A DNA stretch of 64,000 bases, taken from NCBI GenBank assembly GCA_049297495.1, contig JBAQUL010000005.1, forward strand, positions 3,868 to 67,867, given 5' to 3'. Position numbers and translations under genes: made by a program. Below are positions 1 to 64,000 of this stretch, piece after piece (positions within the stretch are counted from its first letter, which is position 1; every line of letters starts with the position of its first letter). This stretch comes from Candidatus Moraniibacteriota bacterium. Lineage in GTDB: Bacteria; Patescibacteriota; Minisyncoccia; Moranbacterales; UBA2206. Under the pieces are notes generated by a model. The model saw only the letters and a program-made list of their open reading frames with translations. It was not told where the DNA came from and ran no database searches.

Positions 1-860
1 GGAGTAGCAATATTATTTGCAAATGAAAAAACGTGCTCTTTATAGGAATCGGTATATTGGACCGCTACCTCAACCAGAGTATCTTCTTGCTCTTTGCGTG
101 CATAAAAAGGCATTTCATTTTTAATCACTTTGCCCCGATTGAGAAATTTGATATATGACACTAGCCCACCATCAAACAAAAAACCATAGGCTCGCTCTTT
201 TTCTGCCTCACGTGTGTCATAAATTTTCACACTAATACCTTTAGTCAAATAAGACTGTTGGCGAAGATAAGCCAAGATTCGCTCCCAAGAATATGTAATT
301 TCGGGAAAAATTTGCGGATCAGCTTGAAAAATGATTTTTGTGCCTGTTTCCTTTGCTTTGCCCACCACAATTGGCTCCTTACTTTTCGGCTTGCCTCTTT
401 CAAATTCCATCGCATAAATTTTTCCATCCCGCTTCACCTCAGCGCGCAAATAGACCGAAAGAGCATTGACCACAGAAACACCCACGCCATGTAACCCGCC
501 TGATATCTTATACCCATTACCACCAAATTTTCCTCCCGCATGAAGAACGGTTAACACGGTTTCCAAGGTGGATTTTTTTGTCTGAGGATGCTTTTCCACT
601 GGGATACCACGTCCATCATCTTCCATTTCAATCATATTGTCAGGCAAAAGTCGCACAATAATGTTTTCACAATAACCCGCCATCGCCTCATCAATAGAAT
701 TATTCACAACTTCCCAAATCAAATGATGCAATCCATCAACGGATGTTCCCCCAATATACATACCTGGACGTTTGCGCACCGGTTCCAAACCTTCCAGAAC
801 TTGAATGGATTTAGCTGTATAATCCCCGTTACTTTTCTCCTTTTTTTTAACTTCTGCCAT
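1..860 (-). CDS. gyrB: DNA gyrase subunit B, N-terminal part (C-terminus runs off the window start)
   Basis: Reverse-strand translation from the ATG at 858-860 reads MAEVKKKEKSNGDYTAKSIQVLEGLEPVRKRPGMYIGGT...HHLIWEVVNNSIDEAMAGYC...ILHAGGKFGG...GLHGVGVSVVNALS, the canonical GyrB GHKL ATPase N-terminus. It is not in the ORF track because it is truncated by the window edge. Confidence 0.9.
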   Translation of the reverse strand, partial: MAEVKKKEKSNGDYTAKSIQVLEGLEPVRKRPGMYIGGTSVDGLHHLIWEVVNNSIDEAMAGYCENIIVRLLPDNMIEMEDDGRGIPVEKHPQTKKSTLETVLTVLHAGGKFGGNGYKISGGLHGVGVSVVNALSVYLRAEVKRDGKIYAMEFERGKPKSKEPIVVGKAKETGTKIIFQADPQIFPEITYSWERILAYLRQQSYLTKGISVKIYDTREAEKERAYGFLFDGGLVSYIKFLNRGKVIKNEMPFYARKEQEDTLVEVAVQYTDSYKEHVFSFANNIAT

Positions 861-898
861 ACGTTTTAAAATTTGATTTGTTAGAAATTATATTTACA

Positions 899-1080
899 TC
901 CCCTTCGCCCTCCGGGAGAAGGTGGCCCCGCCGCGGCGGGGATGAGGGCAAGGGTGTTATATTAAGCAAAAACTAAATTAGTCTAGATTATTCTTAATTT
1001 ATAGCCCTTGCCCTCACCTGTCACGTACTCGTGACATCCCTGCCTACCGCCAGGCAGGCTCTCCCGAAGGGCGAGGAGAA
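899..1080. repeat. GC-rich composite palindromic intergenic element (copy A): nested hairpins plus roughly 16-bp terminal inverted repeats around an AT-rich core
   Basis: The near-palindrome CCCCGCCGCGGCGGGG, GATGAGGGCAAGGG paired with CCCTTGCCCTCACC around an AT-rich loop of about 60 nt, GTCACGTACTCGTGAC, CCTGCCTACCGCCAGGCAGG, and ends TTCGCCCTCCGGGAGA versus TCTCCCGAAGGGCGA. About 65% GC in an AT-rich genome. A second copy lies at 10031-10209. Confidence 0.6.
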
Positions 1081-1104
1081 AATCCCTTGAAAATTATTTT
1101 TAAA

Positions 1105-1497
1105 TTATTCATCATCACGATCAGACAGAAAATAGAGTTCAATAAGAAATATCCCTGCCACAGTCAGAAGTCCATCCCACCACAAAAGCATGCGCAGTCC
1201 CTGAAGGACTAGTAGACTTGTCGCTAAAAGTGCCAAAAGTATTCCTTGACGCAAACTCAAGATGATATTTTCACCCACCAATTCTCCTCGCATCATGCGC
1301 CTGCGAAGTCTGAGCAGAAATAAGTTAAACAAGGAGCTTAGCAACAAGAAAAATGCTAGATAGAAGAATATTTTTATCCAAACATCTTTTTCTGGCTCAT
1401 TTTGAGTTATTATAAAAACCAAAGCCGAAAGTGAAAGAAGACCGATTATTCTTATGAGCCATAAATAACCTCTTGGTACCATATTTTTCTTCGTCAC
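1105..1497 (-). CDS. small integral membrane protein, hypothetical
   Basis: 130-aa ORF with three or four hydrophobic helices; no recognisable motif. Confidence 0.45.
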   Translation of the reverse strand: MTKKNMVPRGYLWLIRIIGLLSLSALVFIITQNEPEKDVWIKIFFYLAFFLLLSSLFNLFLLRLRRRMMRGELVGENIILSLRQGILLALLATSLLVLQGLRMLLWWDGLLTVAGIFLIELYFLSDRDDE

Positions 1498-1638
1498 ATA
1501 GTAGTCCCGATTTATCGGGGCGAAGCATAATTAACGAGCAACAAACAAAAAACCAAAGCAAGAATATGCTCTATTTTTGCTTATCTTGCGCCTCATTAGC
1601 GCCCTCCTATTATAGCCTTTTTTGGAAAATCATGCAAG

Positions 1639-2139
1639 CTAGCTTTTTTGAAATTTATCTTTTGGGGTGTGGCAAATTGGACAAAACTCCGGCGCTTCAG
1701 AAATCGCTGGATAACCACAAACGGGACAAATATAATAATCGACGTCGCCCAAATCCGCACCGGTTTCTAACTTTTCCAATGCCTCACGAAAAAGCTTCTG
1801 ATGAATCATCTCGACACTAAGAGCATTTTTAAAAGAGCCCTCTGCGCCACCTTCCTTTTCTTCTTGGGCTGAAGAAATAAACTCTGGATACATCGTATCA
1901 ATTTCATAGGTCTCGCCAGCCACCGCTGCTTTCAGATTTTCTGCCGTATCCTTGACTTCGCCTAATGTCTGCAAGTGTCGCAGAGCATGCACTGTCTCCC
2001 CTTCCGCCGCCGCGCGAAAAAGTTTCGCGATTCCAATTTTTCCTTCACTCTCGGCTTTTTTGGCAAAAGCCAAATATCGACGATTCGCCTGCGACTCTCC
2101 AGCAAAGGCCGCTTTTAAATTTTCCTTTGTTTTATTCAT
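1639..2139 (-). CDS. rbr: rubrerythrin
   Basis: 166 aa with a ferritin-like diiron region (E..E..H repeats: AEGETVHALRH, AGETYEIDTMYPEF) and a C-terminal rubredoxin-like CPVCG...CPICH motif. Confidence 0.85.
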   Translation of the reverse strand: MNKTKENLKAAFAGESQANRRYLAFAKKAESEGKIGIAKLFRAAAEGETVHALRHLQTLGEVKDTAENLKAAVAGETYEIDTMYPEFISSAQEEKEGGAEGSFKNALSVEMIHQKLFREALEKLETGADLGDVDYYICPVCGYPAISEAPEFCPICHTPKDKFQKS

Positions 2140-2248
2140 AGTTTGCTTACTTAATTCTTACAACACTAGTATACCAAAATTCAAACATCCCGGCAAAACA
2201 AATGAAAAAACGGGCAACCCTGCATTACGCAAAGTTGCCCGTGTTGAA

Positions 2249-2932
2249 CTAAAAGTTGAAAGTTAAACCAAGGCGAATTACATTAGCCTCGGTTGTCTTT
2301 GCTCCGCTGGGAAGATCCCACTCATGCGTCCAACGAACAAAAACTGAAATAGTCTTGTTGATGTTATAACCAACGAAAGGACCAATCATTGCCCACTGAT
2401 TGGAATTACTCCACCAGTAATCATAGACCGCATCCACTCCGACAAAAAACTTATCACCCAAAGGATAACTTACCTCCCAGAAACTATCCAAATAATTGAG
2501 AGATTTCGCGTCCAGACCAAAATAATTTCGCATATCAACGATGACGTTTAATTTGCCAAAACTATTGATGTACCATCCTCCAGCCTGAAAGAACTGTCCG
2601 CAATCGCCAAATGATGCGCCCCCGACAAGGTACCACGGTCCATCATTCCAGGTCGCGTACGGTTTTACCTGAATAGAATCAGCCGTCCGGCTTTCACTGA
2701 CAACAACGCCACCGCCCCAATCATGGAAGTGCGAATAAGAAAAAAATTCCTGCGTATCAAAACTCTTTCCACCATTGACGAAATGCCAATCATTTTTAAG
2801 TGTGATGCTGGTGGACACTCGGTCAACCAAGGAATCTTCCGCCCAAATAAAACTGGGGGTTACGACAAACATACAGGTAACAGCTATTGCAATAACGATA
2901 ACGATATTTTTTTTCATGTTTTTCTCCTTCAC
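2249..2932 (-). CDS. secreted beta-rich protein, porin/OMP-like, with a signal peptide and a C-terminal aromatic residue
   Basis: N-terminal hydrophobic signal (KKNIVIVIAIAVTCMFVVTPSFIWA), alternating aromatic and hydrophilic segments rich in W/Y/G, and a C-terminal ...RLGLTFNF ending in Phe, as in beta-barrel OMPs. Confidence 0.4.
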   Translation of the reverse strand: MKEKNMKKNIVIVIAIAVTCMFVVTPSFIWAEDSLVDRVSTSITLKNDWHFVNGGKSFDTQEFFSYSHFHDWGGGVVVSESRTADSIQVKPYATWNDGPWYLVGGASFGDCGQFFQAGGWYINSFGKLNVIVDMRNYFGLDAKSLNYLDSFWEVSYPLGDKFFVGVDAVYDYWWSNSNQWAMIGPFVGYNINKTISVFVRWTHEWDLPSGAKTTEANVIRLGLTFNF

Positions 2933-2995
2933 ATGCCGGAGAAAAACCGTTCTCCGGCTATTTAGTTATTAGCATAATTATCGACAAATCGAATG

Positions 2996-4141
2996 CTAAA
3001 CCAAATAGCCAGCAACTGGAACATGAAAAATTTTTTGCCATATCTCCTGCTTGATAAATCTTAATCTTTCGAGCTGAAATCTACTTACCGCAAGAATGTT
3101 TTGAAAGTTTATGTCTTCAACCACGAAAACACTTTCTCCAAAACTATCGACATGCGATGCTAAATTTCCAGCAACGTATTTCGCTGAATCAATGCTCATC
3201 CTTGGCAGATGTATTTCCGTCTGTTCAAAAATGAAACATTGACCAACTTTTGAAATGAAGCCTGCATCAGCGTCGACTGGTCTCGGTAAAACTGAGAAAA
3301 TCAATGTCACCAGAATAGCTGCTACAAAAGTATGCCGTGGTCGAAGTCCTTCTTGCAAAAGCATTCGACACCAAACCGAGATTGCCAATCTGCTTTTGGC
3401 AAATTGTTCAATCTTACCAACTTCCCTTTCGGAAAGATAAGTAAAATAATTTTCTTTTGTTTGGCGGTAACGTGCTTCGGCAATAAATTCACGCCGACCA
3501 TTACCAAACCATTCAAAAAACACTTTAGTGAGATAGAACGGATGCGCCACGACGCGCCAAACAAAACTTAGTGGTCTAGGGATCCCTTTTTTCTTCCTCT
3601 CATCAATTGCCCAAATTAGATACAGACAGATTGTTGGAAAAAGGTTTTTGAAATAAAACCAGACAAGCCATAAAAAAAATTTCTCCCAGCTTACCCGTTT
3701 TTCATTTTGCTTCTCACCACAAAGCCCAGACGCAATATCTACTTCTGGCCCATATATATCTCGAGCCAGAGAAATATCACTGCTTGAATAATATCCTCTT
3801 TTGATGCCATCCCACATGAGTTGGCTCAACGGATCAATCCAAAACTTGCCTTGAATCCGAATGCCCAAAGTTCTTTCTTTGTTGCCAACGGCAATCAGGT
3901 CTTCAAAGTAGTTATAGGGAGAATAAATCGCTCCCTGTTTGTCCCGCTCCTGCGCCAAAGCTATTCGATGTTTGGCGAAGCCTTCTGCCTCCTTTCTTTT
4001 GGATTCCGCCATAGAAACAGGCATTTCGCCCCGATCAATCACTCCGCGAACCCCCTGGATGATGCCAGTATTCAAGAAAATAGCAACTATCACCAAAAAT
4101 TTCAAAAATCCTGGCCTATATAAGCTTTTCAACGACCGCAT
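2996..4141 (-). CDS. hypothetical protein with an N-terminal membrane anchor
   Basis: 381-aa ORF with one N-terminal TM segment and several internal hydrophobic stretches; no motif recognised. Confidence 0.45.
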   Translation of the reverse strand: MRSLKSLYRPGFLKFLVIVAIFLNTGIIQGVRGVIDRGEMPVSMAESKRKEAEGFAKHRIALAQERDKQGAIYSPYNYFEDLIAVGNKERTLGIRIQGKFWIDPLSQLMWDGIKRGYYSSSDISLARDIYGPEVDIASGLCGEKQNEKRVSWEKFFLWLVWFYFKNLFPTICLYLIWAIDERKKKGIPRPLSFVWRVVAHPFYLTKVFFEWFGNGRREFIAEARYRQTKENYFTYLSEREVGKIEQFAKSRLAISVWCRMLLQEGLRPRHTFVAAILVTLIFSVLPRPVDADAGFISKVGQCFIFEQTEIHLPRMSIDSAKYVAGNLASHVDSFGESVFVVEDINFQNILAVSRFQLERLRFIKQEIWQKIFHVPVAGYLV

Positions 4142-4276
4142 ACAGCTTCACCTCCCTTCGTACCTTCATTAGATTGCATTATTAAGTTGGGAAGAAACAA
4201 TAGTCAACAGTACATTAAATATTGTTTTTTGTCAAGCCAAAAAAGGCCTTGCCAAATCGAAATCCAGAAAGGATAA

Positions 4277-5185
4277 TCATTCGACAATGATAACTGATTC
4301 CACTTTTTTATTCGTACCAAGTAGTATCACGCCAAAAATCATTGGAATAAATGCTAATAATTGAAATTTAGTTGGAATATTCCCGAGTAGTATCCACGCG
4401 AAAAGCAATGTCAAAAGCGGAGTAACACTATTTAGTGCGCTAGCTTTCGTCACACTAATTCGATGAATTCCCTCAACCCAAAGAATTTTGGAAAGACCCA
4501 AAAGAAAAAATCCATTGATAATCAAGAAAACAAAAGATTTTCCCAAGTCTAGTTCGGAAAAATTCACTCTCGTCAAATAGGCCAGTATGAATATGACTGG
4601 AGCGCTAATGAGACTCCTGATAAACAGAATTGTCTCGCTCTTGACTTGTTTCCTCGCTCGCCTTTGAAAATAATTTCCAAAAGGTGAAATAAAGCATGCT
4701 AACAAAATTAGCAAATCGCCAATCTGAATCCCGTGAATGCTTGGATAGAAAATAATTATTGATCCTGCTAACATCAAAATTGCTCCCGCAATATGCGCAA
4801 GAGAAAAATATTCCTTTCGCCAAATATTAAAAAACAAGAAGCTGAAAAAAATTTCCGTCAACTGAATCAGACTAGCATTACCCGCAGTCGTATAGCGCAG
4901 TCCGGTGAAAAATAGCCCGTAATAAACAATGCCAAGCAAAAAAGTTGTTATCAAAATGTCCTTAATCGCCGCTTTATTTCGCAGTTCCTTCCAGCCATTT
5001 TTAACAGATAAAACTATCCCGAAAAAAACGGCAGCAAAAAGCGTGCTCCAAGCCAAAGAGAGGAGCGGAGAAATATTTACAAGCGATAGAATTGTTATAA
5101 CCGGAAAAAGGCTCCACAAAATTGATTCGGAAAAAATAATCACTTCTCCCTGCCTTTCTCTTTCCAACCTCTCAAATCCAAACAT
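4277..5185 (-). CDS. DMT-superfamily (EamA-like) permease
   Basis: 302 aa, about 10 predicted TM helices in two repeated halves, typical of EamA/DMT transporters. Confidence 0.6.
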   Translation of the reverse strand: MFGFERLERERQGEVIIFSESILWSLFPVITILSLVNISPLLSLAWSTLFAAVFFGIVLSVKNGWKELRNKAAIKDILITTFLLGIVYYGLFFTGLRYTTAGNASLIQLTEIFFSFLFFNIWRKEYFSLAHIAGAILMLAGSIIIFYPSIHGIQIGDLLILLACFISPFGNYFQRRARKQVKSETILFIRSLISAPVIFILAYLTRVNFSELDLGKSFVFLIINGFFLLGLSKILWVEGIHRISVTKASALNSVTPLLTLLFAWILLGNIPTKFQLLAFIPMIFGVILLGTNKKVESVIIVE

Positions 5186-5225
5186 AGTTTTGCAATCTCC
5201 CCATCATACAATCTAATTATATTAT

Positions 5226-5900
5226 CTATGTTTTTTGCTCTAATTTTGCTATTCCAGTCGGACCACCATAAGCAGAGTAATCCTCCCGTGAATTTGGATA
5301 GACCCGTCTTGATACACTCACCTGAAATTCCTTCGAAAATTCCTTCGCTGCCTCCATCACACAGCCCGCCAACTCAGGTTCACCGTCACCATCCGGCCAA
5401 CTAATAACGAGGTTCATTCCCGCCAAAGTAACTTTTCTCGTACCGACAGATTTTAATTTTTCGAAAAGTGCTTCCCAGCTACCCTGCTCCGGGGTAGAAT
5501 CATCTGCATGTGTTCCCACAACAAGTGCAGGTGCGGATAAATCTGCCTTCAGCAAATTTTCCAACTCCGCCATCTTGCGCGCATCATGGAAAATAAAAAT
5601 TGGAGGATGCCCTTCTTTTTGACCGGCAAGCAATCTTTTTAATGCTTCCCGCATACCCTTCAAGCTATCCGCGCTCGCAAATCCTATATCAGTGTGAATT
5701 GATTCTTTTTTAGGATAATACGGATGGATAAAAGCGATTATCCCTCCCTCGCTCTTTTCAATTCGCTCCCGCAACCATTCCTCCTGTTCTTGAGATAATT
5801 CTTGAAAATTAACAAGTTCACCCTTCGGAGCACATTCTGTTTTAGCTTCTTTTTTCACCTCGGTTAATCTCTCAAAAGACCCCGCATTAAATTCTGCCAT
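5226..5900 (-). CDS. hypothetical protein
   Basis: 224-aa ORF with GC content slightly above its neighbours; no motif recognised. Confidence 0.4.
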   Translation of the reverse strand: MAEFNAGSFERLTEVKKEAKTECAPKGELVNFQELSQEQEEWLRERIEKSEGGIIAFIHPYYPKKESIHTDIGFASADSLKGMREALKRLLAGQKEGHPPIFIFHDARKMAELENLLKADLSAPALVVGTHADDSTPEQGSWEALFEKLKSVGTRKVTLAGMNLVISWPDGDGEPELAGCVMEAAKEFSKEFQVSVSRRVYPNSREDYSAYGGPTGIAKLEQKT

Positions 5901-5988
5901 ATGCGTTATAATTTAATTCTTTGGATTATCTGCTTTAGTATGCCATAAGCGATATGTCACATTACCACATACCAAAACCACAAAGTTT

Positions 5989-6639
5989 CTAGATATTCTT
6001 TTCACGCTTGGTTCCGATATAGGCTCTTATTTGCTTGTCTCCGTTTATGGCAAATGCCAACGATCGCATACATCCATCATCAATATCCCCTTTCATTTTG
6101 CGCATACCTTTGCGACAAGTTGTGATAGTTCCACCCGGAAGAATTATTGGCAACAAATATTTCTCTTTTTTTATAATTGTCCTCGAGTTTATTATTTCCA
6201 ACACAACTTTCATCGCTCTAATTCTTGATAGCTTGGAATCATTCTTTTTCAATTCATGAGACATCTCATTAGCTGAGTCGCGAAGTGATCCATAAGTCCA
6301 TGCCTTAGGAAGGCCACCAGCGCCCTTCCAGAGACCCACTTCAGATAAATCAACAAAACCAATATGCCAATCAACGCTGTCATAAGCTTTCAGTCTTTTT
6401 TTATATTCCGTGGAGATGATTAAATCAAGAGCAGTTTCTTTTAGCTTTAAGACTGCACGTTTATTTATTGCTATATTTTTTGAAAATGTTTCTTTGGTTG
6501 GTTTCGTGATCTGTTTTTTTAACGCGTCTTTACGCATCCTTTTTGACGTAAACCTATTAGAAAGCACAAAACACCTCTTAACCTCCAACCCTTTCACTTT
6601 TTTCAATAGTTTCATATTTATTGCATCAATACCCTTCAA
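5989..6639 (-). CDS. hypothetical basic protein next to the tRNA/homing-endonuclease cluster
   Basis: 216-aa K/R-rich ORF; no motif recognised; the true start may be an internal Met. Confidence 0.4.
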   Translation of the reverse strand: MKGIDAINMKLLKKVKGLEVKRCFVLSNRFTSKRMRKDALKKQITKPTKETFSKNIAINKRAVLKLKETALDLIISTEYKKRLKAYDSVDWHIGFVDLSEVGLWKGAGGLPKAWTYGSLRDSANEMSHELKKNDSKLSRIRAMKVVLEIINSRTIIKKEKYLLPIILPGGTITTCRKGMRKMKGDIDDGCMRSLAFAINGDKQIRAYIGTKREKNI

Positions 6640-6763
6640 TCCAATATTCCTCTGTTTTATTATATCACAGTTAGAATATAATTTTACACATGAAAAATAC
6701 GACCCATAAGAGCCGTATAGTTTGCGGAGACGGTCCCGCCGCAGCGGGATGACCTATTAACAA

Positions 6764-6840
6764 TGGCGGGGACGGCCGGACTCGAACCGGTGACCTACTG
6801 CGTGACAGGCAGTCGCTCTAACCAACTGAGCTACGCCCCC
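6764..6840 (-). tRNA. tRNA-Asp (GTC), CCA encoded
   Basis: The reverse complement folds as a cloverleaf: GGGGGCG/TA/GCTC-AGTTGGTTA-GAGC/G/ACTGC-CTGTCAC-GCAGT/AGGTC/ACCGG-TTCGAGT-CCGGC/CGTCCCC/GCCA. The anticodon loop CTGTCAC gives anticodon GTC. Confidence 0.85.
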
Positions 6841-6866
6841 AATGTATTATTCTATTTTAAATTTAC

Positions 6867-6922
6867 ACCTACTGCGTGGCAGTCCGCCGGCTGGCGGATC
6901 TAACCAACTGAGCTACGCCCCC
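6867..6922 (-). pseudogene. tRNA fragment: 5' half of the tRNA-Asp sequence fused to a GC hairpin, with no T-arm
   Basis: The reverse complement starts GGGGGCGTAGCTCAGTTGGTTAGA (identical to the tRNA-Asp 5' part), then the hairpin TCCGCCAGCCGGCGGA, then CTGCCACGCAGTAGGT. There is no T-arm or 3' acceptor strand. The same hairpin type recurs at 10543-10558. Confidence 0.6.
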
Positions 6923-7001
6923 AAATTGTATTATGTATCTGGTATTTAGTATCAAGTATTCATACAACATACTAGATACCTTATACTAAATACTATTTTT
7001 G

Positions 7002-7075
7002 TAGCAGGAGTGAGACTCGAACTCACGACCTCAACGTTATGAGTGTTGCGCTCTAACCGGCTGAGCTATCCTGCC
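7002..7075 (-). tRNA. tRNA with CAT anticodon (elongator Met or Ile2-type)
   Basis: Reverse complement GGCAGGA/TA/GCTC-AGCCGGTTA-GAGC/.../CTCATAA/.../GTGAG-TTCGAGT-CTCAC/TCCTGCT/A. C11:G24 indicates an elongator tRNA. One 31:39 mismatch was seen. Confidence 0.7.
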
Positions 7076-7091
7076 ATTTTAATCAATCATT

Positions 7092-7769
7092 TCAAGCAGC
7101 TTCGCCGAGAGCTTTCATCAAACCCATAATCTCATAGAACAATTCCGAACTTTTTGCGATTCTTATGCACAGCGTTCCATAATGCTGAAAATGATTTTCG
7201 TAAACTTTTTTATTTTCTGTTTTTATTAAAATCGGCTTTCTGAACTGCTTAACCGATACTCCTGTTATATTTGACCAATATCTATCAACTTCGCGCAATC
7301 TTTCCTTGTGAATTTCGTTTATTGCAACATGCATGGCAAATCTTTCATTTGGAATATGCAACGCTTCCCTAAACCATCTCATGGCAAATTTAACAATCAG
7401 CTGATCTGAATTATAGAATCTTACCCTTGGATCTCTCTTGCTCCCCTCTCCCCAATATAAAGCAAGTCCAGCAATAAGCAGCTCCCTCTTTTTCAGAGCA
7501 ACAATCTCTTTTCTTCCTTTTTCTATGTACTGTTCTATTTTTTGTAGTTTCCTGTTTTTTTGAGACAACGCTCCTTTCATGCGCCCTTCGTACCCGCCCC
7601 TCACCATTTTAACATGCAATTTTTTAATTTGTGCAACAGATAAGATAATATCCGAACACCAAACACTAACAGAACTCTTAGATACCTCGAGTTCTTTTGC
7701 GATGTCTTTGATGCTATAGCCTTTTTTTCTCAGGCCACGTGCTGCTACTATTTCTTTTGACTTTGCCAT
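7092..7769 (-). CDS. LAGLIDADG-family homing endonuclease with an N-terminal HTH
   Basis: 225 aa. N-terminal HTH (GYSIKDIAKELEVSKSSVSVW) followed by the motif LIAGLALYWGEGSKR, which is the LAGLIDADG signature. It sits between tRNA genes. Confidence 0.75.
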   Translation of the reverse strand: MAKSKEIVAARGLRKKGYSIKDIAKELEVSKSSVSVWCSDIILSVAQIKKLHVKMVRGGYEGRMKGALSQKNRKLQKIEQYIEKGRKEIVALKKRELLIAGLALYWGEGSKRDPRVRFYNSDQLIVKFAMRWFREALHIPNERFAMHVAINEIHKERLREVDRYWSNITGVSVKQFRKPILIKTENKKVYENHFQHYGTLCIRIAKSSELFYEIMGLMKALGEAA

Positions 7770-7835
7770 GGACTCCCCCTATATGGTTATACTATAATTA
7801 TACGGGAAGTTCTAAAATCAATCAACCTTATTATG

Positions 7836-7907
7836 TTGCGGGACCAGGATTCGAACCTGGAACCTTCTGGTTATGAGCCAGACGAGCTGCCATTGCTCCA
7901 TCCCGCT
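7836..7907 (-). tRNA. tRNA-Met (CAT), probably the initiator tRNA-fMet
   Basis: Reverse complement AGCGGGA/TG/GAGC-AATGGCA-GCTC/G/TCTGG-CTCATAA-CCAGA/AGGTT/CCAGG-TTCGAAT-CCTGG/TCCCGCA/A. The 1:72 A-A mismatch and A11:U24 are initiator hallmarks. The anticodon stem lacks the 3xGC run, so the initiator call is tentative. Confidence 0.7.
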
Positions 7908-7969
7908 ATCTTTTTGAACTATTCCCTATTCTAGCTCAAAAAATCCGAAACGTCAATTATTCTCAAAAA

Positions 7970-8509
7970 CTAATCGAACACCAAGAAAAATCTTAAGAAT
8001 TCCTCATAACAATCAAATGTCTTTAGGGCCTCTTCTCGAGTGAGCACAAAGCTATCATCATGAATAATGCGATTCCGAATCTCATGTGCACGTCGCAATT
8101 CTTCGATGTTCTCAATTTGACCGGGAGTGATATTGTCCAAGCGCTCAGTCATATTTTCACCCTTATAATTCATCTTAGCAATAAGATCCTCCACAATCTT
8201 ATCTGCTTCAATAATCGCCACCTTATACTCCGATTCGTTCTTGCTATTGAACCTCCTTTTCACTTTAGCCCACTTCACACGCAACTTTCCTTTCCGATAT
8301 GCGAGCTCTGGCGGAATATTCATTCCCACAAGTGTATCACGAATATCAGCGCCCAGGCCACGTTGTTTGAGCATCAATGCAAGATCAATAAACATCACAA
8401 TCACATACACTTCCAAGAAAAATTTCAAAAAAGAAAAAGTGAGCGAAGTGTAAAAAGCTTTTGCCAGTAACAATATTCCGGTGATAAAATTTTCCAAAAA
8501 AACGTCCAT
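7970..8509 (-). CDS. membrane-anchored hypothetical protein with a C-terminal R-x4-H (HEPN-like) motif
   Basis: 179 aa with an N-terminal hydrophobic region of two helices; the C-terminal segment ...ELRRAHEIRNRIIHDDSF contains RNRIIH, matching the HEPN Rx4-6H pattern. Confidence 0.35.
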   Translation of the reverse strand: MDVFLENFITGILLLAKAFYTSLTFSFLKFFLEVYVIVMFIDLALMLKQRGLGADIRDTLVGMNIPPELAYRKGKLRVKWAKVKRRFNSKNESEYKVAIIEADKIVEDLIAKMNYKGENMTERLDNITPGQIENIEELRRAHEIRNRIIHDDSFVLTREEALKTFDCYEEFLRFFLVFD

Positions 8510-8556
8510 TTTTTAGCTACTTTTCGCCAGTTTTTTATATTTTATTTTAGCGAAAA

Positions 8557-10011
8557 TTATTTACTAATCTCATAAGCATGCGCCGCGCGCAACATATTTT
8601 CCTCGTCAAACCATTTTGCCATTAATTGAAATCCAAACGGAAGTTTCTTTCCATCAACTTCAACCTCCGGCCCCGGAACAGAAATCGCTGGCACGCCGAC
8701 AATATTAGCTGTAATGGAAAACATATCAGCCAGATACATTTTTAAGGGATCTTCGTTTTTTTCTCCTATCTTAAAAGCTGGGGTAGGCGCAGTAGGAGCA
8801 AGAATCAAATCAACTTTTTCAAATGCTTTTTCAAAATCACTCTTAATCAGCGTTCGCACCTTTTGCGCCTTGAGATAATAGGCATCATAATAACCAGATG
8901 AAAGTGCGTATGTTCCAAGCATAATCCTTCTCTTCACTTCCTTACCAAAACCATATTGGCGAGAATCGAGATAGGTCTCCAAAAGTTTTTTAGGCATACC
9001 GTCCTCCCTCACACCAGAATCCTGCTTATCATCAACATTAAGCCCATATCTAATTCCGTCATATCTTGCTAGATTCGAACTGACTTCGCAAGGTTGAATG
9101 ATATAGTATGTCGCTAAGGAATATTTTGAATGTGGCAGTTCAATCTCTACAATTTCTGCCCCTAATTTCTTATAAGTTTCAATAACTTCAAGAATGGATT
9201 TCTTCTCTTTTTCATCCAGCCCATCAATATATTCAGCCACAATTCCAATCCTAAGTCCCTGGACTTCTCCGGTCAAATATTTCGTATAATCCTTTCCTGA
9301 GCTATGGGCTGAGGTAGCGTCCAGCTTATCCTGTCCGGCAATCGCACTAAGTACAATTGCTGCGTCTTCTACGTTTTTTGTTATTGGTCCAATTTGGTCA
9401 AGACTTGATGCCATCGCAATTGCCCCATGGCGCGAAACGCGACCATAAGTTGGCTTCAAACCGACTACTCCGCAGAAAGAAGCTGGCTCACGAATTGAAC
9501 CGCCCGTATCTGTCCCTAATGCCCAAGCGGCTTCGCCCGCAGCTACCGCTGCCGCTGAACCGCCAGATGAACCACCAGCTACACGAGTCAAGTCTAATGG
9601 ATTTTTTGTAACACCATAGGCGCTGTTTTCTGTCGATGATCCCATGGCAAATTCGTCCAGATTAGTTTTTCCCAAAAATACTGACCCAACCTCTTTCAAT
9701 CTTTCAATCACCGTCGCGTCATAGGGAGCGATATAGCTATCTAAAATCTTAGAAGCAGCCGTTGTTCTCACGCCAGAAATGCAAAGATTGTCTTTGATTG
9801 CTCCCGGAATCCCCTCTAAGAGTTCAATTTTTTCGCCTCGAACAATTTTTGCGTCCACTTTGCGGGCTTGTTCTAACGCCAAGTCTTTAGTTAAAGTTAG
9901 ATAAGCAAAAATATCTTTATCTTTTTCTTCAATACGCGCAAAATACTCTTCCGTCAATTTCACTGAAGTTATTTCACCTGATATTAATTTATTGTGGAGT
10001 TCTCTGATCAT
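8557..10011 (-). CDS. gatA: Asp-tRNA(Asn)/Glu-tRNA(Gln) amidotransferase subunit A
   Basis: 484 aa with the amidase signature GGSSGGSAAAVAAGEA...GTDTGGSIR and GatA-typical length and N-terminus. Confidence 0.9.
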   Translation of the reverse strand: MIRELHNKLISGEITSVKLTEEYFARIEEKDKDIFAYLTLTKDLALEQARKVDAKIVRGEKIELLEGIPGAIKDNLCISGVRTTAASKILDSYIAPYDATVIERLKEVGSVFLGKTNLDEFAMGSSTENSAYGVTKNPLDLTRVAGGSSGGSAAAVAAGEAAWALGTDTGGSIREPASFCGVVGLKPTYGRVSRHGAIAMASSLDQIGPITKNVEDAAIVLSAIAGQDKLDATSAHSSGKDYTKYLTGEVQGLRIGIVAEYIDGLDEKEKKSILEVIETYKKLGAEIVEIELPHSKYSLATYYIIQPCEVSSNLARYDGIRYGLNVDDKQDSGVREDGMPKKLLETYLDSRQYGFGKEVKRRIMLGTYALSSGYYDAYYLKAQKVRTLIKSDFEKAFEKVDLILAPTAPTPAFKIGEKNEDPLKMYLADMFSITANIVGVPAISVPGPEVEVDGKKLPFGFQLMAKWFDEENMLRAAHAYEISK

Positions 10012-10030
10012 GGATTCGCCTTATTCATAT

Positions 10031-10209
10031 CCCCTTCGCCCCTCAGGAGAAGCCTGCCTGCCGGTAGGCAGGGTGGCCCCGCCACGGCGGGGATGAGGGC
10101 AAGGGCGTTTGATATATTTATTACTATCTTATATACAACAATTTTTCCTTTAAATAAAACCCTTGCCCTCACCTGTCCTTCGGACATCCTCTCCCAAGGG
10201 GAGAGGAGA
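10031..10209. repeat. GC-rich composite palindromic element (copy B) lying between gatC and gatA
   Basis: Shares with copy A the blocks CCCCTTCGCCCCTCAGGAGAAG, CCTGCCTGCCGGTAGGCAGG, GTGGCCCCGCCACGGCGGGGATGAGGGCAAGGGCG, an AT-rich loop, and CCCTTGCCCTCACCTGTC, then the hairpins GTCCTTCGGAC and CCTCTCCCAAGGGGAGAGG. It fills the 221-bp gap between the gatC stop (10233) and the gatA start (10011). Confidence 0.6.
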
Positions 10210-10232
10210 CAGTTTTTATTGACTACTGAAAA

Positions 10233-10514
10233 CTATAATACTGACTTCACCTTATCATACCCATTTTTACTCTCCGGAAACAATTCAACAATTTTCTCTT
10301 TATTTAAAAAATCTTCCATCCGATCTTCTCTAGAAACATCATTCATGCCTGTAATATGCGCGGTTGGCAAAACTCCCGCCACATCCACCTCATCAAGCTG
10401 TTTTATCCAATCCAAAATCGACGACAAATCATGGGAAAATTTATCCATTTCTTTTTCGGTAATCCCGATTCTAGCTAAATTCGCGATGTGCTTTACTTCG
10501 TCCTTTGATAACAT
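10233..10514 (-). CDS. gatC: Asp-tRNA(Asn)/Glu-tRNA(Gln) amidotransferase subunit C
   Basis: 93 aa, MLSKDEVKHIANLARIGITEKE..., a typical GatC N-terminus. Confidence 0.85.
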   Translation of the reverse strand: MLSKDEVKHIANLARIGITEKEMDKFSHDLSSILDWIKQLDEVDVAGVLPTAHITGMNDVSREDRMEDFLNKEKIVELFPESKNGYDKVKSVL

Positions 10515-10679
10515 AAACGCAATAAATTAAAATTTCAATCCGCCAGCTGGCGGACAAATGCCAAATAAATTTCAAAGCTCAAAATTCAAAAACTTTGTCA
10601 TTTTAATTTTGGGCTTGATTTGACACCTGCCTGCCGGTAGGCAAGGTTAGAAATTTGGTTTTTGACTTTTTAAAAATCA

Positions 10680-12992
10680 TTACTGGATCATTCTTCTGAA
10701 TTCCTCCTCGTCTATAATCCTCACCCCCAACTCCTTCGCCTTGCCATATTTCGACCCAGGATTTTCCCCGGCAATCACATAGTCGGTATTTTTGCTAACA
10801 GATGAGGAAACACTTCCTCCTGCTTTTCTAATCATATCCTTTAGAACGTCTCTTGTAAAGTTTTCAGCCTCTCCGGTGAGCACAAATGTTTTTCCCCAAA
10901 TCTTTTCATTTACTTCTTTTTTCTCATTATCTATTAAAATTTCCACGCCAGATTCTCTCATTTTCTCTAGCATTTTCACATTTTCCATATCCGAAAACCA
11001 CTGATTCAGACTCTCCGCCGACTTATCTCCAATACCCTTGATTCCCATCCAATCTTCTTTTTTTATCAAAGGAAAAAACTTGATAATGTCCGCCAGATTT
11101 GTAATTTTAAAATTTGACATTTGGTCATTGATTTGAAATTGGAAATTTGGATTTTGAAATTCCCTGTTAATCGCCCCAGTGATTAACAGGGCAGTTTCTT
11201 CGCCAGCATAGCGGATCCCCAGGGCATAGAGAAATTTATCCAATGCAATATGTTTACTTTTTTCAATCGCCAAAATCAAGTTATCAGCTGACTTTTCGGC
11301 AAAGCGCTCAAGCGGTTCCAAATCTCCTTTTTTCAGTTCAAAGATTTCCGCCATATCAGAAATCACTCCCTCGCCAATCAGTTGCTCAACAATTTTTTCA
11401 CCCAATCCGTCAATATTAAAGCCTTTTTTGGAAACAAAATGAATAATTTTTTCTTTCTCCACCGCAAAACATTTCGGATTAGCACAATAGAGTGCAGCGC
11501 TCTCTGTTCCCCCGCCTGCAACGCTATGCTCGCCCGAAGCTGTTGCATCGCTACGAGCGGGCGTAGCATTGCGGGCAGGTTTTCCGCCAATAATTTCCTT
11601 TCTCACTGGCCCACCACAAATCGGGCAAACCTGAGGCATCACAAAAACCTTTTCTTTTCCCGTACGAAGGCCAACTAGTGCTTCGGTTATTTCCGGAATA
11701 ACATCTCCCGCTTTTTGCACAACCACCGTATCCCCGATTCGCACATCCAAACGGCGTATTTCATCTTCATTGTGCAGTGTCGCGCGACTTACCATTGAAC
11801 CAGCCACCAGTACCGGTCGCAGATGTGCTACTGGCGTGAGCGCTCCAGTACGCCCCACCTGCACCCCAATATCTTCTACAACTGTAGTCACTTTTTCAGC
11901 TGGAAACTTGTAGGCAATGCCCCAACGAGGGGATTTTCCCGTGTAACCCAATTTCTCTTGAATTAAGCGCGAATTGATTTTAACCACCACCCCATCAATC
12001 CCGAAATCCTCTTTATCTTTTTTCCTCGTCCACTCCTGGTAATAATTTTCAATCTCTTCGACACTTTCACACAAGCGATAATGCTCATTCACCCGAAAAC
12101 CCAATTCTTCTAGAAGCTCCAGTTCTTCAATCTGTGTTTGTGGTAGTTTAATATTACTTTCCTCTTTGACATTTGGATTTTTGATTTTATTTGACATTGG
12201 AAATTTGGATTTTGAAATTTCCAGCATATCAATATCATACACAAAACACTCCAGCCGACGCTCAGAGGCAACCTTTGGATCGAGCTGTCTGATTGATCCG
12301 GCAGCGGCGTTCCTTGAGTTAGCAAACAATGCCTCGCCTTTTTTCGCACGCAACTTGTTGATTCGCACCAATTCTTTTTTCCCCATAAAACACTCTCCTA
12401 CCACGATGCAATTTATCGGCTGATTTAATTTCAGAGGAATATTAAAAATCGTTTTCAAATTCTCTGTCACATCCTCGCCAATCACGCCATCACCCCGCGT
12501 CGCTCCACGCACAAAGTCACCATTTTCATAGGTCAGAATAACTTTCAACCCATCAATCTTGAGCTCGCAAACATAATCCGGTTTAGTATTTGGTATCGAA
12601 TCAGTATTAAAACCAAATTCTAATTTATTTTTGGGAATTGGAACTTTGGATTTTGAAATTAAGCGAAGCGTTTTTTCTTCCCATTTCACCATTTCCTCCA
12701 AATTGAAAGCATCATTAAACGACCATTGTCTGGTTTTGTGAAGCACTTTTTGAAATTTATCGAGCGGTTTCCCGCCGATTCTTTGGGTCGGAGAGTCGAG
12801 AAATTTCCACTGGGGATATTTCTCCTCCAGCCCTTTAAGCTCTGCCATGAGGGATGAATAAACCTCATCGGTCAGATCTGGCTTATCTAAGTCATGATAT
12901 TCGTGCCGCAATTTATTAATCTCAGCTGAGAGCTTCTGAATCCGCTGCCTAATTTGTTCGTTATTTTCTTGCATAAGGGTATTATAACACAC
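10680..12992 (-). CDS. ligA: NAD-dependent DNA ligase, unusually long at 770 aa, with in-frame repeat-derived insertions; the probable true start is Met7 at 12974
   Basis: Adenylation motif CELKIDGLK, an OB fold, the Zn finger CPICGG...CANPKC, HhH and a C-terminal BRCT domain are all present. The Met7 start MQENNEQIRQRIQKL fits LigA N-termini. Three AT-rich repeat copies (11105-11162, 12165-12222, 12618-12660) are translated in frame as ...EFQNPNFQFQIND..., ...ISKSKFPMSNKIKNPN... and ...ISKSKVPIPKNKLEF.... A GC-rich segment (about 11515-11585) inserts roughly 30 aa (KPARNATPARSDATASGEHSVAGGGTESAAL) between the Cys pairs of the zinc finger. Confidence 0.9.
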   Translation of the reverse strand: MCYNTLMQENNEQIRQRIQKLSAEINKLRHEYHDLDKPDLTDEVYSSLMAELKGLEEKYPQWKFLDSPTQRIGGKPLDKFQKVLHKTRQWSFNDAFNLEEMVKWEEKTLRLISKSKVPIPKNKLEFGFNTDSIPNTKPDYVCELKIDGLKVILTYENGDFVRGATRGDGVIGEDVTENLKTIFNIPLKLNQPINCIVVGECFMGKKELVRINKLRAKKGEALFANSRNAAAGSIRQLDPKVASERRLECFVYDIDMLEISKSKFPMSNKIKNPNVKEESNIKLPQTQIEELELLEELGFRVNEHYRLCESVEEIENYYQEWTRKKDKEDFGIDGVVVKINSRLIQEKLGYTGKSPRWGIAYKFPAEKVTTVVEDIGVQVGRTGALTPVAHLRPVLVAGSMVSRATLHNEDEIRRLDVRIGDTVVVQKAGDVIPEITEALVGLRTGKEKVFVMPQVCPICGGPVRKEIIGGKPARNATPARSDATASGEHSVAGGGTESAALYCANPKCFAVEKEKIIHFVSKKGFNIDGLGEKIVEQLIGEGVISDMAEIFELKKGDLEPLERFAEKSADNLILAIEKSKHIALDKFLYALGIRYAGEETALLITGAINREFQNPNFQFQINDQMSNFKITNLADIIKFFPLIKKEDWMGIKGIGDKSAESLNQWFSDMENVKMLEKMRESGVEILIDNEKKEVNEKIWGKTFVLTGEAENFTRDVLKDMIRKAGGSVSSSVSKNTDYVIAGENPGSKYGKAKELGVRIIDEEEFRRMIQ

Positions 12993-13021
12993 AAAAAGCC
13001 AGAAAATAAACTGGCTTTTTA
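12990..13021 (-). terminator. intrinsic terminator-like hairpin downstream of the repeat-protein gene and immediately upstream of ligA
   Basis: GCCAG-AAAATAAA-CTGGC followed by TTTTT on the plus strand; the reverse complement is also hairpin plus TTTTTGTGTG. A TATAAT hexamer (12980-12985, minus strand) lies just upstream of the ligA Met7 codon. Confidence 0.5.
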
Positions 13022-13042
13022 ATGCGTACTGTCAATCAATTT

Positions 13043-14242
13043 CTAATTGGAAAACTTCAAAATAAGCTCATCGCCGCCAATTTCACCCAAATCATCCGCT
13101 CCCACAAAAACGTGTTTTTTTCCATTAATTTCTCGCACAAAAGCAATATTTTTCCCATCAGTCGAAATAATAGGATTAGCACCATCGCCTAAATCTTTTT
13201 CATTATAAATTACATGCTTTTTGCCATCCACCGTCTTAACATAAGCGAAGCCTTCATCTCCGATCACGGGATCGGATCCCACGCCCAATTCTTTTCCATT
13301 ATGCACAACAACAGTCTCCCCTTTCTCATTTAATCGCATGAAAAAGAAATTGTTTTTTGCGATACCAATTTCCTTTTCCGGAGCAATATTTCCATAATCT
13401 TTCCCGTTAAAAATAACATGCTGCTCCCCATTAACACCTCTGCGATACAGATAATTCTCTCCCGAGCATTGCACGCCATATCCATTGCCAATTTCCTCTT
13501 TATTTCTAAAAACCAGTGGTTCCTTTATTTTATCTGAAAACGAAAGCGAGCTGGCAGGAGAAGAGTAGCACACATAATTATCATCTACAACAAAAGAAGA
13601 GCCGCTTGATCCTAAAGGTTCTCCCTTATACACAATGTGATTCATGCCATCTATTTCACGCAAAAAGGCAATGCTTTGTCCGCTCTTCGACAAAACAACG
13701 GTTTCGCCTTGCCCCATATCTTTTCCATTGTATATAATATGAACATTCCCATCTATTTTCTTTTTGTATGCAATATTATTCCCAGAAATAATAGCAAAAT
13801 TTCCATCTTCAGTATAAGTCTCTCCCAAGTCCTCATTATTGAAAATAAGGTGGGGAGAATTTTCAATATTGCGATAAAAAGCCAAGCTACTACCAGAAAG
13901 CAATGGATGAAAACCCTCGCCGATGTCCTTTCCATCAAAAACAATGTGACTGATTCCATCAACCTCCTTTTCAAAAACCAGCTTCCCCTCAGAAAACTCA
14001 AAATATTGACTGGCCACTTCTCCCAAATCTTCCCCATCATAAATCAAATGAAATTTATCATTCACTAATTGCACAAAAGCCACATCTTTTCGAGCTACAG
14101 CTACATTTGCGCCTTCTTTTTTGCTGCCAAATATTTCAAATCTTCCTTTTCCGAAACTAAGAAACCACACTAAAATTAAAATAGCAATCAAAAATACTGT
14201 AGCCAAAATAAGTACATTCTTACTTGATTTGATAGTTATCAT
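13043..14242 (-). CDS. membrane-anchored tandem-repeat protein with 8-9 repeats of about 37 aa (beta-propeller-like)
   Basis: N-terminal TM segment, then repeats of the form ..IAF.RE.DG..H.I(F/Y)NGKD.G.G (HIVFDGKDIGEG, HLIFNNEDLGET, HIIYNGKDMGQG, HIVYKGEPLGSS, HVIFNGKDYGNI, VVVHNGKELGVG, HVIYNEKDLGDG, HVFVGADDLGEI). Confidence 0.55.
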   Translation of the reverse strand: MITIKSSKNVLILATVFLIAILILVWFLSFGKGRFEIFGSKKEGANVAVARKDVAFVQLVNDKFHLIYDGEDLGEVASQYFEFSEGKLVFEKEVDGISHIVFDGKDIGEGFHPLLSGSSLAFYRNIENSPHLIFNNEDLGETYTEDGNFAIISGNNIAYKKKIDGNVHIIYNGKDMGQGETVVLSKSGQSIAFLREIDGMNHIVYKGEPLGSSGSSFVVDDNYVCYSSPASSLSFSDKIKEPLVFRNKEEIGNGYGVQCSGENYLYRRGVNGEQHVIFNGKDYGNIAPEKEIGIAKNNFFFMRLNEKGETVVVHNGKELGVGSDPVIGDEGFAYVKTVDGKKHVIYNEKDLGDGANPIISTDGKNIAFVREINGKKHVFVGADDLGEIGGDELILKFSN

Positions 14243-14292
14243 TTTTAAAAGTTAACCAATTAACACTTACATGATTTAACCATGAACATTCT

Positions 14293-17184
14293 TTATGGAA
14301 CGGTCACGATCCCAGTATTGCAAGTTCCGGTCGTGCCATCAGCCGCGTACGCGATCACAAAGCACTGATATTGCCCGCTAGCCCATGGACCGGTACCCAT
14401 ATACCATGAACCAGCACTAACACCTCCATAGTCTGGAGCAAATTGCAGGCCTGCCCAATAAGTCGTATCTACAGCCCAGCATCCACTAAAAACTAACCTA
14501 GCAGCATTTGTGGATACCCAAGTCAGTGCAAAATTTGACGTTGAAGAATATGTTGCAACAGGACTGTTAATTGATGTTCCCCACACTATACTACAAGTAG
14601 GCGCGCTTGAAACACAATTGCTTCCAACCCGAGTATACCCATTGGCACATTTATAGCGACAACTCGTAGTGCTTCCGGTTACATCATAGTCAGTTGTTGC
14701 ATCAGCTACAGGAGACCATGAACCACTCCAGGTTTGAGGATAAGAATCTACCGTATTATACATCGTAGTACTTCCGCCCGGTTTAGCGCTACAAGTAAAA
14801 GTCTGGGTGCTTCCCACACAATTCCAGCCATCCCAAGTATAATTGTTTGCGCATTTATAGCGACAGTCCCCAGATGAAGCCTCATCGCTATGAACAGCGC
14901 TTTTCGTTGATGGCTCCCACGTATCACCATCCCATGTCTGAGTGAATGTTGAGCTAGTATTCCAGACAGTTCCTGTTGCCGGCTTATCGTTGCAAGTTGC
15001 AGATCGAGTATTGGGAACACAAATTCCACCAGAACGAGTATAGTTAAAATCGCACTGAAAGTCACAATTATTGGTTATATTGTAATCTCCGCAGCTACGC
15101 TCAGAACAGTAGTAATTTCCCGTACGAGTACTATGCGCAGGAATGGCCTGAGTACAACCAGGATTAGTCCAATCTGAACACTTGTGATAACAGCAAGCCT
15201 TGCTGGTACCTGTAAAGATAGTCGGGTTTGTAACGCCATACTTCCCGGAGTCATAATCACAAACCAACCGACAACGCTCCGTAACGGTATACCCGGGATC
15301 GCCAGCATTGGCGCATTTCGTATTAGACGCGCAAGTACTGGTATTGACCCAACTCGTTCCGTGATATGGATCTAGGGTATAGTTACAAGCTCCTAGCGTA
15401 ACGGTTGGCGCATTATCATGCGATATAAATGGAGGGCTAACAGAAGGACAATTCTCAGAACAACACTTACCGCTTGGATACTCGGGATCGCCAGCATTAT
15501 TAAATGGATTATAATTCGTCGCACATGTCAAATTACATCGTTTAGTCAGAGTATACGGTCCACAGTTGTTATTATTTGCACAACTCGTATCCGCTGTATT
15601 CCAAGAAGCCTTTTTGAAAGGAGATATTGAACAATATGCGTCTGGATTACTTACGATAGTTGGAGGTGTACCGGACTTATCCGGGCACAACTGCTTGCAA
15701 CATCGGGGTTGCGATGGATCTGACTCGGTTGTGTGGTAAGTGGTAAATGACACTCCATCGTAATAACCATTCCTCGGATTCATATCAACATCTATTTTAT
15801 TTTGTGGCGACCATGAATTAGAATTGAGTTTTATTGATGGATCAGAACCTTCAGCTGCCGCCGGGCAAGTCAAACAATATCCCACCGTTCGATATGGATG
15901 CAAGCAAGCATCTCCAGGCACACAAGCCTGCGCTGTTTTACACCAACCAAGACCAGTAGTGATTCCATTTCCACTAGCTGTTACACCATTGGCGATACCA
16001 ACAGCAACAGTATCGGTAACGCTTGGATAATGACTAGAAGAAGATGTCAAATAGCCCTCTCTGTTAACACATTTTTGAAGCGCGCAATTTTCCTCTGGCA
16101 ATTGCGGCGTCCAATTAGGATCCGGCTGGAAGCATTCTGTCCCATTGCAACAGTTATATGATTGTGTCGCTGTAACAGTTCCCCGTGGCTGGCAACCAGC
16201 TTGCCCGGGACTAGTGCAAAGTTTGACACACTCAAGCCCACCCAAAAGATCTCCGGTGTTACAATCAGAAGTTGACTCAATCGTTATCTCCTTATTTGTT
16301 GTTCCAGCTCCAGTTCCACTCGTATCCAGATAAAGCGAATCAAGGCTCAAGGGATATTTATTTCTTGCTTTGATTGTAAAAAAATAATGCTCATTATATT
16401 GCCCGCCAGAATTGGCCAATGAACCGGGAGTAGAACCAAAAAGTGCTCCACTAAGTTTCTCGTCTCCATTTTTAAGTACCACACTAGAGCTAGGCGTCGT
16501 CACTGGCAACCAAAACGGAACAAACACGCCAGAAGCATTTCTATTTGTTGCTATCCACCAGCCATTACCCGAGACCGTATAATCAGCTTTCAAACTTCCT
16601 TGCATCGACTTTCTCACTTCATAATCTTGAATTTTTTTCGTTACATCAGCGCCACCACCGGGAGTGACAGATAGCTTCACATCACACCTATTCCATGTAC
16701 AAGGAGTAACGCCATCCCCGCAATTTGTCACCGTAAAATCACCACTTCCCAATCCACTATTAATCCGATCGCTCACATCTGCTTGAATTTTACGATTTAA
16801 TCCCTGACTAGCAGCATCGACACCTTGACTCCGAAGCTTATACACTTCTGAAAGATAACCGGAAACTATTTGCGTTGGTGAAGGAGAAGCTGCATTAAAA
16901 CATTTTATAGTATTCCCATCGCAAAAACCCGCTTCATTGTAACGTGCATTTTCCGGAATCCTATTCCCGGCAATATTATTATCCAAAGCTTTCAGATTGT
17001 TCAAAAAAACTTCCGCAGCTGAATCTGAAGCCTGATAGGCGCTATAGCCTTTTTTTGAATCAAGCGTGAGGATTGTTCCTTGAATTGCGCGATTGACAAT
17101 CGCGATTGAAATCGCTGAAATCACCAAAAACATAATCAGGACTCCAATCATAAAACTTCCTCGTTTGTTTTTTTGAATCTTCAT
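14293..17184 (-). CDS. giant Cys-rich extracellular protein with a pseudopilin-like N-terminus lacking Glu5; GspK/PilX-like putative pilus-tip protein
   Basis: 963 aa. N-terminus MKIQKNKRGSFMIGVLIMFLVISAISIAIV is prepilin-like but without F1/E5, as in GspK-type minor pilins. It is the last gene of the pilD/pseudopilin operon. It contains more than 60 Cys, repeated C..RC...C modules, and C..C.. modules shared with the 1364-aa and 733-aa proteins. Confidence 0.55.
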   Translation of the reverse strand: MKIQKNKRGSFMIGVLIMFLVISAISIAIVNRAIQGTILTLDSKKGYSAYQASDSAAEVFLNNLKALDNNIAGNRIPENARYNEAGFCDGNTIKCFNAASPSPTQIVSGYLSEVYKLRSQGVDAASQGLNRKIQADVSDRINSGLGSGDFTVTNCGDGVTPCTWNRCDVKLSVTPGGGADVTKKIQDYEVRKSMQGSLKADYTVSGNGWWIATNRNASGVFVPFWLPVTTPSSSVVLKNGDEKLSGALFGSTPGSLANSGGQYNEHYFFTIKARNKYPLSLDSLYLDTSGTGAGTTNKEITIESTSDCNTGDLLGGLECVKLCTSPGQAGCQPRGTVTATQSYNCCNGTECFQPDPNWTPQLPEENCALQKCVNREGYLTSSSSHYPSVTDTVAVGIANGVTASGNGITTGLGWCKTAQACVPGDACLHPYRTVGYCLTCPAAAEGSDPSIKLNSNSWSPQNKIDVDMNPRNGYYDGVSFTTYHTTESDPSQPRCCKQLCPDKSGTPPTIVSNPDAYCSISPFKKASWNTADTSCANNNNCGPYTLTKRCNLTCATNYNPFNNAGDPEYPSGKCCSENCPSVSPPFISHDNAPTVTLGACNYTLDPYHGTSWVNTSTCASNTKCANAGDPGYTVTERCRLVCDYDSGKYGVTNPTIFTGTSKACCYHKCSDWTNPGCTQAIPAHSTRTGNYYCSERSCGDYNITNNCDFQCDFNYTRSGGICVPNTRSATCNDKPATGTVWNTSSTFTQTWDGDTWEPSTKSAVHSDEASSGDCRYKCANNYTWDGWNCVGSTQTFTCSAKPGGSTTMYNTVDSYPQTWSGSWSPVADATTDYDVTGSTTSCRYKCANGYTRVGSNCVSSAPTCSIVWGTSINSPVATYSSTSNFALTWVSTNAARLVFSGCWAVDTTYWAGLQFAPDYGGVSAGSWYMGTGPWASGQYQCFVIAYAADGTTGTCNTGIVTVP

Positions 17185-17213
17185 TTTTTCAAAAATTATT
17201 GCTAAAAATCTGC

Positions 17214-17786
17214 TTAATTATCATCTCTATATTTCGCTCGCATCGAAACGGTCGTCTGTGCTGTCATCCTCGGAGGGCCAGCTTTCACGAGCACTGTCGT
17301 AATCCTTCCAATAAAGGCTCCTCTCACATAAAAATTTCCCGTGACATCACTCGCAATCACATAATTCGTTGGCGCGCCTACTGTTGGAGTCTCAGCTCTT
17401 GAGAGAGTCTTGGCTACGGAATCAAACGTATATGTCACTGTACTGCCAGTAGCATTATTTTTCAAATCAATAGGATTAGTCAGCCCACTTGGTATTGGCC
17501 CAGGAACAAAATCACTCATACGAATATCTTTTGCCAAAGAATTCAAAGCTAGTGACAATTCTTCATTATTGGCTTGATATCTCTTGATTGATGTACGATT
17601 ATTGAGGTAAGCAATAGTAACAGCCACAATCGCCATGGTCAAAATACTCATAACAGCAATGGCTATGAGTAGTTCAATGAAAGTCAGCCCTTGTCTTCCC
17701 GCAGACCCAGTCGAAGTGTTAGCATTGCAAGTAATAGAATACTTTTTATTTTTATTTAAAATATTTTTCATTTTAGTTTTTTGCAT
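17214..17786 (-). CDS. type IV pilin-like minor pseudopilin
   Basis: Class III signal ...GRQG|LTFIELLIAIAVMSIL. The start ATG overlaps the upstream stop in a TAATG arrangement, suggesting translational coupling. Confidence 0.75.
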   Translation of the reverse strand: MQKTKMKNILNKNKKYSITCNANTSTGSAGRQGLTFIELLIAIAVMSILTMAIVAVTIAYLNNRTSIKRYQANNEELSLALNSLAKDIRMSDFVPGPIPSGLTNPIDLKNNATGSTVTYTFDSVAKTLSRAETPTVGAPTNYVIASDVTGNFYVRGAFIGRITTVLVKAGPPRMTAQTTVSMRAKYRDDN

Positions 17787-18364
17787 TACTCTGTATTCCC
17801 CCATGAATAAATAGTATCAGTCATAGTCAAGGTTTTATTGCTAGTAGTCCCCCATGTTACCGTACTAGTTATTATCCTTGAGTCTGTCGCCGGTGTAGAC
17901 GGACCATTGACAAGAGTAATATTTCTTCTAAATGTTGTCACTGTCGTTCCCGCTCCGCATGCGTTACTATAAAAACCAGTCGTATTATTTCTACACAAAG
18001 TTGTCGCGCCACAAGTAGCTGTTGGAGCAATGCTACTAAAATCAGAGCTATAAAAAACACAAAAACCAGATCCATTACCAGGGAAAGGAGAGTCAAATGC
18101 GCTCTTATTCGCAGGACATGGTACGGTCCCATTGATGCATGTTTTCCAATTATTATCCCGAATATTTCTAACGATTTCAATCCCCTCCTGAGCCAAATTT
18201 GAAGCGATAATAATATCTCGTTTGGAAAATTCCGTACGATATGAAGCCGCCATTACAGTCAAAAAGGTGACAAGCACAATTCCCACAATGAAAGTAGCAA
18301 TCACCGCTTCAATGAGCATATATCCCAACCTGTTTTTTTTATTTTTAAAAACTCGCTTTTGCAT
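17786..18364 (-). CDS. type IV pilin-like minor pseudopilin
   Basis: Probable start at MQKRVFKNKKNRLG|YMLIEAVIATFIVGI, a prepilin cleavage/methylation motif; the longer ORF extension overlaps the upstream gene. A Cys-rich C-terminal domain follows. Confidence 0.7.
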   Translation of the reverse strand: MQKRVFKNKKNRLGYMLIEAVIATFIVGIVLVTFLTVMAASYRTEFSKRDIIIASNLAQEGIEIVRNIRDNNWKTCINGTVPCPANKSAFDSPFPGNGSGFCVFYSSDFSSIAPTATCGATTLCRNNTTGFYSNACGAGTTVTTFRRNITLVNGPSTPATDSRIITSTVTWGTTSNKTLTMTDTIYSWGNTE

Positions 18365-18386
18365 TTTATCTTTTTTGTTCAAAAAA

Positions 18387-18914
18387 CTACTTACATATTG
18401 CTTGATAAGGGGTAACTTCCACATTTCGACTTCCTCCATAGCCGGAGCAAGTGATAATCGAGGTTGCTCCACCACCAGGAAGGGTGCCAACGGCATTGGG
18501 AGTGGCATATGTAGCTGACCATGTCGGAGAAGCACAAGTGACTCCACCAGGAATATGAAACGTTTCACTTAACCCAACAGGATTATTAGAAACTATTTGT
18601 ATGGTACCGCCAGTTATTGTAATCGTGAAAGACTCTGGAACACTGCCGCCAAACCCGCCAGCCACCTTCCCCGACAAGGCATAGTTTCGCGTCTTATTAA
18701 TCATCGCTGACACCTGACCACAAGCATTATTTATGTTTGTCTTATTCTTCATTCCACTGAGCGCACTCCAAGACATCGCAGTGACTATGGTGACAACAGC
18801 GATAATCACAATCAGCTCTAAAATTGTAAATCCCTGATTGCCCGAAACAACCGTATTATAAGTAGACTCGTCTCCAGTTGTCACTTTTTTTTTCGAAAAC
18901 AAATTATCAAACAT
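18387..18914 (-). CDS. type IV pilin-like minor pseudopilin with a long leader
   Basis: ...VVSGNQG|FTILELIVIIAVVTIVTA, the canonical G|FTxxE motif. Confidence 0.75.
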   Translation of the reverse strand: MFDNLFSKKKVTTGDESTYNTVVSGNQGFTILELIVIIAVVTIVTAMSWSALSGMKNKTNINNACGQVSAMINKTRNYALSGKVAGGFGGSVPESFTITITGGTIQIVSNNPVGLSETFHIPGGVTCASPTWSATYATPNAVGTLPGGGATSIITCSGYGGSRNVEVTPYQAICK

Positions 18915-18926
18915 ACATAAGTAATA

Positions 18927-19712
18927 CTAAAATAAGTTCAGATACCAGCCCACAATTGGAACATAGTAGAAAAGAGCAAAAAATGTCCCAATAATCAAAA
19001 ATGGAGCAAAAGGAAGTTGACTCTTCATCTCTTTCTTCTTCATTCCAATAAGAATTATACCATAAATAGCACCAATTGCGAAAGCTAGAAAAAGCCCCAG
19101 AAGAATTCTTGGCCAACCCAAAATAAACCCAAGCAGGATAACGAGATAGGCGTCACCCATTCCCATCCATTTTTCCTTTGAGAAATAGGACAAGGAGAAA
19201 AAAAACAAAAATGCACCTCCACCAGCCATAATTCCAGAAACTGCCATTCGTTCCCAGACAGTTGAAAATGTTTGCCCAAAATCAAAATAAACATTGAAAA
19301 TCAAGACCAAAATGATTGCTGGCCAAAGAATCAAATTGGGAATTTCCATGTACAAAATGTCATAGATAAAAATTACCAAAAGAGCGCTAACGAGAGCAAG
19401 CATCACGCCAGTAATCAGCCAGGTCGCAGGATCTTCTAGTCTAAAATATTGATTTGCTAAAAGCGCAAAAACAACGCCCGTGAGCAACTCCACTAAAGGA
19501 TACTGCCAAGAAATTTTTTCTCCACACTCACGACATTTAAATTTCAGAAGGACAAAACTCAAAACCGGGATATTATCATACCAACGAATAGTTTTTTTGC
19601 ATTTTCGACAATGAGAACGCCCCATTATCGTTTCTGCCGTACGAATACGATAAATAACAACATTAAGAAAACTACCAATAATCAGACCGAAAAGAAAAAA
19701 AATGATAAGCAT
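18927..19712 (-). CDS. pilD: prepilin peptidase / N-methyltransferase (A24 family)
   Basis: 261 aa, polytopic membrane protein with CRKC...CREC zinc motifs in the first cytoplasmic loop and the layout of the A24 peptidase family. Confidence 0.85.
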   Translation of the reverse strand: MLIIFFLFGLIIGSFLNVVIYRIRTAETIMGRSHCRKCKKTIRWYDNIPVLSFVLLKFKCRECGEKISWQYPLVELLTGVVFALLANQYFRLEDPATWLITGVMLALVSALLVIFIYDILYMEIPNLILWPAIILVLIFNVYFDFGQTFSTVWERMAVSGIMAGGGAFLFFFSLSYFSKEKWMGMGDAYLVILLGFILGWPRILLGLFLAFAIGAIYGIILIGMKKKEMKSQLPFAPFLIIGTFFALFYYVPIVGWYLNLF

Positions 19713-19773
19713 TATTTTTGGATTAATTTTTTATTCAAACGCCATTAGTACTGCCCGTTTTCAACTAAAAAAC

Positions 19774-19803
19774 TCATTACCTCATCACAAAATCTCATGT
19801 CAA
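19774..19803 (-). promoter_or_regulatory. candidate sigma70-type promoter upstream of pilD
   Basis: Minus-strand TTGACA (19798-19803), an 18-nt spacer, then TAATGA (19774-19779). Confidence 0.25.
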
Positions 19804-19858
19804 GAATAGCATAATTCTTGTGGTAGGGCAAACTCTATTTCTCTATTCTACCATTATA

Positions 19859-20650
19859 TTATTTTTTATTTCTCAAGATAATCACATAACTTTCAGTGAA
19901 GCTGGCATAATACTTGGCATAAATTTCCTGAACAACCGCCCTACCACTAATTTTGAACAATATAAACGAGACTAGCAAAGCAACATTGTCAATCACAAGA
20001 GCCAATAAATTATTCATAACAAATAATGGAAAAAGCCAATATTTCGATCCGGGCAAATAATGCAAGAAATTATTCCAAAGAATTATGAGAGTTTTGAGGT
20101 AACCACTAAGTGGAACAATCCTAATCACCTCGAAACCTTTAAACAATTCTCTGAGACCATATTGAGTGAACCGATAATAATCATGCGGAATCTCATGTTC
20201 AGGAAAAGTCAGTGGCACCGAAATAAAAATCAGTCCTCCATTTTTAACAACCCGCCTAATCTCTCCAATGGTCTCTTGTATTTTTGATGTATGCTCCAAT
20301 ACTTGAGTCGAGATCAAAGCGTCAAATTCACTCTCTCCAAAAGGAAGCTCCCAATTAAACCCAAAAAAATCCGCTTTACTGTCCTGACTAACATCAAAAC
20401 CAACATACGCGTTTACTTTTGGGAATAGAGCTTGGTACGGTTTCGCTCCGCAACCCAGATCAAGAATTTTTCCAACCTTCTCCCGTTCAAGCATCCCAGA
20501 AAAAATCTTCACCTCTCCAAGTAATGCCCGAAGGCTTAAATATGCCCACTGCCATATTCGCGGAGTCGTTCTCTCAGAAATAATTTCCTTAACAGTTTTT
20601 TTCACAACTAAACCTTTGCATATCTCAATATCGATTGTATTATTTTGCAT
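19859..20650 (-). CDS. class I SAM-dependent methyltransferase
   Basis: 263 aa; motif I ILDLGCGAKPY and a methyltransferase-11/12-like fold. Confidence 0.75.
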   Translation of the reverse strand: MQNNTIDIEICKGLVVKKTVKEIISERTTPRIWQWAYLSLRALLGEVKIFSGMLEREKVGKILDLGCGAKPYQALFPKVNAYVGFDVSQDSKADFFGFNWELPFGESEFDALISTQVLEHTSKIQETIGEIRRVVKNGGLIFISVPLTFPEHEIPHDYYRFTQYGLRELFKGFEVIRIVPLSGYLKTLIILWNNFLHYLPGSKYWLFPLFVMNNLLALVIDNVALLVSFILFKISGRAVVQEIYAKYYASFTESYVIILRNKK

Positions 20651-20725
20651 AAAAGCGACAGAGTTGATAGACTAATTATACGTAAGCTAAGTAATGCTTT
20701 CAGTATAGCATAATTTGATCATTCT

Positions 20726-22618
20726 ATGTGCGGAATCACAGGAAAAATCCATCTCAACACAGGCCTTGTTTCAGTTGAAGATATCGAAAAAATGAACTTG
20801 GCTATCGCCCATCGCGGACCAGATGATAGTGGAACATACATCTCCCCTAACCAAAAAATTGGGCTTGGACATCAAAGACTATCCATCATCGATCTCTCCC
20901 ATTTTGGACATCAACCAATGAGTTATATGGATCGCTATTGGATCGTATTCAATGGTGAAATATATAATTTTCAAGCCTTAAAAAAAAATCTACAAAAAGA
21001 AAAAATTTACACCTTCAAATCAAATACTGACACAGAGGTAATCATGGCCCTCTATCACAAATACGGCACCGATTGCCTCCATCATTTACGAGGAATGTTT
21101 TCTTTCGCTATCTATGACGACAAAGAAAAAACCTTATTTTGTGCCAGAGATAGAGTTGGGAAAAAACCCTTTAAATATTACCTTGACGACAACGTTTTTA
21201 TTTTCGCATCAGAGCTCAAGGCAATCCTAACTCAAGCGGAATACAAAAAAGAACCGGATTATGCAGCTATCCGCCACTATTTAACGTTTCAATATTGTCC
21301 AGCGCCACTTACGGGCTTCAAAAATATCAAAAAACTTGAACCAGCCCACTACTTATTAATCGATCTCAAAACAAACCAGACCAAACTTGAACGTTACTGG
21401 AAACTAGATTATTCCGAAAGATTAGACCTATCTGTTAGCGACTGGAAAGAAAAAATTATCAATAAATTGGAGGAATCCGTAAAACTGCGTATGATCGCCG
21501 ATGTTCCTCTAGGGGCTTTCCTTTCCGGAGGAATTGACTCTAGCGCCATCGTTGGAATGATGAGCAAATTCAGTCCCACATCAATCAAAACTTTTTCCAT
21601 TGGATTTTCGGAAAAAAAATATGACGAGCTAGGATACGCGAAAATAGTAGCCCGTAAATTCAAAACTGATCACACCGAGTTTATCGTCAAGCCCGAGGCA
21701 ATGGAAATCCTGCCTGAGCTTGTCCGCCTTTATGAGGAGCCCTTTGCCGATCCCAGCGCCATCCCAACATATTATTTAAGTAAATTGACCCGCGCGCACG
21801 TTACGGTCGCCATGTCAGGAGATGGCGGAGATGAAAACTTCGCCGGATACTTCAGGTACGCCATCCAGAAACTGTCCCTTCAACTTGATTACTTGCGTTT
21901 TTTCAATAAACTCCCTGCCGATATTATTGCCAGGATTCCACTTGAAAATATAAAAAGTGAACTACTGTCCAAGATATTTCTTCTCTTAAGTCACCTGCCG
22001 CTAGATTATCGAAAGCGCTATGCAAGTTACATGTATCGCCAAAACAACCATATTGAAAATAACTTATTCGCCGAAAACTTTCAAAAAATCACATCCAGAG
22101 AAAATAGTCTTGAGTTAATAGTCAATAAATTCAATGAATCGGGAACTGAAAATAAATTAGACCAAACTCTCTATGCCGACTTCTCAACCTATCTACCAGA
22201 TGACCTAATGACAAAAGTGGATCTTGCCAGCATGTCCGTTGCCTTGGAAACACGATCGCCCTTCCTAGATCATGAATTTCTAGAGCTAACCGCCAAAATC
22301 CCGTCCAATTTAAAGGTTAAAAAATTCAATCAAACAAAATGGATTTTGAAAGAAACGCTTGAAGACCTCTTGCCTGACCAAATAATTAACCGGTCCAAAA
22401 AAGGCTTTGAAACACCCCTGAATATTTGGCTGAAAAATCAGCTGAAAGACTATTCCAATGAGCTACTCCTTTCTCAAAAATCCAAAAACAGAAACATACT
22501 TAATAGTGAGACTGTAAAAAAAATACTCGATATCCATCAAAACACTTCTGTCGATTTGTCGCATAAAATCTGGTCGATGATAATTTTAGAAAATTGGTTT
22601 AGGGAATATTTTGACTAA
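20726..22618 (+). CDS. asnB: asparagine synthase (glutamine-hydrolysing)-like amidotransferase
   Basis: 630 aa; N-terminal MCGI (Cys2 nucleophile) and a PP-loop SGGIDSS. Confidence 0.85.
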   Translation: MCGITGKIHLNTGLVSVEDIEKMNLAIAHRGPDDSGTYISPNQKIGLGHQRLSIIDLSHFGHQPMSYMDRYWIVFNGEIYNFQALKKNLQKEKIYTFKSNTDTEVIMALYHKYGTDCLHHLRGMFSFAIYDDKEKTLFCARDRVGKKPFKYYLDDNVFIFASELKAILTQAEYKKEPDYAAIRHYLTFQYCPAPLTGFKNIKKLEPAHYLLIDLKTNQTKLERYWKLDYSERLDLSVSDWKEKIINKLEESVKLRMIADVPLGAFLSGGIDSSAIVGMMSKFSPTSIKTFSIGFSEKKYDELGYAKIVARKFKTDHTEFIVKPEAMEILPELVRLYEEPFADPSAIPTYYLSKLTRAHVTVAMSGDGGDENFAGYFRYAIQKLSLQLDYLRFFNKLPADIIARIPLENIKSELLSKIFLLLSHLPLDYRKRYASYMYRQNNHIENNLFAENFQKITSRENSLELIVNKFNESGTENKLDQTLYADFSTYLPDDLMTKVDLASMSVALETRSPFLDHEFLELTAKIPSNLKVKKFNQTKWILKETLEDLLPDQIINRSKKGFETPLNIWLKNQLKDYSNELLLSQKSKNRNILNSETVKKILDIHQNTSVDLSHKIWSMIILENWFREYFD

Positions 22619-23762
22619 CAATATTATGAAAATACTTGTTTTCACCGCAATGTATCCCCCCTGCATTGGAGGACTGAGCAGTCATGCCGATGAATTCAAT
22701 AGACACTTGGCTAGTGAAGATACAAAAATCACTGTTTTTACCTGCCTACTCATCAAGGACTCGGCCGAATATGAAAAAATTAATGAGCATCTGGACATCA
22801 TCAGATTCCCAGCCTTTGAAATTGTTCCCAACTATCCCCTGCCCAAATTTTGGAAGTTTAAATTTTGGAAACTATATCTTAGCTTATTCAAAACAGACTA
22901 CGATCTCATCATCTCACGTATTAGATTTTTCAACACGTCTCTTTTGGCCATGCTGCTCGCCAAAATCAAAAGAACTAGATGGATCCACATCGAGCACACT
23001 TCCAACTTCACCATCCTATCAAGCCCACTAAAATCATTCGTCGCAAAAATCTATGACCTAACGATCGGTAGACTCATTTTCCGATCGTCAGATATGAATA
23101 TTTCCATCTCGAGAGCAGTTCAGAAGTTTGTCTATAAATTTGACAAAAGACATTCTCCAATCATTTACCGCGGGCTAAATTTGGACGCAATAGATTCCAT
23201 CCCTCCTGATATTGATTTCAAAAACAGATTCAAAGATAAGATAATCATTCTGACCGTAGCCAGACTCTATAAATGGAAAGGGATTGAATACAGCATAGAA
23301 GCAATCAAAAGCCTTCCGGAGAATATAAAAAAACAAATAATTTTTATTGTCATTGGTGATGGAGAAGATTTTTCCAGACTGCAAAAGTTATCCGACAAAT
23401 CAACCATCCTGCTCGGAAGCATGCCGAGAGAAAAAGCGATTGGGATAATAAAGGTATCAGACATCTATATCCATTCCGCCCTGCACGGTGGCGGACTTTC
23501 CACATCTCTTTTGGAAGCAATGTATTGCAACTGTGCAATCATTGCTACGCCAAATGAGGGAGCAGATGAAGTTATCAATTTGAGAGAAGACACTCTCATG
23601 GAAATTCCTCACATCCAAAAAATAAGCGCCACCATAACAAACATCATTTCCAATCAAGAAAAAAGAATCTCCACGGGGAAAGAAATGAGAAACAAGATAA
23701 TAGAAAATTTTAGTTGGGAAAAATCGATAAAATTGTATCAGAGAATACTAAAAAGAAACTAA
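22611..23762 (+). CDS. glycosyltransferase family 4 (GT-B)
   Basis: 383 aa; C-terminal GT4 signature ...HGGGLSTSLLEAMYCNCAIIATPNEGADEVI. Overlaps asnB by 8 bp, suggesting an operon. Confidence 0.75.
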   Translation: MTNNIMKILVFTAMYPPCIGGLSSHADEFNRHLASEDTKITVFTCLLIKDSAEYEKINEHLDIIRFPAFEIVPNYPLPKFWKFKFWKLYLSLFKTDYDLIISRIRFFNTSLLAMLLAKIKRTRWIHIEHTSNFTILSSPLKSFVAKIYDLTIGRLIFRSSDMNISISRAVQKFVYKFDKRHSPIIYRGLNLDAIDSIPPDIDFKNRFKDKIIILTVARLYKWKGIEYSIEAIKSLPENIKKQIIFIVIGDGEDFSRLQKLSDKSTILLGSMPREKAIGIIKVSDIYIHSALHGGGLSTSLLEAMYCNCAIIATPNEGADEVINLREDTLMEIPHIQKISATITNIISNQEKRISTGKEMRNKIIENFSWEKSIKLYQRILKRN

Positions 23763-23776
23763 AACACGCTCATTGA

Positions 23777-24343
23777 TCATTTTTTAACTACTCTAAAATG
23801 AAACTCTATTTCCTCAAATCCCCCTACCCAGTAACACCATATTCTTGAACACAAAAGAGGAGCTAGATTAGCAAAAAAATCTAAAATTTTCCCAGTTGAC
23901 ATGGCCATGAAATAAACAAGTGGAGATACGAGGGTTTTTTTCAAATAAGGCTGACACATCCAAGCAAGAGTTATCTTTTCTGGAACAAATTCAAATCCTT
24001 GATAACCTCCCTGAAAAGATGGGTTAAAATAATGGCAAAAGGCTAAGTCAAATCCTCTTTTGTGTTCTGGATGAGTAAATCCTCTTGAAAAATGAGGGAC
24101 TTTTAATTTTACCATCCCCCCATTTTCAACTATACGATGCAACTCCTTCATAACTCCAAATGGATTATTCAAATGCTCCAAAACATGATCCGCCTCAACC
24201 AAGATAAATTCATTGTCTACAAAGGGATATGGGAACATCTCCAGGTTATGTCGAATATCAGGCTCTGAAACTGAAAAATAATCCACATTAACAAATCCTT
24301 TCTTTTTGAATTCTCCGCATCCTAAATTTAGTTTTCTTATCAT
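23777..24343 (-). CDS. SAM-dependent methyltransferase
   Basis: 188 aa; LNLGCGEFKKKGFVNVD motif I. Confidence 0.7.
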   Translation of the reverse strand: MIRKLNLGCGEFKKKGFVNVDYFSVSEPDIRHNLEMFPYPFVDNEFILVEADHVLEHLNNPFGVMKELHRIVENGGMVKLKVPHFSRGFTHPEHKRGFDLAFCHYFNPSFQGGYQGFEFVPEKITLAWMCQPYLKKTLVSPLVYFMAMSTGKILDFFANLAPLLCSRIWCYWVGGFEEIEFHFRVVKK

Positions 24344-24372
24344 AGTAATATCGCCAGTTAAGTTATTTTATA

Positions 24373-25293
24373 TCACTCAATCCTCCTTTTTCTATTAATT
24401 ATAACCAGTAGCTCTTCATGCCTCCTTTTAATTGAGCTCAAAATCAATCCAGCAATAAAACTGATAAAAGCAGCGATCATTGAAAGGCCGGCAACAATTA
24501 ACGTTGGGATGCGCAAAACAATTCCCGTGTGTATATAATCTCGAATGCTATACCATCCAAGAAACATGCCCATCAGAAAAAAGATGGAACTCAAGAGTGT
24601 AAAAAATTGCAACGGCTTATAGTCACGAAATAAGGAGATGATTGTATAGAGAACAACTGTACCATCCCTTACTGCATTAAGCTTTGAAAGACTTCCTTTT
24701 TTTCTCAGATAAAGCGCTATTGGAACTTCCTCTATTCGTACGCCTCGCTCCAAAGCTTGGATAGTTAACTCCGGCTCAATCCCAAAGCCACCGGCCAAGA
24801 GAGCACTTGAATGAACAAACTTCTTATCAATTGCTCGAAAACCCGATTCCATATCTTGAAGCTTTGTCCCAAACAAGAAATTTAGTGATTTGGTGAGAAA
24901 TTTATTTCCCAACCAATGACTACCGGTAAAAATACTCTCATTCTTTGAGTGTATCCGATTTCCTACTACCATATCGGCATTATCCTCTAATACTGAAACT
25001 AACAAATTATGCACGTCTTTAGCTTCATAAGTGTCATCACCATCGACTAAAATAAGCACATCTCCATCAAATTCATCAAATATTTTTTGGACAGCGAACC
25101 CTTTGCCTTGCCTTTTTTCGCTAGTCACATCTGCCCCGGCTTTTCGGGCAATTTCTGCTGTCTGATCTTTTGAATTATTGTCCACAACCAAAATTCGCGC
25201 TTCCGGCAGCTCTCTTTTAAAATCTGTGATTACCTTGCCAATTGTCAATTCTTCGTTATAACAAGGAATTGCTACTACAATTTTATTATTCAT
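24373..25293 (-). CDS. GT2 polyprenyl-phosphate glycosyltransferase (DPM1/ArnC/GtrB-like)
   Basis: 306 aa; VVAIPCYNEE...LILVDGDD (DxD), a GT-A domain plus two C-terminal TM helices. Confidence 0.8.
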   Translation of the reverse strand: MNNKIVVAIPCYNEELTIGKVITDFKRELPEARILVVDNNSKDQTAEIARKAGADVTSEKRQGKGFAVQKIFDEFDGDVLILVDGDDTYEAKDVHNLLVSVLEDNADMVVGNRIHSKNESIFTGSHWLGNKFLTKSLNFLFGTKLQDMESGFRAIDKKFVHSSALLAGGFGIEPELTIQALERGVRIEEVPIALYLRKKGSLSKLNAVRDGTVVLYTIISLFRDYKPLQFFTLLSSIFFLMGMFLGWYSIRDYIHTGIVLRIPTLIVAGLSMIAAFISFIAGLILSSIKRRHEELLVIINRKRRIE

Positions 25294-26997
25294 TTATTTA
25301 AGTTTAAATACATCAACTTTTACATTCTCATTCTGCGCCTTGGCCTCATAATGATCTTCAATCAAATCAGGGTTTAATGCGATTATCTTGCTAAAGGCAT
25401 CAACGTCAGAAACAATAAATCGAGAACCGAATTCAGTCTTAACTGAATCAACCATCTTTCTTCCATTTTCCTTAGCATATTCTTTGCCAGCATCCTCCCC
25501 CTGTGTAGCCAATCTATCGCTAGTTGCTTTTACCAAATCCTCGCAATCCCGCGCTTCATCACAATAAAAATTATACCTATACATATTATACCAACGCCAA
25601 TACAGCTTCTGATCATATTGTTTCAGCGCAGTTGGATCCATCCCCATCGTATAAACATTCTTACTATCACCAAAAAATAATCGAGGAAAACTACCCCAAT
25701 CATGAATAAAAACTAATTCTTTTTCATTCGAATTGGACTCCAGCCACCTAGCAGCTTCAATATAGCTGGCATAGCGAATGTTACCAATTATTTTTTTTAG
25801 CTCAATAAAATTATTCAATGAAACCAGTGCAACAAATGCCACCAAGCCCACAGCCAGATACCTATACAGACCACTATTGAAAACGATTAGTCGCTCCTTT
25901 TGGAATATACTCACGATAACTGCCAACAAAAAAATTAGGGTGAACTGATAATAATCGTAAAATCGTCCAGAAACGACCATCGTTCCCAAGCTAAGAAGCA
26001 ACAGAAATATGAAAGAAGAATACGCTATGATATAGAATTCTGCCAATTCACAATCTTGACCCATACAAATCAAAGAATTTGGTTCCTTTTTTTGTCTTAT
26101 ATAGAAAAAGATTATTGTTGCAACACAAATAAGCGCGATAACAAAAAATACATCAACACCGATAAAACGTCCGCTAAAAGCATCTAGCGCCGACAGTTCC
26201 ATTCCGGACACCTTCGATGTTCTGTCTATCACGCTTGTCTGCGCAACAAAAATATTCCCAAGCCAAGTCCAAAGATTAGGAAAGTTAGGCAAAAAGACCA
26301 TCCCTGAAGCAGTCGCAAAAAAAACTGCAAAAAAATTATAATAAAAAAACTTCTGCAAAACCAGATATCGCGCCATCTCAACAATCCCTACTATCACAAG
26401 TGGAAGCCAAAATGTCGCATTATGCCAAAATAAATGCACCAATGTAAGCAAAAATAATTTTCGATACTCTTTCTTGACCGCTAAAAGCATTTCCAAAAAA
26501 ACCAGACCTATTGTTAAAATAAATGGCCGACCCATCAATAAACGATGGATCAAAAAAGGAGAAGTAAGTATGAAAAAAGTGAAAAATAGGGGATACTTTA
26601 TACTTGCCTTTTTTAAGGCATAATAAAAAAGCGCCAAAAGACTGGATGCGAAAAATATATCACTTAATTTTAATCCGGTTATGCTATCCTTGAAGAAAGT
26701 AAAAGGAGCGGTAGCGATATTAAACAAGGATAGTCCAAATTTGCTTTGCCCAGCTTCTGTTTTTAGCAGAAAACCCCCTGTGAAATTTTTCACTTCATCC
26801 CAACCACCTTTTCTTAAAATTTCAGCATACTTAAAATAATAAAAATGGTCATCAATAGTTGAAACTCCCGAGTTATCCAAATACGCCCACGAATAAAGCA
26901 GTGCTACAACCAAAAAAACACCTACGGAAATAAGTGCCGGATAATTTGAATATAAGAATCTAACTTTATTTAAAAATAGCCGTAAGCAAAGAAGCAT
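25294..26997 (-). CDS. GT-C family polytopic membrane glycosyltransferase (ArnT/PMT/TfpW-like)
   Basis: 567 aa, more than 10 TM helices, and a DD/DE motif in the first extracytoplasmic loop (TIDDHFYY). It abuts the DPM1-like GT2 (1-bp gap) and lies about 200 bp from the major pilin genes. Confidence 0.65.
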   Translation of the reverse strand: MLLCLRLFLNKVRFLYSNYPALISVGVFLVVALLYSWAYLDNSGVSTIDDHFYYFKYAEILRKGGWDEVKNFTGGFLLKTEAGQSKFGLSLFNIATAPFTFFKDSITGLKLSDIFFASSLLALFYYALKKASIKYPLFFTFFILTSPFLIHRLLMGRPFILTIGLVFLEMLLAVKKEYRKLFLLTLVHLFWHNATFWLPLVIVGIVEMARYLVLQKFFYYNFFAVFFATASGMVFLPNFPNLWTWLGNIFVAQTSVIDRTSKVSGMELSALDAFSGRFIGVDVFFVIALICVATIIFFYIRQKKEPNSLICMGQDCELAEFYIIAYSSFIFLLLLSLGTMVVSGRFYDYYQFTLIFLLAVIVSIFQKERLIVFNSGLYRYLAVGLVAFVALVSLNNFIELKKIIGNIRYASYIEAARWLESNSNEKELVFIHDWGSFPRLFFGDSKNVYTMGMDPTALKQYDQKLYWRWYNMYRYNFYCDEARDCEDLVKATSDRLATQGEDAGKEYAKENGRKMVDSVKTEFGSRFIVSDVDAFSKIIALNPDLIEDHYEAKAQNENVKVDVFKLK

Positions 26998-27113
26998 ATA
27001 AAGATTATCCAGAATAAATTAAACCGATAAAGATGGGCACTGCGAAATAAACTTTAAAAAAAATATCAAACAGCCATTTTCGAATAATCGCAAAAAACAC
27101 CTTTTTTTGTCGA

Positions 27114-27157
27114 CCCGCTCCGCAATAAATTTAAACAATCTGTCTATGCGGAGCGGG
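27114..27157 (-). terminator. GC-rich hairpin downstream of pilA1; possible terminator
   Basis: CCCGCTCCGCA...(22-nt loop)...TGCGGAGCGGG, an 11-bp stem; the U-tract is not immediately adjacent. Confidence 0.3.
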
Positions 27158-27199
27158 AAATCCATTAGCGTCTATCGACAAAAACATTCTCAAAATACT

Positions 27200-27634
27200 T
27201 TAGAGCCCTGTTTCAACATAGGTACATCCGGCTTCAGAACATGCAGCAGCCACCGTTCCAGTTCCAACATTACAAGTTAGATTGAGAAAAAATATACCAT
27301 CAGAATTGCTTGTAGTAGCATTAAAGGTTATTGGATTGATAAATGAACACGTTTTTGGAACTAGGTTCGGAAGCATGGAAACAGTTCCTGGGCAAACATT
27401 AGTTGTAGTTGTTCCAAAGCCAGCATTAGTTGGAGCAGCAAGGGTGGAACCCATATCTTCACACATCGCAAACGCCGGCACCAAGCTGGAAATACCAGCC
27501 TTAAACGATGCCGATTTTGCCTTCGCTCTCGCCGCATTCAAACTAACCAACACGATCGATGCCAAAATTCCAATGATCGCAATCACGATCAAAAGTTCAA
27601 TCAGCGTAAAACCTTTTAATTTTTTATTTTTCAT
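27200..27634 (-). CDS. pilA: type IVa major pilin (paralog 1)
   Basis: Start MKNKKLKG|[21 protein letters not shown], a canonical prepilin; 145 aa with C-terminal Cys pairs. Conserved 5' leader with RBS (AACTAGAAAGGTGGGTGAAATTATG). Confidence 0.85.
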   Translation of the reverse strand: MKNKKLKGFTLIELLIVIAIIGILASIVLVSLNAARAKAKSASFKAGISSLVPAFAMCEDMGSTLAAPTNAGFGTTTTNVCPGTVSMLPNLVPKTCSFINPITFNATTSNSDGIFFLNLTCNVGTGTVAAACSEAGCTYVETGL

Positions 27635-27786
27635 AATTTCACCCACCTTTCTAGTTTGCCTCTAAGTCACCAATAAGTAGATGACTAAAAGCATTATTTT
27701 TCCCACTAAATTCCGCTCTAGTCGGGTACCAGCTTCGCTGGACTTAGTAAGATTATTTCCTATGTAAAATCAAATCTTAATTCTTT

Positions 27787-28158
27787 CTATGGGCAGAGAT
27801 CAAAATTAACTCCGGCACTTGTAATAACTGCTCCTGTGCAAGTCGCAGGCAAACTAGCAGGATCAACTGGAGTCACATCAATATCATCAAAACTTCCCGA
27901 TCCATTGCACATATTGTCTGTTGAAGCTGGCGAACTCACAGATGGTGGAACCGCTGTAATGAGCATTGTGTTACCATCGTCAGAACTACATTCACTAGCA
28001 TAAGCAGATTTCAAGCTTGCAACTCCGGATTTGAAATCAGCTTGCCTGGCTTTCGCTCTCGCACTATTTAAACTAACCAAGACGATTGACGCCAAAATTC
28101 CAATAATCGCGATTACAATCAAAAGTTCAATCAAGGTAAAGCCTTTTTTATTTTTCAT
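27787..28158 (-). CDS. pilA: type IVa major pilin (paralog 2)
   Basis: MKNKKG|[31 protein letters not shown]...; the same N-terminal 45 aa and 5' leader as paralog 1 (AACTAGAAAGGCGGGTGAATTATG), with a divergent C-terminal domain. Confidence 0.85.
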
Positions 28159-28192
28159 AATTCACCCGCCTTTCTAGTTTTAAAAATCTTTT

Positions 28193-29416
28193 CTATTTTA
28201 TCTGTCCTGCAATATTATATATCGGCATAAGAACTCCCACGGCCATAAAACCGACACCGAGTCCAATCATAATCATTAAAATTGGTTCAATCAGCGTTGA
28301 CATATTTTTTGCCATCAATTCCACTTCTTGACTATAAAACTTAGTGATATGCCCAAGTACCGCGTCGACTTGACCAGAATCCTCACCAATTTTGATCATA
28401 TGCGAAACCATTGGGGGGAAAAGTGGACTTCTGCGCAAAATGTCACTCATCGTCTCTCCTCTTTTCACATTTTCCGCAGTACGCAAAAGCAACTCTTCAT
28501 AGGCCGAATTTCCAATCACCGCACTAACAATCGTAAGCGCTTTTATAATTGGAATACCACCTGCCAAAAGCACAGCTAAATTTTCAGAAAACCTTGTGAT
28601 ATAAACATACCGAAATAACGTCCCGATTACTGGCAACTTTAATTTAATCTGATCCCATTCTTTTTTCCCCTCTGGCGTGTTGAGATAGTAAGCAATACCA
28701 GCGATAGCGCCAAAAATAAGCACCAGCACTGCCCACCAATATTGCACCATGAAATCCCCGGTTTTGATGAGTACATTCGTATACCAAGGAACTTCTGCTT
28801 CCAACTCCTTAATCATTATAGTTAGCTTCGGGATAATCAGCGTAATTACCAAAAAACCGATAATGAAAAACACGACCATAATTATTGCAGGGTAAAGCAT
28901 GGCCGATTTCACCTTGTTACTCAGATTATAGTTTTTTTCGATATTATCCGCCACATATTCGACAGACTTTCTCAAATTTCCCGAGGCTTCGCCGGCTTTG
29001 ATGATATTGATGACCAAATTAGAAAAGACTTCTTTATGTTTAGCAAGCGCATCAGACAGTGGAACACCATCCTCGATGTCCTTCATTGCTTCAGCCAGAA
29101 TGATTTTCAAAAAACTGCTCGTCGTTTGCTCTCCGATAGCTGCGAGAGCCACCACAATCGGCACCCTTGCTTCAATCAAAATTGCCAGCTGTCGAAAAAA
29201 GATTACCAACTCCTTGCTCGTGACTTTGTCAAAATATTGAGCGACTACTTTTTTGACTGAACTCCCCACCTCTTCCTCAAGACTGATTGGAAAAAGCTCA
29301 TTTTTTTGCAAAATAGCCGCAGCCACATCACGACTAGCTGCGCTGATGTAGCCAGTATTAACTTCTCCTGTTTTTGTTTTAGCTTTAAATTTAAATTTCA
29401 TATTTTTCACCCTCAA
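28193..29416 (-). CDS. pilC: type IV pilus inner-membrane platform protein (GspF family)
   Basis: 407 aa with two GspF repeats and three TM segments. Confidence 0.85.
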   Translation of the reverse strand: MRVKNMKFKFKAKTKTGEVNTGYISAASRDVAAAILQKNELFPISLEEEVGSSVKKVVAQYFDKVTSKELVIFFRQLAILIEARVPIVVALAAIGEQTTSSFLKIILAEAMKDIEDGVPLSDALAKHKEVFSNLVINIIKAGEASGNLRKSVEYVADNIEKNYNLSNKVKSAMLYPAIIMVVFFIIGFLVITLIIPKLTIMIKELEAEVPWYTNVLIKTGDFMVQYWWAVLVLIFGAIAGIAYYLNTPEGKKEWDQIKLKLPVIGTLFRYVYITRFSENLAVLLAGGIPIIKALTIVSAVIGNSAYEELLLRTAENVKRGETMSDILRRSPLFPPMVSHMIKIGEDSGQVDAVLGHITKFYSQEVELMAKNMSTLIEPILMIMIGLGVGFMAVGVLMPIYNIAGQIK

Positions 29417-29507
29417 CCATTTTTTTTATTTTTCAGAAATTTCCAGTCTTATGACTTTTTTATTATACCATCATTTCAAATAAATAGAAAATTCAGTAAC
29501 TTCTCAA

Positions 29508-30578
29508 CTAGTATCTGAGCAGTGTTTCGAAATTTTTTGTGTCCCTTGCATAGGCCGAAGCGACTTCAAGAGAAACCAAACCTCTTCTGACTAAATCGGC
29601 CAGTGAGCGATCCATTGTCACCATCCCCTCTTGAGAACTCGTTTCAATCACATTACCAATCTGATAACTTTTGTTTTCTCGGATCAAGTTTTCCACCGCA
29701 TGATTTTTAATCATGATTTCAACCGCCGGAGACCGACCCTCGTCAACCCTGGGGATCAAACGCTGAGACACGACTGCCAAAAGCACGCTGGCCAATTGGG
29801 CTCGGACTTGATTTTGCTGATGCGCAGGAAAAACATCCACGATACGATCAATTGTTTGCGGGGCATCATTGGTGTGAAGTGTCCCAAAAATCAAATGCCC
29901 GGTTTCAGCCGCTGTCATTGCCGCGGAAATCGTGTCCAAGTCTCGCAGCTCACCAATAAGCACTACGTTCGCATCCTCGCGAAAAAGTCCCTTTAGCGCC
30001 AGCTGAAAAGAATTCGTGTCTTGATAGACTTCTCTTTGATTGATAATTGAGCGATCCTGCTCATAGACATATTCAATTGGGTCTTCAATAGTCAAGATAT
30101 GCTTTTCTTGGTTATGATTAATATCATCAATCATAGCGGCTAGTGTTGTCGATTTTCCATGCCCCACCGGTCCTACCATTAAAAATAATCCTTGCGAAAC
30201 TTTGGTGAAATCATAAAGAATTTCCGGCACACCCAATTCCTCCAACGTACGAATACCTTTGGAAATTAGACGAAATGCCATACTTGTATAGCCCTGTTGA
30301 AAAAAAGCATTAACGCGAAAACGCACCTTGTCCTCAAAATTATAGGAGAGGTCGACTTGCCCTTCTTTTTCTAATTGCTTTTTCTTCTCTTCATTCAAAA
30401 CAACATCGCAAATCTCACGTGTAACTTCAGGTGTAATTATTTCATCTTGATTGAGCGAGATGAGTTTTCCGTCAATTCGATAGGTCGGATAGCGACCAAC
30501 CACCAAATGCAAGTCTGATGCTCCGCGTTGCGCGGCGATTCTTAATAAATTTTTTATTTTTTGTTCAGTTCTTAACAT
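29508..30578 (-). CDS. pilT: twitching-motility retraction ATPase
   Basis: 356 aa; Walker A GPVGHGKSTT, Asp box, His box, and PilT length. Confidence 0.85.
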   Translation of the reverse strand: MLRTEQKIKNLLRIAAQRGASDLHLVVGRYPTYRIDGKLISLNQDEIITPEVTREICDVVLNEEKKKQLEKEGQVDLSYNFEDKVRFRVNAFFQQGYTSMAFRLISKGIRTLEELGVPEILYDFTKVSQGLFLMVGPVGHGKSTTLAAMIDDINHNQEKHILTIEDPIEYVYEQDRSIINQREVYQDTNSFQLALKGLFREDANVVLIGELRDLDTISAAMTAAETGHLIFGTLHTNDAPQTIDRIVDVFPAHQQNQVRAQLASVLLAVVSQRLIPRVDEGRSPAVEIMIKNHAVENLIRENKSYQIGNVIETSSQEGMVTMDRSLADLVRRGLVSLEVASAYARDTKNFETLLRY

Positions 30579-30584
30579 AAATGT

Positions 30585-30974
30585 TTAGCTATTACCAATA
30601 AGCAAATTTATTTTCTCCAAAACTTCTGATGGCGTGAAATGAGATTTGATCAAATAATCCTTCGCTCCCAATCCCATCCCCTTGTCAATCTCGGCCTTTT
30701 GACTTAAGTTAGTGAGCAAGATTACCGGGATATTCTTTAGTTTATCATCATTTTTTATCCGTTCCAAAACTTCTAGTCCGCCAAGATAGGGCATGATAAT
30801 GTCTAGCAAAATCAAGTCGGGAATTTGTTTTTCTTCTTGTAGTTTTTTTAGCGCGTCAATTCCATTATTCGCACTGATCACATCAAAGCCGGACTGCGTG
30901 AGTTTTGTGTGATAGATGTCCATGACGAAATAGTCATCCTCGATAATCATGATCTTCTTTTTCTGCTCTTCCAT
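30585..30974 (-). CDS. single-domain CheY-like response-regulator receiver
   Basis: 129 aa; MIIEDD...LILLDIIMP...K, with the conserved D/D/T/K positions of a REC domain. Confidence 0.75.
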   Translation of the reverse strand: MEEQKKKIMIIEDDYFVMDIYHTKLTQSGFDVISANNGIDALKKLQEEKQIPDLILLDIIMPYLGGLEVLERIKNDDKLKNIPVILLTNLSQKAEIDKGMGLGAKDYLIKSHFTPSEVLEKINLLIGNS

Positions 30975-31003
30975 AAAATTATAGTTAAAAAATAAAAATA
31001 TAC

Positions 31004-32677
31004 TTAATCGTTTTCCTCAGTCAGGGTTGTGAAATTGCACTCTGTTACTCGCTCTACCTCTTCAATTGTTGTGAGCCCTTGGATAATCTTCAATATTCCA
31101 TCCTGCTCAATCGTAATCACCCCCATCCGATCGCGCTCTTTTTTGAGCAATTCTTCACTGCCTCTTTTTTCAATAATAATATTCCTGATTTCCTCTGTCA
31201 CCGGGACTGCTTCATAGATCGCTACTCGCCCTTTAAGTCCCGTTCCGTTGCAAGCGTCACACCCAGCGCCATGATAAAACTTGAGTCCATCCGCCAATTT
31301 TATCCCATAATTCTCCAATTCTTTTTCGTCAATATTCTTTATTTTTTCCGCTATTCCGCCGCTAACCACAGGAGAAACCGTAATCTCTTTTTTGCATTTT
31401 TCGCAAATTCGCCGCACCAAACGCTGGGCAATCACCATTCTTAGTGACGAAGAAAGCAAGAATGGCTCAATTTTCATATCAATCAACCGCGGAATGGCGC
31501 CGATAGCTGTGTTTGTATGCAACGTAGAAAACATCAAATGCCCCGTAAGAGCAGCGTGAACCGCCAGCTCTGCTGTTTCGGCGTCACGGATTTCTCCCAC
31601 CATAATCACATTGGGATCTTGACGCAAAACCGTTCGCAGACCTGAAGCAAAAGTATAGCCTATTTCCGGCTTGATCTGGCTTTGATTCAGGCCTTCGATG
31701 AAATATTCCACCGGATCTTCCAGTGTTATGATATTTCGCTCTTCGTTATTTAAAATTTTTAAAAGAGTGTAAAGTGTGGTTGATTTTCCACTACCAGTCG
31801 GACCAGTCATCAAAATCATCCCATATGTCTCACGAATTGCCACACTAATATCATGCTTTGCCATCCCGACGAGTCCAAGATTATCAATACTACTCGTACC
31901 ACTATCCTTGTCCAAGATTCTCATTACAATCTTTTCTCCGCCAACAACAGGCAAAGATGAGACGCGAAAGTCGATATCTTTTTTGTTAAAATTCAGTCGA
32001 AACCGACCATCTTGCGGCTTTCTCTTTTCATCAATTTTCAAATTGGCCAAAATTTTTATGCGAGAAATCACCACCGGACCAATCTCGATCGGAAAAATCA
32101 AGCTGACATGCAGAACACCGTCCACTCGAAAACGGACACGATAATCTTTGTCCATCGGTTCAATGTGGATGTCGCTAGCCTTTCCTTCCACAGCATGACT
32201 AATAATCACTTCCACTAACTTCGTAACAGGCGCGTCTTTCAAAATTTCCGCTTCCTTTTTCTTTCCTGAAACAGCACTATTACTATCCTCAATCGCTAAT
32301 TGATCCTTTTCATCTTCGAAAGAGTCAACTGCTTCCTTCAACGCCTCATTCGTTTCATTATAGAAAGCAAATAAATCAGCGAATACTTTTTGCGAGACTG
32401 CATAAGTCTCAATTTTGCCCCTCTCTTTTTCCGCCACAAAATTCAAAGTGTTCAAAGCTTGCGCGTCTTCCGGATCAGTCATTGCCACCTTCAAAATATC
32501 TCCCGACTTACCAAAAACCATCATACCATATTTCTCTGCAACTTCCTTGGGAATCATATTGACAAGACTGCCCGCAACAGTTTTCGGCGCCTCACGCAAA
32601 ATATTCTGTCGAAGACCATCCGCAGCATTTCCATCGACAGCCTCTTCATTTTTCACATCATCATCTTTCGGAGTCAT
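31004..32677 (-). CDS. pilB: type IV pilus assembly ATPase (GspE family)
   Basis: 557 aa; N-terminal GspE_N domain, Walker A GPTGSGKSTT, and a C-terminal tetracysteine motif CEKC...CDAC. Confidence 0.9.
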   Translation of the reverse strand: MTPKDDDVKNEEAVDGNAADGLRQNILREAPKTVAGSLVNMIPKEVAEKYGMMVFGKSGDILKVAMTDPEDAQALNTLNFVAEKERGKIETYAVSQKVFADLFAFYNETNEALKEAVDSFEDEKDQLAIEDSNSAVSGKKKEAEILKDAPVTKLVEVIISHAVEGKASDIHIEPMDKDYRVRFRVDGVLHVSLIFPIEIGPVVISRIKILANLKIDEKRKPQDGRFRLNFNKKDIDFRVSSLPVVGGEKIVMRILDKDSGTSSIDNLGLVGMAKHDISVAIRETYGMILMTGPTGSGKSTTLYTLLKILNNEERNIITLEDPVEYFIEGLNQSQIKPEIGYTFASGLRTVLRQDPNVIMVGEIRDAETAELAVHAALTGHLMFSTLHTNTAIGAIPRLIDMKIEPFLLSSSLRMVIAQRLVRRICEKCKKEITVSPVVSGGIAEKIKNIDEKELENYGIKLADGLKFYHGAGCDACNGTGLKGRVAIYEAVPVTEEIRNIIIEKRGSEELLKKERDRMGVITIEQDGILKIIQGLTTIEEVERVTECNFTTLTEEND

Positions 32678-33465
32678 TATTTTGCAAGTATAAAAGGATT
32701 ATTCCCTCTTTTTTGTCCCGGCATAACATTATTAACATCAACATTTCGACTACTGCTTATTTTTCCAATAATCTGACTATCAAAACTTCCCGTCGAAAAA
32801 ATTTCATTACTAAGATCAGCATCAGTCAATCTCTTCGGTTCATTCAAATAATTAAACTCCAAAAGCATATTTGCTTGCAACGAATCACTTACCTCCTGAT
32901 TTTCTGTCATCAGCGTTTTTATCTCTAGTCCTGCAAATTTATTAAATCTTTTCAACTTTTGAATTTTCGCAATCAACACTTTTATATTATCATAGCCACC
33001 AACAACTGAGTATTTTACTTTCAATTTCTTTGGTACTAGCTTCGGTGCGTTAGGCACAATAGCTCCTGTGACAGGATCGGTAATCGGCGGTGCAATTGAA
33101 AGCGTACTAACCTCTGCAGCGACAGCAGCATCTGACAACTCGGAAACCGAAATTTCCAATACGGCCAAAGTGCTTCCTGTTGCCTGTAAGTTTAGATTTT
33201 CAATAATTTTTTCTTCCTCCTTGCTCTTGGGAATGTAATCAAAAACAACTGCATTTTGGGTAGTATTACTATTTAGCTCTGATCCCAATTTCTCTGCGTT
33301 ACTGATATTGCTATCCAGCTTAGCCATGAGCGCCTCTTGCTCTGCCATTTTCGCACTCCTTTCTCTGACACCATCCACGCCGTCATAGGCAGGATAGACG
33401 TACCAAATAATTGCGACTACGATAACAATGATTAGTCCCGGAGCTAATAGTATTTTTATTTTCAT
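32677..33465 (-). CDS. pilO: PilO-like pilus assembly protein
   Basis: 262 aa; N-terminal TM segment, a coiled coil, and a C-terminal alpha/beta domain. Its stop overlaps the pilB start. Confidence 0.6.
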   Translation of the reverse strand: MKIKILLAPGLIIVIVVAIIWYVYPAYDGVDGVRERSAKMAEQEALMAKLDSNISNAEKLGSELNSNTTQNAVVFDYIPKSKEEEKIIENLNLQATGSTLAVLEISVSELSDAAVAAEVSTLSIAPPITDPVTGAIVPNAPKLVPKKLKVKYSVVGGYDNIKVLIAKIQKLKRFNKFAGLEIKTLMTENQEVSDSLQANMLLEFNYLNEPKRLTDADLSNEIFSTGSFDSQIIGKISSSRNVDVNNVMPGQKRGNNPFILAK

Positions 33466-33470
33466 ATTTT

Positions 33471-33983
33471 TTATTTAATCGTTAAAACAACAGGGAAATT
33501 AATCATCCTTCTTTTCGCATCAAGCTTTGTCTCCCCTGCAAGGACAGTTGAAAAATAGTCATCCCCCTTAAAGCTCAAAATTTGCTTTGCCACCGTGTCA
33601 TAACTGTCAGCAAAGCAATCAATCTTAATTATCTTGGCCGCTTCATCATAGGTATAGGATTCAAGATATACGCCATCAATCATCACACTTTCGATATTTT
33701 CCAGATCCCTCCCATTATCCCGTTCCATTGCAAGAAGCTCATTTGAAATCGTCAATCTATTTTGAAAATCCAAAACTTTTTTGGAATCGCCAATGGTAAA
33801 CATATTAAATTTAGCCGCATACTCTTCTTTAGCAGTCGCTAAATCGGTCCCCAGCTTATTCCCATAAAAAATCATTCCTCCATAAATCAGCAAGACAACA
33901 AAGAATATCACTAAGAGAACAGTAGTGCCTGTTCCAAGCATTTTCGTATTTTCTCTGTCTGTAACTAAATTTATATTTGCCAT
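33471..33983 (-). CDS. pilN: PilN-like pilus assembly protein
   Basis: 170 aa; single TM segment plus a periplasmic domain. Confidence 0.6.
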   Translation of the reverse strand: MANINLVTDRENTKMLGTGTTVLLVIFFVVLLIYGGMIFYGNKLGTDLATAKEEYAAKFNMFTIGDSKKVLDFQNRLTISNELLAMERDNGRDLENIESVMIDGVYLESYTYDEAAKIIKIDCFADSYDTVAKQILSFKGDDYFSTVLAGETKLDAKRRMINFPVVLTIK

Positions 33984-34072
33984 TTTATTATTTCTACCTC
34001 GCTAAATTCGTCACTCATTCTGGACGACCCTGCCCAAAAGCAAGTTCAGCGAAATATCTTAAATTGTTTTAA

Positions 34073-35209
34073 CTATTTTTTATTTAAATTATCTTTCAAA
34101 TACTCGTCCACACCCTTCAATGCCAATCCAACCGCAATATTGAGATTATTTTGGATATCCGCAATGGTTGATTTTAACCGACTATCATAGCCGATTCGTG
34201 CAAAAGGATTGCCAATTGTTGTTTTTATCTTCAGCTTATTGGAAAAATAATCTGCAATGCCTGTCAATTTTGAAGTTCCGCCAGAAAGGATAATTTCCTC
34301 AATTTTATTCCGCTCACCATCCTTGCAATAAGCCCGAATCATTCGTTCTACCTCTCCCGTGATCAGTTCGAGTGTGAAAAAACTAATTGCCGATTCAGTT
34401 TCAAAAAAATTCTTACCAGAAATTTTGAGCGCCTCTGCTCTTTCCATGTCAATTCCCATTGCCTTTGCTATCGTCTTAGTCATTTCGATTCCACCCGCAT
34501 CAATATTTCGATTAATTCTGATTACCCCTTTTTCAACCAAGATGATATTGCAAACTCGCGCGCCAATATCCACAATAACGAAGCTACCTGTGTCATTACC
34601 CACTAGCGAGCGCACGACTGAAAAAGTTTCGATATCAATCGACTTCAAATCCAAGCCAGAAAGCTTGATCAGATTTTCATATTTCAAAACCTTTTTTCGT
34701 GAAGCAGCCACAAGTAAAACCTTAACCCGCACCCCGGAATCAGACTCCTTGACATCTCCACCAGCATCACCCGAAACCGGACGCTCTCTAATCAAAGACG
34801 CGGAATGGGTCTCTCTTTCGACAACCTCCCAACTAATTACCACTTCATCCAGTGAGGTTGGGATATATTTATGCGCCTCAAACTTAATTGCTTGCTCCAT
34901 GTCGCTATCAGCCATTTCAGGAAAATCAATGAGCGTTATGAGTCCTCCAAAAGCCGGCAAAGAAACATAGGCATCTCGCCCAGAAAACTTAGCCTTTTTA
35001 ATGACTCTTTTTAGGCATTGTGGCAGGATAACTTGAAAATATTCAACATTTTCATCTCCTTTTCCAGAATTGCTTCCATCCAGTGACATCCAGGCATAAT
35101 TAGAAAGCATCGGCCTTCCATCTACGACAGTAAGTTCAACCACCTTAATAGCAGCTGACCCAATATCAACACCCACAAATACATTTTTTTTGAAACTAAA
35201 ATCAAACAT
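34073..35209 (-). CDS. pilM: PilM, actin-like ATPase of the pilus alignment complex
   Basis: 378 aa; N-terminal VGVDIGSAAIKVV phosphate-1 motif. Confidence 0.8.
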   Translation of the reverse strand: MFDFSFKKNVFVGVDIGSAAIKVVELTVVDGRPMLSNYAWMSLDGSNSGKGDENVEYFQVILPQCLKRVIKKAKFSGRDAYVSLPAFGGLITLIDFPEMADSDMEQAIKFEAHKYIPTSLDEVVISWEVVERETHSASLIRERPVSGDAGGDVKESDSGVRVKVLLVAASRKKVLKYENLIKLSGLDLKSIDIETFSVVRSLVGNDTGSFVIVDIGARVCNIILVEKGVIRINRNIDAGGIEMTKTIAKAMGIDMERAEALKISGKNFFETESAISFFTLELITGEVERMIRAYCKDGERNKIEEIILSGGTSKLTGIADYFSNKLKIKTTIGNPFARIGYDSRLKSTIADIQNNLNIAVGLALKGVDEYLKDNLNKK

Positions 35210-35242
35210 TATTATAAGTAATTTTTTGCTTTTTATCTTTCT

Positions 35243-35290
35243 TTAAATTTATTATACCATACTTTTCAGAAAAACAAACACGAAATTCCT
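35243..35290 (-). promoter_or_regulatory. candidate sigma70 promoter with an extended -10 upstream of pilM
   Basis: Minus-strand ...GTTTGT-N17-TGGTATAAT... (-10 at 35251-35259) about 35 nt upstream of the pilM ATG. Confidence 0.35.
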
Positions 35291-35371
35291 CTCCAAGGAC
35301 AATAGCTAGAAATATGTCTCGGTTTTTTTGTCCAGCCCAACTTTCTATTTTTGTCTATTCTAGCTCAAACC

Positions 35372-35809
35372 CTATTTCTCTTGTACTTGAACTTTTGTTA
35401 CGGAAATTTCTGTCGCATTTTTCGTGGTCTTATCGTAAGTCACTTTGACAGAATCCCCCACCTTGAGATCAGACAATTGAGCAGTTCCCAAGCTTTTTCC
35501 ATCAAGACTAACATTTAGCACAGAGATTGAACTGCTCACGTTGACGGATACGGTTTCTCTCATCTGCCTTATGCTCAAAGTTTTTTCATCAATCGTACTA
35601 ATACTACCCATAATGCTCACGGTGTCGTCCTGTTTCACACTTTCCGCAGCTTGTTTTGATGAAGCAGTAACTTCTTTTTTTTCAGTAATCGTTTTTTGAG
35701 AAGGAACCGTTTTTTTATTCTTCTCATTGCTACTTCTGACTACCACAAAAAGTCCAACCAAAAGTACGAAAAGCGCAAAGCCTAAGATGAGAATTTTTTT
35801 TCTGTCCAT
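35372..35809 (-). CDS. small membrane-anchored hypothetical protein
   Basis: 145 aa; N-terminal TM segment and a Ser/Thr/Lys-rich ectodomain. Confidence 0.45.
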   Translation of the reverse strand: MDRKKILILGFALFVLLVGLFVVVRSSNEKNKKTVPSQKTITEKKEVTASSKQAAESVKQDDTVSIMGSISTIDEKTLSIRQMRETVSVNVSSSISVLNVSLDGKSLGTAQLSDLKVGDSVKVTYDKTTKNATEISVTKVQVQEK

Positions 35810-35833
35810 AAAATTATTATAATAAGTTACTTT

Positions 35834-38800
35834 TTAATGAGAAATCTCCTGCCAGCCTCCTGAATTACAAGGACAATAAATCGTTCCCGTGCAAGAAGTT
35901 GCGAGACATGGTGGAACACCACATCCAGGTGGAGCAACAGGAAGACATTCTTCATTTTGAACTCCGCAAACACCAGGAGTGCAAGTGGTCGGGTAGTAAC
36001 ATTGAGGAGTCATTGAGCAAGAATAATATTCACAAATTCCGCTTGCACCAGTGCAAGCACCAAAAGTTGCTTTGTTTGTCCATGGTTGCAAAGAGCTAAA
36101 ACCCGTCTCTTGAGTTCCTGGGCATTTTGTTGTTCCTGCTGGTGGAGTGACTGGATTACAACCAAATGTTCCAGCTGGAGTATAATATTCACAAATTCCG
36201 CTCACTCCCGTGCAAGCGGCAAGAGTTCCTTTGGGGGTCCATGGTTGAGCAGAACTAAAGCCTGCTTCTCGAGTTCCAGGACATTTTAGCGTTCCGACTG
36301 GTGGAGTGACTGGATTACAGCCGAATGTTCCACTAGGGATGTAATACTCGCACATTCCAAGCACCCCGGTGCAAGCAGCAAGAGTTCCCCGATTTGTCCA
36401 GGACTGAGGAGAAATAAATCCCGATTCTCTGGTTCCTGGACACTTCATTGTTCCGGTAGGTTGAGTTGTCGGCATGCAAGTGTACGAAGTCGTAGGAACG
36501 CAATGGCAACCATCACAACTTGTTCCCGATGGACAAGGCGTTCCACCACTAAATACCGTACTACATTCACAATCATCATTAACTAACACACTAGCAGAGC
36601 AAGGGGTACCTCTTGTTGCTCCCATGTATGGAGTGAATGTGCAGGTTTCCGTTCCAGTTTGTGAGGCAGTAAAATCAAATGGATAACCAGTAATATTAGA
36701 CAATCCGTAATCACCTTCTGGAATTGTTGCACCGATTCCAGAGCAAGTACCAAGCATCTTATCCGCATTGGAAGGAATCCATGTGAGCCTGGAAGTTCCA
36801 GGAGCGGTTAAACTCGTTGGTGAGAAATTTGCAACACAAGAAGGACTAGCGCAATCTATGGTTGTACTACAAGTCTTATTAGCGCCACCATTCAATCCTA
36901 AACATGTCCATCCCCACCATGTGCCAGAATATACCGTCGGCGCTCCTTGTAATGTACCCAGGGTGCAAAGATTACTAGTTGGCGCTAAACAGGAAATTCC
37001 TCCATTCGAAGAACCACAGACTGCATCAGCCCTCACGGAAACTGTTGCTTCGCAAGTAGCGCCTGGAGTTGCTCCATTGTACGGAGTAAAAGTACATACC
37101 TCTGTTCCAGTTTGGTCTACGGTAAAAGGAATCGACCCGGAACCACTGGCAGGATTAGCGACATTCATCGCAGGACTAATCGGCATTGGACCTGTGCAAG
37201 ACACTGTCATTGAATCACCGATGGAATCCCATTCAAGGACAGAACTAGCAGGAGTAGCTGATGTGGTAGTTATATTAGAAGGAGAGAACGAAGCATGACA
37301 TGAAGCTGGCTGGCAACTCTTAGTAGCAGAGCAACTCACGCTACCGCCACCATTAGCCCCCGCACAAGTCCAAAACCATGGACCAGAGCCAGTAACCGTA
37401 GAAGCGGTGCTTGATGAATCACAAAGATTAGCAGTCGGCTGTGTGCATGGGGATGTTCCATTAACAATGCCACAAACCCCTCGTGGCCTCACCAGTACAC
37501 TGGCGGAACAAGGAGTTCCGGCAGTTGCACCAATATATGGCGTGAAAGTACAAGTTTCCGTCCCACTATCCGTCGCGACAAAAGGAAAGGGAAAATTACT
37601 ATAAGACAGACCATAATCAGCCGCTGGAATCGCGCTCCCAATACCAGAACACGCGCCAATTGTCCTGTCCGCGTTGGAAGAATTCCAGGTAAGATATACC
37701 GTATCAGGAGCTTGAATGTCTGTGTCAGAAAATGAAACAGTACACGTAGGAGTGGGAATTACCGCGCTGACTACCGCAGAAGCATAACAAGCCGCGCCGG
37801 CCGTTGAACCATTATATGGAATAAACGTGCAACGAACAGTCCCTGTTTGATTCAAATAAATACCAAAGTTAGTGTAGCTGGCAGCGACATTGGGACCGTC
37901 TATGCTTGGCGAAAGTCCGCTGCAAAAAAGCATTCCATGTGTTGAATCATTCGTTGACCAAGTCAAAGGTCCCCAGCTATTAACATTATAGGAGCTAGCA
38001 CTAAAATGAATTTCACAAGTAGGATTGGAGGGAGGAGCAACCGTGTAATAAATATCGCCAGTCGCTAAATCAAAATTGCCACCACCAGATGTTGTGCCAG
38101 AGCAATTAGCGGCAACACCCCCAGAGCCTTCTCCAGTTATACAAGCCTTGAGAGAAATGACACCACTTGACGATGGCGCGTTACCAGCACTCCAAGAACC
38201 AAAATTGCTAACAGTACAACCGTTTTCAGCAGTGAATGCGCTATTGCCCTTCCAGCCAAAATCAGACCAGCTACCCGATGTGTTCGTTGCAGCTAATAGT
38301 GTAGTATTCCCACCAGAATAATTAACGCAACCAGTGAGGGCTGCACTTCCGTCATATGTCACGGATATCGCCTCTCCTGGGATATAAGTTCCTTTATTTA
38401 AATTCACAGAATAACTAAAAGCTCCCCAACTATTAAATGGCCTAGAAAGTGTAAGAGCCTCCACGCTTTGCAATCTCCAACCAAACAAAGCCCCAAACAA
38501 AAGCAAAAGCAATAACAAATTTTCAGTTTTGTTTTTCTTGTAAGAAAAAAGTGTTTTAACAACAATGGCAATCACCAAAAATAACAGGATTATGGATACT
38601 ATCAACAATACTGCTTTCTTGATATTATTTGGACTACTTTTTTGAGTTTCGCCTTCGCTGATTTTATCTTTTTGAAAATGCAAGTCTCTTTCCGCCAAGA
38701 CTTTACCTTGTTCATTTTTGAGGGTTATTTTAACATTCGGACTAGAGCAATCAATGTTGGATTTAAGCTCAAATTTAGCTATGTTTGAATTTTGATCCAA

Positions 38801-39928
38801 GGCTTGTCCCTGAATTTGCATGCAGAGTTGATTGGCTTGATTAGCTATTACCAAATCAGCTGTTACTTTTTTCCCAGCTGCATTGCCGATGTGCGAATCA
38901 TTGGAACCATCCACCAAGCCAGACCACAACAAAGTAACATTAATCATTTCGCCTTTTTGATAACTAATTTTATCCAGATCTAGTTTTTGAATCGTGGCAC
39001 TTTCGCCGGAAACAACATAGCGCAAAATTACTGGACGAGCGACAACTGCCAGGGCATTGCTTTTCAAAAAAGTAACTCTCGCTTCGTATGTCTGAGGTGA
39101 AGCGGGCTTATTAATCGTCAGATCGATAAATTTTTTCTCTCCTGGTTGGAGAGCTAGCTCCGCCCCTCGCTGGTCTTTGTCAGCCGAACTACCATAGAGA
39201 GAATGTTTGAAAGTGCTCAATAGAGGATAAACCGAAACAGATTCCTTGAAATGACTGGTAACTTCGCAGCTAAAAATCAAGCCTTCTTCTGGCTTAAGCG
39301 ATACCCCTTGAGGCAATGAATAAACCTTACCATTCCCATCTCCCTCGATTTTTAATCCGCAAGCATCGGTATTGATTTCCAGGTACTCACCAGAACCACT
39401 AAGCGCTATAGGCTTTTCTAATTTTAAAACAGCTAGCGGCAGGCCACTTTCATTTTTGGCTACTAGCCACAACTCAAAATCACCAGAGAGATAACTTGGA
39501 GCCTGGTAAGAAAAAACTTTTTGAGTAGAACTATTTCCCTCAATTGAAAGCACATCGGCGGAATACACTCTCTCGTCATACAACGTCTCATCCTTAATCA
39601 ATTGCACACCATAACGAATGCCGGCTTCGCTTTTGGAATAATTATTTTCCAAGCGGAAATAAAGATCTAAATTATTATTTTCTTGTTTTAAAAGAAGGGG
39701 GTCGCGAAAATTGATATCAGCAACAACATCCATCTGTTCTGACGCGATCGCCCCTCCTGGCTCGCGCTGTATTTCCAGAGCACTATCAGTGGGAGTGTTC
39801 GTTGAAGATTCCGCGGCGGCGACTGATTGGCCAAAGAAAATAAAAGATAACATGCACGCCATTACCAGGCCCTCATTTAATTTTTTTTTCATCTTTTTGT
39901 TTTGTAAGAAGTTGCCCCTCAACTTCAT
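35834..39928 (-). CDS. giant Cys-rich surface protein (1364 aa) with an N-terminal signal peptide, a mid-protein membrane hairpin and a C-terminal repeat array
   Basis: Signal peptide (MKKKLNEGLVMACMLSFIFFGQSVAAA). TM helix around aa 432-455, then a second hydrophobic segment (LLLLLLLFGALFGW) 14 aa later. C-terminal modules: CTFTPY(I/N/M)GAT.GT.C.A(S/T)V.V three times, CPGT(R/Q)E.GF.S.Q.WT.K.T..ACTG..G.CEYY three times, and ANLC...GPW.WTC.G.NGG motifs. Confidence 0.7.
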   Translation of the reverse strand: MKLRGNFLQNKKMKKKLNEGLVMACMLSFIFFGQSVAAAESSTNTPTDSALEIQREPGGAIASEQMDVVADINFRDPLLLKQENNNLDLYFRLENNYSKSEAGIRYGVQLIKDETLYDERVYSADVLSIEGNSSTQKVFSYQAPSYLSGDFELWLVAKNESGLPLAVLKLEKPIALSGSGEYLEINTDACGLKIEGDGNGKVYSLPQGVSLKPEEGLIFSCEVTSHFKESVSVYPLLSTFKHSLYGSSADKDQRGAELALQPGEKKFIDLTINKPASPQTYEARVTFLKSNALAVVARPVILRYVVSGESATIQKLDLDKISYQKGEMINVTLLWSGLVDGSNDSHIGNAAGKKVTADLVIANQANQLCMQIQGQALDQNSNIAKFELKSNIDCSSPNVKITLKNEQGKVLAERDLHFQKDKISEGETQKSSPNNIKKAVLLIVSIILLFLVIAIVVKTLFSYKKNKTENLLLLLLLFGALFGWRLQSVEALTLSRPFNSWGAFSYSVNLNKGTYIPGEAISVTYDGSAALTGCVNYSGGNTTLLAATNTSGSWSDFGWKGNSAFTAENGCTVSNFGSWSAGNAPSSSGVISLKACITGEGSGGVAANCSGTTSGGGNFDLATGDIYYTVAPPSNPTCEIHFSASSYNVNSWGPLTWSTNDSTHGMLFCSGLSPSIDGPNVAASYTNFGIYLNQTGTVRCTFIPYNGSTAGAACYASAVVSAVIPTPTCTVSFSDTDIQAPDTVYLTWNSSNADRTIGACSGIGSAIPAADYGLSYSNFPFPFVATDSGTETCTFTPYIGATAGTPCSASVLVRPRGVCGIVNGTSPCTQPTANLCDSSSTASTVTGSGPWFWTCAGANGGGSVSCSATKSCQPASCHASFSPSNITTTSATPASSVLEWDSIGDSMTVSCTGPMPISPAMNVANPASGSGSIPFTVDQTGTEVCTFTPYNGATPGATCEATVSVRADAVCGSSNGGISCLAPTSNLCTLGTLQGAPTVYSGTWWGWTCLGLNGGANKTCSTTIDCASPSCVANFSPTSLTAPGTSRLTWIPSNADKMLGTCSGIGATIPEGDYGLSNITGYPFDFTASQTGTETCTFTPYMGATRGTPCSASVLVNDDCECSTVFSGGTPCPSGTSCDGCHCVPTTSYTCMPTTQPTGTMKCPGTRESGFISPQSWTNRGTLAACTGVLGMCEYYIPSGTFGCNPVTPPVGTLKCPGTREAGFSSAQPWTPKGTLAACTGVSGICEYYTPAGTFGCNPVTPPAGTTKCPGTQETGFSSLQPWTNKATFGACTGASGICEYYSCSMTPQCYYPTTCTPGVCGVQNEECLPVAPPGCGVPPCLATSCTGTIYCPCNSGGWQEISH

Positions 39929-40123
39929 ATTGAATAATAAATTATATTATTTCCTAACTTCACCTAAACATTTCTCACCCTCAAAAGTACACATCCTTAT
40001 GAGCATATAATATCATAAAAGGCAAAAACTTCCAAATATTTATCCTACCCGCGCTACTATTTCTATTTTTTGCCAAATTATGCTAAATTATATTAATAGA
40101 CAAGCCTCCTGTTAGTTTTCAAT

Positions 40124-42613
40124 ATGACCAGAAAAAAAATCGACAAAAGAATGCCTCACTTGGAACCGAGCTTTCATGATATTTTGATTTGCAAAAAAAA
40201 TGATTGTCGCCCATTTATTGAAATACTAATCGAAGAACCAGAAAATATTTCACATCATAATCTGGGGACGCTGATGGGAATTTTCCAGATCGACGACAGA
40301 AGCGAGGATTCCTCCTATGTTGTGAATTACCTAATTTCCATCATTAAGAAAGAATATTTTTCCCGCGCCAATCGTGGTCCCGTTGAAAACTTTGAATCAG
40401 CTCTACACAAGGCCAACCTTGCCCTCGCCAAACTTGCCACGCATGAAAATATTGGCTGGATTGGGAGCATCAATGCTATTTGCGCTGTAATTGAAAAAAA
40501 TAATATTCTCCTCTCTCAAACCGGAAATGCCTCAGCTTTTCTTTTGCGCGGAAACACCTTCACCGAAATTACTGAAATTCAAGATGGAACTATCGATTCC
40601 AACCCCCTAAAAACGTTTCAGGACGTCATTTCAGGAAAAATCGAAAAAAATGACAAGCTACTACTCACTACGAAAGAAATTTTTGACATTTTTTCCCTGG
40701 AAGAAATCAAAAAAAGCGCACTCAAATTTTCACGTGAAAATTTCATCCAATTCCTAAATACCGCACTCGTCAACGAACTTGACCAGGTAGCCTCTCTCGT
40801 TATCGACATAGACGAAAAAACTGATGAGTTCCCCGAAACCCCACCAACTCCAAGAAGAGAAGATGTGAATGTTTTTAGTCAAACTGCCTTTCAAAAAGAA
40901 CTTTCTCCTAAAATATTAGAGAAAGAAAGGGCTAAGGAAGATATCTTGAGAAAAGAGCGGCAAGAAATAATCCAAGAGCTCAAAGATGAGGCAAAAGATT
41001 TTGTCGATAAAAAAACTGGACATATCTACATAAAAGAAGCTCACAATGCGCCCAAAGAAGCTCAGATTGAAAAAATTGAATTCGACCCACTCCCCTTTTT
41101 CAAGGAAAAATTCTCTGGCTTAAGACACTCTAGTGCAAAACTGCTCAAAAATGCAACAAGCATACTAAAAGATCAATCTGCTTCACTTTGGGAGAAAAGC
41201 CGCGCTAAAATCTCTCAAATTAAAGTTAAAAAAACTCCTCCAGAAATTGAGTTTTTAGACCGAAAGACTGAAAAAATCGATGAACCAAACACAGTCTTCG
41301 CTCAGACTGAGCCAGAAATCACCCCACTAGAAAGATTAAGCCATGCATATTCCAAACTAGAAATCAAAGCAAGAACCGAATCACTTGTAAAAAAAATCAA
41401 GCCAGGATTTGAATGGTTAGAAGAAAAAACTGCTGATGGATTAATTCTTATCCTGAGAAAGCCCACCAATCTCACCATACAATTGATTGAATCGCTGAAA
41501 AACAAATGGCGCAACCACAAAATTAAAAACCAAACCGAAATAAAGACCCAAGGATACCCCTGGGAAAACTCACCGGTCTCGTCTGACATAGGCCTCCAAA
41601 AAATCGCGACAACACCTCTGCAAAAAACCACAAATCTCGGTCAATTCATCGAGCCCAAGAAAATCCTGCCAAATTTTTCTCGTCTGAAACAAATCTCCAA
41701 AAGCCTTGATCGAAAACAAAAGCTATCAGCTTTGGCAGCGTTAGTTCTTCTTTTGGTTGTCCCATATTGGATCGTAAAATTAGAAAACAGAGAAATCGAG
41801 AAAAAACCGGAAATTGTCGAAGAAATCCCCGCAGTCATACTGCCACTGGAAAATGACTTGAACGTCCAACGCATTGAAAAACTAAACGAGATCTACGGCG
41901 GAAGTGTCTCGCGAATCATAAATCTCAACGATAAATTTTTCGCCCAAAAAGACTCCGAGATTATTGAGCTGGAAACGAAGAAAAGTTTTCCCCTTTCTCC
42001 AGATTTCCAAAATCCGGAATTATCGCTCGGAATGGACGATTTGAATTTAATTTTCATTGTTAAGAACAATAAAATCATATCCCTCGCGCCTACTTCAGGA
42101 AAATTCCAAGCCAATTCCATTGCGTTTCCCGAAAAAGCTAAAATAGCTGATGCCAAGACCTATCTTACCTATCTTTATTTGCTCGATGGAGCAAATAACC
42201 AGATCTATCGCTACCCAAGAGCTGAAGGCGGATTTGGCGAAAAAAACACCTGGCTAAAAGAACCTCTAGATCTATCCAATGCCAAAAGCCTCGCCATTAA
42301 TGAAAATATCTTCATTATAAATGGCCAAAGTATCATCAAATTATTTCGCGGAAAGAATCAGCCCTACATGCTGGAAAAAACCGCAACGCCCATCTCGCCA
42401 GATAAACTCAGTACCCAAAATGCTAGCACCAACCTATACATCCTAGATAAAACTAACTCGAGAATAATAAAACTGGACGGTGAGGGAAAAATTCTGGCCC
42501 AATACTATAATGCGGAAATCACCAACGCAACTGATTTTTCCGTCAGTGAAGAAAATAGCTTGGTTTATATCTCAGATACAAATGGAGTAAAAAGCTTCGC
42601 AATGAATCAATAG
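40124..42613 (+). CDS. large hypothetical protein with a mid-protein TM segment; the N-terminal domain weakly resembles PP2C/SpoIIE
   Basis: 829 aa; coiled-coil region, a TM helix around aa 535 (LSALAALVLLLVVPYWIV), and a C-terminal beta-rich domain. Confidence 0.45.
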   Translation: MTRKKIDKRMPHLEPSFHDILICKKNDCRPFIEILIEEPENISHHNLGTLMGIFQIDDRSEDSSYVVNYLISIIKKEYFSRANRGPVENFESALHKANLALAKLATHENIGWIGSINAICAVIEKNNILLSQTGNASAFLLRGNTFTEITEIQDGTIDSNPLKTFQDVISGKIEKNDKLLLTTKEIFDIFSLEEIKKSALKFSRENFIQFLNTALVNELDQVASLVIDIDEKTDEFPETPPTPRREDVNVFSQTAFQKELSPKILEKERAKEDILRKERQEIIQELKDEAKDFVDKKTGHIYIKEAHNAPKEAQIEKIEFDPLPFFKEKFSGLRHSSAKLLKNATSILKDQSASLWEKSRAKISQIKVKKTPPEIEFLDRKTEKIDEPNTVFAQTEPEITPLERLSHAYSKLEIKARTESLVKKIKPGFEWLEEKTADGLILILRKPTNLTIQLIESLKNKWRNHKIKNQTEIKTQGYPWENSPVSSDIGLQKIATTPLQKTTNLGQFIEPKKILPNFSRLKQISKSLDRKQKLSALAALVLLLVVPYWIVKLENREIEKKPEIVEEIPAVILPLENDLNVQRIEKLNEIYGGSVSRIINLNDKFFAQKDSEIIELETKKSFPLSPDFQNPELSLGMDDLNLIFIVKNNKIISLAPTSGKFQANSIAFPEKAKIADAKTYLTYLYLLDGANNQIYRYPRAEGGFGEKNTWLKEPLDLSNAKSLAINENIFIINGQSIIKLFRGKNQPYMLEKTATPISPDKLSTQNASTNLYILDKTNSRIIKLDGEGKILAQYYNAEITNATDFSVSEENSLVYISDTNGVKSFAMNQ

Positions 42614-42630
42614 CTAGTATCTTTTAAAAA

Positions 42631-42666
42631 ACAGGAACGGAGCTCATGGCTCGTTCCTGTTTTTTC
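42631..42666 (+). terminator. Rho-independent terminator
   Basis: ACAGGAACGGAGCTCATGGCTCGTTCCTGT followed by TTTTTT, a perfect 11-bp stem. Confidence 0.8.
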
Positions 42667-42685
42667 ATTAGTTTTATTTTTATCT

Positions 42686-42826
42686 CACGACTTACGCGTT
42701 TGTCAAAGAATTATTCGCACGCACAGCCTATTTAGCTGAAAAAGCCTTTGGTAAACCAGCAGTAAATAAACCAAAATGAGGAAGCGTCGCTTTCAAGAAT
42801 AATTATTTGGCAAACACGTAAGTCCT
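42686..42826. mobile_element. MITE-like element copy 1 (about 140 bp with roughly 22-bp terminal inverted repeats)
   Basis: 5' CGACTTACGCGTTTGTCAAAG and 3' TTTGGCAAACACGTAAGTCCT are inverted repeats. Same family as copies at 49543-49690 and 59411-59557. Confidence 0.55.
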
Positions 42827-42861
42827 ATATCTATAAATAACCGACGATAAATAAGCATTTT

Positions 42862-45321
42862 CTAAAATCTCGTCCGGGCGATGATTTCCTGATTGACGAC
42901 ATGTCGATCTCGGCCAAAAGTCAGACGAGACAGCTCCTTGATTGCATTAGCCACTTCCTGATCGCCTCTGGTCGGAGGAAAGCCCTGGATATTGAAAGGT
43001 TTGGTCAGTACGCCGTCAATTAGAACTTTCGCAAACCCTTTGTGATTATCCACATTCACTAAATCATTCTTTGAAAAAGTCGGCGCCACCTGTTTCTCCA
43101 GAAATTCCGCGTCTTCCGGACCGACGCGATAAAGAATCATAGAGCCAATATTGCCAAACACGGCCTTTGAAATCTCTTCCTTGAGTTGAGCGATAAATTG
43201 ATGAGCGATATTGAGACAGAGTCGATATTTTCTCGCTTCGCTGAGAATTTGGGCGATAGAATTGGTTGTCACATTTTGAAACTCATCAAGATAGAGATAA
43301 AAATCCACGCGATCATTCTCTGGAATATTAGTACGCGCAAGCGCTGACATCAAAATTTTTCCCACAATCACCATGCCCAAAAGTCGCGCGTTAATTTCCC
43401 CAATCTTTCCCTTGGAAAGAGCCACGAGTAGGATTTTCTTATTATCCATGATATCGCGAAAATTAATCGTGCTTTTTTGTTGAGAGATAATCGGACGCAT
43501 CATGTCATTGGAAATAAACGGAGTCAGTTTGGAGGTGATATAGGGCACCATATTGGCCAGTGCCGCTTCACCTCCGGCTTTTTCCGCTTCTTTGGTCCAA
43601 AAATCTATCACTGTCTGATTGGTACATTTGGAAAGTTTCATGGCGCGAAAATCCTCATCCGCCATCACCTTGGAAATTTCCATTAAAGTTGATCCTGAAT
43701 CCGGGTCGCTCATCACGAGAAACATCGCATTACGCATATATTGCTCAAACATCGGTCCACCAGTCGCTTTGAGATCATAGAGTTGATCAAAAATGCCAAT
43801 CATTTCGTTGATCACAAAGGTCATCTGCTCCGGATAGGCCGGATCATATTCCAGCATATTAAGCCCAAATGGCCGCTCAACATCCGATGGGTCAAATACA
43901 ACCACATCTTGTGCCCGCTCCTTAGGAATGCAGGCCAAAATATCCTCAATCGCATCGCCATGCGGATCAATAAAGCAAAAGCCCCGCCCTTCCTTGGCAT
44001 CCTGTTTGGCCATTTCTTGCAAGATAGTCGTCTTTCCTGTTCCAGTTTGACCAATCGCATAGAGATGCCGCCTGCGATCACTCTCAGTTAAACGAATATC
44101 CGTCTTTGCTCCACGATATTCATTGAAGCCGATAAGCACGCCTTCCGTAGGAATCCCGACCGGTGGTGGGGCAGCGTTCGCTTTGAGCCATTTAATTTTT
44201 GGTGCTTCGGTGGTGGAGATGGGAATGTGAAAAATACTGGAAATCTCTTCCACACCAAGAATCATTTTTTCTTCCGATTTAAAATTACGGAAAATAAAAT
44301 CAAAAGCAATCACTTTTTTATTTTTTCTTTGCACTTGAAAACAGTTTATATCCGCATTTTCATATTGCGCGAAAGCATTCTCAATATGCGCTAAGATTTC
44401 CTGGGCCCGCTCACTTGTCGCAGCTGACGTTACCAAGCGAATATTGGTTTCAAATCCAGTCTTTGAGGCTTTTTTTTCAATCCCCTTCACCAACTCTTGT
44501 TCTTCTGGAGTAAGCTGCACAGTTTTTTTGTCCCCCGACAGTGGATCATCTTTTTTCCCTGGAGTGATAATGGATAGCGCCGCAGAACCAAGTTCACTTC
44601 CCACTTTTGCCATAAAAGATTTATCCACGTCACGTAGTCTTTTCCCTTGCTGCATCTCGTGAGCGATGCGCCGCCCTTCCGCCCGCCAAGCTGTCCCAGC
44701 TGGACGCAAGACCAATTGGATAGCTGCTCCCTCGCTTACCGTGTCAAGCTTGCTGAGTGCATTAGCAATAGCATTCAGTGGATCCATTTCTTGATTTTCA
44801 TAGGTACGAATCGGCAAAGCAAATTTATTTTTCAACTTAATAATTGATGCCTCGGTCTTACTCCCAGGAAAGAAAATATTAAAATCGGTTGTCTTTTCCA
44901 AGGATGCATATGGAAAAAAACTATGAATCTGCTTTTCTATATTTTCCCTAAATTTTCTTGGCACCGCAATAAAAAAAACGATTTCCTCATTCTTAGAAGA
45001 ATTGGCAATCTCCAATGAGATTGCGGGTGAGCCATACAGTAATTTTTTGAAAAAACTCCGAGTATCTCTGATTGAGGAAAAAGCCGTGAGCATTTGCTCC
45101 ATCGCTCCAATCTCGCCCTTCCAATTCTCTCCTTCCTTAGTTTTCTCCTCCTCACTCTTATTGATTTTTGAAACGCGAATCACATCAAGATCCAAATTCA
45201 TTGATTGATTAACCTGAGCGCGAAAACCTAAAAAGCTTGACACAACAAGCCAAGCACCACTAAACAAAGTCGCTATTCCTGAGACCAAAAGTACGATATT
45301 AATTAAGCTAGAATAATCCAT
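42862..45321 (-). CDS. TraD/VirD4/TraG-family P-loop ATPase (type IV coupling-protein-like) with an N-terminal TM segment
   Basis: 819 aa; Walker A AIGQTGTGKTT, FIDPHGDA, Walker B YLYLDEFQNV, and the ...NIAHQF motif. Confidence 0.55.
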   Translation of the reverse strand: MDYSSLINIVLLVSGIATLFSGAWLVVSSFLGFRAQVNQSMNLDLDVIRVSKINKSEEEKTKEGENWKGEIGAMEQMLTAFSSIRDTRSFFKKLLYGSPAISLEIANSSKNEEIVFFIAVPRKFRENIEKQIHSFFPYASLEKTTDFNIFFPGSKTEASIIKLKNKFALPIRTYENQEMDPLNAIANALSKLDTVSEGAAIQLVLRPAGTAWRAEGRRIAHEMQQGKRLRDVDKSFMAKVGSELGSAALSIITPGKKDDPLSGDKKTVQLTPEEQELVKGIEKKASKTGFETNIRLVTSAATSERAQEILAHIENAFAQYENADINCFQVQRKNKKVIAFDFIFRNFKSEEKMILGVEEISSIFHIPISTTEAPKIKWLKANAAPPPVGIPTEGVLIGFNEYRGAKTDIRLTESDRRRHLYAIGQTGTGKTTILQEMAKQDAKEGRGFCFIDPHGDAIEDILACIPKERAQDVVVFDPSDVERPFGLNMLEYDPAYPEQMTFVINEMIGIFDQLYDLKATGGPMFEQYMRNAMFLVMSDPDSGSTLMEISKVMADEDFRAMKLSKCTNQTVIDFWTKEAEKAGGEAALANMVPYITSKLTPFISNDMMRPIISQQKSTINFRDIMDNKKILLVALSKGKIGEINARLLGMVIVGKILMSALARTNIPENDRVDFYLYLDEFQNVTTNSIAQILSEARKYRLCLNIAHQFIAQLKEEISKAVFGNIGSMILYRVGPEDAEFLEKQVAPTFSKNDLVNVDNHKGFAKVLIDGVLTKPFNIQGFPPTRGDQEVANAIKELSRLTFGRDRHVVNQEIIARTRF

Positions 45322-45490
45322 AATCTTGAACTATGATTTTTATGATTATCAACAAATTTCAAAATCCTAATATCAAATTTCCAATCAAGTCTTAAATTCA
45401 AATGACAAAATAATTTTCTGGCTTATTTTCTTGGATTTTGAATTTTGGTTTTTGTTTGACATTGAAAATTAGAAATTGAAAATTAATCCT

Positions 45491-45931
45491 TCATTCTTCT
45501 GTTATCATTCCCTTCTTTACCAACGCGTCATGCAAATCTGTCGCCAGGAGTCGATCATGCAATTCGTCAAGCAAATAATTATCCTCCATGTGTTGTGCCA
45601 CCTTGACTGCATGCACAACACCCTTCGCCTCAGCCAATTCGACTAATTTTATAATTTTATTTTCATAATCCGTCCCTTCGCCAGCTATTTTGGCGTCCGT
45701 CGAAACATCATTTTGGGCCACAGGATTCGAACTTTTCACCTTGGCAAGAATCTTGGCATAGGTGTCATCACGCTCCACCTTTCCCTCTTTCCTTTCCGGC
45801 GCTTCTGGGGTAGGAATAACTTCTGGGTCATCCTTGGGCGAACTGGACACAACACTCTTTTCACCCTCGGGACCACCTTTTAAGAATTTATTTTTCAAAT
45901 CCAAATCTCCATCTTCAATTGGCTCTAGCAT
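45491..45931 (-). CDS. acidic hypothetical protein
   Basis: 146-aa ORF, D/E-rich. Confidence 0.4.
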   Translation of the reverse strand: MLEPIEDGDLDLKNKFLKGGPEGEKSVVSSSPKDDPEVIPTPEAPERKEGKVERDDTYAKILAKVKSSNPVAQNDVSTDAKIAGEGTDYENKIIKLVELAEAKGVVHAVKVAQHMEDNYLLDELHDRLLATDLHDALVKKGMITEE

Positions 45932-46102
45932 ACGTTTTAGCTTAATTGTTTATACTGGTTTATCAAAAATATCATTATTTACATCATCCCTTTGAAAAAT
46001 ATAGTCAGTAATTTCCATTTTTTATCCAAAACGCACAGCTTCAATTCGAAAATTAAGAAATTTAAGCATTGTTTGGAAATTGGAAATTGGAAATTTCTCC
46101 CC

Positions 46103-46402
46103 CTACTCCACTTTCTTCATTTCTTCTTTGAAATCAGCAATAATCTTTTGCACCATTTCATCATAATTCAATACCTTTTCCTTCAGAAATTCACCGATTT
46201 TCTCTGGTTCGCTTTTTTCATCAACCATCTTCTCATACATCTCACGATCTGCCTCACTCAATCGCTCCATCGTTTCCACAAAGATTCTTTTCAAAAGCAC
46301 TTCCGTCATTTTAATCAGAATCTCATTTTGCTTATCCAGTGGAAGATTGGAAAGCCCCAATTCTTCCATTAGCTCTTTTTGCAATTGATCTTGATCAACC
46401 AT
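46103..46402 (-). CDS. small hypothetical protein
   Basis: 99-aa helical, E/K-rich ORF. Confidence 0.35.
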   Translation of the reverse strand: MVDQDQLQKELMEELGLSNLPLDKQNEILIKMTEVLLKRIFVETMERLSEADREMYEKMVDEKSEPEKIGEFLKEKVLNYDEMVQKIIADFKEEMKKVE

Positions 46403-46484
46403 TTTATTTTTGTTACCGCCAAATAATTCAGCGAGTAAGATTAATTTTTTAAATTGAACTTTTTTTATTTTTTAGCAAAGAAGC

Positions 46485-49367
46485 CTATTTTCCGCCACGA
46501 TCTAACAACTTAAAGTTTTTATACTCCACGCCACCGGCTTCAAGCGATGATTTGATCATTCTAGTCGTCCAAGAAAACATATTCTCTCCGGGAAGCGGAT
46601 TGGAAAAATTAGTTCCAAATTGTTTAGCAACGTATCCTTTTAATTCCACAATCTTTGAGCTCTGCCCATTTTCGCTACCCAAAAATTCGGCCGCCCCAAC
46701 AGCTTTTAGCCCCGCTACTCCACCCTCAATTTGTTGTCCCGCAAAAGTCTCTCTGGCAAGCGAATTAAAGGCCTTGGCGTAGGCTTTTTCATAACCACCT
46801 TTGGCTGATTCGAGCGCTGCCGCCCTTGCGCCACTAACATCATTAGTATCACTTACAGCTCTCGTATACGCCTCTTCCGCCGCAGCCTTTAACCTGCCAA
46901 GATCTAGTAATTCCCCTCTGTGTGATTGCATGGATTCTGGCATCGACTGAATATTTCTCAATATCTCAGCACCACCCTTGCCATACACTTTTTGATATTC
47001 ATTATTTAATTCTTGATGCATGCGATCTCCATCGGCCGAAGCATGTGATTGCGCATTTGAGTTCGGACTACTATTTTCTACACCTTCTTGCGCACGCACA
47101 CCACTATCAACCGAGCTGGAATGAGGTTCCACATCTGGCGCTACACCTGCTGAGACTGGTGCTTCTGGAGTAGGACTGACATCTGGTCCGACTGGCATCA
47201 CTTTTTCGACCGAAGGCTGATGAACTTCCGTTCCTCCTGCAGGCACATCCGGAGTGTTAACATGCGCACCAAGGATGCGGTCCACTTTGACAGTTCCTTT
47301 CTCCCAATCAACAATAACCTTTTGCCCCGGTTTGATTTTACCCAGCTCCTTAAGAGTTTCTTCATTATCAGGATTTGACGCTATCTGATGAGCCAATGTT
47401 TCTGCGTCATGAGGGCTCATGCCTTCTGCAATTTTCTGATTTATCATTATCCTCTCGACACTGTCACCCTTTGCCGCGACATACTCAGAGGCACCTTGCG
47501 CTGATACTGGCGCCTCAACCGAGCTAAACCTATCACCATCAGACGCTCCAGCATGCGTCGCTTCCATTTTTGGATTGAATCTGTCACCATCGGACGCACC
47601 AGCGTGTGTCGCTTCATGAGCAGAATCCGCATGATCAATAGGATTTGTGCCGACTTCAACCGGCGCCGGTTCACTAGCAAAAGCTAATCCTCCAGATTCG
47701 TCTGCGCCGCCCACATTCACATGTTCCCAAAGACTAGTTGCACCATCTTTCATTAGACCAAAACCCTTCCCGATGAGCCACCCTGCTGCCCCCGATCCTA
47801 CAGCAACAGCAACACCCGCCCCGATCAATTTTCTGTTTCTCGCTTGACTCTTCTCTTTTTGCAAACCATCATGATAAGTCTTCATTTCCTTACCACAATA
47901 TTCATTAAGCGCCTGAATATGTTCTTGAAGACTTCTTTCCACATTTCCCATCATCTCATTCTTGTCTTTTCCCGCTTTTTTGTTCACTTTATTCCTTGAA
48001 CGCGCCTCTAGCCCTGCCGTCACACTAGTGCCAAGCACTGCGCCACCAAGCCACCTTCGAACCAGATTAACGCCAGTTACACCAGCCACAGCTACAGCCG
48101 ATCCAGTGAATGCAGCATAACCTCCAGCTGCAAAAAGAGCTACCGCAATACCTGTTTTTATTCTTGGATCCAGCGTACGGTACTTATTAATCAATTCTGC
48201 GCCTATCTTCAAAGCTTTCTCGCCAAATCTTCCCATCTTCGTTTCTGACCAGGATGCTGTTCGCGCATCCGTCCTTGCTCCCGCCAAATCAAGTTTCTCG
48301 GTGAAGCCAAAATATGTTGCCATGTCACCCATCTCTTTTTTCATTTCCGTCATCGCCGCCGCTTTTTCCGCTGGTGGCAAACTATCCATGTTGGCATATT
48401 TATCTCGCATCGCTTGGATTTGCAAATTCCGCAACTCATTTAATGCTCCTTGATATTGCTGATAAGCAAATGAATCTTTGGCGCCAGTTGGCAAATTTTC
48501 AGTCTTCATACCCAGCACACTTTTGAGCTTTGTGAAAATATTCGTTGTTCTATAATCCTCAGCGGCATAACCTTTTCTTTTTTCTTCTACTAAAATTCTC
48601 AGCTCTTCGAGCTTGCCAAGCTTTTCTTTTTCTTCAGGACTATAAGCAGCATCTTTCTCTTCGCCCATCTTAAACCGACCATCATCTTTTTCCTCTATGC
48701 TCTTGCCAATTTTTCTGCCCATATTTTTCCGAGTCTCTCTCTTAGCGTCGGTCTTCTCTTTTTCTCCAGCAGGAATGATATCTCCAATTTCTCCTTGATA
48801 AGCGGCAAAAGCGCCTTCCTGCATCCCATCATCCTCTCTTCTTATAATATCCGCTTCAGGCTTAACACCCTCAGCTTTTTTCTTGCCAGTATCGCCAGTC
48901 TCTTCTTGGTAGGCCGCAAAAGCGCTTTCTTGCATTTCATCATCCTCTCTTCTGATGATATCTGCCTTCGCATCAATACCTTTCGAGACTGGATCAGTTT
49001 TTGTCCCACTTTCAACATCCTCCACCTGATAAGCTGCGAAAGCATTTTCTTGCATATCATCACCATCTCTTCTGATGTGATCCATCTTTGCATCAATACC
49101 CTTTGAGACTGGATCAGTCACCATCTTCTGCGCATCCTCTCCTTGGTAGGCCGCAAAAGCGCTTTCTTGCATTTCATCACCTTTTTTTCTAATCATATCC
49201 GCTTCCGTATCGACACCCACGTGTTTTTTTTCACCGCCAGCCATTCCCGCTTTTGCCCTAGCAAGTTCAAGCCGCTTTCTTTTTTCCTCAGTTTGAGGGA
49301 ACTCAATTATTTTATTTTTCTTAACCCCAGGTTTGGTCTCTGGCTTAAATGCAAAACTTTCCTTCAT
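46485..49367 (-). CDS. large membrane protein with about 5 tandem 27-aa repeats, Gly/Ala-rich TM helices and a LysM-like C-terminal segment
   Basis: 960 aa; repeats DPVSKGIDAK.D.IRR.(G/E)D(D/E)MQE.AFAAYQ (81-bp DNA tandem repeats at about 48770-49120); TM helices TGIAVALFAAGGYAAFTGSAVAVAG and LIGAGVAVAVGSGAAGWLIG; LysM-like ...GDSVERIM...LGKIKPGQKVIV. Confidence 0.6.
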   Translation of the reverse strand: MKESFAFKPETKPGVKKNKIIEFPQTEEKRKRLELARAKAGMAGGEKKHVGVDTEADMIRKKGDEMQESAFAAYQGEDAQKMVTDPVSKGIDAKMDHIRRDGDDMQENAFAAYQVEDVESGTKTDPVSKGIDAKADIIRREDDEMQESAFAAYQEETGDTGKKKAEGVKPEADIIRREDDGMQEGAFAAYQGEIGDIIPAGEKEKTDAKRETRKNMGRKIGKSIEEKDDGRFKMGEEKDAAYSPEEKEKLGKLEELRILVEEKRKGYAAEDYRTTNIFTKLKSVLGMKTENLPTGAKDSFAYQQYQGALNELRNLQIQAMRDKYANMDSLPPAEKAAAMTEMKKEMGDMATYFGFTEKLDLAGARTDARTASWSETKMGRFGEKALKIGAELINKYRTLDPRIKTGIAVALFAAGGYAAFTGSAVAVAGVTGVNLVRRWLGGAVLGTSVTAGLEARSRNKVNKKAGKDKNEMMGNVERSLQEHIQALNEYCGKEMKTYHDGLQKEKSQARNRKLIGAGVAVAVGSGAAGWLIGKGFGLMKDGATSLWEHVNVGGADESGGLAFASEPAPVEVGTNPIDHADSAHEATHAGASDGDRFNPKMEATHAGASDGDRFSSVEAPVSAQGASEYVAAKGDSVERIMINQKIAEGMSPHDAETLAHQIASNPDNEETLKELGKIKPGQKVIVDWEKGTVKVDRILGAHVNTPDVPAGGTEVHQPSVEKVMPVGPDVSPTPEAPVSAGVAPDVEPHSSSVDSGVRAQEGVENSSPNSNAQSHASADGDRMHQELNNEYQKVYGKGGAEILRNIQSMPESMQSHRGELLDLGRLKAAAEEAYTRAVSDTNDVSGARAAALESAKGGYEKAYAKAFNSLARETFAGQQIEGGVAGLKAVGAAEFLGSENGQSSKIVELKGYVAKQFGTNFSNPLPGENMFSWTTRMIKSSLEAGGVEYKNFKLLDRGGK

Positions 49368-49542
49368 TTTGTTGTTTCTAATTTTTTATAAATATTAAAA
49401 AGATAACTGTGACTTTCACTTGTTTAAATTATACAACAAAAAAACAATTCTTGCTACAAGACAAATAACTTCCTGCTGTGGATAACGTAAAAATATGATA
49501 TACTAATCTTACAATGAATTTAAAGATTAAAAAAAATGATCA

Positions 49543-49690
49543 GGACTTACGCGTTTGCCAAAAATAAGCTTTTCCATAGCCGGGGTTGATTAAAAAAAGC
49601 TTTGGTAGTTTTGGGCGTTAAGATAAACAAAAAACAAACTCTAAGTAACCACGCGCTTTAAAGATTGTTTTTGGTAAATGCGTAAGTCCT
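49543..49690. mobile_element. MITE-like element copy 2
   Basis: TIRs AGGACTTACGCGTTTGCCAAAAA and TTTTTGGTAAATGCGTAAGTCCT; about 75% identical to copy 3 over the whole element. Confidence 0.6.
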
Positions 49691-49716
49691 AATAATAAAA
49701 TAAATATATTAAACCT

Positions 49717-51573
49717 ATGTCAATCCAAAAATTTTTGGAAAAAAACTACAAGCTAGTTATTGGAATCATCCTCGCCTTCATCTTTACGGTTTCCGTCCTG
49801 AACGCTTGGTGGGACAGCGCCATTTTCGATGAAACTGCCCACATCCCTGCCGGCTATTCCTACCTGACAATGCATGACATGCGCCTTAATCCGGAACATC
49901 CACCCCTCCTGAAAGATCTTGCCGCATTTCCTTTGCTTTTTTTAAATTTAAACTTTGATACCACGCAAAATTTCTGGACCACCGATATTAACGGTCAATG
50001 GGTGGCCGGTCACAATCTTTTTTGGCTGAATGGTAACAATTCCGATCTGCTTATTTTTTGGGCGCGCATTCCTTTTGTCCTTCTTTCTCTGCTTTTTGGT
50101 CTGTTTATTTTCAAATGGAGCAAAGAACTCGCAGGAACGCTTGGCGGACTCCTTGCTCTAACCCTCTATGCCTTTGATCCAAACATCTTGGGCCATAACC
50201 ATTTCGTTACAACCGACCTCGGTATTGCCGGATTCATGATGCTGTCCTTTTATTATTTTTTGAAATTCATCAAAGATCCTTCCTGGAAAAATGTCACACT
50301 CGGCGGACTCTTCCTCGCCCTTGTCCAGCTGACGAAATTTTCCTCCATCATGCTCTTTCCAATCTTCGGTCTTGTCGCAGTTATCTACCCCTTGGTTAAA
50401 AAAATTCCCGCCGAAGAAAAGAGTGCTTGCCTTTTTAAACTAAAAAAAATAGGAGAATACTTGGGAAAAAGCATTGTCGCTCTCACTTTTTCGCTCCTGA
50501 TTGTTTGGCTATTTTATGCCTTCAATAATTTCGATATGCCAAAAGAAAAATTAGCTGAAACAATCAACTTCTATTTCACTCCCACAGACACAGAAAACGT
50601 CAAAAATATCTACACCAATAAAGTCCTTCTTGCTCTCAATGAGACAGCCCTGTTTCGTCCGTTATCAGAATATTTCCTTGGTATCGCCATGGTGTTTAAA
50701 AGAGTGGCGGGTGGCAATGGCGCCTACTTCATGGGCCAAGTTTCCAATGCTGCCTTTCCGGCCTATTTCCCAACAGTTTTCGCCCTAAAAGAGCCACTGA
50801 TTATCCTACTGCTCATGCTATTTGCTGCCGTTATCGGTTTTTGGAACAATCTTAAAGCGTTTTTTGATCGTTTCAAGGAATCCGCTCAAAAATCCCCATG
50901 GCTCACGGCGCTTAGCGACTACCTGAGACACAACATTGAAATCCTAGCAATGTTCGCCTTTATCCTGCTCTATGCCTACATCAGCATCACCGGAAATCTC
51001 AATATTGGCTTTCGCCATCTCTTCCCAATCTTGCCTTTTGCCTACATCCTTACTGCCAAAATCATCATCGATTTTTGCGAAAAAAGAAAAAATCTTCCCG
51101 CAAAAATACTATCCTTGTCAATCGTACTTATCTTTTCATTGCTACTTATTATTGAAACTGTGACTGCCTACCCCTATTACATGTCGTATTTCAATCAAAC
51201 CGCTGGCGGACCGAAAAATGGCTATAATTTTGTCACAGATTCCAATGCTGATTGGGGACAAGACCTAAAAAGATTGCAACCCTTCCTTGATGAGCACCCG
51301 GAAATTGATAAAATCCGTGTTGATTATTTTGGTGGAGCAGATATAAAATACTACGTCAAAGATAAATATATCATGTGGTATGACTCCAAACGTCCCCTAG
51401 AAGCTGGCTGGTATGCCATTTCAACCAATTTCCTTCAAGGCAGCATCTATGACGCAACAAAAAAAGACCAAACTACTTATCGCTGGACTCAAAAACTTAA
51501 ACCCCAATATCAAGTAGGAACATCTCTACTCATCTATCACGTCAGTGAGAATGATTTGAAAAACTTGAACTAA
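49717..51573 (+). CDS. GT-C family membrane glycosyltransferase (ArnT/PMT-like, GT39/83-type)
   Basis: 618 aa; the first loop carries the DE motif (AIFDETAHIPAGY), about 12 TM helices, and a C-terminal soluble domain. Confidence 0.65.
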   Translation: MSIQKFLEKNYKLVIGIILAFIFTVSVLNAWWDSAIFDETAHIPAGYSYLTMHDMRLNPEHPPLLKDLAAFPLLFLNLNFDTTQNFWTTDINGQWVAGHNLFWLNGNNSDLLIFWARIPFVLLSLLFGLFIFKWSKELAGTLGGLLALTLYAFDPNILGHNHFVTTDLGIAGFMMLSFYYFLKFIKDPSWKNVTLGGLFLALVQLTKFSSIMLFPIFGLVAVIYPLVKKIPAEEKSACLFKLKKIGEYLGKSIVALTFSLLIVWLFYAFNNFDMPKEKLAETINFYFTPTDTENVKNIYTNKVLLALNETALFRPLSEYFLGIAMVFKRVAGGNGAYFMGQVSNAAFPAYFPTVFALKEPLIILLLMLFAAVIGFWNNLKAFFDRFKESAQKSPWLTALSDYLRHNIEILAMFAFILLYAYISITGNLNIGFRHLFPILPFAYILTAKIIIDFCEKRKNLPAKILSLSIVLIFSLLLIIETVTAYPYYMSYFNQTAGGPKNGYNFVTDSNADWGQDLKRLQPFLDEHPEIDKIRVDYFGGADIKYYVKDKYIMWYDSKRPLEAGWYAISTNFLQGSIYDATKKDQTTYRWTQKLKPQYQVGTSLLIYHVSENDLKNLN

Positions 51574-52497
51574 TTATTTCTTTTTCTTTTCCTTCTTTTC
51601 TTCTTTTTTCACTTCTAGCACCACAACATTTTCCACTGCCTGAGACTGCTCAAGCCCCTCTTTAAATTTATAGAAAACCTTATTAGCGATGCGCAAATCC
51701 ACGTACTCGAGATCTTTTTGGCGCTCTTTTTCGATCTTATCAACAACCGCAGTCCTTAGCATCAAAATCTCCCGCTCTATGCCCACGGCCTCGCTAAAAT
51801 AGATTTTCCAACCATCCTCTGTCTCTACTTTCAAATCACCCGACATTCGACTCGGTGTCTCATATTGCTTTTTAAGAACAATTCCCGTACCGTCAAAGAC
51901 CGCTTTTTCTAGCTTCAAAATAAATTCCTGAAAAGAACTTTCAAGGGGGCTAGTTTCTGCATCAATCTGCGCATCACCCAAGTCATTAAGGGTTATGATA
52001 TTTTCCTTTTCCAGTTCTTCTGTGCTGAAATTCGAAGCTCCGTATGCCTCACCTTTCTCGTTCAGAACATAACAATTGCCCAGACTACAAAACAACATTG
52101 TAAGTTTCCTCTCTTCAATTGTCACACTCAAGCCATTTGGAAAATACTTATCAACCCGCACGGTTTTTATCCGCTTAAAATTATCCAAAAGCATCTCTGT
52201 CGTTTTTTTCCCACTAAACACAATCAAATTATCTCTACGGACTAATCCTAAATACTTACCCCGCAACTCATTCTCAATCACATTCCGGATCGGCGCCTCT
52301 TCTAATTTATTTAAACCAGCAATTCCTATGCTTGTTATTGTTAAATAATCAGAAAAAAATAGCGTAAAAATCACAGTTGCAAAAAACAATACCGCTACTA
52401 GACGATAAACCCATTTGCCAGAAAACGGCTTCTTGTTCCGTGGCAAATCAACCTTTTTTCGACGTTCCTTGTGATTTATTATTTTGAGCATACTCAC
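51574..52497 (-). CDS. ftsQ: cell division protein FtsQ/DivIB
   Basis: 307 aa; N-terminal TM segment and a POTRA-like domain (DNLIVFSGKKTTEMLLDNFKRIKTVRVDKYFPNGLSVTIEER); K/E-rich tail. Confidence 0.65.
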   Translation of the reverse strand: MSMLKIINHKERRKKVDLPRNKKPFSGKWVYRLVAVLFFATVIFTLFFSDYLTITSIGIAGLNKLEEAPIRNVIENELRGKYLGLVRRDNLIVFSGKKTTEMLLDNFKRIKTVRVDKYFPNGLSVTIEERKLTMLFCSLGNCYVLNEKGEAYGASNFSTEELEKENIITLNDLGDAQIDAETSPLESSFQEFILKLEKAVFDGTGIVLKKQYETPSRMSGDLKVETEDGWKIYFSEAVGIEREILMLRTAVVDKIEKERQKDLEYVDLRIANKVFYKFKEGLEQSQAVENVVVLEVKKEEKKEKKKK

Positions 52498-52585
52498 ACT
52501 GCCTTAACAAAAAAACCTCGTATTACGATTCCGCTCACGCGTAAAGAATCCTCATTTCAAAGCATCAACGTCATCAAATTAATAG

Positions 52586-53467
52586 TCAGAAAGCCAAAAC
52601 CAAATTTTCTACCACCAAGCGCACATTGGAATTCGTACTGTTGATTATTCGCCTACTCTCCTCTATTTTTTCTATCAGTTTCAATGCTTTTGCCGGAGAG
52701 CTCACAATCAAACTTTTTTGGCCCAAAATCACCCCGCGTAAAAGAATGATCCAAAGATCCATTTTTTCCAAGAGCAGTGGTGTGTTTTTGCTTAGGACCT
52801 CAGCACAAAGCAGCTTTTCATTTCCGCTCATAGAAAACAGCGCTTGCACCTCCCTGACTAGTTCGCGCCTTTCCTCTAGCTCAACTTTTTTATCTAACAA
52901 ATTACACGCCAAACCTGGACGACCCAGTGACCAAAAAATTAATTCTTCCCTGTTGGGCAACGCTTCATCAATCATTCCGCTCATCTCAGTTTCTGACAAA
53001 AGACTAAACCGCTTAATCTGACAACGAGAGATAATCGTTGGCAACAGTTTTTTCTCGTCTTCAGCAATAAGGATGATAATCGTATTTTCAGGTGGTTCTT
53101 CAAGTATTTTCAACAATGAATTTTGTGCTGATATATTTAACTTTTGCGCACTGCGAATAATTGCCACGCGATAATTTTTCGAAAAAGAAGTTAAACTGAA
53201 TTCTTTTTGCAATCTCTTGATTGATTCTAATTTAATTTCTTTCTCCTTGAGAATGCCATCTTTTTCTTCAATTTCCGGCTCGATTATGAGGAGATTCAAA
53301 TCTACCACGCCATCCCTATCCCCGGTCAGTTTTTCTGCAAATTCCTTGGCCACTAAAAATTTCCCGAGCCCCTCTGGACCACAAAAAAGATAACTTTGCA
53401 CAAAAACTTTTTTTTCTATCGCCCTATTCAGCGAATCGACAACCTTCTTATTTCCCAGAATTTTCAT
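52586..53467 (-). CDS. holB: DNA polymerase III subunit delta'
   Basis: 293 aa; ...HSYLFCGPEGLGKF... in the AAA+ clamp-loader delta' arrangement. Confidence 0.7.
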   Translation of the reverse strand: MKILGNKKVVDSLNRAIEKKVFVQSYLFCGPEGLGKFLVAKEFAEKLTGDRDGVVDLNLLIIEPEIEEKDGILKEKEIKLESIKRLQKEFSLTSFSKNYRVAIIRSAQKLNISAQNSLLKILEEPPENTIIILIAEDEKKLLPTIISRCQIKRFSLLSETEMSGMIDEALPNREELIFWSLGRPGLACNLLDKKVELEERRELVREVQALFSMSGNEKLLCAEVLSKNTPLLLEKMDLWIILLRGVILGQKSLIVSSPAKALKLIEKIEESRRIINSTNSNVRLVVENLVLAF

Positions 53468-54611
53468 ATATATTGCTAATAAACAACTCCAATTCCTTCA
53501 CAAACCGTTCTTCGCTAAATTCTTTGGCTCGCGCAATAATCACCTCCTTATTATAGGTATTTTCATTTTCCCGAAATCTACGCACACCATCAGCAATAAT
53601 CTCCGAAGTAACGCTGTCAAAAAACTCACCCGTCTTTCCTTCAAGCAGAATTTCTCTCATTCCGCCCATCCTAAGACCTAGCACGGGAACACCCTGCAAC
53701 ATCGCCTCCACTGGTGCAATACCAAAATCATCCAGTGCTGGAAAAATAAAGCCGCGCGCTCCAATATAGATTTTTGAAAGTTCCGCATCGGATTGAAAAC
53801 CTAAAAACTTAATATTTTTTTCTGCTATTGACCTAAGATATTTTTCCTGATCACCCGTGCCCACAATCACCAATGGCAACTCCAATTTATTAAACGCCTC
53901 CACGACCACATCAATTTTTTTATAGGCAGAAAGTCGTGAGACAACAAGAAAGTATTTCTCTTCTGCAAGTTTAGCGCCACTCGCTTCATTGATAGAAACT
54001 GGCGGGTCGATTCGCAACGCTTCGCATAGCGACACGGGCGGATAAATCACCGGGGCTTCACGATTATAGTATTTTTTAATCCTATCTTTCGTATAGTGAG
54101 AATTGGCAATTAAATATTCTGGTCGATCCGCAGCGGCAAAATCCCAAAGGCGGATATAATTCAACATATATCGACTGAAAAAATTGATGATGCCCCCTTT
54201 ATTTTGCTGACGCAAATATTCCCCGTTCATATCCCAAGCAAAACGCATCGGACTATGCAAATAGGAGACATGGATCGTATCGAGACGAGTCACGATTCCC
54301 TTGGACCATGCCCCAGAGCTAGAAATGATCAAATCAAAATCTCGCAGGTTAAAAGTTTCTGGCGCCACTGGCAAAAATGGCAAGAGCCACTTCTTTCTAT
54401 TGCGTAAGAACTTCGGCCACTTTTGCAAAAAAGAAACTTCCACTCTTCTATCCCTCAACCAATCGGGAAAGTTATCTTTCTCCGCAAGCAAGGTATAGAT
54501 TGGCGCGTTTGGAAACATTCCTGAAAGCGTTTTCAGGACTCGCTCCGCCCCACCAAATTCAACAAGAAAATCGTGCACCAAAGCAACTTTCAGCTCTTTT
54601 TTATCAAACAT
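53448..54611 (-). CDS. glycosyltransferase family 4
   Basis: 387 aa; GT4 C-terminal motif ...FPALDDFGIAPVEAMLQGVPVLGLRMGGMREIL. Confidence 0.75.
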   Translation of the reverse strand: MFDKKELKVALVHDFLVEFGGAERVLKTLSGMFPNAPIYTLLAEKDNFPDWLRDRRVEVSFLQKWPKFLRNRKKWLLPFLPVAPETFNLRDFDLIISSSGAWSKGIVTRLDTIHVSYLHSPMRFAWDMNGEYLRQQNKGGIINFFSRYMLNYIRLWDFAAADRPEYLIANSHYTKDRIKKYYNREAPVIYPPVSLCEALRIDPPVSINEASGAKLAEEKYFLVVSRLSAYKKIDVVVEAFNKLELPLVIVGTGDQEKYLRSIAEKNIKFLGFQSDAELSKIYIGARGFIFPALDDFGIAPVEAMLQGVPVLGLRMGGMREILLEGKTGEFFDSVTSEIIADGVRRFRENENTYNKEVIIARAKEFSEERFVKELELFISNIYENSGK

Positions 54612-54816
54612 AGCATTTAAGACCCAAATTGGTCATTTTAGACAATATTTCAGTAATTCCAATTCTAGCACAAATCAACAGTTTTTGCACCAAAACCGGA
54701 GACATGCTAAAATATCTTCAATAAGCTCTCTTTTGCATAAAGCCAAGTGGTTTGCAGCTGTATTCAATACGTCCTCAACGTAGCATTGATTAAATAATTA
54801 ATTTGATAGAAAAAAT

Positions 54817-55251
54817 ATGTTTTCAGAACATGCGCCAATGGCTAGCCCTGAAGAATTAAATCCTAACCCAAACAAAAGAGAGGGCAATACTAAGCCCGCA
54901 AATGATTTCACAAAAGAAGATATAAGGATAATTGAGGATGACAGAAATACGCTCGTGGCAAATGTTCACAATGCTAGTCGCCCAATAATGGATCAGTTGC
55001 TGAGAAAAAATAAACTTTCAAAAGTTGATGTTGCGCGGGCGGAAGCCGCTGCAATAAATGAAGAGCTGCGTAAAATCGAAGAAGGAGTAACCCGCATAAA
55101 CGAAGACCTCAAGCAGCTAGAAAACCAGAACGCCACAGAACAAACCGAGGCAGCTAATTCTGTCACTATCTTAAAATTGAAAACTGAACTGGAGACCCTC
55201 TCGGCTAGAAAAAGAGCTATAAAATCCGAACTTGAAATATTCGAGCCATGA
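54817..55251 (+). CDS. coiled-coil hypothetical protein
   Basis: 144-aa helical ORF. Confidence 0.35.
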   Translation: MFSEHAPMASPEELNPNPNKREGNTKPANDFTKEDIRIIEDDRNTLVANVHNASRPIMDQLLRKNKLSKVDVARAEAAAINEELRKIEEGVTRINEDLKQLENQNATEQTEAANSVTILKLKTELETLSARKRAIKSELEIFEP

Positions 55252-55295
55252 GCCATCTCGCTAGATCAAGACCCTACTCAAAAATCACACAAAAG

Positions 55296-56378
55296 TTACT
55301 CCGTCAAAACCGTCGCGATAAGATCGGCACAATTTTTCCAACTAAACCGCTTGATATTTTCATAACCCTTTTTAATCATATCTTTGGCCATTTTTTCATT
55401 CTGCACAAGAGTGATTATAGCTTCAGAAATCATTTCTGGCTCTGCTGGATCAACTAAATACGCGCTTCCATTGGCCACTTCGGGAAGCGATGATGTATTG
55501 GAAGTGATAACTGGAACGCCTTGACTTTGCGCTTCCAGAACAGGCAAGCCAAAACCTTCATAGAGTGTCGGAAAAAGAAAAACAGTTGCGTTTTTAAATA
55601 ATTGCCATTTTCTAGCGTCTTTCACATAACCCAGTATAATAATATCTTTTCTATACGCAGACCTCCCGATACGCTCCCGTATTTCAACATCTCCAAAACC
55701 AAATTTGCCACCCAAGACTAATTTGTGCTTAGCCTTGGTCTTTTTTTTAAATAAATCAAAAGCTTCCACTATACCTGAAATATTTTTGCGTTTTTCCAAG
55801 CGTCCCATAAAAAATAGGTATGGCTTCATCTCCTCAACCTCTCCATCATCTTCCCAGTCAAGCTCTCCTGTTTTATCTTCATAACCCTCATAGACAATAT
55901 TAATTTTATCTTCCGGAACCTCATAGAGGTTCATCAAATCTCTTTTAGTGTTTTTGGAAACACAAATAATCTTTGTTGCCCAACGGCAAGAATTTTTAAT
56001 CGAAAAGCGCATATAGAATCGCTCAAAAGGAGAATATGCTTCTGGCATAATTTCATACTCCAATCCATGTACCGTCACAACAGTTTTTTTCGGATGAAAA
56101 AACGGCACAGTGTGTGCCGGAACAAAAAGGACATCAATCGGATGAAGAAAAAGTTCCATGGATAGTCCGATTTGCGTCCAGAGGCGTGGAAATCGAATCT
56201 TTTTGATTTGCCAATTTTTGGGCACAGAAAAATCCACCTTCTGCGTCCCTCGCAGATAAAGAATAACGCGATGTTCTTTCAAGCGCGTACGCAACTGCCT
56301 AATCACCTGATAGGAATATTCCTCAACACCCGTTCTTTGTTTTAAAAAAGCCCGCGAACCATCAATACCGATTTTCAT
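55296..56378 (-). CDS. glycosyltransferase family 4
   Basis: 360 aa; ...FPTLYEGFGLPVLEAQSQGVPVITSNTSSLPEV. Confidence 0.75.
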   Translation of the reverse strand: MKIGIDGSRAFLKQRTGVEEYSYQVIRQLRTRLKEHRVILYLRGTQKVDFSVPKNWQIKKIRFPRLWTQIGLSMELFLHPIDVLFVPAHTVPFFHPKKTVVTVHGLEYEIMPEAYSPFERFYMRFSIKNSCRWATKIICVSKNTKRDLMNLYEVPEDKINIVYEGYEDKTGELDWEDDGEVEEMKPYLFFMGRLEKRKNISGIVEAFDLFKKKTKAKHKLVLGGKFGFGDVEIRERIGRSAYRKDIIILGYVKDARKWQLFKNATVFLFPTLYEGFGLPVLEAQSQGVPVITSNTSSLPEVANGSAYLVDPAEPEMISEAIITLVQNEKMAKDMIKKGYENIKRFSWKNCADLIATVLTE

Positions 56379-56402
56379 AAGAGTTTTTGAACTTTAGTTT
56401 TA

Positions 56403-56535
56403 TTATAAGACTAAGGACGTTTGTTTTCGAGTGCAGTTCGAGGCAAAATCGAGCAGCGAGTGAGACGTAATTACTGTTACGACGAACGAGTAGCGGAGGT
56501 TTTAACGAAGAAATGCGCCGAAAACAAACGTCCGT
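56403..56535. repeat. structured intergenic element bounded by a perfect 15-bp inverted repeat
   Basis: GGACGTTTGTTTTCG (56406-56420) and CGAAAACAAACGTCC (56518-56532) flank about 97 nt of GC-richer sequence with internal hairpins (for example CGTAA-TTACTG-TTACG). Confidence 0.5.
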
Positions 56536-57542
56536 TATTTCGAAAGCATCATTGTCCTCTTATACATATCCAGATTCTCCAGAGCAATCCCAATTCCTTT
56601 GATCACACAATAAAGTGCGTCATCTGCCACATAACACGGGACACCGATGGTTTTGGTAATTAGCTGATCAAGGTTGCGAAGGAGCGCCCCGCCACCAGAA
56701 AGGACCATGCCTTTGTCCATAATATCGGCCGCCAGCTCCGGCGGAGTTTCTTGCAATACCTTCTTGATGGCATTGATAACTTCTCGCAGCTCGTCTTGAA
56801 TCGCTTCCGTTACTTCATTAGAAGAAATGCGTACCGTTCGTGGTAAGCCTCCGGTCAAATCACGTCCTCGCACATCCATATAATCTTCCTTCACTTGAGG
56901 CAAAGCCGAACCAATCTTGATCTTTACTTCCTCCGCTGTACGATCTCCGATCGAAAGACTGTATTTTCGCTTGATATAATCGGCAATGGCTTGATCAATC
57001 TTGTTCCCGCCAACCCGTGCGCTATGCGCGGAAACAACACCACCGAGAGACACCACGGCTACTTCTGATGTTCCTCCTCCGATATCAATAATCATATTGC
57101 CCGCGGCATTGTTTATTGGAATCCCCGCACCGATTGCCGCTAGAATTGGCTCCTTCACAACATAGGCCATTTTCGCTCCCGCTCTGATTGTCGCATCAAT
57201 CACCGCCCTTCTTTCCGTGGAAGTCACACCGGCTGGAATAGAAACCATCACTTCAGGACGAATCAAGCGAAATCTTCCGCTGACTTTATTGATAAAATAC
57301 TTAAGCATCGCCTCAGTTATTTTATAATCAGCAATCACACCATCACGCATTGGACGACTCGCCACGATAGTGTCTGGCGTTCTTCCGAGCATTTCTTTGG
57401 CCTCATTGCCAATCGCAAGGACCTTGTTCTCCAAGAGCGATATCGCCACTACGGATGGCTCATTGGAAACAATCCCCTTGCCAGGGACAAAAACTAAAAC
57501 ATTGGCTGTGCCCAAATCTATTCCTATTTTCCGTACAAGCAT
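56535..57542 (-). CDS. mreB: rod-shape-determining protein MreB
   Basis: 335 aa; IGIDLGTANVLV..., actin-like ATPase motifs. Confidence 0.9.
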   Translation of the reverse strand: MLVRKIGIDLGTANVLVFVPGKGIVSNEPSVVAISLLENKVLAIGNEAKEMLGRTPDTIVASRPMRDGVIADYKITEAMLKYFINKVSGRFRLIRPEVMVSIPAGVTSTERRAVIDATIRAGAKMAYVVKEPILAAIGAGIPINNAAGNMIIDIGGGTSEVAVVSLGGVVSAHSARVGGNKIDQAIADYIKRKYSLSIGDRTAEEVKIKIGSALPQVKEDYMDVRGRDLTGGLPRTVRISSNEVTEAIQDELREVINAIKKVLQETPPELAADIMDKGMVLSGGGALLRNLDQLITKTIGVPCYVADDALYCVIKGIGIALENLDMYKRTMMLSK

Positions 57543-57552
57543 GATAATTTCC

Positions 57553-58008
57553 TTATTTTAACTTAATATATTTTCCAGCTAGATAATTTTTAATTGTTTC
57601 TCTTGTTGTCTGATTAAGCTTTCTCGGAAGTCTTTCTAGACTAAACCATTCAACTCCATCACATTTTTCCGGTTCCCGATTTTTTGGTACACCCGATTTA
57701 ATCTTAGCCAAATAATTAAACGCCACCCAGTGCTGTTTATCTTTTTTAATAATATGATCAGTATGTGGCAGATATCCCCAGATATCAACAACTATACCCA
57801 CCTCTTCTTTAATTTCTCTCTTTAGAGCCGCTTCTACTTTTTCTCCATAATCGACTCCTCCTCCTGGCTTTGACCACAAACCATCTTCATTTCTTGTGCC
57901 CTTTCTCCTCGCAAGAAGAACCTCTTTCTTATCATTGAATATTAAAATTCCACCGCCAACTCCGATATAGTCTTTCCCAGCTTTTAGCTTAGATTTTTCT
58001 GTAAGCAT
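57553..58008 (-). CDS. NUDIX hydrolase
   Basis: 151 aa; Nudix box GGGVDYGEKVEAALKREIKEEVGI. Confidence 0.8.
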   Translation of the reverse strand: MLTEKSKLKAGKDYIGVGGGILIFNDKKEVLLARRKGTRNEDGLWSKPGGGVDYGEKVEAALKREIKEEVGIVVDIWGYLPHTDHIIKKDKQHWVAFNYLAKIKSGVPKNREPEKCDGVEWFSLERLPRKLNQTTRETIKNYLAGKYIKLK

Positions 58009-58017
58009 AGATTCAAA

Positions 58018-59292
58018 TTATTTACTACTTTTTTCAGCGATTCTTCTGATATCAGCGCCCAATTTTTGCAATCGCTCTTCAATTTTTTCATAACCTCTAT
58101 CCACCTGATAAATTTCCTTTATTGTAGTTTTACCTTCCGCAATAAGTGCTGCAATAATCAGTGTTGCGCCAGCGCGCAAATCAAAACTAGTGATCGTTTT
58201 ACCTTTTAGTTGTGTTGGTCCGCTGATAAGCACTCGATGCGGATCAAGAATTTTCGCCTTAGCCCCCATCTTCCTTAGCTCCCCTACATAGTTAAAACGA
58301 CTTTCATAGAGCGAATCATGAATAAGCGTCTCCCCTTCGGCTTGCGTAGCCAGAACACCAAAAGGCGCTTGAACATCTGAAGGAACGCCAGGATAAGTTC
58401 TTGTGTCCACCTTGGAAACCGCCTTTAGTTTTTTTGCCGGAATAACTTCAATAGCATTTTTGCTAATCTTGAAATCTGCTCCAAATTCACGTAATTTCTC
58501 CAAAACCAAATCAAGATGCTCCTCCCTGGCATTTTTCACCACAATATTACTCCCCGTCGTTACACCTAAAATAAGAAAAGTAGCTGCCTCATTAGCATCC
58601 GGAATAATCGTATGACTTGCTTTGTGTGTTTTTTTTGCGCCAGTAATTTCTAAGCTATGCGTTCCCAAGCCTTTAATTTTTGCACCAAGTGACACCAAAA
58701 ATCTTCCCAGGTCTTCAACGTGTGGCTCGCAGGCTGTCGCTTTGATTATCGTTTTTCCCGGAAGAGCAGCAGCGAGCATCATTGCATTTTCAGTCGCAGT
58801 CACAGACATCTCTCCCAATGTAAACCTTGCGCATCTTCTATTTTTTGCCACCACCGAATAGCCCTGCTCACTTTGCAAGATATCCACTCCCATCTTCCTT
58901 AAAGCTTCAAAATGTGTACCAAGAGGCCTTGCACCAATTACACAACCACCAGGACGATAAAACTCAAACTTATCAAAACGCGCACTAAGAGAGCCTAGAA
59001 GTAAAATTGAAGAACGCAACTTTTTCACCGTTACAAGATCGATCTTTCTTGGATCAATCTTCTCATTTTTAATACTAATTTTTCTTTTTCCCAACCACTT
59101 TATTTCCGATCCCATACTCGTTAATATTTCAAGCATGCGATAAACATCTTCAATAAGCGGAATATTGGAGATAATACATTCTTCCTTGGTAAGCAGTGTC
59201 GCAGCAAGAATCGGTGTTGTCGCATTTTTCGAACCACGAACCTCAATCTCCCCCTTCAATTTCTTTCCTCCTAATATTTCAAAAGTTTCCAT
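58018..59292 (-). CDS. murA: UDP-N-acetylglucosamine 1-carboxyvinyltransferase
   Basis: 424 aa; METFEILGGKKLKGEIEVRGSKNA..., catalytic Cys loop and EPT family length. Confidence 0.9.
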   Translation of the reverse strand: METFEILGGKKLKGEIEVRGSKNATTPILAATLLTKEECIISNIPLIEDVYRMLEILTSMGSEIKWLGKRKISIKNEKIDPRKIDLVTVKKLRSSILLLGSLSARFDKFEFYRPGGCVIGARPLGTHFEALRKMGVDILQSEQGYSVVAKNRRCARFTLGEMSVTATENAMMLAAALPGKTIIKATACEPHVEDLGRFLVSLGAKIKGLGTHSLEITGAKKTHKASHTIIPDANEAATFLILGVTTGSNIVVKNAREEHLDLVLEKLREFGADFKISKNAIEVIPAKKLKAVSKVDTRTYPGVPSDVQAPFGVLATQAEGETLIHDSLYESRFNYVGELRKMGAKAKILDPHRVLISGPTQLKGKTITSFDLRAGATLIIAALIAEGKTTIKEIYQVDRGYEKIEERLQKLGADIRRIAEKSSK

Positions 59293-59410
59293 TGATTTAG
59301 CTTTAAAATATTATATCTCGCCCATATATCGACTATACACTAAACAAGGCTTTAAAGCAACCTTTATTAGAAGAGACGCTCCATAGTGGAGCGTCTCTTT
59401 TTATAAATAC

Positions 59411-59557
59411 AGGACTTACGCGTTTGCCAAAAACAAGCTTCCCTATAGCCAAGATTGGCCTGGAAAATTTCAGCAGTCTCGAGAGCTAAAAGAAGCAAAA
59501 GCAAGCTCTGGGCAGTCATGCGCTTTGAAGATTGTTTTTGGTGAACGCGTAAATCAT
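59411..59557. mobile_element. MITE-like element copy 3
   Basis: AGGACTTACGCGTTTGCCAAAAA ... TTTTTGGTGAACGCGTAAATCAT; internal similarity to copy 2 (AAGCTTCCCTATAGCC.., GCGCTTTGAAGATTGTTTTTGG). Confidence 0.6.
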
Positions 59558-59569
59558 TAAAAACTAAAA

Positions 59570-60787
59570 TTAATTCATCACCCGCTCATAATTATCTGCC
59601 CAATATAGCACTTTTTCACCATAATTGACACCTTTTGAATCGCAATATGCTGACCAATTGCCACCAGCTAAATACACGCAATAGGCCTTGGCTTCAGCGG
59701 ATTTCTTATGCTCCTTTACGCCGTCAACCTTTGTAAGTTTTATAGCCATTGCCACAACACCATCAGTCAGATCCCAGGGATCAGGCGGATTATGCCCGGT
59801 CACTGAAGCAATTGAACTTTTGTACCCGGCCCAAGTATCGGACATAAACTGCGCCACACCCATTGCGCCACCAGTCCCCTTGTATCCGGAAGGTGGACAA
59901 GAAACTTTTCTTTTTTTCCATTCATAATCCAGCTCACTGCAAATAGTTTTAAATATCCCCAAGCGATAACTACTCATATTGCTTTTATCGGCAGTACAAC
60001 CACCAGTATATCTTCCCAGATTAGATTCTACCACCAAAACACCCAGCAGATAATCTTTTCTAATTCCCGTTTTTTTAGCAGCAAAGGCCGCTGCATCTGT
60101 CACATTCTTAAAGCTGACTGAACTGGATAATAAGCTCGATAATTCACTTTTCAATTTATCAATTTTGGCGTTAAGTTCCGACAATGTGGCTTGCGCCTCT
60201 TTAATGTCAGTTTTTATCTCTACTTGTTGTCCTTGCTGAATAGCCACTAATTTCTCATGATCTTCTTTTTTTTCAGCAAGCTCTTCTTTCGTCTTGGAAA
60301 CATCTTCTTTGGCCTTTTTAATCTCACCAAGAGTGAGCACTATCTTTTCTTTCACATTTAAAATTTGATCGAAATCTCCTGACATCCCATAATCCCTAGT
60401 ATCACCCAAAAGTAAGCCCGAAAGAGGGTCCTCGTCGGCATAATAAGCTTCGAGGATATAGCCCTCTAGTATTTCACGATTCAATTTTATTCGCTGATTA
60501 AGGTTGTTAACTTCAATCTCCTTTCTTCCGATTTCACTCTGCGTTTTTTGCAATAAATTTTTTGTCACCCCCAACTCCGCATTCTTTTTTTGAAGCAATG
60601 TTTGAGAAGTATTCAGTTCTTTTTTCACTTTCTCAGCCTTACTTTGCACTTTTTCAATATCATCCTTAATGTCTTCTGCATCATCTGCCGCAAAAGCCTT
60701 TTCCTGATAAATCTTAAAATCAAAAACAACTAACCAGACCACGAAAATGGCTAACGCTAAATTTTTTATTATTCTTTGATAATTCAT
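59570..60787 (-). CDS. coiled-coil protein with a C-terminal lytic transglycosylase (MltB/SLT_2-like) domain
   Basis: 405 aa; N-terminal TM segment, a long coiled coil, and a C-terminal ...GTGGAMGVAQFMSDTW... resembling the MltB G.MQFMP.TW motif. Confidence 0.55.
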   Translation of the reverse strand: MNYQRIIKNLALAIFVVWLVVFDFKIYQEKAFAADDAEDIKDDIEKVQSKAEKVKKELNTSQTLLQKKNAELGVTKNLLQKTQSEIGRKEIEVNNLNQRIKLNREILEGYILEAYYADEDPLSGLLLGDTRDYGMSGDFDQILNVKEKIVLTLGEIKKAKEDVSKTKEELAEKKEDHEKLVAIQQGQQVEIKTDIKEAQATLSELNAKIDKLKSELSSLLSSSVSFKNVTDAAAFAAKKTGIRKDYLLGVLVVESNLGRYTGGCTADKSNMSSYRLGIFKTICSELDYEWKKRKVSCPPSGYKGTGGAMGVAQFMSDTWAGYKSSIASVTGHNPPDPWDLTDGVVAMAIKLTKVDGVKEHKKSAEAKAYCVYLAGGNWSAYCDSKGVNYGEKVLYWADNYERVMN

Positions 60788-60883
60788 ACTTCGATATTAT
60801 AGCAATATTTGGAGAAAAATAAAAGTGAAGACAAAAAAAGCTCTGCCTCCACCAAAAAACTTCTACAAACTCCCATCTTCCAC

Positions 60884-61612
60884 TCAGGATTGCGCCAAAA
60901 TTAAGCGAAAACTCTTGATAATATCGTCCGCCTCGGAAAAAACAGCCTCGTCAAAATCATCAGGAATCAATTCTGTTTTGCTCTTTTCCACTGCGTCCAA
61001 CTTATCATACCGTGTATATACGAATACAAATCTAGCATTTCGCCCCAATTCCCGATCGTCATTATCACAAAGAGGAAACTGCCTATTCTTATCGCGACAC
61101 GTTTTTTTCGAGTTCTCCAAATCGGCTACTGGCACCAACTCTATCCGAAATATCTCACTATAATCTTCTTTTTTAACCTTTTTCATCTCACTATCAGAAA
61201 AGGGTAATCCAAAAGTAACCGCCGAGTTCATTCCCTTAGGAGAAATTTCCTTGACCGCAAACCGCTTGCCATCTTTTGGCATGAGCAATTCAAAACCCAA
61301 GTCCTTATTAGTATAAACAATCTCATTATTTACCGCTTGATTTTCAAGTGAGTTATTTCTCTTTTTCAATGCGTTTTTTTCAGGCGAACTTTTTGTGAAA
61401 TTTATAGATGAGCAACTTCTTATTTGTTCATTCAAATGCCATGCCCATCCGCTAAAAAAAATAATCACAACAACCACAGCTACTAATACAAAAACTATTG
61501 AAATATCCTTATTCATTTTTTCACCCAATCCCACTATTTCTTTTTTGGGCGGGATTTCTTTTGGCAGATTCAATGTGACTACTTTTTTATTTTTTTTGAT
61601 TTCTTTTTTCAT
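60884..61612 (-). CDS. membrane-anchored hypothetical protein
   Basis: 242 aa; single TM segment (ISIVFVLVAVVVVIIFF). Confidence 0.4.
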   Translation of the reverse strand: MKKEIKKNKKVVTLNLPKEIPPKKEIVGLGEKMNKDISIVFVLVAVVVVIIFFSGWAWHLNEQIRSCSSINFTKSSPEKNALKKRNNSLENQAVNNEIVYTNKDLGFELLMPKDGKRFAVKEISPKGMNSAVTFGLPFSDSEMKKVKKEDYSEIFRIELVPVADLENSKKTCRDKNRQFPLCDNDDRELGRNARFVFVYTRYDKLDAVEKSKTELIPDDFDEAVFSEADDIIKSFRLILAQS

Positions 61613-61720
61613 ACTTATATTATACCAAGAAAATCCATTTACGCAAGAGTCAATCAGAAAAGTAATTCAAATCATCTACGCAAATCCTATTTTTTTCTGA
61701 CACACAGTTCAATCCTAATG

Positions 61721-63922
61721 TTACGGGCAATTCTTTGTCCCCTGTCGCCGCTGGCAACCATCAAAACAAACAAGCTCTTTGCAGGTATGCGCAGCGCAAT
61801 CCGGATTATCTGGTTGACAGCTAGTTTTCGTATCTGAAATCACACAATTGCAATTCGTACAGCTTTTTCCTGCTGGACAAAGCTGCTCAATTCCGTCACA
61901 AGTCTCACCAGAATCAATCACGCCATTGCCGCATTTCTCATTTGATTTACACGCATAAATAGCACAACCGCTGCCATCCATTCCGGTTGTTATGATATCC
62001 GCCTCGCCACCTGGACAAAAATTCGCTCCGGGAAAATTATCGCATCCGGAAGTCTGAGCGGCGATTGTCGAAATCGTATCATCCGGATCGCCGTTGGAAA
62101 GCCAAGTAGCAGAAGCGTACCATTGCTTATAGCTGCCAACGTCAAAAACAGAGCCATATTGATATGTAGTCACTGTTCCTGATTCAGGACTGACTATATC
62201 AGGGAAATTGCCACGCAATATTTTCACATATAACCAGCCTCCTTCACTAATCATGGGGCTATAGCTAGATCGCCCTACCGTTATTACTCCTCCGGCATTT
62301 CTCGCATATTGAGTAGCTTCCTTTAATTGAGAAATTGAAGCCCCGCTCGTGGGCATACTATTATAATTTGGAATAGCTGAAATGTCAGGCAACTGACCAA
62401 ATCTTGCTGCAGTGGCAATTTGCGCCTCCCTAGTCATACCCAAAAGATCCAGCGAAGCCCGAACGGCGCCAGCAGGCACATATACCTTGAAACTATCTGA
62501 AATGGTTTTATCAAGAATATTTCTACTCAGACCAAGCTGTCCATTTTCAGGTAAGTTGCAAGATGTTTGTCCATAGCAATAAATCCGGGGGTCATTAATA
62601 TTATATTGCGCCTTATAGCCAATAAAATTGTCATAGCATTTACTCTCCCCGGCATTGCAGTTGATCACACCTTCATTATTGCAAGCTCCTGCGCTACAAA
62701 AATTAATTTTCTGCGGAGTCTGATGATACGATTCATAGCCACTATCATCAACCTTGGTTCGACAACTTGCTGTCGTTCCACTATTTGTTCCTGTGCAAGT
62801 CCAACTCCAAGGCCCCGCTCCCGTAACCGCAGAAGCTGTTCCAGTCGCACAAAGATTAGCAGTTGGAGCAGCCGAAGCCATTTTTCCGGCCGCACTGCCG
62901 CAGACACCATTTATGCCAACGGCACCAGTTGGCTTTTTAACCTCAATTCTAATCAAAGATGGTGTCCCGGGAAGACCATCAGATCTATTAGTCGGATAAA
63001 AACTGCAAACTTCAACGCCTGATACGCCGATATTAAACCAAGCAGGATAACCATCAGTAGCAGTTTTGGCAAAGGGAAATGAACCATTTTGGGCACCATA
63101 CCAATCCGTGCTGCTCAGAAAAAAAAGTGTTCGCGGGATAATCACCGGTCCATCGCAAGCCAAGTCTGTTTTTGAGGCGTCAGTAGAACTCCAAGTAAGC
63201 CAGGAAATATTAGCATCAGTTGGTTGATCTTTAATCGATACCGATTCAACAAGGCCGGGATTAGCTTTAGTAGCTATACCTGAGCAAGCCGCTGTTTTCG
63301 CACCGGGAATCCAGACTGTGCCATTCCAACAAGAATTGCCAAGACAAACCTTTTGATCACAGCCAGGACCAGTTGGAAGAGCTGGAGCAGCCACGCCTTC
63401 GCAAGTTCCATTGCACTCATCTGAGCAAACAGAGCCCATGGGAGTTGTCGTGGCGCAAGAGCAATTAGGCACGCAAGAAGAACTCGACTCATCGGGATCA
63501 CCATCAGAAAGCCAAGTGGCAGAATCATACCAGTTTTTGAAAGTGTCATAATCAGCAACACCACCAGAATTGCTATATAGCCATGGCTTAGAGCCATCGA
63601 AAGATAAAATTTTCACATACAACCAACCACCCTCAGCTAAAGTCGGAAAGTGCTGGTCAGCTGAAACTATCAATGGTTGTTGGCTAGCTCTGACAAACTG
63701 TTGCCCTTCTTTCAGTTCGGGAATAGTGTGTCCAGCTAAGTTTGCGCCAATGCCAGTGGAAAATTCATTCCAGGTAAGGCCTGCGGGCATTTCATATTCT
63801 GGAGGAGAACCAAATTTAGCCACCGCTCCCACCTGGGCATGATTAAAAACTTGAAATGAAACAGGAAAACTCTTTGACCCGGCCGGCACATAGAACTTAA
63901 TTTTATTCCCAACAAAATCCAA
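61721..63922 (-). CDS. Cys-rich secreted-type protein with an internal domain duplication; shares the ANLC..GPW.WTC module with the T4P-associated giants
   Basis: 733 aa; duplicated domain (..GGWLYVKIL..ATWLS(D/N)GDPD..) at aa 1-140 and again at about aa 470-600; ...PTANLCATGTASAVTGAGPWSWTCTGTNSGTTASC...; C-terminal Cys-rich region. No signal peptide at the annotated Met, so the N-terminus may be mis-called. Confidence 0.55.
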   Translation of the reverse strand: MDFVGNKIKFYVPAGSKSFPVSFQVFNHAQVGAVAKFGSPPEYEMPAGLTWNEFSTGIGANLAGHTIPELKEGQQFVRASQQPLIVSADQHFPTLAEGGWLYVKILSFDGSKPWLYSNSGGVADYDTFKNWYDSATWLSDGDPDESSSSCVPNCSCATTTPMGSVCSDECNGTCEGVAAPALPTGPGCDQKVCLGNSCWNGTVWIPGAKTAACSGIATKANPGLVESVSIKDQPTDANISWLTWSSTDASKTDLACDGPVIIPRTLFFLSSTDWYGAQNGSFPFAKTATDGYPAWFNIGVSGVEVCSFYPTNRSDGLPGTPSLIRIEVKKPTGAVGINGVCGSAAGKMASAAPTANLCATGTASAVTGAGPWSWTCTGTNSGTTASCRTKVDDSGYESYHQTPQKINFCSAGACNNEGVINCNAGESKCYDNFIGYKAQYNINDPRIYCYGQTSCNLPENGQLGLSRNILDKTISDSFKVYVPAGAVRASLDLLGMTREAQIATAARFGQLPDISAIPNYNSMPTSGASISQLKEATQYARNAGGVITVGRSSYSPMISEGGWLYVKILRGNFPDIVSPESGTVTTYQYGSVFDVGSYKQWYASATWLSNGDPDDTISTIAAQTSGCDNFPGANFCPGGEADIITTGMDGSGCAIYACKSNEKCGNGVIDSGETCDGIEQLCPAGKSCTNCNCVISDTKTSCQPDNPDCAAHTCKELVCFDGCQRRQGTKNCP

Positions 63923-64000
63923 TGGTGTAAAACTTTCCGGATTACTATGATTAGGATATGAATAATGCCATAAGTAGCCATGGTCACCAGCAAACGTCGT

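Follow-up and report, generated by a model that had tools for sequence, protein, structure and literature searches.

A tRNA operon of a Candidatus Moraniibacteriota bacterium probably colonized by selfish nuclease DNA: a homing-endonuclease-type ORF and a palindrome-disrupted pseudo-tRNA-Asp

Results

Organization of the tRNA Operon

The window, i.e., the whole stretch of 64,000 nt analyzed here, contains a compact tRNA locus whose features, all on the reverse strand, are listed in Table 1. The three tRNA genes that the original prediction had placed around an endonuclease-like ORF, one for Asp (GTC) and two with a CAT anticodon, were recovered by ARAGORN and Rfam at the predicted positions, with scores of 63.6–66.3 bits. 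As read from the sequence, the features would form a single transcription unit, in the order P1, initiator-type tRNA, P2, ORF, elongator-type tRNA-CAT, pseudo-tRNA-Asp, tRNA-Asp and terminator. P1 would be the promoter of this operon, and an equivalent TTGAC..TAGAAT/TATAAT precedes the same initiator-type tRNA in relatives; the hairpins downstream of tRNA-Asp are the probable end of the operon, with a similar hairpin found 3′ of tRNA-Asp in L110 and L187 (L-numbers designate the loci compared).

Table 1. Features of the tRNA operon and of the ORF that it contains.
Feature	Position	Strand	Basis or remarks
Promoter-like P1, TTGACG-17-TAGAAT	7928..7956	-	5′ of initiator-type tRNA; consensus scan 10/12
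Initiator-type tRNA-CAT, CCA not encoded	7835..7907	-	ARAGORN; Rfam tRNA 63.6 bits
Promoter-like P2 of the ORF: -35 TTGATT (7820-7825), 17-nt spacer, -10 TATAAT (7797-7802)	7797..7825	-	Consensus scan 10/12
ORF 5′ hairpin: 5′ arm 7804-7810, 3′ arm 7772-7778	7772..7810	-	Fold of window sequence
225-aa ORF	7092..7769	-	N-terminal HTH and one LAGLIDADG-like domain
HTH of the ORF, approx. residues 6-40	7650-7754	-	Pfam HTH matches
LAGLIDADG-like domain of the ORF, approx. residues 62-225	7092-7586	-	Family alignment, I-DmoI profile match
Motif AGLALYWGEGSK with invariant E108	7437-7472	-	ORF family alignment
Elongator-type tRNA-CAT	7001..7075	-	ARAGORN; Rfam 65.9 bits
AT-rich imperfect hairpin spacer, tRNA-CAT to pseudo-tRNA	6925..7000	-	Folding; inverted repeat I2
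Pseudo-tRNA-Asp, 56 nt	6867..6922	-	Repeat alignment to tRNA-Asp
26-nt spacer, native tRNA-Asp 5′ flank (TTTAAAATAGAATAATAC, -10-like)	6841..6866	-	Compared with L011
Intact tRNA-Asp(GTC), CCA encoded	6764..6840	-	ARAGORN; Rfam 66.3 bits
GC hairpin TCCCGCTGCGGCGGGA (6734-6749), then terminator-like hairpin and T run (6697-6718)	6697..6749	-	

The initiator-type tRNA carries all three of the peculiarities ascribed to it beforehand. Its 1:72 mismatch is A1xA72 rather than the usual C1xA72, a form kept in Moranbacteria-type relatives, whereas most other Parcubacteria have C1xA72; the D stem (GAGC/GCTC) includes A11:U24; and the three consecutive G:C pairs (29–31:39–41) were not found in this tRNA (7835–7907), whose anticodon stem has U29:A41, G30:C40 and G31:C39, that is, two of the three usual G:C pairs. 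Since most relatives among the Patescibacteria show the same pattern with two G:C pairs, U29:A41 is a trait of the lineage and not a defect.

The elongator-type tRNA-CAT begins 16 nt past the ORF stop and has G1-U72, A73 and A31xC39. We favor Met over Ile2 for this partner tRNA only because its linkage to the ORF holds in Microgenomates loci with tRNA-Ile(UAU). The AT-rich spacer that follows it folds into a hairpin of -19.8 kcal/mol (z = -3.84), with none of 200 shuffles being equally stable; in L093, which lacks the ORF, the spacer between tRNA-fMet and tRNA-Met is filled by a loosely similar AT-rich inverted repeat. Rfam returned no family matching this hairpin, the pseudo-tRNA fragment or the GC hairpins.

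A Pseudo-tRNA-Asp Disrupted by a GC Palindrome

The pseudo-tRNA-Asp consists of tRNA-Asp positions 1–23, a 16-bp GC palindrome in the place of positions 24–31 (hairpin TCCGCCAGCCGGCGGA, 6883–6898), and then positions 32–47. It starts with an exact 26-nt repeat of the 5′ end of tRNA-Asp (6899–6924 = 6817–6842), including 2 nt of upstream flank, and ends with CTGCCACGCAGTAGGT (16 nt), equivalent to tRNA-Asp 32–47 with one substitution that changes the anticodon from GTC to GCC. The repeated 5′ end and the GC hairpin had both been recognized in the original prediction, which overlooked the 16 nt beyond the hairpin; as these match tRNA-Asp 32–47, the palindrome replaces positions 24–31 and does not terminate the copy. 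The fragment has neither a T arm nor a 3′ acceptor strand, and in stability its fold does not exceed those of shuffled sequences (z = -0.26). A search for the palindrome gave three matches vs. 0.02 expected. ARAGORN and the Rfam tRNA model (E up to 10) did not call a tRNA in 6867–6922, with or without an intron; given this silence, and as both anatomy and fold disagree with it, we rejected an intron-containing or split tRNA.

The 26 nt separating the fragment from the intact gene are the native 5′ flank of tRNA-Asp: L011 carries no pseudo-copy and has this flank ahead of its tRNA-Asp. Fragment and spacer make up an 82-nt unit, which is repeated in tandem in L093 and L106. This retention of the native flank fits poorly with the deletion of an endonuclease gene from between pseudo-copy and tRNA-Asp, a scenario that we discarded, and better with a tandem partial duplication; the fragment would thus be a defunct copy, in tandem, of part of tRNA-Asp, made up of its 5′ flank and positions 1–47. 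Homologs occupy the corresponding place in L015, L089, L093, L106 and L110, in variable copy number and with a further interruption in L089; the fragment is decayed in L009 and L012, and absent from L011, L184, L186, L187 and most other relatives. Over 401 nt at the fragment, the window has 100% identity to an independent Logan assembly, and sequence variants were found in other, unrelated metagenomes.

The Lesion Recurs in Copies of Other tRNAs

The same lesion at positions 24–31 was found in copies of tRNA-Asp, tRNA-His (L091, L095, L098, L100, L107, and L108) and tRNA-Lys (L104). Six of the seven tRNA-His and tRNA-Lys loci directly abut a GIY-YIG ORF, as do around half of all the palindrome-disrupted instances; L055 contains a pseudo-tRNA-Asp together with GC hairpins and GIY-YIG, and in L089 and L093 the fragment and a GIY-YIG gene lie within one operon. 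L189 has tandem pseudo-initiator units with a related palindrome, TCCGCCGCGGCGGA, and no endonuclease gene. Palindromes are also present outside tRNAs, in the window (10539–10554), apparently in frame in a coding sequence of L096, and as GC-hairpin arrays in L079 and L094; in viral contigs there were 55 matches, mostly due to chance in GC-rich coding DNA and none of them at a tRNA junction. The palindrome-disrupted class is not tied to the family of the 225-aa ORF. The palindrome was also considered, and rejected, as a binding or cleavage site of the ORF protein: CGCCAGCNGGCG appears in only 8 of 88 ORF loci, mostly elsewhere in the locus.

The scars of homing or recombination proposed in the original prediction are borne out to the extent that partial tRNA copies disrupted by a palindrome recur, the fragment being one of them, and flank GIY-YIG genes in other genomes. 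In our preferred reading, the fragment would be collateral damage left when endonucleases break tRNA genes and the breaks are repaired, and the neighboring ORF would not be its maker. Its link to endonucleases is one of association only, because a search of the window for a GIY-YIG gene found none and the native flank of the intact tRNA-Asp is preserved. Another origin, which we find rather improbable, is that the pseudo-tRNA-Asp is unrelated to endonucleases, a duplicate from slippage or unequal crossover that was struck later by a mobile REP- or MITE-like GC palindrome. The 82-nt unit with its native flank, amplified in L093 and L106, agrees with such an origin, as do the fragments without an adjoining endonuclease gene (window, L015 and L098), the identical or related palindromes outside tRNAs (10539–10554, L096, L079, and L094) and the pseudo-initiator units of L189. 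It accounts less well for a replacement at identical coordinates (24–31) in three tRNA species, for the adjoining of around half of the instances to GIY-YIG ORFs, otherwise rare in the loci examined, or for the operons of L089 and L093 holding a GIY-YIG gene in addition to the fragment.

Short mobile GC-rich palindromes are known as Rickettsia palindromic elements, GC clusters and double-hairpin elements in the mitochondria of yeast and Allomyces, and REP sequences; they occur in AT-rich genomes, in intergenic DNA, in RNA genes and sometimes in frame in coding sequences, and the organellar ones are often near endonuclease genes. The palindromes from CPR bacteria are likewise GC-rich hairpins scattered in AT-rich genomes, but they differ in being only 14–20 bp long, identical across diverged genomes, and precisely swapped for tRNA positions 24–31. 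We know of no transposase or mechanism for them, and infer their mode of arrival in the tRNA copies. Tentatively, and with considerable doubt on our part, TCCGCCAGCTGGCGGA and its relatives might be agents or footprints of an undescribed mobility process of CPR bacteria, one that hits tRNA copies (24–31, D arm, anticodon loop), seeds tandem pseudo-tRNA units and is coupled to small GIY-YIG nucleases consisting only of the catalytic domain (e.g., through cruciform substrates or through a disruption of the cleavage site that confers immunity). Together with the HTH-LAGLIDADG-like family, they would make up a tRNA-gene-specific selfish ecosystem of CPR bacteria and large phages.

The 225-aa ORF Joins an HTH to a Divergent LAGLIDADG-Like Domain

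The ORF had been described as an HTH-LAGLIDADG protein. Pfam matches to HTH models were present but weak (HTH_7, E = 4.5e-5), although the HTH is the best-scoring part of the protein; Pfam LAGLIDADG_1/2/3, NCBIfam and PHROGs gave no match to a nuclease model at E ≤ 1, either for the ORF product or for any of 40 members of its family, nor did the Pfam WhiA models match the ORF. The expected Pfam LAGLIDADG match was therefore not obtained, and it was comparison of profiles that recovered this domain: a family profile built from CPR members only retrieved I-DmoI from PDB sequences with E = 0.0035, and a profile including CPR and viral members matched domain 2 of I-DmoI with E = 1.3e-6, every non-HTH match with E < 0.5 in the PDB profile search being I-DmoI. 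In the alignment, LYWGEGSK from the ORF corresponds to LYVAEGDK from I-DmoI, with E108 opposite the catalytic E117.

The family has a constant length and 25 invariant columns in its alignment; residues L104, W106, E108 and G109 of AGLALYWGEGSK are invariant among 40 CPR members, and one viral member has GDG instead of GEG, i.e., D at the position of E108. A distant viral relative matched Pfam LAGLIDADG_3 with E = 6e-4, below the cut-off. AF2 models (pLDDT 91–93) predict an alpha-beta-beta-alpha-beta-beta-alpha-like core, for which Foldseek retrieved I-DmoI with a probability of 0.98–1.0 and E of 0.04–0.1, but with weak TM scores (0.30–0.42), and unrelated alpha/beta folds score alike. Kinship with the LAGLIDADG_3 genes that other loci carry 5′ of tRNA-Asp was rejected, as hhalign detected nothing shared with the ORF family beyond the HTH. 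These results support the ORF as a protein with an HTH and what appears to be one divergent LAGLIDADG domain, from a family not filed before; having one motif, it presumably works as a homodimer. It would be a free-standing gene of the homing-endonuclease type, with cleavage and homing as its putative activities.

A Hairpin Covers the Ribosome-Binding Site of the ORF

The 3′ arm of the hairpin located 5′ of the ORF is the Shine-Dalgarno region, GGGGGAG, whereas its 5′ arm lies inside the spacer of P2, leaving the -10 box in the loop. At 13 related loci, TTGATA-17-TATAAT is kept in position and the consensus stem comprises 11 bp with four compensatory pairs. Pairing along the stem reached 88.8% of cells in these 13 loci, compared with 78.8 ± 2.2 in shuffled alignments (0/500) and 35–55% in slid controls, and covariation was 0.453 vs. 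0.276 in shuffles (0/500). The arrangement suggests a regulatory logic in which read-through RNA from the tRNA promoter would fold the hairpin and hide the ribosome-binding site of the ORF, while RNA from P2 would begin inside the hairpin and leave the site open. [quoted passage not shown]

The ORF Family Inhabits the 5′ Flank of tRNA Genes and Is Sporadic

We found more than 457 homologs of about 225 aa, and relatives of the ORF in at least 498 species-level genomes of Parcubacteria and Microgenomates. Of 79 genome loci, 76 have a tRNA-CAT on the same strand that begins -42 to +77 nt from the stop of the ORF; the offset is exactly -10 in 33 of them, where the stop codon of the ORF (TAG) is U8-A9-G10 of the tRNA. 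Among the relatives from viral contigs, 17 of 18 are within tRNA clusters, beside assorted tRNA species, and in L047 the ORF is on the opposite side of tRNA-Met. The niche of the family is directly 5′ of tRNA genes, with an elongator-type tRNA-CAT as the almost invariable partner in Patescibacteria.

Synteny was compared, as had been proposed, with relatives, among them some sampled through the neighboring 179-aa gene. Seven relatives contain the same tRNAs but not the ORF (L089, L093, L184, L186, L187, L188, and L189). Upstream of the operon they maintain the neighborhood found in the window, with the 179-aa gene and gatA, as well as ligA and gatC in those loci long enough to include them. 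DNA identity is only ~75% where measured (L089 and L093), so that loss and gain of the ORF are indistinguishable. In these relatives the slot of the ORF is empty or occupied by GIY-YIG genes: in L188, one sits in exactly the ORF slot and overlaps tRNA-Met, and in L089 and L093 such genes run into the initiator tRNA. In L026 and L072, the position just 5′ of tRNA-Asp is taken by LAGLIDADG_3 genes with two motifs (verified with Pfam); similar two-motif ORFs, identified by the motif alone, are present in L050, L058 and L060. Decayed copies of the ORF, with an in-frame stop or truncated, were found in L009 and L083, the other 78 of 80 being intact. The ORF is, then, dispensable and sporadic. Its mobility is supported by comparison, through the association with tRNAs, the absence from seven relatives, the T4-like hairpin and, weakly at 2 of 80, the decayed copies, all of which point to a putatively mobile gene.

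Could the ORF instead be a domesticated, vertically inherited host protein, e.g., a DNA-binding regulator of the tRNA operon like WhiA, linked to tRNAs for co-regulation? WhiA is a domesticated regulator and a stable core gene, with two degenerate LAGLIDADG domains that lack the catalytic acids and a C-terminal HTH. As in WhiA, LAGLIDADG-type and HTH domains are joined in one bacterial protein, but in the ORF the HTH is N-terminal, the single LAGLIDADG-like domain keeps its acid, and the gene is sporadic. The very wide spread of the family, its constant length and invariant columns, the 78 intact copies with always the same neighbor, an identity that declines smoothly with taxonomic distance, and an HTH that scores best would all be expected from a host protein. 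Indeed, we initially favored a domesticated core gene for its wide spread and its 76/79 linkage, and dropped it as the leading reading, there being no informative syntenic locus with the ORF among the relatives sampled through the 179-aa gene. We now consider a host protein unlikely, in view of the seven syntenic relatives without the ORF, the GIY-YIG gene in its slot in L188, the conserved acidic residue of the LAGLIDADG motif, the viral-contig relatives beside other tRNA species, the ORF on the other flank of tRNA-Met in L047, and a hairpin over the ribosome-binding site that is typical of endonuclease genes.

Discussion

Beyond what was observed directly, namely the anatomy of the locus, the distribution of the family, its presence and absence, the covariation of the hairpin and the recurrence of the lesion, our reading is that this Moraniibacteriota tRNA operon has probably been colonized by selfish nuclease DNA, in the form of a homing-endonuclease-type ORF and an endonuclease-damaged pseudo-tRNA-Asp. 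Judging from the relatives compared, selfish nuclease genes appear to land repeatedly at tRNA genes of this kind, both in these bacteria and in large phages.

We consider it very unlikely that selection maintains the fragment as a functional RNA, for example as a decoy, a signal for processing, or an insulator that separates tRNA-Met from tRNA-Asp. Its place and its hairpin are kept in diverged genomes (window, L015, L089, L093, L106, and L110), and the window retains the 26-nt identity to the neighboring tRNA, as selection would predict; yet the fragment is missing from L011, L184, L186, L187 and most relatives, it is decayed in L009 and L012, interrupted in L089 and variable in copy number, and it shows neither a fold distinct from shuffles (z = -0.26) nor a match to an Rfam family. 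That the duplication is an assembly artifact of this metagenome-assembled genome is hardly credible: short repeats can fool assemblers and the Logan contig L008 stops near the repeat, but the independent assembly shows no difference along 401 nt, and sequence variants with this structure occur in several unrelated metagenomes.

Free-standing homing endonucleases at tRNA genes are already known, and the colonizing ORF would be a further variety of them. SegB from phage T4 is a free-standing GIY-YIG homing endonuclease from a tRNA gene cluster, with its target in the tRNA region; it has its own promoter, and an RNA hairpin masks its ribosome-binding site on read-through transcripts (PMC2988022). 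Like segB, the ORF is a free-standing nuclease-type gene between tRNA genes, with a promoter inside a hairpin that hides the ribosome-binding site, while the GIY-YIG genes of the L088-type loci L089, L093, L104 and L188 belong to the same enzyme class as SegB. Conversely, the ORF product is LAGLIDADG-like with an HTH, its host is a cellular CPR bacterium and its gene abuts or overlaps the 5′ end of a tRNA. The best and only non-HTH sequence match of the ORF is I-DmoI, with which the motif helix and the strands that follow it can be aligned. The ORF departs from I-DmoI and other LAGLIDADG enzymes in having one motif and an extra N-terminal HTH, in not being encoded within an intron or intein, and in falling under every Pfam LAGLIDADG threshold.

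[quoted passage not shown] The ORF product resembles them in its single LAGLIDADG-like domain, in the group of organisms and in having a highly conserved RNA gene as presumed target. However, the I-ShaI group resides inside rRNA genes (introns or insertion sequences) and is caught by standard LAGLIDADG models, whereas the family of the ORF, which goes unmentioned in that survey (PMC11270868), is free-standing, flanks tRNA genes and has an HTH.

The proteins of the ORF family, from hundreds of species-level genomes as well as large phage-like contigs, are now labeled as hypothetical or as XRE-type regulators; our analyses offer for them a likely role as divergent HTH-LAGLIDADG endonucleases specialized on the flanks of tRNA genes. 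Their presumed targets being universally conserved tRNA genes, they may constitute possible new sequence-specific nucleases. For annotation, pseudo-tRNAs and ORFs that end within tRNAs complicate the calling of tRNAs in metagenome-assembled genomes, and the swap of a palindrome at fixed tRNA coordinates may point to a new mechanism of repair or mobility. Between genomes of close synteny, a given tRNA flank can hold different endonucleases or none. Small, streamlined CPR genomes would tolerate a fast-turnover hot spot of selfish nucleases in an essential tRNA operon, which may bear on the exchange of DNA between CPR lineages and their phages.

Anatomy of the tRNA operon

In the source organism, a member of Candidatus Moraniibacteriota (CPR/Patescibacteria) by the names of its homologues, the operon lies entirely on the minus strand and runs from a promoter-like site through an initiator-type tRNA-CAT (fMet), a 225-aa ORF, an elongator-type tRNA-CAT, a tRNA-Asp fragment and tRNA-Asp to a terminator-like hairpin. 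ARAGORN and Rfam agreed on the three tRNAs of the original prediction. The elongator-type tRNA-CAT may be tRNA-Met, as it is called here, or tRNA-Ile2; its 31:39 pair is non-Watson-Crick (A-C in the window, A-G or U-G in many relatives), and its G1-U72 is also present in Moranbacteria. The 3′ CCA is encoded in tRNA-Asp (6764–6766) and in neither tRNA-CAT gene of the operon (7001, 7835).

Features of the tRNA operon and associated repeats in the window
Feature	Position	Strand	Evidence or remark
Promoter-like site	7928–7956	minus	sequence scan
Initiator-type tRNA-CAT	7835–7907	minus	ARAGORN, Rfam
Second promoter-like site (P2)	7797–7825	minus	
225-aa ORF	7092–7769	minus	
Elongator-type tRNA-CAT	7001–7075	minus	ARAGORN, Rfam
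AT-rich hairpin, 76 nt	6925–7000	minus	z = −3.8
Pseudo-tRNA-Asp, 56 nt	6867–6922	minus	not called as tRNA by ARAGORN or Rfam
Spacer, 26 nt, between pseudo-tRNA-Asp and tRNA-Asp		minus	
tRNA-Asp	6764–6840	minus	ARAGORN, Rfam
GC hairpin and terminator-like hairpin	6697–6749	minus	
179-aa gene	7970–8509	minus	
9-nt direct repeat TGATTGATT	7816–7824; 7081–7089	minus	
~190-nt intergenic repeat	about 895–1085; about 10045–10235	minus	
YCCSSC-N4-GSSGGR hairpins (six)	926–941; 6734–6749; 6883–6898; 10057–10072; 10077–10092; 10539–10554		

The direct repeat TGATTGATT brackets the ORF cassette, with one copy overlapping the −35 box of P2, the ORF's own promoter-like site, and the other downstream of the ORF stop, before tRNA-CAT; a chance origin, a target duplication and a microhomology used in excision are all possible. 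The adjoining 179-aa gene, conserved in Moranbacteria and used as synteny anchor, had as its sole match a faint Swt1-like HEPN (E = 0.015).

In the initiator-type tRNA, A1xA72, A11:U24 and an anticodon stem short of the usual three G:C pairs had been read from the sequence, and all are confirmed; the stem has only two such pairs. A1xA72 is common to Moranbacteria-type relatives. Among the Patescibacteria compared (loci L001–L088), Moranbacteria and some others have A at position 1, most other Parcubacteria C and a few U, and only two deviate from A at position 72, so that the 1:72 mismatch is nearly always retained; likewise, most initiator tRNAs have only two G:C pairs at 29–31:39–41. By this comparison, the three traits are lineage features and not damage.

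The ORF product and its family

Pfam gave only weak HTH matches for the window protein (HTH_7, E = 4.5e-5), in agreement with the predicted HTH. LAGLIDADG Pfam models matched neither this protein nor any of 40 aligned homologues at E ≤ 1, and searches of NCBIfam and PHROGs with the ORF protein returned nothing further. The homologues form a family of more than 457 proteins of ~225 aa, with 50–69% identity, whose conserved core comprises AGLALYWGEGSK, NSD, INxIHKxR, YWS and KNKKxYxN..HYGT, and in which E108 is invariant. Domain 2 of I-DmoI was matched by the single ORF sequence at E = 0.04, and I-DmoI by the profile of 40 members at E = 0.0035 and by a profile including distant relatives from viral contigs at E = 1.3e-6; the LYWGEGsK motif of the family aligns to LYVAEGDK of I-DmoI, the site of catalytic E117. 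Apart from the HTH matches, the wider family profile found nothing but I-DmoI below E = 0.5, and one viral relative almost reached Pfam LAGLIDADG_3 (E = 6e-4). Support from structure is weaker: confident AlphaFold models (pLDDT 91–93) matched I-DmoI in Foldseek with a probability of 0.98–1.0, but at a TM of only 0.3–0.4, and unrelated alpha/beta folds scored similarly. We conclude from the profile comparisons that the predicted protein comprises an HTH and one divergent LAGLIDADG-type domain; the LAGLIDADG domain originally proposed is recovered by the family profile, but not by the Pfam LAGLIDADG models.

With one genome scanned per species, ORF relatives turned up in at least 498 genomes of Parcubacteria and Microgenomates. 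Among 79 loci with enough sequence downstream of the ORF, 76 have a tRNA-CAT on the same strand, whose start falls between −42 and +77 nt relative to the stop codon of the ORF; in 33 loci this offset equals −10, the TAG stop of the ORF being U8-A9-G10 of the tRNA. In the same set, an initiator tRNA lies just upstream in 38 loci and tRNA-Asp downstream in 48, and the protein genes flanking the ORF vary. Another 18 distant full-length relatives (23–33% identity) are on IMG/VR contigs of 25–497 kb, labelled viral although some may be misclassified, and 17 of them are housed in tRNA gene clusters, beside assorted tRNA species. Together with the linkage to tRNA-CAT, this makes residence at tRNA genes the constant feature of the family. 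Truncated ORF copies were found in 2 of 80 cases (L009 and L083), and in L047 the ORF is placed after tRNA-Met.

A conserved hairpin precedes the ORF

The ORF follows TTGATA-17-TATAAT in 13 Moranbacteria-type loci, where an 11-bp stem has the promoter spacer as its 5′ arm and spans the Shine-Dalgarno sequence with its 3′ arm, leaving the −10 box in the loop. The stem is paired in 88.8% of cells, versus 78.8 ± 2.2 in shuffles (0/500), with a covariation score of 0.453 versus 0.276 (0/500), and slid controls reached 35–55% pairing. Compensatory changes occur at four stem pairs, and G-U pairs on the sense strand only; in the window the stem is reduced to 7 bp. Read-through transcripts from the tRNA promoter would mask the ribosome-binding site of the ORF, and transcripts from its own promoter would begin within the hairpin and leave the site exposed. 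The same arrangement has been described for T4 I-TevI, I-TevII, I-TevIII and segB and for Aeh1 mobE (PMC2988022), and by analogy we infer a two-promoter hairpin control of ORF expression.

Different endonuclease genes occupy the same tRNA flanks

Relatives were sampled by way of the adjacent 179-aa gene, which avoids a bias toward the ORF. Five loci (L184, L186, L187, L188, and L189) share the ligA-gatC-gatA-179aa-tRNA layout of the window, and the ORF was not found in any of them, nor in the syntenic contigs L089 and L093, both from one metagenome and located through the palindrome described below (~75% DNA identity). Loci L184 and L186 are clean operons, with fMet, Met and Asp 43–103 nt apart. 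In L188, the slot that the ORF takes in the window, immediately 5′ of tRNA-Met, contains a GIY-YIG gene recognized by Pfam that overlaps the tRNA. Contigs L089 and L093 contain a GIY-YIG gene (PF01541, E = 1e-12) running into the initiator tRNA, preceded in L093 by a pseudo-initiator tRNA with its anticodon loop split by the GC palindrome CCTGCCTGCCGGCAGGCAGG (reverse, about 583–690). The window itself holds no GIY-YIG gene. In L187 the tRNA-Met gene is another allele, and behind it lies a 3′ pseudo-fragment of tRNA-Met of the window type, broken in the T loop (3306–3425).

Elsewhere in Patescibacteria, the spacer from tRNA-Met to tRNA-Asp is filled by other endonuclease genes. These include Pfam-confirmed two-motif LAGLIDADG_3 genes just 5′ of tRNA-Asp in L026, with an N-terminal HTH, and L072; similar two-motif ORFs, recognized by motifs only, in L050, L058 (both frameshifted) and L060; and a GIY-YIG gene with a pseudo-tRNA-Asp ahead of it in L055. 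The pattern among the loci compared is the one expected of free-standing homing endonuclease genes in competition for tRNA flanks and not the one of a fixed host gene, with gain and loss indistinguishable at ~75% DNA identity.

Small endonuclease ORFs routinely end inside the next tRNA or pseudo-tRNA (L093, L089, L104, L188, L095, L100, L107, L108, and L060), with TAG at positions 8–10, TAG in the D loop (GGTTAGA) or TAA in the initiator anticodon loop, so RNase P processing would remove their stop codons.

Palindrome-bearing pseudo-tRNAs

The 5′ repeat of tRNA-Asp joined to a GC hairpin that had been noticed in the fragment is exact over 26 nt, including two flanking bases, but the copy does not end there: after the hairpin TCCGCCAGCCGGCGGA it resumes with tRNA-Asp positions 32–47, with one anticodon substitution, so the palindrome replaces positions 24–31. 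The fragment is not an intact or intron-bearing tRNA for either ARAGORN or Rfam (E up to 10), and over 401 nt the sequence agrees fully with that of an independent assembly from the same organism. Homologous elements lie between tRNA-Met and tRNA-Asp in L015, L089, L093 (at least two tandem units), L106 and L110, with decayed remnants in L009 and L012; L011 lacks the pseudo-tRNA-Asp, yet keeps the native 5′ flank of tRNA-Asp. Since pseudo-tRNA-Asp and its flank form an 82-nt unit in the window, and given this retained flank, a tandem partial duplication is the simplest way for it to have arisen.

Scanning metagenomes for the junction TTAGA+palindrome+C yielded 22 loci. One 16-bp perfect palindrome, TCCGCCAGCTGGCGGA, replaces positions 24–31 in copies of tRNA-Asp, tRNA-His (L091, L095, L098, L100, L107, and L108), tRNA-Lys (L104) and an unidentified tRNA-like sequence (L090, L103, and L105). 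These copies are full length or cut at varying points of the 3′ end, and an intact copy of the same tRNA adjoins. In L091 and L104 a GIY-YIG ORF starts immediately downstream of the pseudo-copy and stops at, or within, the intact tRNA, in L104 again with the −10 TAG overlap, while in L095, L100, L107 and L108 the GIY-YIG ORF enters a full-length palindrome-bearing tRNA-His copy. Locus L189 (3085–3210) has two tandem 81-nt pseudo-initiator units with the related palindrome TCCGCCGCGGCGGA in the D arm, and no endonuclease gene. Across these loci the lesion recurs, is position-specific and shows a statistical link with GIY-YIG genes; the HTH-LAGLIDADG-like ORF is not generally associated with the palindrome (8 of 88 loci).

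Related GC hairpins also occur outside tRNAs. The window is enriched in them, with six perfect YCCSSC-N4-GSSGGR hairpins (GC-rich, 6-bp stem, 4-nt loop), against ~0.9 in shuffles even when every kind of GC hairpin is counted. That upstream of gatC (TCCGCCAGCTGGCGGA, 10539–10554) is the perfect-palindrome form of the pseudo-tRNA-Asp hairpin, and motifs CGCCAGCTGGCG and CCTGCCTACCGGCAGGCAGG were found again in the distant Patescibacteria loci L079 and L088. In L096 (about 756–777, minus) the 16-bp palindrome is apparently in frame in a putative methylthioadenosine/purine nucleoside phosphorylase (MTAP)-like coding sequence (GGSGFYDLLDPPAGGLQEHEIETPFG), recalling the Rickettsia palindromic elements, which insert into genes. 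Both copies of the ~190-nt repeat, which is AT-rich in the centre and has structured, GC-rich ends (..GGTGAGGGCAAGGG.. / ..CCCTTGCCCTCATCCCCGCCGYGGCGGGGCCACC..), are immediately upstream of a gene start, in one case that of gatA; the repeat may be MITE-like or carry a promoter.

Discussion

Anatomy, specificity for tRNA flanks, sporadic presence, alternative endonucleases in the same slots, covarying hairpin and recurrent palindrome lesion are all directly visible in the loci. From these sequences we infer cleavage by the ORF product, homing and a break-repair origin of the duplicates. The putative nuclease would dimerise and cut tRNA-Met regions lacking the ORF, and the cleaved allele would acquire the ORF, perhaps along with the tRNA beside it, through double-strand-break repair. 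Clean loss of the ORF would be hindered by its overlap with the essential tRNA and by the supply of a promoter. Partial tRNA duplicates would arise as tRNA genes go through cycles of break and repair, with GIY-YIG enzymes as the probable drivers, and would become fixed once a GC palindrome disrupts them.

T4 segB is likewise a free-standing endonuclease gene in a tRNA cluster. Single-domain LAGLIDADG enzymes are known from CPR, as with I-ShaI, but in rRNA insertions (PMC11270868). Our literature search found no description of an HTH-LAGLIDADG-like family, of endonuclease turnover at tRNA flanks or of palindrome-replaced pseudo-tRNAs. Three aspects appear to be new. One is a large HTH and LAGLIDADG-like family, missed by standard models and specialised on tRNA 5′ flanks in CPR genomes and in large phage-like contigs; another is that endonuclease genes of different classes turn over at the same tRNA flanks; and the third is the pseudo-tRNAs in which a palindrome replaces part of the tRNA.

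Follow-up and report, generated by a model that had tools for sequence, protein, structure and literature searches.

The question raised by this locus is what separates gatC from gatA, two genes that are normally adjacent or overlapping, in a genome of Candidatus Moraniibacteriota (candidate phyla radiation). The stretch of DNA analysed here, 64,000 nt long and hereafter called the window, has a GC content of 40.6%, and nearly all of its genes lie on one strand. The gatC-gatA spacer spans positions 10012-10232 (221 nt), most of which is taken up by a palindromic repeat, copy B (Table 1). In our interpretation, copy B is probably a non-coding, non-autonomous repeat of the MITE/REPIN type, which was secondarily inserted, is co-transcribed with its neighbours, ended the coupling of gatC and gatA, and places a multi-hairpin RNA between the two cistrons.

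The gene coordinates confirm that gatC and gatA are split by a 221-bp spacer. The original prediction had the spacer filled entirely by copy B; 180 of the 221 nt are indeed the element, and the remaining 41 nt are unrelated flanks outside it. The element had been placed at 10031-10209, which is right within one base, the start being 10030 when the edges are set where similarity to the other copies stops. It had also been described as GC-rich. This applies to the arms, where 100-nt windows reach up to 0.63 GC versus 0.41 for the whole window, and not to the 54-nt centre, which is AT-rich. Both genes are intact, and GatC (93 aa) and GatA (484 aa) have the same lengths as in relatives. P0001, a Moraniibacteriota protein that comes from a metagenome-assembled genome and bears the name GatA (PF01425), matches the gatA product at 100% identity; the N-terminus of the product, MIRELH, aligns with those of relatives. 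For the GatC protein of the window, an exact-sequence look-up returned no record. Two ORFs overlap copy B, one of 59 aa (10008-10187, minus strand) and one of 178 aa (9994-10530, plus strand, antisense to gatC); both are taken to be spurious, and the AT-rich centre, where most of any ORF would fall, has only 53.6% identity between copies.

Table 1. Features of the gatC-gatA locus, of copy B and of related palindromes in the window
Feature	Position	Strand	Sequence and remarks
Copy A	899-1079	minus (family-model match)	181 nt; between a 130-aa membrane-protein ORF and gyrB, upstream of gyrB
Nested palindrome in copy A	1039-1058		inverted; mirror-image site, on the inner side of terminal repeat 2
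gatA	8557-10011	minus	ORF, 484 aa; gene downstream of the element
gatA-side flank	10012-10029	minus	18 nt, outside the repeat; similarity to other copies stops at the terminal repeat
Copy B	10030-10209	minus (strand of the family model and of the mRNA)	180 nt; from covariance model and alignments
Terminal inverted repeat 1	10030-10052		TCCCCTTCGCCCCTCAGGAGAAG; itself a small hairpin; also pairs with 10188-10209 as outer stem
Nested 20-nt palindrome	10053-10072		CCTGCCTGCCGGTAGGCAGG; extra to the family consensus (GGAGAAG^GTGG)
Hairpin H2	10077-10092		CCCCGCCACGGCGGGG; from the fold
Core long hairpin	10095-10170		11-nt arms GAGGGCAAGGG (10095-10105) and CCCTTGCCCTC (10160-10170)
AT-rich centre	10106-10159		54 nt, between the core arms
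Hairpin H3	10172-10189		CCTGTCCTTCGGACATCC; from the fold
Terminal inverted repeat 2	10188-10209		CCTCTCCCAAGGGGAGAGGAGA; pairs with repeat 1 as outer stem
gatC-side flank	10210-10232	minus	23 nt between the gatC stop (TAG) and the element; outside the repeat
gatC	10233-10514	minus	93 aa; Pfam GatC PF02686, E = 9e-17; gene upstream of the element
GC hairpin	10540-10553		CCGCCAGCTGGCGG; ligA-gatC spacer
Solo 20-nt CCTGCC palindrome	10626-10645		ligA-gatC spacer
ligA	10680-12992	minus	first in the order ligA-gatC-gatA

On the minus strand, copy B covers all 159 positions of the family covariance model (cmsearch, 129.9 bits, E = 8e-31), and the plus strand scores 92.6 bits. Terminal repeats 1 and 2 form an imperfect inverted pair (family sequence TCCCCTTCGCCCYYCGGGAGAAGG), and each also folds into a small hairpin of its own. 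On the plus strand, GTGG stands between the nested palindrome and hairpin H2. The H2 position reads GGCC-GAA-GGCC or GCCC-GAA-GGGC in other copies, so that the changes are compensated, and H3 differs among copies in both length and sequence with its pairing still at 100%.

According to the folding models, copy B RNA can adopt one of two forms, a series of local hairpins or a closed multi-branch structure whose outer stem measures ~19 bp. The closed form was preferred by both the minimum-free-energy fold and RNAalifold; besides the outer stem, it comprises three small GC hairpins and a core stem of 15 bp. The extensive secondary structure that had been expected between the cistrons is predicted beyond chance, the minus (mRNA-sense) strand of the spacer folding at −95.2 kcal/mol (z = −5.3), a stability reached by none of 200 dinucleotide shuffles. 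The fold of the plus strand had −82.4 kcal/mol (z = −4.6). The window has 22 intergenic gaps of 100 nt or more, and among these the two with copy A and copy B were by far the most structured, with z of about −11 and −9.6, values that come from mononucleotide shuffles and are rougher than the dinucleotide-shuffle z of copy B. The Rfam search of the whole window at gathering thresholds returned three tRNAs only, and the search of 9950-10700 at E ≤ 10 gave nothing credible, the top match reaching 23.8 bits against a family threshold of 100.

Copy B would be transcribed together with gatC and gatA on the minus strand, as the original prediction held; this reading follows from the shared strand of the genes and from a spacer with no promoter- or terminator-like signal on that strand. 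Our scan of the minus strand of 10012-10232 detected neither a sigma-70-like promoter nor a hairpin-plus-T-run terminator, with a sigma-70 consensus that may not fit the promoters of candidate-phyla-radiation bacteria. The element might instead split the operon, by terminating the gatC transcript and supplying a new promoter for gatA, or by encoding a small RNA. Two signals could be read in this way: a TTGATA-N17-TATACA arrangement, noted by eye in the AT-rich centre on the plus strand, and a terminator-like hairpin with a T run at terminal inverted repeat 2, found on the plus strand only, where the right end is followed by GACAGTTTTT. However, both are antisense to the operon, the mRNA strand of 10012-10232 holds no site of either kind (as judged with the consensus that may not suit this host), and the copies do not share a conserved T run behind the right end. 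We therefore consider a split operon quite unlikely.

The repeat in the spacer is one of many. We found 26 copies of the family at different loci, in at least six assemblies or metagenomes and with two copies on several contigs; they occur in Candidatus Moraniibacteriota or in low-GC assemblies. The family is characterised by imperfect terminal inverted repeats of ~22 nt, small GC hairpins, an 11-bp core stem and an AT-rich centre. Its copies are 151-190 nt long, with a consensus of ~155-165 nt, and copy B measures 180 nt because it includes the nested 20-nt palindrome. A pattern scan of genomes, one per species, for exact matches to the two core arms gave 17 places, of which five show the full architecture (L012, L024, L021, L015 and L016). 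The other 12 were rejected as chance GC hairpins in unrelated, mostly high-GC genomes. The core-arm scan of metagenomes gave 15 further copies, and no match to the family was found in viral contigs or in phage and plasmid records.

In a full-length alignment of 21 copies, the mean identity was 87.5% in the arms and 53.6% in the centre, where two or three subtypes can be distinguished. The core arms, being the search pattern, are invariant partly by construction. A covariance model built from 21 copies found all of them again, at 125-168 bits, and added four diverged copies (L004:17228, L028:16618, L033:1579 and L038:10605). It also detected an end-truncated copy in L040 that had been omitted from the model. 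Across the 21 copies, standard pairs fill 96.3% of the pair cells and six pairs, mainly in H2 and H3, have changed on both sides; the observed pairing/covariation score was reached in none of 500 shuffles. We must also note that compensated changes in DNA palindromes can arise through template-switch correction, without selection.

The intra-operon position of copy B is typical of the family. Of the 26 copies found, 17 lie between co-directional genes, four between convergent genes and none between divergent genes; many occupy almost the whole gap, with 6-40 nt left on each side. The transcribed strand is the same as that of copy B in 15 of the 17 tandem contexts, although in the window transcription and replication orientation are confounded because nearly all genes lie on one strand. 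The mRNA-sense strand also pairs better than its complement (96% versus 83% in the outer stem, 98.7% versus 89.8% in the core), because its G-U pairs become A-C mismatches on the complement. It is the more stable strand in 18 of the 21 copies, by 6.8 kcal/mol on average; this asymmetry stems largely from four fixed G-U positions inherited by all copies, which are therefore not independent in this respect. A terminator on the opposite strand was considered as the cause of the orientation bias and rejected for want of a conserved T run behind the right end. In the genomes L021 and L038, the element at one shared locus points in opposite directions.

The designation copy B implies a copy A, which was found upstream of gyrB (Table 1). 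The two copies are colinear on the plus strand and 78% identical. In the 96% relative L004, the orthologue of copy A (L004:17228-17403) is partly decayed, with three uncompensated mismatches in the core stem and hairpin H2 lost, so the structure is not kept at every copy. Such decay argues against strong structural selection at every copy.

Of the 21 aligned copies, 18 lack the nested 20-nt palindrome of copy B. In copy A it occupies the mirror-image position, and L028:16618-16814 carries it at both mirror-image sites. Longer relatives of 31-36 nt (CCTGCCCG...CAGGCGGG) occupy the same site in L037 and L033:1579. Some of the nested palindromes have GTAG inside the stem (CCGGTAGGCAGG), the perfect-palindrome variants having GGCAGG instead. 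These palindromes may have been inserted at a hotspot, or the copies without them may have lost them from an ancestral form that was longer. Solo copies lie in spacers, such as the one at 10626-10645. Relatives of 17-69 nt were also observed in frame within ligA, both in L028 and in the window; the in-frame palindromes of ligA are of a 69-72-nt kind and of an AT-rich kind.

The element could also be regarded as a dedicated cis-regulatory RNA of the gatCA operon, for example a processing site, an attenuator, a ribozyme or a riboswitch-like RNA. Its strong, non-random fold, the strand-specific pairing through G-U pairs with the biased orientation, and the compensated changes in some hairpins would be compatible with such a function. 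However, no Rfam match was obtained even at E ≤ 10, and copy A is decaying in L004. Moreover, the distribution of the element makes a dedicated gatCA role unlikely: none of the relatives examined carries it at the junction, not even the one with 96% GatA identity, and at ~20 other loci it stands beside unrelated genes. Taken as a whole, the cis-regulatory explanation is very unlikely.

The comparison of gatC-gatA junctions across relatives, graded by GatA identity to the window, bears directly on the origin of the spacer. An empty junction, with a 4-nt ATGA stop/start overlap, was observed in five relatives: L006/L007 (GatA 91%), L008/L009 (90%), L027 (90%), L029 (87%) and the outgroup L048 (79%). 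These overlaps agree with the premise that gatC and gatA are normally adjacent or overlapping. Four lineages have unrelated sequence at the same place. In L004, L005 and L046 (GatA 96%) the spacer is 249 nt long and contains a different palindrome, with a GC stem and an AT loop. The spacer of L028 (189 nt) holds an AT-rich palindrome, that of L030 (144 nt) a different AT-rich palindrome, and that of L047 (82 nt) an AT-rich repeat shared with the ligA-gatC spacer of the window. Between L004 and the window, gatA is 93.7% identical at the nucleotide level, and the spacers are unalignable. The GatC+GatA tree shows empty junctions at its base and in scattered positions; the junction has therefore been filled up to five times independently, and the sequences that fill it are unrelated.

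The proposal that a mobile repeat had inserted into this junction is thereby borne out, by the multi-copy family on one side and the five empty sites on the other. The original prediction had named a spacer conserved among the relatives as the mark of an ancestral feature; the empty-site comparison revealed no conserved shared spacer, and the objection fails. If the spacer were nevertheless ancestral, the relatives with overlapping genes must have deleted it. Palindromes are prone to deletion, and several lineages do have some sequence at the junction. Yet the outgroup L048 and three separate branches share an identical ATGA overlap, the occupied junctions contain five mutually unrelated sequences, and independent gains offer a far more parsimonious account than repeated precise deletions that restore a 4-nt overlap each time, all of which makes an ancestral spacer highly improbable. 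The comparison of relatives indicates that copy B is a secondary insertion that left both reading frames intact.

An assembly artefact, that is, a chimeric join at the repeat, is scarcely credible: Logan contig L001 ends inside copy B on one side and inside copy A on the other, and L002 and L003 start at the same point of copy B, but these breaks fall within H2 and the core arm, which are near-identical in copies A and B, as expected for a repeat, whereas the joint between the element and gatA occurs in three independent runs (the three independent Logan assemblies L001-L003 all contain the 64 nt adjoining gatA, with the element's end among them), the order ligA-gatC-gatA is constant in all relatives, and analogous occupied junctions exist in other assemblies.

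How the secondarily inserted repeat was mobilised can be addressed from its ends. Several features of MITEs were found: the copies are small (below ~500 bp) and non-coding, they have terminal inverted repeats, imperfect and ~22 nt long, and they are dispersed within and between genomes. Target-site duplication was not among the features found. Direct repeats of 2-8 nt were sought at all boundary offsets, and none was present in more than 40% of 20 copies; the best 4-nt case was seen in two of the 20. At copy B, where the original prediction had suggested looking for a flanking duplication, none appeared at any boundary offset for lengths of 2-8 nt. A relic duplication, TATGAATAAGG against the gatA start region, was rejected, as the similarity of ~60% over 17 nt is not significant. 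Homology beyond the terminal repeats was rejected as well, since the similarity of copy B to its closest relative, L041, ends at the repeats. The 5′ flank of the copies, in consensus orientation, is conserved as TTYATAT.

The searches for a mobilising enzyme were negative within their scope. Pfam assigned no transposase among ten neighbouring ORFs, and the gene tables of the relatives' loci listed no Y1 or DDE Pfam family. A tblastn search with an approximate IS608 TnpA query gave no match in ~440 kb, a fraction of any genome and a comparison of low power. No isolated pair of terminal repeats enclosing an ORF was found in ~520 kb. With low confidence, we suggest that HUH/Y1-type transposition, in which single-stranded hairpins are recognised (REP-RAYT, IS200/IS605), fits better than a DDE cut-and-paste MITE, because there is no target duplication, the ends are hairpins, the flank has the TTYATAT motif and the orientation is biased.

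On the strand of the element, the reverse complement of the stop/start overlap TATGAT is ATCATA, which resembles the flank motif, and this likeness might explain why stop/start junctions are hit. It is conceivable, if rather unlikely, that Moranbacteria host an undescribed ssDNA hairpin-element system that targets sites resembling the reverse complement of TATGAT, and in which the surviving copies are those with a closed RNA on the transcribed strand, acting as intercistronic modules. Such a system, if real, would explain the repeated independent colonisation of the ligA-gatC and gatC-gatA junctions by different palindrome families; the elements would then break translational coupling and determine how stable the individual segments of an operon are in highly compact genomes.

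For copy B itself, we propose the following course of events. A repeat of the dispersed Moraniibacteriota family inserted where gatC and gatA ancestrally overlapped by 4 nt (ATGA), and the element would be read through within the (ligA-)gatC-gatA transcript. The stop/start translational coupling of the two genes would be lost, so that gatA would require a Shine-Dalgarno sequence of its own. The 18-nt flank on the gatA side is unpaired in the centroid fold and contains a Shine-Dalgarno-like UAAGG (CCTTA on the plus strand, 10019-10023), located 7 nt 5′ of the gatA AUG; gatA may initiate from this weak site in its unstructured surroundings. Regarding the two flanks, we also note that a simple insertion into ATGA does not account for their 41 nt.

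The stable RNA between the cistrons may block 3′ exonucleases, or it may be cut by a double-strand-specific RNase, e.g. RNase III. REP/BIME, ERIC and Correia elements are known to have exonuclease-blocking and RNase-cut effects (PMC3733652, PMC2649163, PMC2229807), and by analogy the multi-hairpin of copy B could serve as an exonuclease barrier or as an RNase III substrate. The element is regarded as selfish DNA in a permissive position, where it is tolerated and where any regulatory side effect would be modest.

The insertion itself is an ordinary event, and the main value of the locus lies in the repeated and independent colonisation of one stop/start overlap, in the strand bias, and in the nested and in-frame palindromes. 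Genomes of the candidate phyla radiation are very small and tightly packed, and the flourishing of selfish repeats is therefore unexpected there. At least four to five palindrome families were observed at operon junctions here, some of them in frame within ligA, and the gatC-gatA stop/start overlap has been broken independently in up to five of 11 related lineages. As GatC and GatA are subunits of one enzyme, their uncoupling is a natural experiment on operon architecture. Such repeats also have practical consequences. They break short-read assemblies, as the Logan contigs ending inside them illustrate, and they may be misread as structured regulatory RNAs; the covariance model could serve for their annotation.

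Among known systems, the REP/BIME/REPIN sequences, mobilised by RAYT tyrosine transposases, offer many parallels. To our knowledge, the candidate phyla radiation is not among the phyla reported for REPs. Both groups consist of GC-rich imperfect palindromes combined into larger mosaic or doublet structures, are plausibly transcribed as RNA hairpins, and show no target duplication. [quoted passage not shown] Occasional REP copies lie within replication or repair genes (PMC3733652), and here the same type of palindrome is found in frame in ligA. In contrast, REP palindromes bear an unpaired GTAG or CGTC tag at one end (PMC3733652), which was seen on neither the terminal repeats nor H2 or H3 of our element. 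Unlike a simple REP doublet, our element has a fixed set of five helices and an AT-rich centre of ~50 nt, and the search with an approximate probe in part of the genome found no RAYT gene.

The Correia elements of Neisseria (CREE/NEMIS, 100-160 bp) resemble the family in having terminal inverted repeats and a conserved core. They are often co-transcribed, and RNase III binds or cuts their long hairpin RNA, which can alter the expression of adjacent genes (PMC2649163). They differ in duplicating a TA target, for which we found no counterpart, and in sequence, the terminal repeat of our family being unrelated to the Correia consensus. Moreover, neither an IHF site nor an end-generated promoter was detected in our element. 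BOX of Streptococcus pneumoniae and ERIC/IRU of enterobacteria are modular, form stable structures, and are intergenic and co-transcribed (PMC3049150, PMC2229807). The present family shares with them modules in variable number, a stable secondary structure and the intergenic, co-transcribed position; it is unrelated to them in sequence, and its variable modules are nested palindromes at two mirror-image sites rather than tandem boxB units. Rickettsia palindromic elements combine a reduced genome with in-frame insertion into protein-coding genes (PMC10969869), which recalls the in-frame palindromes of ligA. Copy B differs from them in being intergenic, and there is no sequence relationship.

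Elements of the IS200/IS605 group produce no target duplication and have end hairpins, and their ends are not inverted repeats of each other. Our family is similar to elements derived from this group in the lack of target duplication, the end hairpins, the short conserved motif, and the strand and orientation bias. Its ends, in contrast, are inverted repeats of each other, and neither TnpA nor TnpB was found nearby. A search of the literature on the candidate phyla radiation and Patescibacteria returned no relevant description of MITEs or palindromic repeats. In kind, the element is a known one, a small palindromic mobile repeat; the family appears to be new, in a phylum where such repeats are apparently undescribed.

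The 20-nt palindrome CCTGCCTGCCGG(C/T)AGGCAGG proved to be a recurrent module in its own right. It was nested at two mirror-image sites in the larger palindromic element (the repeat with a ~155-165-nt consensus, one 180-nt copy of which lies in the gatC-gatA spacer), and solo copies were found in spacers. The module also lay downstream of a 177-179-aa ORF in relatives (L006-L009, L028 and L029). The same ends were present on longer variants, and the ligA coding sequence of L028 contained slightly longer variants (17-21 nt).

In two other genomes, the larger element was oppositely oriented at one locus, flanked by the same 135-aa and 232-aa ORFs (L021:1386-1543 and L038:7472-7629). These orientations could reflect either in-place inversion via the inverted repeats of the element or independent insertion. 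In three copies, part of the right end (CCTCACCTGTCAC...GAGGAGG) occurred a second time beyond the element, after a spacer of ~25 nt; these copies are composite or partly duplicated elements.

Repeats and associated features in the window and in compared contigs (L-numbers, relatives or metagenomes)
Feature	Position	Strand	Context
20-nt palindrome CCTGCCTGCCGG(C/T)AGGCAGG	1039-1058, 10053-10072, 10626-10645; L028:16640 and 16773		
Extra partial right end following larger element	L036:3369-3437, L039:4798-4866, L045:3156-3224		
GC-rich palindrome, 69-72 nt, CCTGCCCGCAATGCTA...TAGCGTTGCAGGCGGG	11511-11579	minus	in frame, ligA
AT-rich repeat GAAATTGGAAATTTGGATTTTGAAATTT	11100-11172, 12165-12220, 12608-12660; 45344-45478; 46050-46096	both orientations	first three in ligA
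AT-rich element AGTTTTTGAATTTTGAGCTTTGAAATTTATTTGGCATTTG	inside 10515-10679 (spacer, 165 nt)		within ligA-gatC spacer
Second palindromic family, AGGACTTACGCGTTTGCCAAAAA... and inverted partner	42685-42707, 49536-49696, 59409-59562		
225-aa ORF	7092-7769	minus	between tRNA genes; N-terminal HTH, LAGLIDADG-like motif (LALYWGEGSK)
Tandem repeat, 159 nt, 3 units	36020-36496		inside 1364-aa ORF
Tandem repeat, ~111-120 nt, 4 units	48767-49234		inside 960-aa ORF

Repeats of other kinds were also observed. The spacer at 59293-59569, which holds a copy of the second palindromic family, ranked third among the structured intergenic gaps (z ≈ -7 against shuffled sequences). The two large ORFs probably encode surface proteins whose repeat domains correspond to these tandem repeats. 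In the tRNA region (6735-6925, minus strand), the 5′ half of tRNA-Asp was present again, in truncated form, upstream of the gene; this copy shared 26 identical nt and was broken by a 16-nt GC palindrome, TCCGCCAGCCGGCGGA. Downstream of the tRNA lay the hairpin CCCGCTGCGGCGGG. A 43-nt unit comprising the tRNA 3′ end and the hairpin was tandemly repeated in L006-L008 and L027. The position of the 225-aa ORF was taken in relatives by a GIY-YIG ORF (L004, L006) or a LAGLIDADG_3 ORF (L028); together with the motifs of the window ORF, this sequence comparison suggests a variable homing-endonuclease slot.

Around ligA, the 165-nt spacer before gatC corresponds to a 4-nt overlap of the two genes in several relatives, and its AT-rich element was similar to the occupant of the gatC-gatA junction in L047 (L047:2919-3000). 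Within the gene, the AT-rich repeats were read in frame as low-complexity inserts, e.g. FQNPNFQFQ. The GC-rich palindrome, whose ends are of the type seen in the nested CCTGCC palindromes, contributed ~24 residues, PARNATPARSDATASGEHSVAGGG, missing in the relative with 96% GatA identity and in the others compared; L028 and L030 carried a different insert at the equivalent site. Across relatives, LigA had four hypervariable insertion sites and ranged from 688 to 788 aa. The situation of the in-frame palindrome is similar to that of Rickettsia palindromic elements and of REPs inside replication or repair genes.

Follow-up and report, generated by a model that had tools for sequence, protein, structure and literature searches.

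Intragenic GTAG/CGTC REPs are imperfect palindromes of 20-40 nt that are found both between and within genes (Di Nocera et al. 2013, PMC3733652). Within genes they add 7-30 in-frame residues, and one gene is sometimes hit at several positions. Replication and repair genes (uvrA, uvrB, dnaE, recBCD and the ATP-dependent ligase of Opitutus terrae) are overrepresented among the hosts; tRNA synthetase and pseudouridine synthase genes can carry them as well (PMC3733652). The palindromic elements of Rickettsia (RPE) are described (Ogata et al. 2000, as summarised in PMC10969869) as selfish palindromes inserted in frame in unrelated housekeeping genes, where they encode a peptide compatible with fold and function, and as being present between genes as well. 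RPEs measure ~100-150 bp and are restricted to Rickettsia families.

Here we analysed ligA, an essential gene encoding an NAD-dependent DNA ligase, in a window of 64 kb (the whole stretch of 64,000 nucleotides under study) from an uncultivated Moraniibacteriota (CPR) bacterium. The data indicated that short dispersed DNA repeats have likely colonised four permissive surface loops of an otherwise normal LigA, in which they would be translated, tolerated and probably disordered. Since in-frame REPs in replication and repair genes have already been described (PMC3733652), the ligA inserts are a variant on a known phenomenon. Full-text literature searches yielded no description of these elements in CPR bacteria.

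The initial annotation described a LigA of 770 aa with all catalytic motifs, and the reading frame, Pfam searches and alignment agreed with this description. The adenylation (PF01653), OB (PF03120), HhH (PF12826/PF14520) and BRCT (PF00533) domains were all detected, and alignment with E. coli LigA (2OWO, E=3e-134) recovered the KxDG motif and 4/4 zinc cysteines. The protein therefore has the KxDG lysine, OB fold, Cys4 zinc finger, HhH and BRCT domains that define NAD-dependent LigA, and K145, C456, C459, C503 and C508 were invariant across 120 Moraniibacteriota orthologues. An identical protein, named 'Candidatus Moraniibacteriota' LigA, is present in public annotation with its start placed at the ATG at 12974, 6 codons downstream, giving 764 aa. 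The excess length had been estimated at ~100 aa; it was correctly placed in the repeat-bearing loops but amounts to ~75-80 residues, contained in four loops whose length is highly variable among the 120 orthologues. No inserts were found in the neighbouring gatA, type IV pilus-type ATPase, platform protein and prepilin peptidase genes, which are colinear with those of relatives. Relative to these conserved neighbours, the inserts are specific to ligA.

Coordinates of ligA, its insert sites and the repeat modules found between genes of the window
Feature	Position	Strand	Description
ligA, NAD-dependent DNA ligase	10680-12992	minus	770 aa ORF from GTG start; domains and catalytic residues intact
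Insert site 1, linker between Ia domain helix and adenylation domain, aa ~111-136	12584-12661	minus	core 12637-12660 = ISKSKVP
Insert site 2, adenylation-domain loop, aa ~258-279	12166-12222	minus	core 12196-12219 = ISKSKFP
Insert site 3, zinc-finger loop Cys2-Cys3	11511-11579	minus	69-nt composite hairpin
Insert site 4, within HhH domain, aa ~610-630	11103-11162	minus	core 11138-11161 = EFQNPNFQFQ
ligA-gatC spacer	10531-10679		inverted pair of AT-repeat modules, each with small GC hairpin
gatC-gatA spacer, composite GC-rich palindromic module	10031-10207		contains CCTGCCTGCCGGTAGGCAGG at 10053-10072
Second composite GC-rich module, same kind as gatC-gatA module	897-1079		contains CCTGCCTACCGCCAGGCAGG at 1039-1058
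Intergenic inverted pair of AT-repeat modules	45344-45490		upstream of VirD4/TraG-like gene 42862-45321
Weaker intergenic AT-repeat copy	46050-46100		(GGAAATT)n-like; blastn-short E=0.012

Alignment of the orthologues mapped the inserts to four loops ranging from 15 to 71 aa (site 1), 8 to 59 aa (site 2), 10 to 67 aa (site 3) and 17 to 57 aa (site 4) over the 120 sequences. These sites hold unrelated repeat-derived peptides or nothing; site 4, for instance, is a 22-aa version lacking the AT-rich insert in about half of the sequences. In the AlphaFold model the inserts form low-confidence coil, with pLDDT <50 at aa 123-134 (site 1), 262-277 (site 2) and 473-494 (site 3) between flanks of confident secondary structure, and pLDDT ~64 at site 4. 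The structure check thus returned low-confidence loops, and the inserts are predicted to sit at the protein surface.

An AT-rich repeat occupies three of the sites, with a 24-nt core that sites 4 and 2 share without change and that has one mismatch at site 1. Matches to the 23-mer TTGGAAATTTGGATTTTGAAATT were found at 11139 and 12197 (exact), at 12638 (1 mismatch) and on the minus strand at 45355 (3 mismatches), with 0 expected by chance from shuffles. With the site-4 copy as query, blastn-short detected 12189-12219 (31 nt, 97%, E=2e-10), 12636-12660 (E=8e-7), 45355-45388 (E=5e-5) and 46067-46096 (E=0.012). Both searches confirmed the three copies reported inside ligA. Their two reading frames within an unbroken ORF were also as reported, with ISKSK(V/F)P for sites 1 and 2 and EFQNPNFQ for site 4; the core, AATTTCAAAATCCAAATTTCCAAT, is stop-free in 3/3 sense frames. 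Site 1 continues beyond the core with an AT-rich tail that ends in GATACCAAATACTAAACC (the SIPNTK module), and relative L085 is shorter there by 48 nt. The core is present at this site, but the opening codons of the copy (LRLISKSK) coincide with the last part of a native helix and are also found in the short-loop L085. Paralogous copies in the window are more alike (31/33) than is the orthologous site-2 copy in L086 (27/33). Judged from its copies, frames and dispersal, the AT repeat appears to have spread from site to site as DNA, and such copying would explain why it is read in different frames.

The dispersed copies are real, but the repeat is an imperfect array with a period of 7 nt rather than an element of unique sequence. 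The core divides into the heptamers AATTTCA-AAATCCA-AATTTCC-AAT, site 4 of L086 is (AATTTTC)x4, and amino-acid identity at lag 7 reached 13.6% in the inserts vs 7.7% elsewhere over the 120 orthologues. About 6-7 AT-rich modules were counted in the 64-kb window. Such arrays can also arise and homogenise through slippage alone, an observation that speaks against colonisation.

The third site has another composition. A GC-rich palindrome of ~70 bp had been proposed at about 11515-11585; the segment is there, as exactly 69 nt between zinc cysteines 2 and 3 (C459...C503), but it consists of two nested hairpins rather than one palindrome. A 36-nt imperfect hairpin, with arms CCTGCCCGCAATGCTACG (11562-11579) and CATAGCGTTGCAGGCGGG (11511-11528), is divided by a related 33-nt hairpin (11529-11561) nested at its apex. 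The composite is translated as PARNAT-PARSDATASGE-HSVAGG, and the spacing of zinc cysteines 2 and 3 is 43 residues vs 14 in E. coli, in agreement with the predicted enlargement of the Cys4 loop by ~30 aa. At the same site, relatives L086 and L088 have the undivided 36-mer and L081, L083 and L087 have none. A near-identical nested form occurs in L156. Removing 69 nt from the window sequence gives the length of the empty L081 site, indicating that there was no target duplication.

Gain and loss were followed at the DNA level in 8 ligA orthologues other than that of the closest relative, P0003; a contig scan gave at least about 6 Moraniibacteriota loci. In the codon-level alignment, close relatives differ by clean presence or absence of 21, 33 and 36 nt; at site 1, for example, L088 is L086 plus the 21-nt CCTTGCCTACCGGCAGGCAGG. 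Together with the variability of the sites over 120 orthologues, these clean differences show that the segments are not conserved lineage-specific domains. All 8 orthologues (8/8) are in frame and the tested insert lengths are all multiples of 3. The site-4 and site-2 inserts are common to some relatives, and are therefore inherited and not recent, a point that weighs against colonisation.

Repeat modules of the same kinds were found between genes. The intergenic AT-rich copies noted earlier at 45366-45483 and 46060-46100 were recovered, and a third spacer, between ligA and gatC, was added. Its hairpins are CCGCCAGCTGGCGG at 10540-10553 and CCTTGCCTACCGGCAGGCAGG (reverse complement) at 10626-10646, and both recur in ligA site 1 of relatives: the 21-mer CCTTGCCTACCGGCAGGCAGG in L088, CCGCCAGCTGGCGG in L087 and L001. 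The outer stem of the ligA hairpin is also present in the small hairpins at 1039-1058, 10053-10072 (CCTGCCTGCCGGTAGGCAGG) and 10626-10646. A segment of the gatC-gatA module whose translation is SDILSQGERR recurs within LigA site 1 of P0063, P0070 and P0109. Overall, the window holds 1 copy of the 36-mer family and ~5 small hairpins. At gathering thresholds over the whole window, Rfam reported three tRNAs only and no RNA family at the inserts or composite GC modules. Single-strand folding compared with shuffles gave z from 0.4 to -1.8 for the AT copies, -2.0 for the GC composite and about -2 for the ligA-gatC spacer, and the inverted pair at 45340-45489 folded no better than shuffles; since these scores are weak, we make no claim for a selected RNA or DNA structure.

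The repeats are thus present in three spacers and in small hairpins of the window, and the 36-mer was found in at least 100 unrelated metagenomic contexts. The metagenome search used the right 18 nt of the 36-mer as an exact pattern and gave at least 122 matches. Among the matches listed, the left 18 nt were identical in 60/80 independent copies, flanks and host genes were unrelated to one another and contig GC ranged from 33 to 65%. Hosts include Ca. Daviesbacteria (CPR) and Kiritimatiellia, and the irregularities of the 16-bp stem, two G-T pairs and one C-A mismatch, are kept across phyla. About 38% of the 36-mers among the matches listed lie inside ORFs, which indicates depletion from coding sequence. 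Where long open frames extend on both sides, 30/31 listed copies are open throughout, and the PARNATHSVAGG frame is used by 19 of the 31 genic copies. In the frame that normally contains TAG, 4/4 of the listed copies carry a stop-removing variant, vs 3/26 in the other frames.

The surroundings of the 36-mer were also informative. Among the matches listed, 7-nt arrays adjoin 10% of copies vs 0.5% of random sites, and the flanks of 80 independent copies display only a weak bias (A on the left, CAAA on the right), with CTAC just beside the loop, within the stem. No flanking direct repeat was found in 59/80 of the listed copies; those at 15/80 junctions are explained by insertion into tandem arrays. 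A MITE with target-site duplication was rejected, as filled and empty sites differ by the exact element length and 59/80 copies have no direct repeat. CRISPR-repeat and TIGR-array readings were rejected because copies are solitary. At L140, which has two inverted 36-mers, 124-nt inverted repeats enclose 6.2 kb, but a transposon was rejected because the enclosed genes are ordinary (a TPR protein, methyltransferases, a P-type ATPase and an ABC transporter). The 36-mer had no match in PLSDB plasmids, INPHARED phages or IMG/VR viral contigs, so that a phage or plasmid vector is unsupported. Among the matches listed, 9/118 copies lie within 200 nt of a tRNA gene vs 3.6% of random sites, a weak, about twofold association. 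Stand-alone small GIY-YIG nuclease genes within 350 nt of the hairpin were six times more frequent than expected among the listed matches, and such genes occupy split or duplicated tRNA genes bearing the hairpin. At L190 the hairpin lies within a repeated terminator/promoter-like module.

Based on these distributions, we propose that the AT repeat, with its 7-nt period, would be copied between sites as DNA and would expand or contract by local slippage, three units (21 nt, 7 codons) per step. GC-rich REP-like imperfect hairpins of 21, 33 and 36 nt, all multiples of three, may insert without target-site duplication, preferentially in AT-rich arrays and at the apex of other hairpins; apex insertion would produce the nested 36+33-nt element of the zinc finger. 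We infer that selection limits insertions to permissive loops, to 3n lengths and to benign frames, and that those seen are translated and harmless. Pfam searches of 30 ORFs revealed no transposase, RAYT, integrase or GIY-YIG gene in the 64-kb window, so mobility is deduced from distribution. The lack of target duplication and the apex targeting suggest copying that depends on hairpins or single strands, for example by a RAYT/IS200-type enzyme, by a structure-specific nuclease or through gene conversion from other copies.

How these elements compare with described systems depends on the property considered. As for REPs, the hairpins are short imperfect palindromes (36, 33 and 20-21 nt), the 36-mer has at least 100 copies, and its host genes overlap the REP host list (PMC3733652). 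They differ from REPs in that the 36-mer has no unpaired terminal GTAG/CGTC tag (80 copies, among the matches listed), has a longer stem (16 bp) and is common to several phyla, whereas REP families are specific to a species or genus. The hairpins described here also nest at the apex, associate with 7-nt AT arrays and live in CPR, and Pfam identified no RAYT gene among the window ORFs. REPs number tens to thousands per genome, mostly downstream of genes, whereas density in the window is low; these few copies, far below classical REP densities, weigh against colonisation.

The comparison with Rickettsia made in the initial annotation is supported as a functional analogy: the ligA inserts are in frame, in surface loops of a housekeeping protein and apparently compatible with its fold. 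They are not members of the RPE family, from which they are set apart by size (21-69 nt, and a REP-like 21-36 nt singly) and by their CPR and PVC hosts; in addition, their AT-rich part is a heptamer array, which local slippage also reshapes. REPIN/RAYT systems likewise have imperfect hairpins whose irregularities are conserved, and lack target-site duplication, but the window has no RAYT/Y1 transposase and the 36-mer has no conserved flanking tetranucleotide. REPINs are moreover mostly vertical within lineages, whereas the 36-mer is shared across phyla. Transposases of the IS200/IS605 HUH type act on single strands, recognise hairpins and produce no target-site duplication. GC clusters, double-hairpin elements and 'byp' elements of fungal mitochondria are short GC-rich hairpins that spread within AT-rich genomes and can be genic and nested; byp elements, which belong to organelle genomes, are passed over during translation and may lie out of frame. 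Copies described here, in contrast, are frame-preserving and stop-free. Tandem 7-nt units within an ORF recall simple-sequence contingency loci, but the arrays are short (3-4 pure units), imperfect, in an essential gene and always in frame. A phase-variable locus was rejected, with no more than 4 perfect units and 8/8 DNA-level ligA orthologues in frame.

The AT segments could instead be low-complexity linkers grown in place by 7-nt slippage, their likeness reflecting an AT-rich motif bias in relaxed loops. Pure tandem heptamers at the same sites in relatives ((AATTTTC)x4 and (AATTTCA)x3 in L086), different heptamers at different sites within one gene, the lag-7 periodicity across 120 orthologues, the co-variation of residues 7 apart (EFxNPNFQFx, with x = Q, L, S or P) and the overlap of the site-1 core with native helix codons are all in agreement with slippage. 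It does not, however, account for an identical imperfect core of 24-31 nt at three sites in two frames and between genes, where 0 are expected, and it says nothing of the GC hairpins. We therefore consider it unlikely as a full account; slippage more plausibly operates alongside copying, on the same sequences, than in its place. Somewhat less probable again is that the repeats are kept for a DNA or RNA role (uptake, recognition, regulation, mRNA structure) or as a new LigA interaction surface. Uptake sequences are enriched in genome-maintenance genes, and genes for type IV pili and type IV secretion, of the sort typical of DNA-scavenging CPR, are present in the window. The extreme conservation of the 36-mer across phyla, mispairs included, its strong orientation and frame bias, the repeated terminator/promoter-like module at L190 and the enrichment of REPs in genome-maintenance genes (PMC3733652) would also fit a function. 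Yet close relatives differ in the presence, position and identity of inserts, and in many orthologues the sites are empty; 36-mer host genes are unrelated, with ~38% of copies in ORFs among the matches listed; a uniform cross-phylum signal is unlike species-specific uptake sequences; and selection for the most benign peptide would account for the frame bias just as well.

Removal of the inserts from the mRNA, or their bypass by the ribosome as for the GC-rich bypass elements of yeast mitochondria, would suit hairpin-forming, mobile-looking sequences in essential genes, and the richness of CPR bacteria in rRNA and tRNA gene introns (PMC13011429) points the same way. Such elements would be unconstrained in frame and stops, whereas the tested insert lengths are all 3n, 30/31 genic 36-mers among the matches listed are stop-free, 36-mers in the stop-containing frame have lost their stop, the AT core is open in 3/3 sense frames and the region has no Rfam match. 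A bypass or intron-like element was rejected on the 30/31 open genic copies among the matches listed, and we regard it as highly improbable. An assembly or sequencing artefact deserves mention because the DNA comes from a metagenome-assembled genome and one and the same short sequence recurs across many assemblies, but it can practically be dismissed: an identical LigA was deposited independently, L086 and L088, from other samples, have the same insert at the same site, and copies are in frame, with nested and diverged variants, no adapter-like pattern and no match in plasmid, phage or viral collections.

Colonisation of permissive LigA loops by dispersed repeats, which we favour, can be extended. 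Rather doubtfully, CCTGCCCGCAATGCTACGCATAGCGTTGCAGGCGGG and its shorter CCTGCC...GGCAGG relatives might represent a previously undescribed, active class of coding-compatible mobile hairpins, with horizontal transfer between CPR and PVC bacteria and dedicated machinery. This class would be defined by 3n length, absence of target duplication and insertion at apices and in 7-nt arrays, and small stand-alone GIY-YIG nucleases would be one candidate for the machinery. If true, mobile hairpins would steadily reshape essential proteins of reduced genomes at their surface loops.

CPR genomes are very small, and their essential genes would not be expected to retain selfish DNA. LigA, an essential enzyme of replication and repair, appears to contain four or five hotspots of repeat gain, loss, nesting and translation, and one element is common, near base for base, to bacteria of different phyla. 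Repeats of this kind may explain much of the length variation and many of the low-complexity "hypothetical" peptides of CPR proteomes, and annotators and structure predictors should be warned that such loops can be repeat-derived. The inserts also serve as natural markers of where LigA and other enzymes are permissive. They provide a tractable case for studying the movement of REP-like hairpins and the reasons for their preference for replication and repair genes as intragenic hosts, a question standing since the REP and RPE studies.

Alignment of the window LigA with E. coli LigA (2OWO; E=3e-134) and its Pfam domains (adenylation, OB, HhH and BRCT) indicated a full NAD-dependent DNA ligase set, and the alignment was broken at four places. 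The initial annotation, which had described repeats and a GC-rich insert in a ligase with all catalytic motifs, is confirmed. An identical deposited protein, named LigA and assigned to a 'Candidatus Moraniibacteriota' MAG, has 764 aa because it starts six codons later; the ligA-gatC-gatA order is the same in relatives. KxDG (K145) and the four zinc cysteines were invariant in 120 orthologues. In a structure predicted with AlphaFold2, using the 120-sequence alignment as input (mean pLDDT 83), the four insert segments were coil flanked by confident helices or strands, with pLDDT <50 at residues 123-134, 262-277 and 473-494 and ~64 at site 4. Although such a prediction does not prove disorder, it is consistent with exposed flexible loops, in answer to the question raised at annotation of whether the inserts lie at the surface.

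Coordinates of ligA features, window repeats and loci in relatives or metagenomes (L numbers)
Feature	Position	Strand	Detail
ligA ORF	10680-12992	minus	770 aa
gatC	10233-10514		neighbour of ligA
Site 1, gap vs E. coli LigA	aa ~110-135		between Ia helix and adenylation domain
Site 2, gap vs E. coli LigA	aa ~258-280		adenylation-domain loop
Site 3, gap vs E. coli LigA	aa 466-503		between zinc cysteines 2 and 3
Site 4, gap vs E. coli LigA	aa ~603-647		within HhH domain
GC-rich insert	11511-11579		zinc-finger loop, 69 nt
20-21-nt hairpins	1039-1058; 10053-10072; 10626-10646		CCTGCC...GGCAGG outer stem
Composite modules	897-1079; 10031-10207		~180 nt
tRNA-Asp	6764-6840	minus	intact
tRNA-Asp 5' fragment	6841-6925		duplicated
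AT-rich palindrome	6938-6998		second AT-rich family
CAGGACTTACGCGTTTGCCAAAAA repeat	49536-49696; 59409-59562; 42685-42707		first is an inverted pair
960-aa ORF	46485-49367		111-120 nt x4, 48767-49234
1364-aa ORF	35834-39928		159 nt x3, 36020-36496
Type IV pilus-type cluster	27200-35209		pilins, platform protein, two ATPases, PilM
Prepilin peptidase of that cluster	18927-19712
VirD4/TraG-like coupling protein	42862-45321
GIY-YIG + tRNA fragment	L081 8950-9400; L010 4250-4700; L128 3100-3530; L110 7950-8390; L137 650-1166; L120 3600-4000
Promoter-like modules	L190 1340-4380		five

Mapping of the inserts on 120 Moraniibacteriota-like orthologues (59-85% identity, 688-843 aa), as proposed at annotation, gave site lengths of 15-71, 8-59, 10-67 and 17-57 aa for sites 1 to 4. 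Many orthologues had empty sites; elsewhere the sites held the AT-rich repeat in all three frames (ISNFKFQISN, IPNSKSQIPNK, EFPISNFQFP) or other recurring repeat translations (LPTGRQA, PPAGG, SLVRRGGEE, LSQRERG, PHPNPLLSKERG, ARNATHSVAGG). A fifth site, between HhH and BRCT, carried a perfect 20-nt palindrome, AGACGAGGCATGCCTCGTCT, read ETRHASS, in the ligA of several relatives (L081, L085, L086 and L088; e.g. L086 8303-8322); it is absent from the window ligA, which has a non-palindromic sequence of equal length there. Intergenic sequences of the window occur within LigA of other species: 10165-10207 translates to SDILSQGERR, site 1 of orthologues P0063, P0070 and P0109. No such indels were found, against colinear orthologues, in gatA, in the genes for the type IV pilus-type ATPase, the platform protein and the prepilin peptidase, or in the response regulator next to ligA, which makes ligA a local hotspot of inserts.

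In the two composite modules of the window, without Rfam match, several nested GC-rich hairpins (CCCCGCCRCGGCGGGG, GAGGGCAAGGG...CCCTTGCCCTC, CCTGCCTRCCG...GGCAGG) surround an AT-rich centre. The gatC-gatA spacer is filled by one of them; in the six relatives with DNA, this spacer measures just 28-150 nt or the genes overlap. An ORF of 178 aa (9994-10530, plus) was rejected as spurious, being antisense to gatC and extended through this module; its 'peptides' LPAGRQG and SDILSQGERR are repeat translations seen in real LigA loops of relatives.

The AT-rich core annotated in three ligA copies proved real: TTGGAAATTTGGATTTTGAAATT matched exactly at 11139 and 12197, with one mismatch at 12638 and with three at 45355 (minus), no match being expected in shuffled sequence. 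Sites 4 and 2 share an identical 24-nt stretch (11138-11161, 12196-12219), which grows to 31 nt at 97% identity with blastn-short (E=2e-10). The same search recovered the intergenic copies placed earlier at ~45366-45483 and 46060-46100, at 45355-45388 (E=5e-5) and 46067-46096 (E=0.012). Intergenic copies form inverted pairs at 45344-45490, just upstream of the VirD4/TraG-like gene, and in the ligA-gatC spacer (10531-10679). As annotated, the core is read in two frames: sites 1 and 2 yield ISKSK(F/V)P, whereas site 4 yields EFQNPNFQ. The same DNA thus occurs in different frames, which means copying of DNA and not convergence of protein. Read directly from the sequence, none of its three sense frames contains a stop codon. 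A second AT-rich family, represented in the window by the palindrome GGTATTTAGTATCAAGTAT...ATACTAGATACCTTATACTAAATAC and translated SIPNTKY or QILDTK, is present in LigA site 1 of the window (12584-12601) and of orthologues P0009, P0010 and P0042.

The window core can be written as heptamers (AATTTCA/AAATCCA/AATTTCC/AAT). The L086 ligA has pure heptamer arrays at site 1, (AATTTCA)x3, and site 4, (AATTTTC)x4; a third, (CAATTTC)x3, lies in the L085 and L001 zinc finger. At 21 nt, three units correspond to 7 codons, which explains the co-varying residues seven apart in the protein alignment (EFxNPNFQFx, x = Q, L, S or P) and the amino-acid identity peak at lag 7 (13.6% in inserts vs 7.7% elsewhere). 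Site-2 and site-4 copies within the window were identical at 31 of 33 positions, vs 27 of 33 for the orthologous site-2 copies of window and L086 (overall ligA nucleotide identity 74%). Two processes thus act on the AT repeat: a specific imperfect core is dispersed, and copies slip and homogenise locally.

Other repeats are present in the window. The CAGGACTTACGCGTTTGCCAAAAA repeat, unrelated to those of ligA, forms an inverted pair and recurs ~9.9 kb away. Two ORFs with in-frame tandem repeats and no Pfam match (960 and 1364 aa) probably encode repetitive surface proteins. The window also carries type IV pilus-type and VirD4/TraG-like genes, machinery for DNA uptake and transfer of a kind typical of CPR.

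The GC-rich zinc-finger segment, annotated as roughly 70 bp at about 11515-11585, was delimited to 69 nt. Its description as palindromic held for a 36-nt imperfect palindrome but not for the whole, since another 33 nt, CCCGCTCGTAGCGATGCAACAGCTTCGGGCGAG (translated PARSDATASGE), interrupt this 36-mer at its apex. In a codon-level alignment, L086 and L088 had the unbroken palindrome CCTGCCCGCAATGCTACGCATAGCGTTGCAGGCGGG at the same position, read PARNATHSVAGG, and L081, L083 and L087 had neither element. Without the 69 nt the window has the length of the empty L081 site, and this comparison revealed no target-site duplication. No second copy of the 36-mer was found in the window, which has three 20-21-nt hairpins with its outer stem. 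In L190, the position of the hairpin in paralogous promoter-like modules (TATATAAT box) is taken by the 20-mer in some and by a 38-nt form of the long hairpin in others, with an 18-nt difference at the apex. We take this natural swap experiment as evidence that the short hairpins and the 36-mer would belong to one superfamily. The L190 modules precede operons of toxin-antitoxin type (HicAB-like, PemK-like, RhuM/Fic).

A single metagenome scan with the 18-nt right arm CATAGCGTTGCAGGCGGG as exact pattern returned at least 122 matches, with a complete palindrome in ~100 of those listed. The left 18 nt, outside the search pattern, were identical in 60 of 80 de-duplicated copies among the matches listed; their flanks were unrelated and contig GC ranged from 33% to 65%. 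Nesting was also seen in other loci: the L156 composite hardly differs from that of the window, and L126, L173 and L179 have an inverted copy of the family in the hairpin loop. Exact protein look-up identified two hosts, the only ones with database-backed names: a pseudouridine synthase (Ca. Daviesbacteria, CPR) and a thiamine-phosphate kinase (Kiritimatiellia MAG). Putative host ORFs judged by eye were CTP synthase, AlaRS, TypA, leucyl aminopeptidase, NrdD and its activase, thymidylate kinase, PBP2, ComM and agmatine deiminase. Plasmid, phage and viral collections gave no match. These matches point to the 36-mer as a widespread dispersed element.

Frames were assessed by ignoring the element's own sequence and keeping copies with long open frames on both sides. 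Among the matches listed, this retained 31 of 82 copies (~38%); the element was open in 30 of the 31 and read in the sense frame giving PARNATHSVAGG in 19, and all four copies in the antisense frame that normally has a TAG carried a stop-removing TTCG or TGCG variant, compared with just 3 of the 26 in other frames. As ~90% of bacterial genomes is coding, genic insertions would mostly have been lost. Insert length differences in ligA were all multiples of three (21, 33, 36 and 48 nt; codon-level alignment). Collectively, these sequence comparisons provide evidence that genic copies would be translated and filtered by selection.

Hairpins were found within AT-rich arrays: TTTCAAA and TTTCAAAT flank the 21-mer of L088, AATTTCAAAATCCAAT encloses the PPAGG hairpin shared by L087 and L001, and AT modules surround the intergenic hairpins of the window. 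Among the metagenome matches listed, 7-nt arrays adjoined 10% of 36-mers vs 0.5% of random positions, and direct repeats of 7 nt or more flanked 19% of junctions vs 3% in controls. Hairpins also nest at the apex of other hairpins. From the arrays, direct repeats and nesting we infer that insertion or conversion would depend on structure (hairpin, cruciform or slipped-strand).

No transposase, RAYT (REP-associated Y1 transposase) or GIY-YIG nuclease gene was found in the window. Clustering of ORFs around the 36-mer loci among the matches listed gave one recurrent family, a small GIY-YIG protein (~80-100 aa), whose ORF lay <350 nt from the hairpin in 6 of 118 copies (1.2% expected, p=0.003). These genes are located within or directly adjoining tRNA genes (Met, Gln, Glu) and have as neighbour a duplicated tRNA fragment whose hairpin is of the CCTGCC...GGCAGG or the 36-nt type. 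This hairpin occupies the anticodon loop of a tRNA-Met copy in L081 and L010, and in L120 the GIY-YIG ORF appears to split a tRNA D-loop. The unit may represent a mobile cassette, or an element resembling an intron, that has so far escaped recognition, and its link to the hairpin is a lead, not a result. Directly upstream of its intact tRNA-Asp, the window has a duplicated 5' fragment with the D-arm and anticodon-stem region replaced by the hairpin TCCGCCGGCTGGCGGA (6884-6897), a scar (6868-6925) with the architecture of these units but without the ORF.

GTAG- and CGTC-tagged REPs (repetitive extragenic palindromes) within genes (Di Nocera et al. 2013, PMC3733652) are translated as 7-30 extra residues. 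That study places many of them in replication or repair genes, including the ATP-dependent DNA ligase of Opitutus terrae, and others in tRNA synthetases and pseudouridine synthases. The ligA elements act alike but have neither tag and thus fall outside those superfamilies. They also act like Rickettsia palindromic elements (Ogata et al. 2000, summarised in PMC10969869), the classic example of in-frame insertion, but differ in size and host. The annotated resemblance to in-frame repeat invasion in Rickettsia is supported. A literature search of incomplete coverage found no description of them in CPR. The point of greatest interest is the presence of the 36-mer across phyla, together with what moves it.
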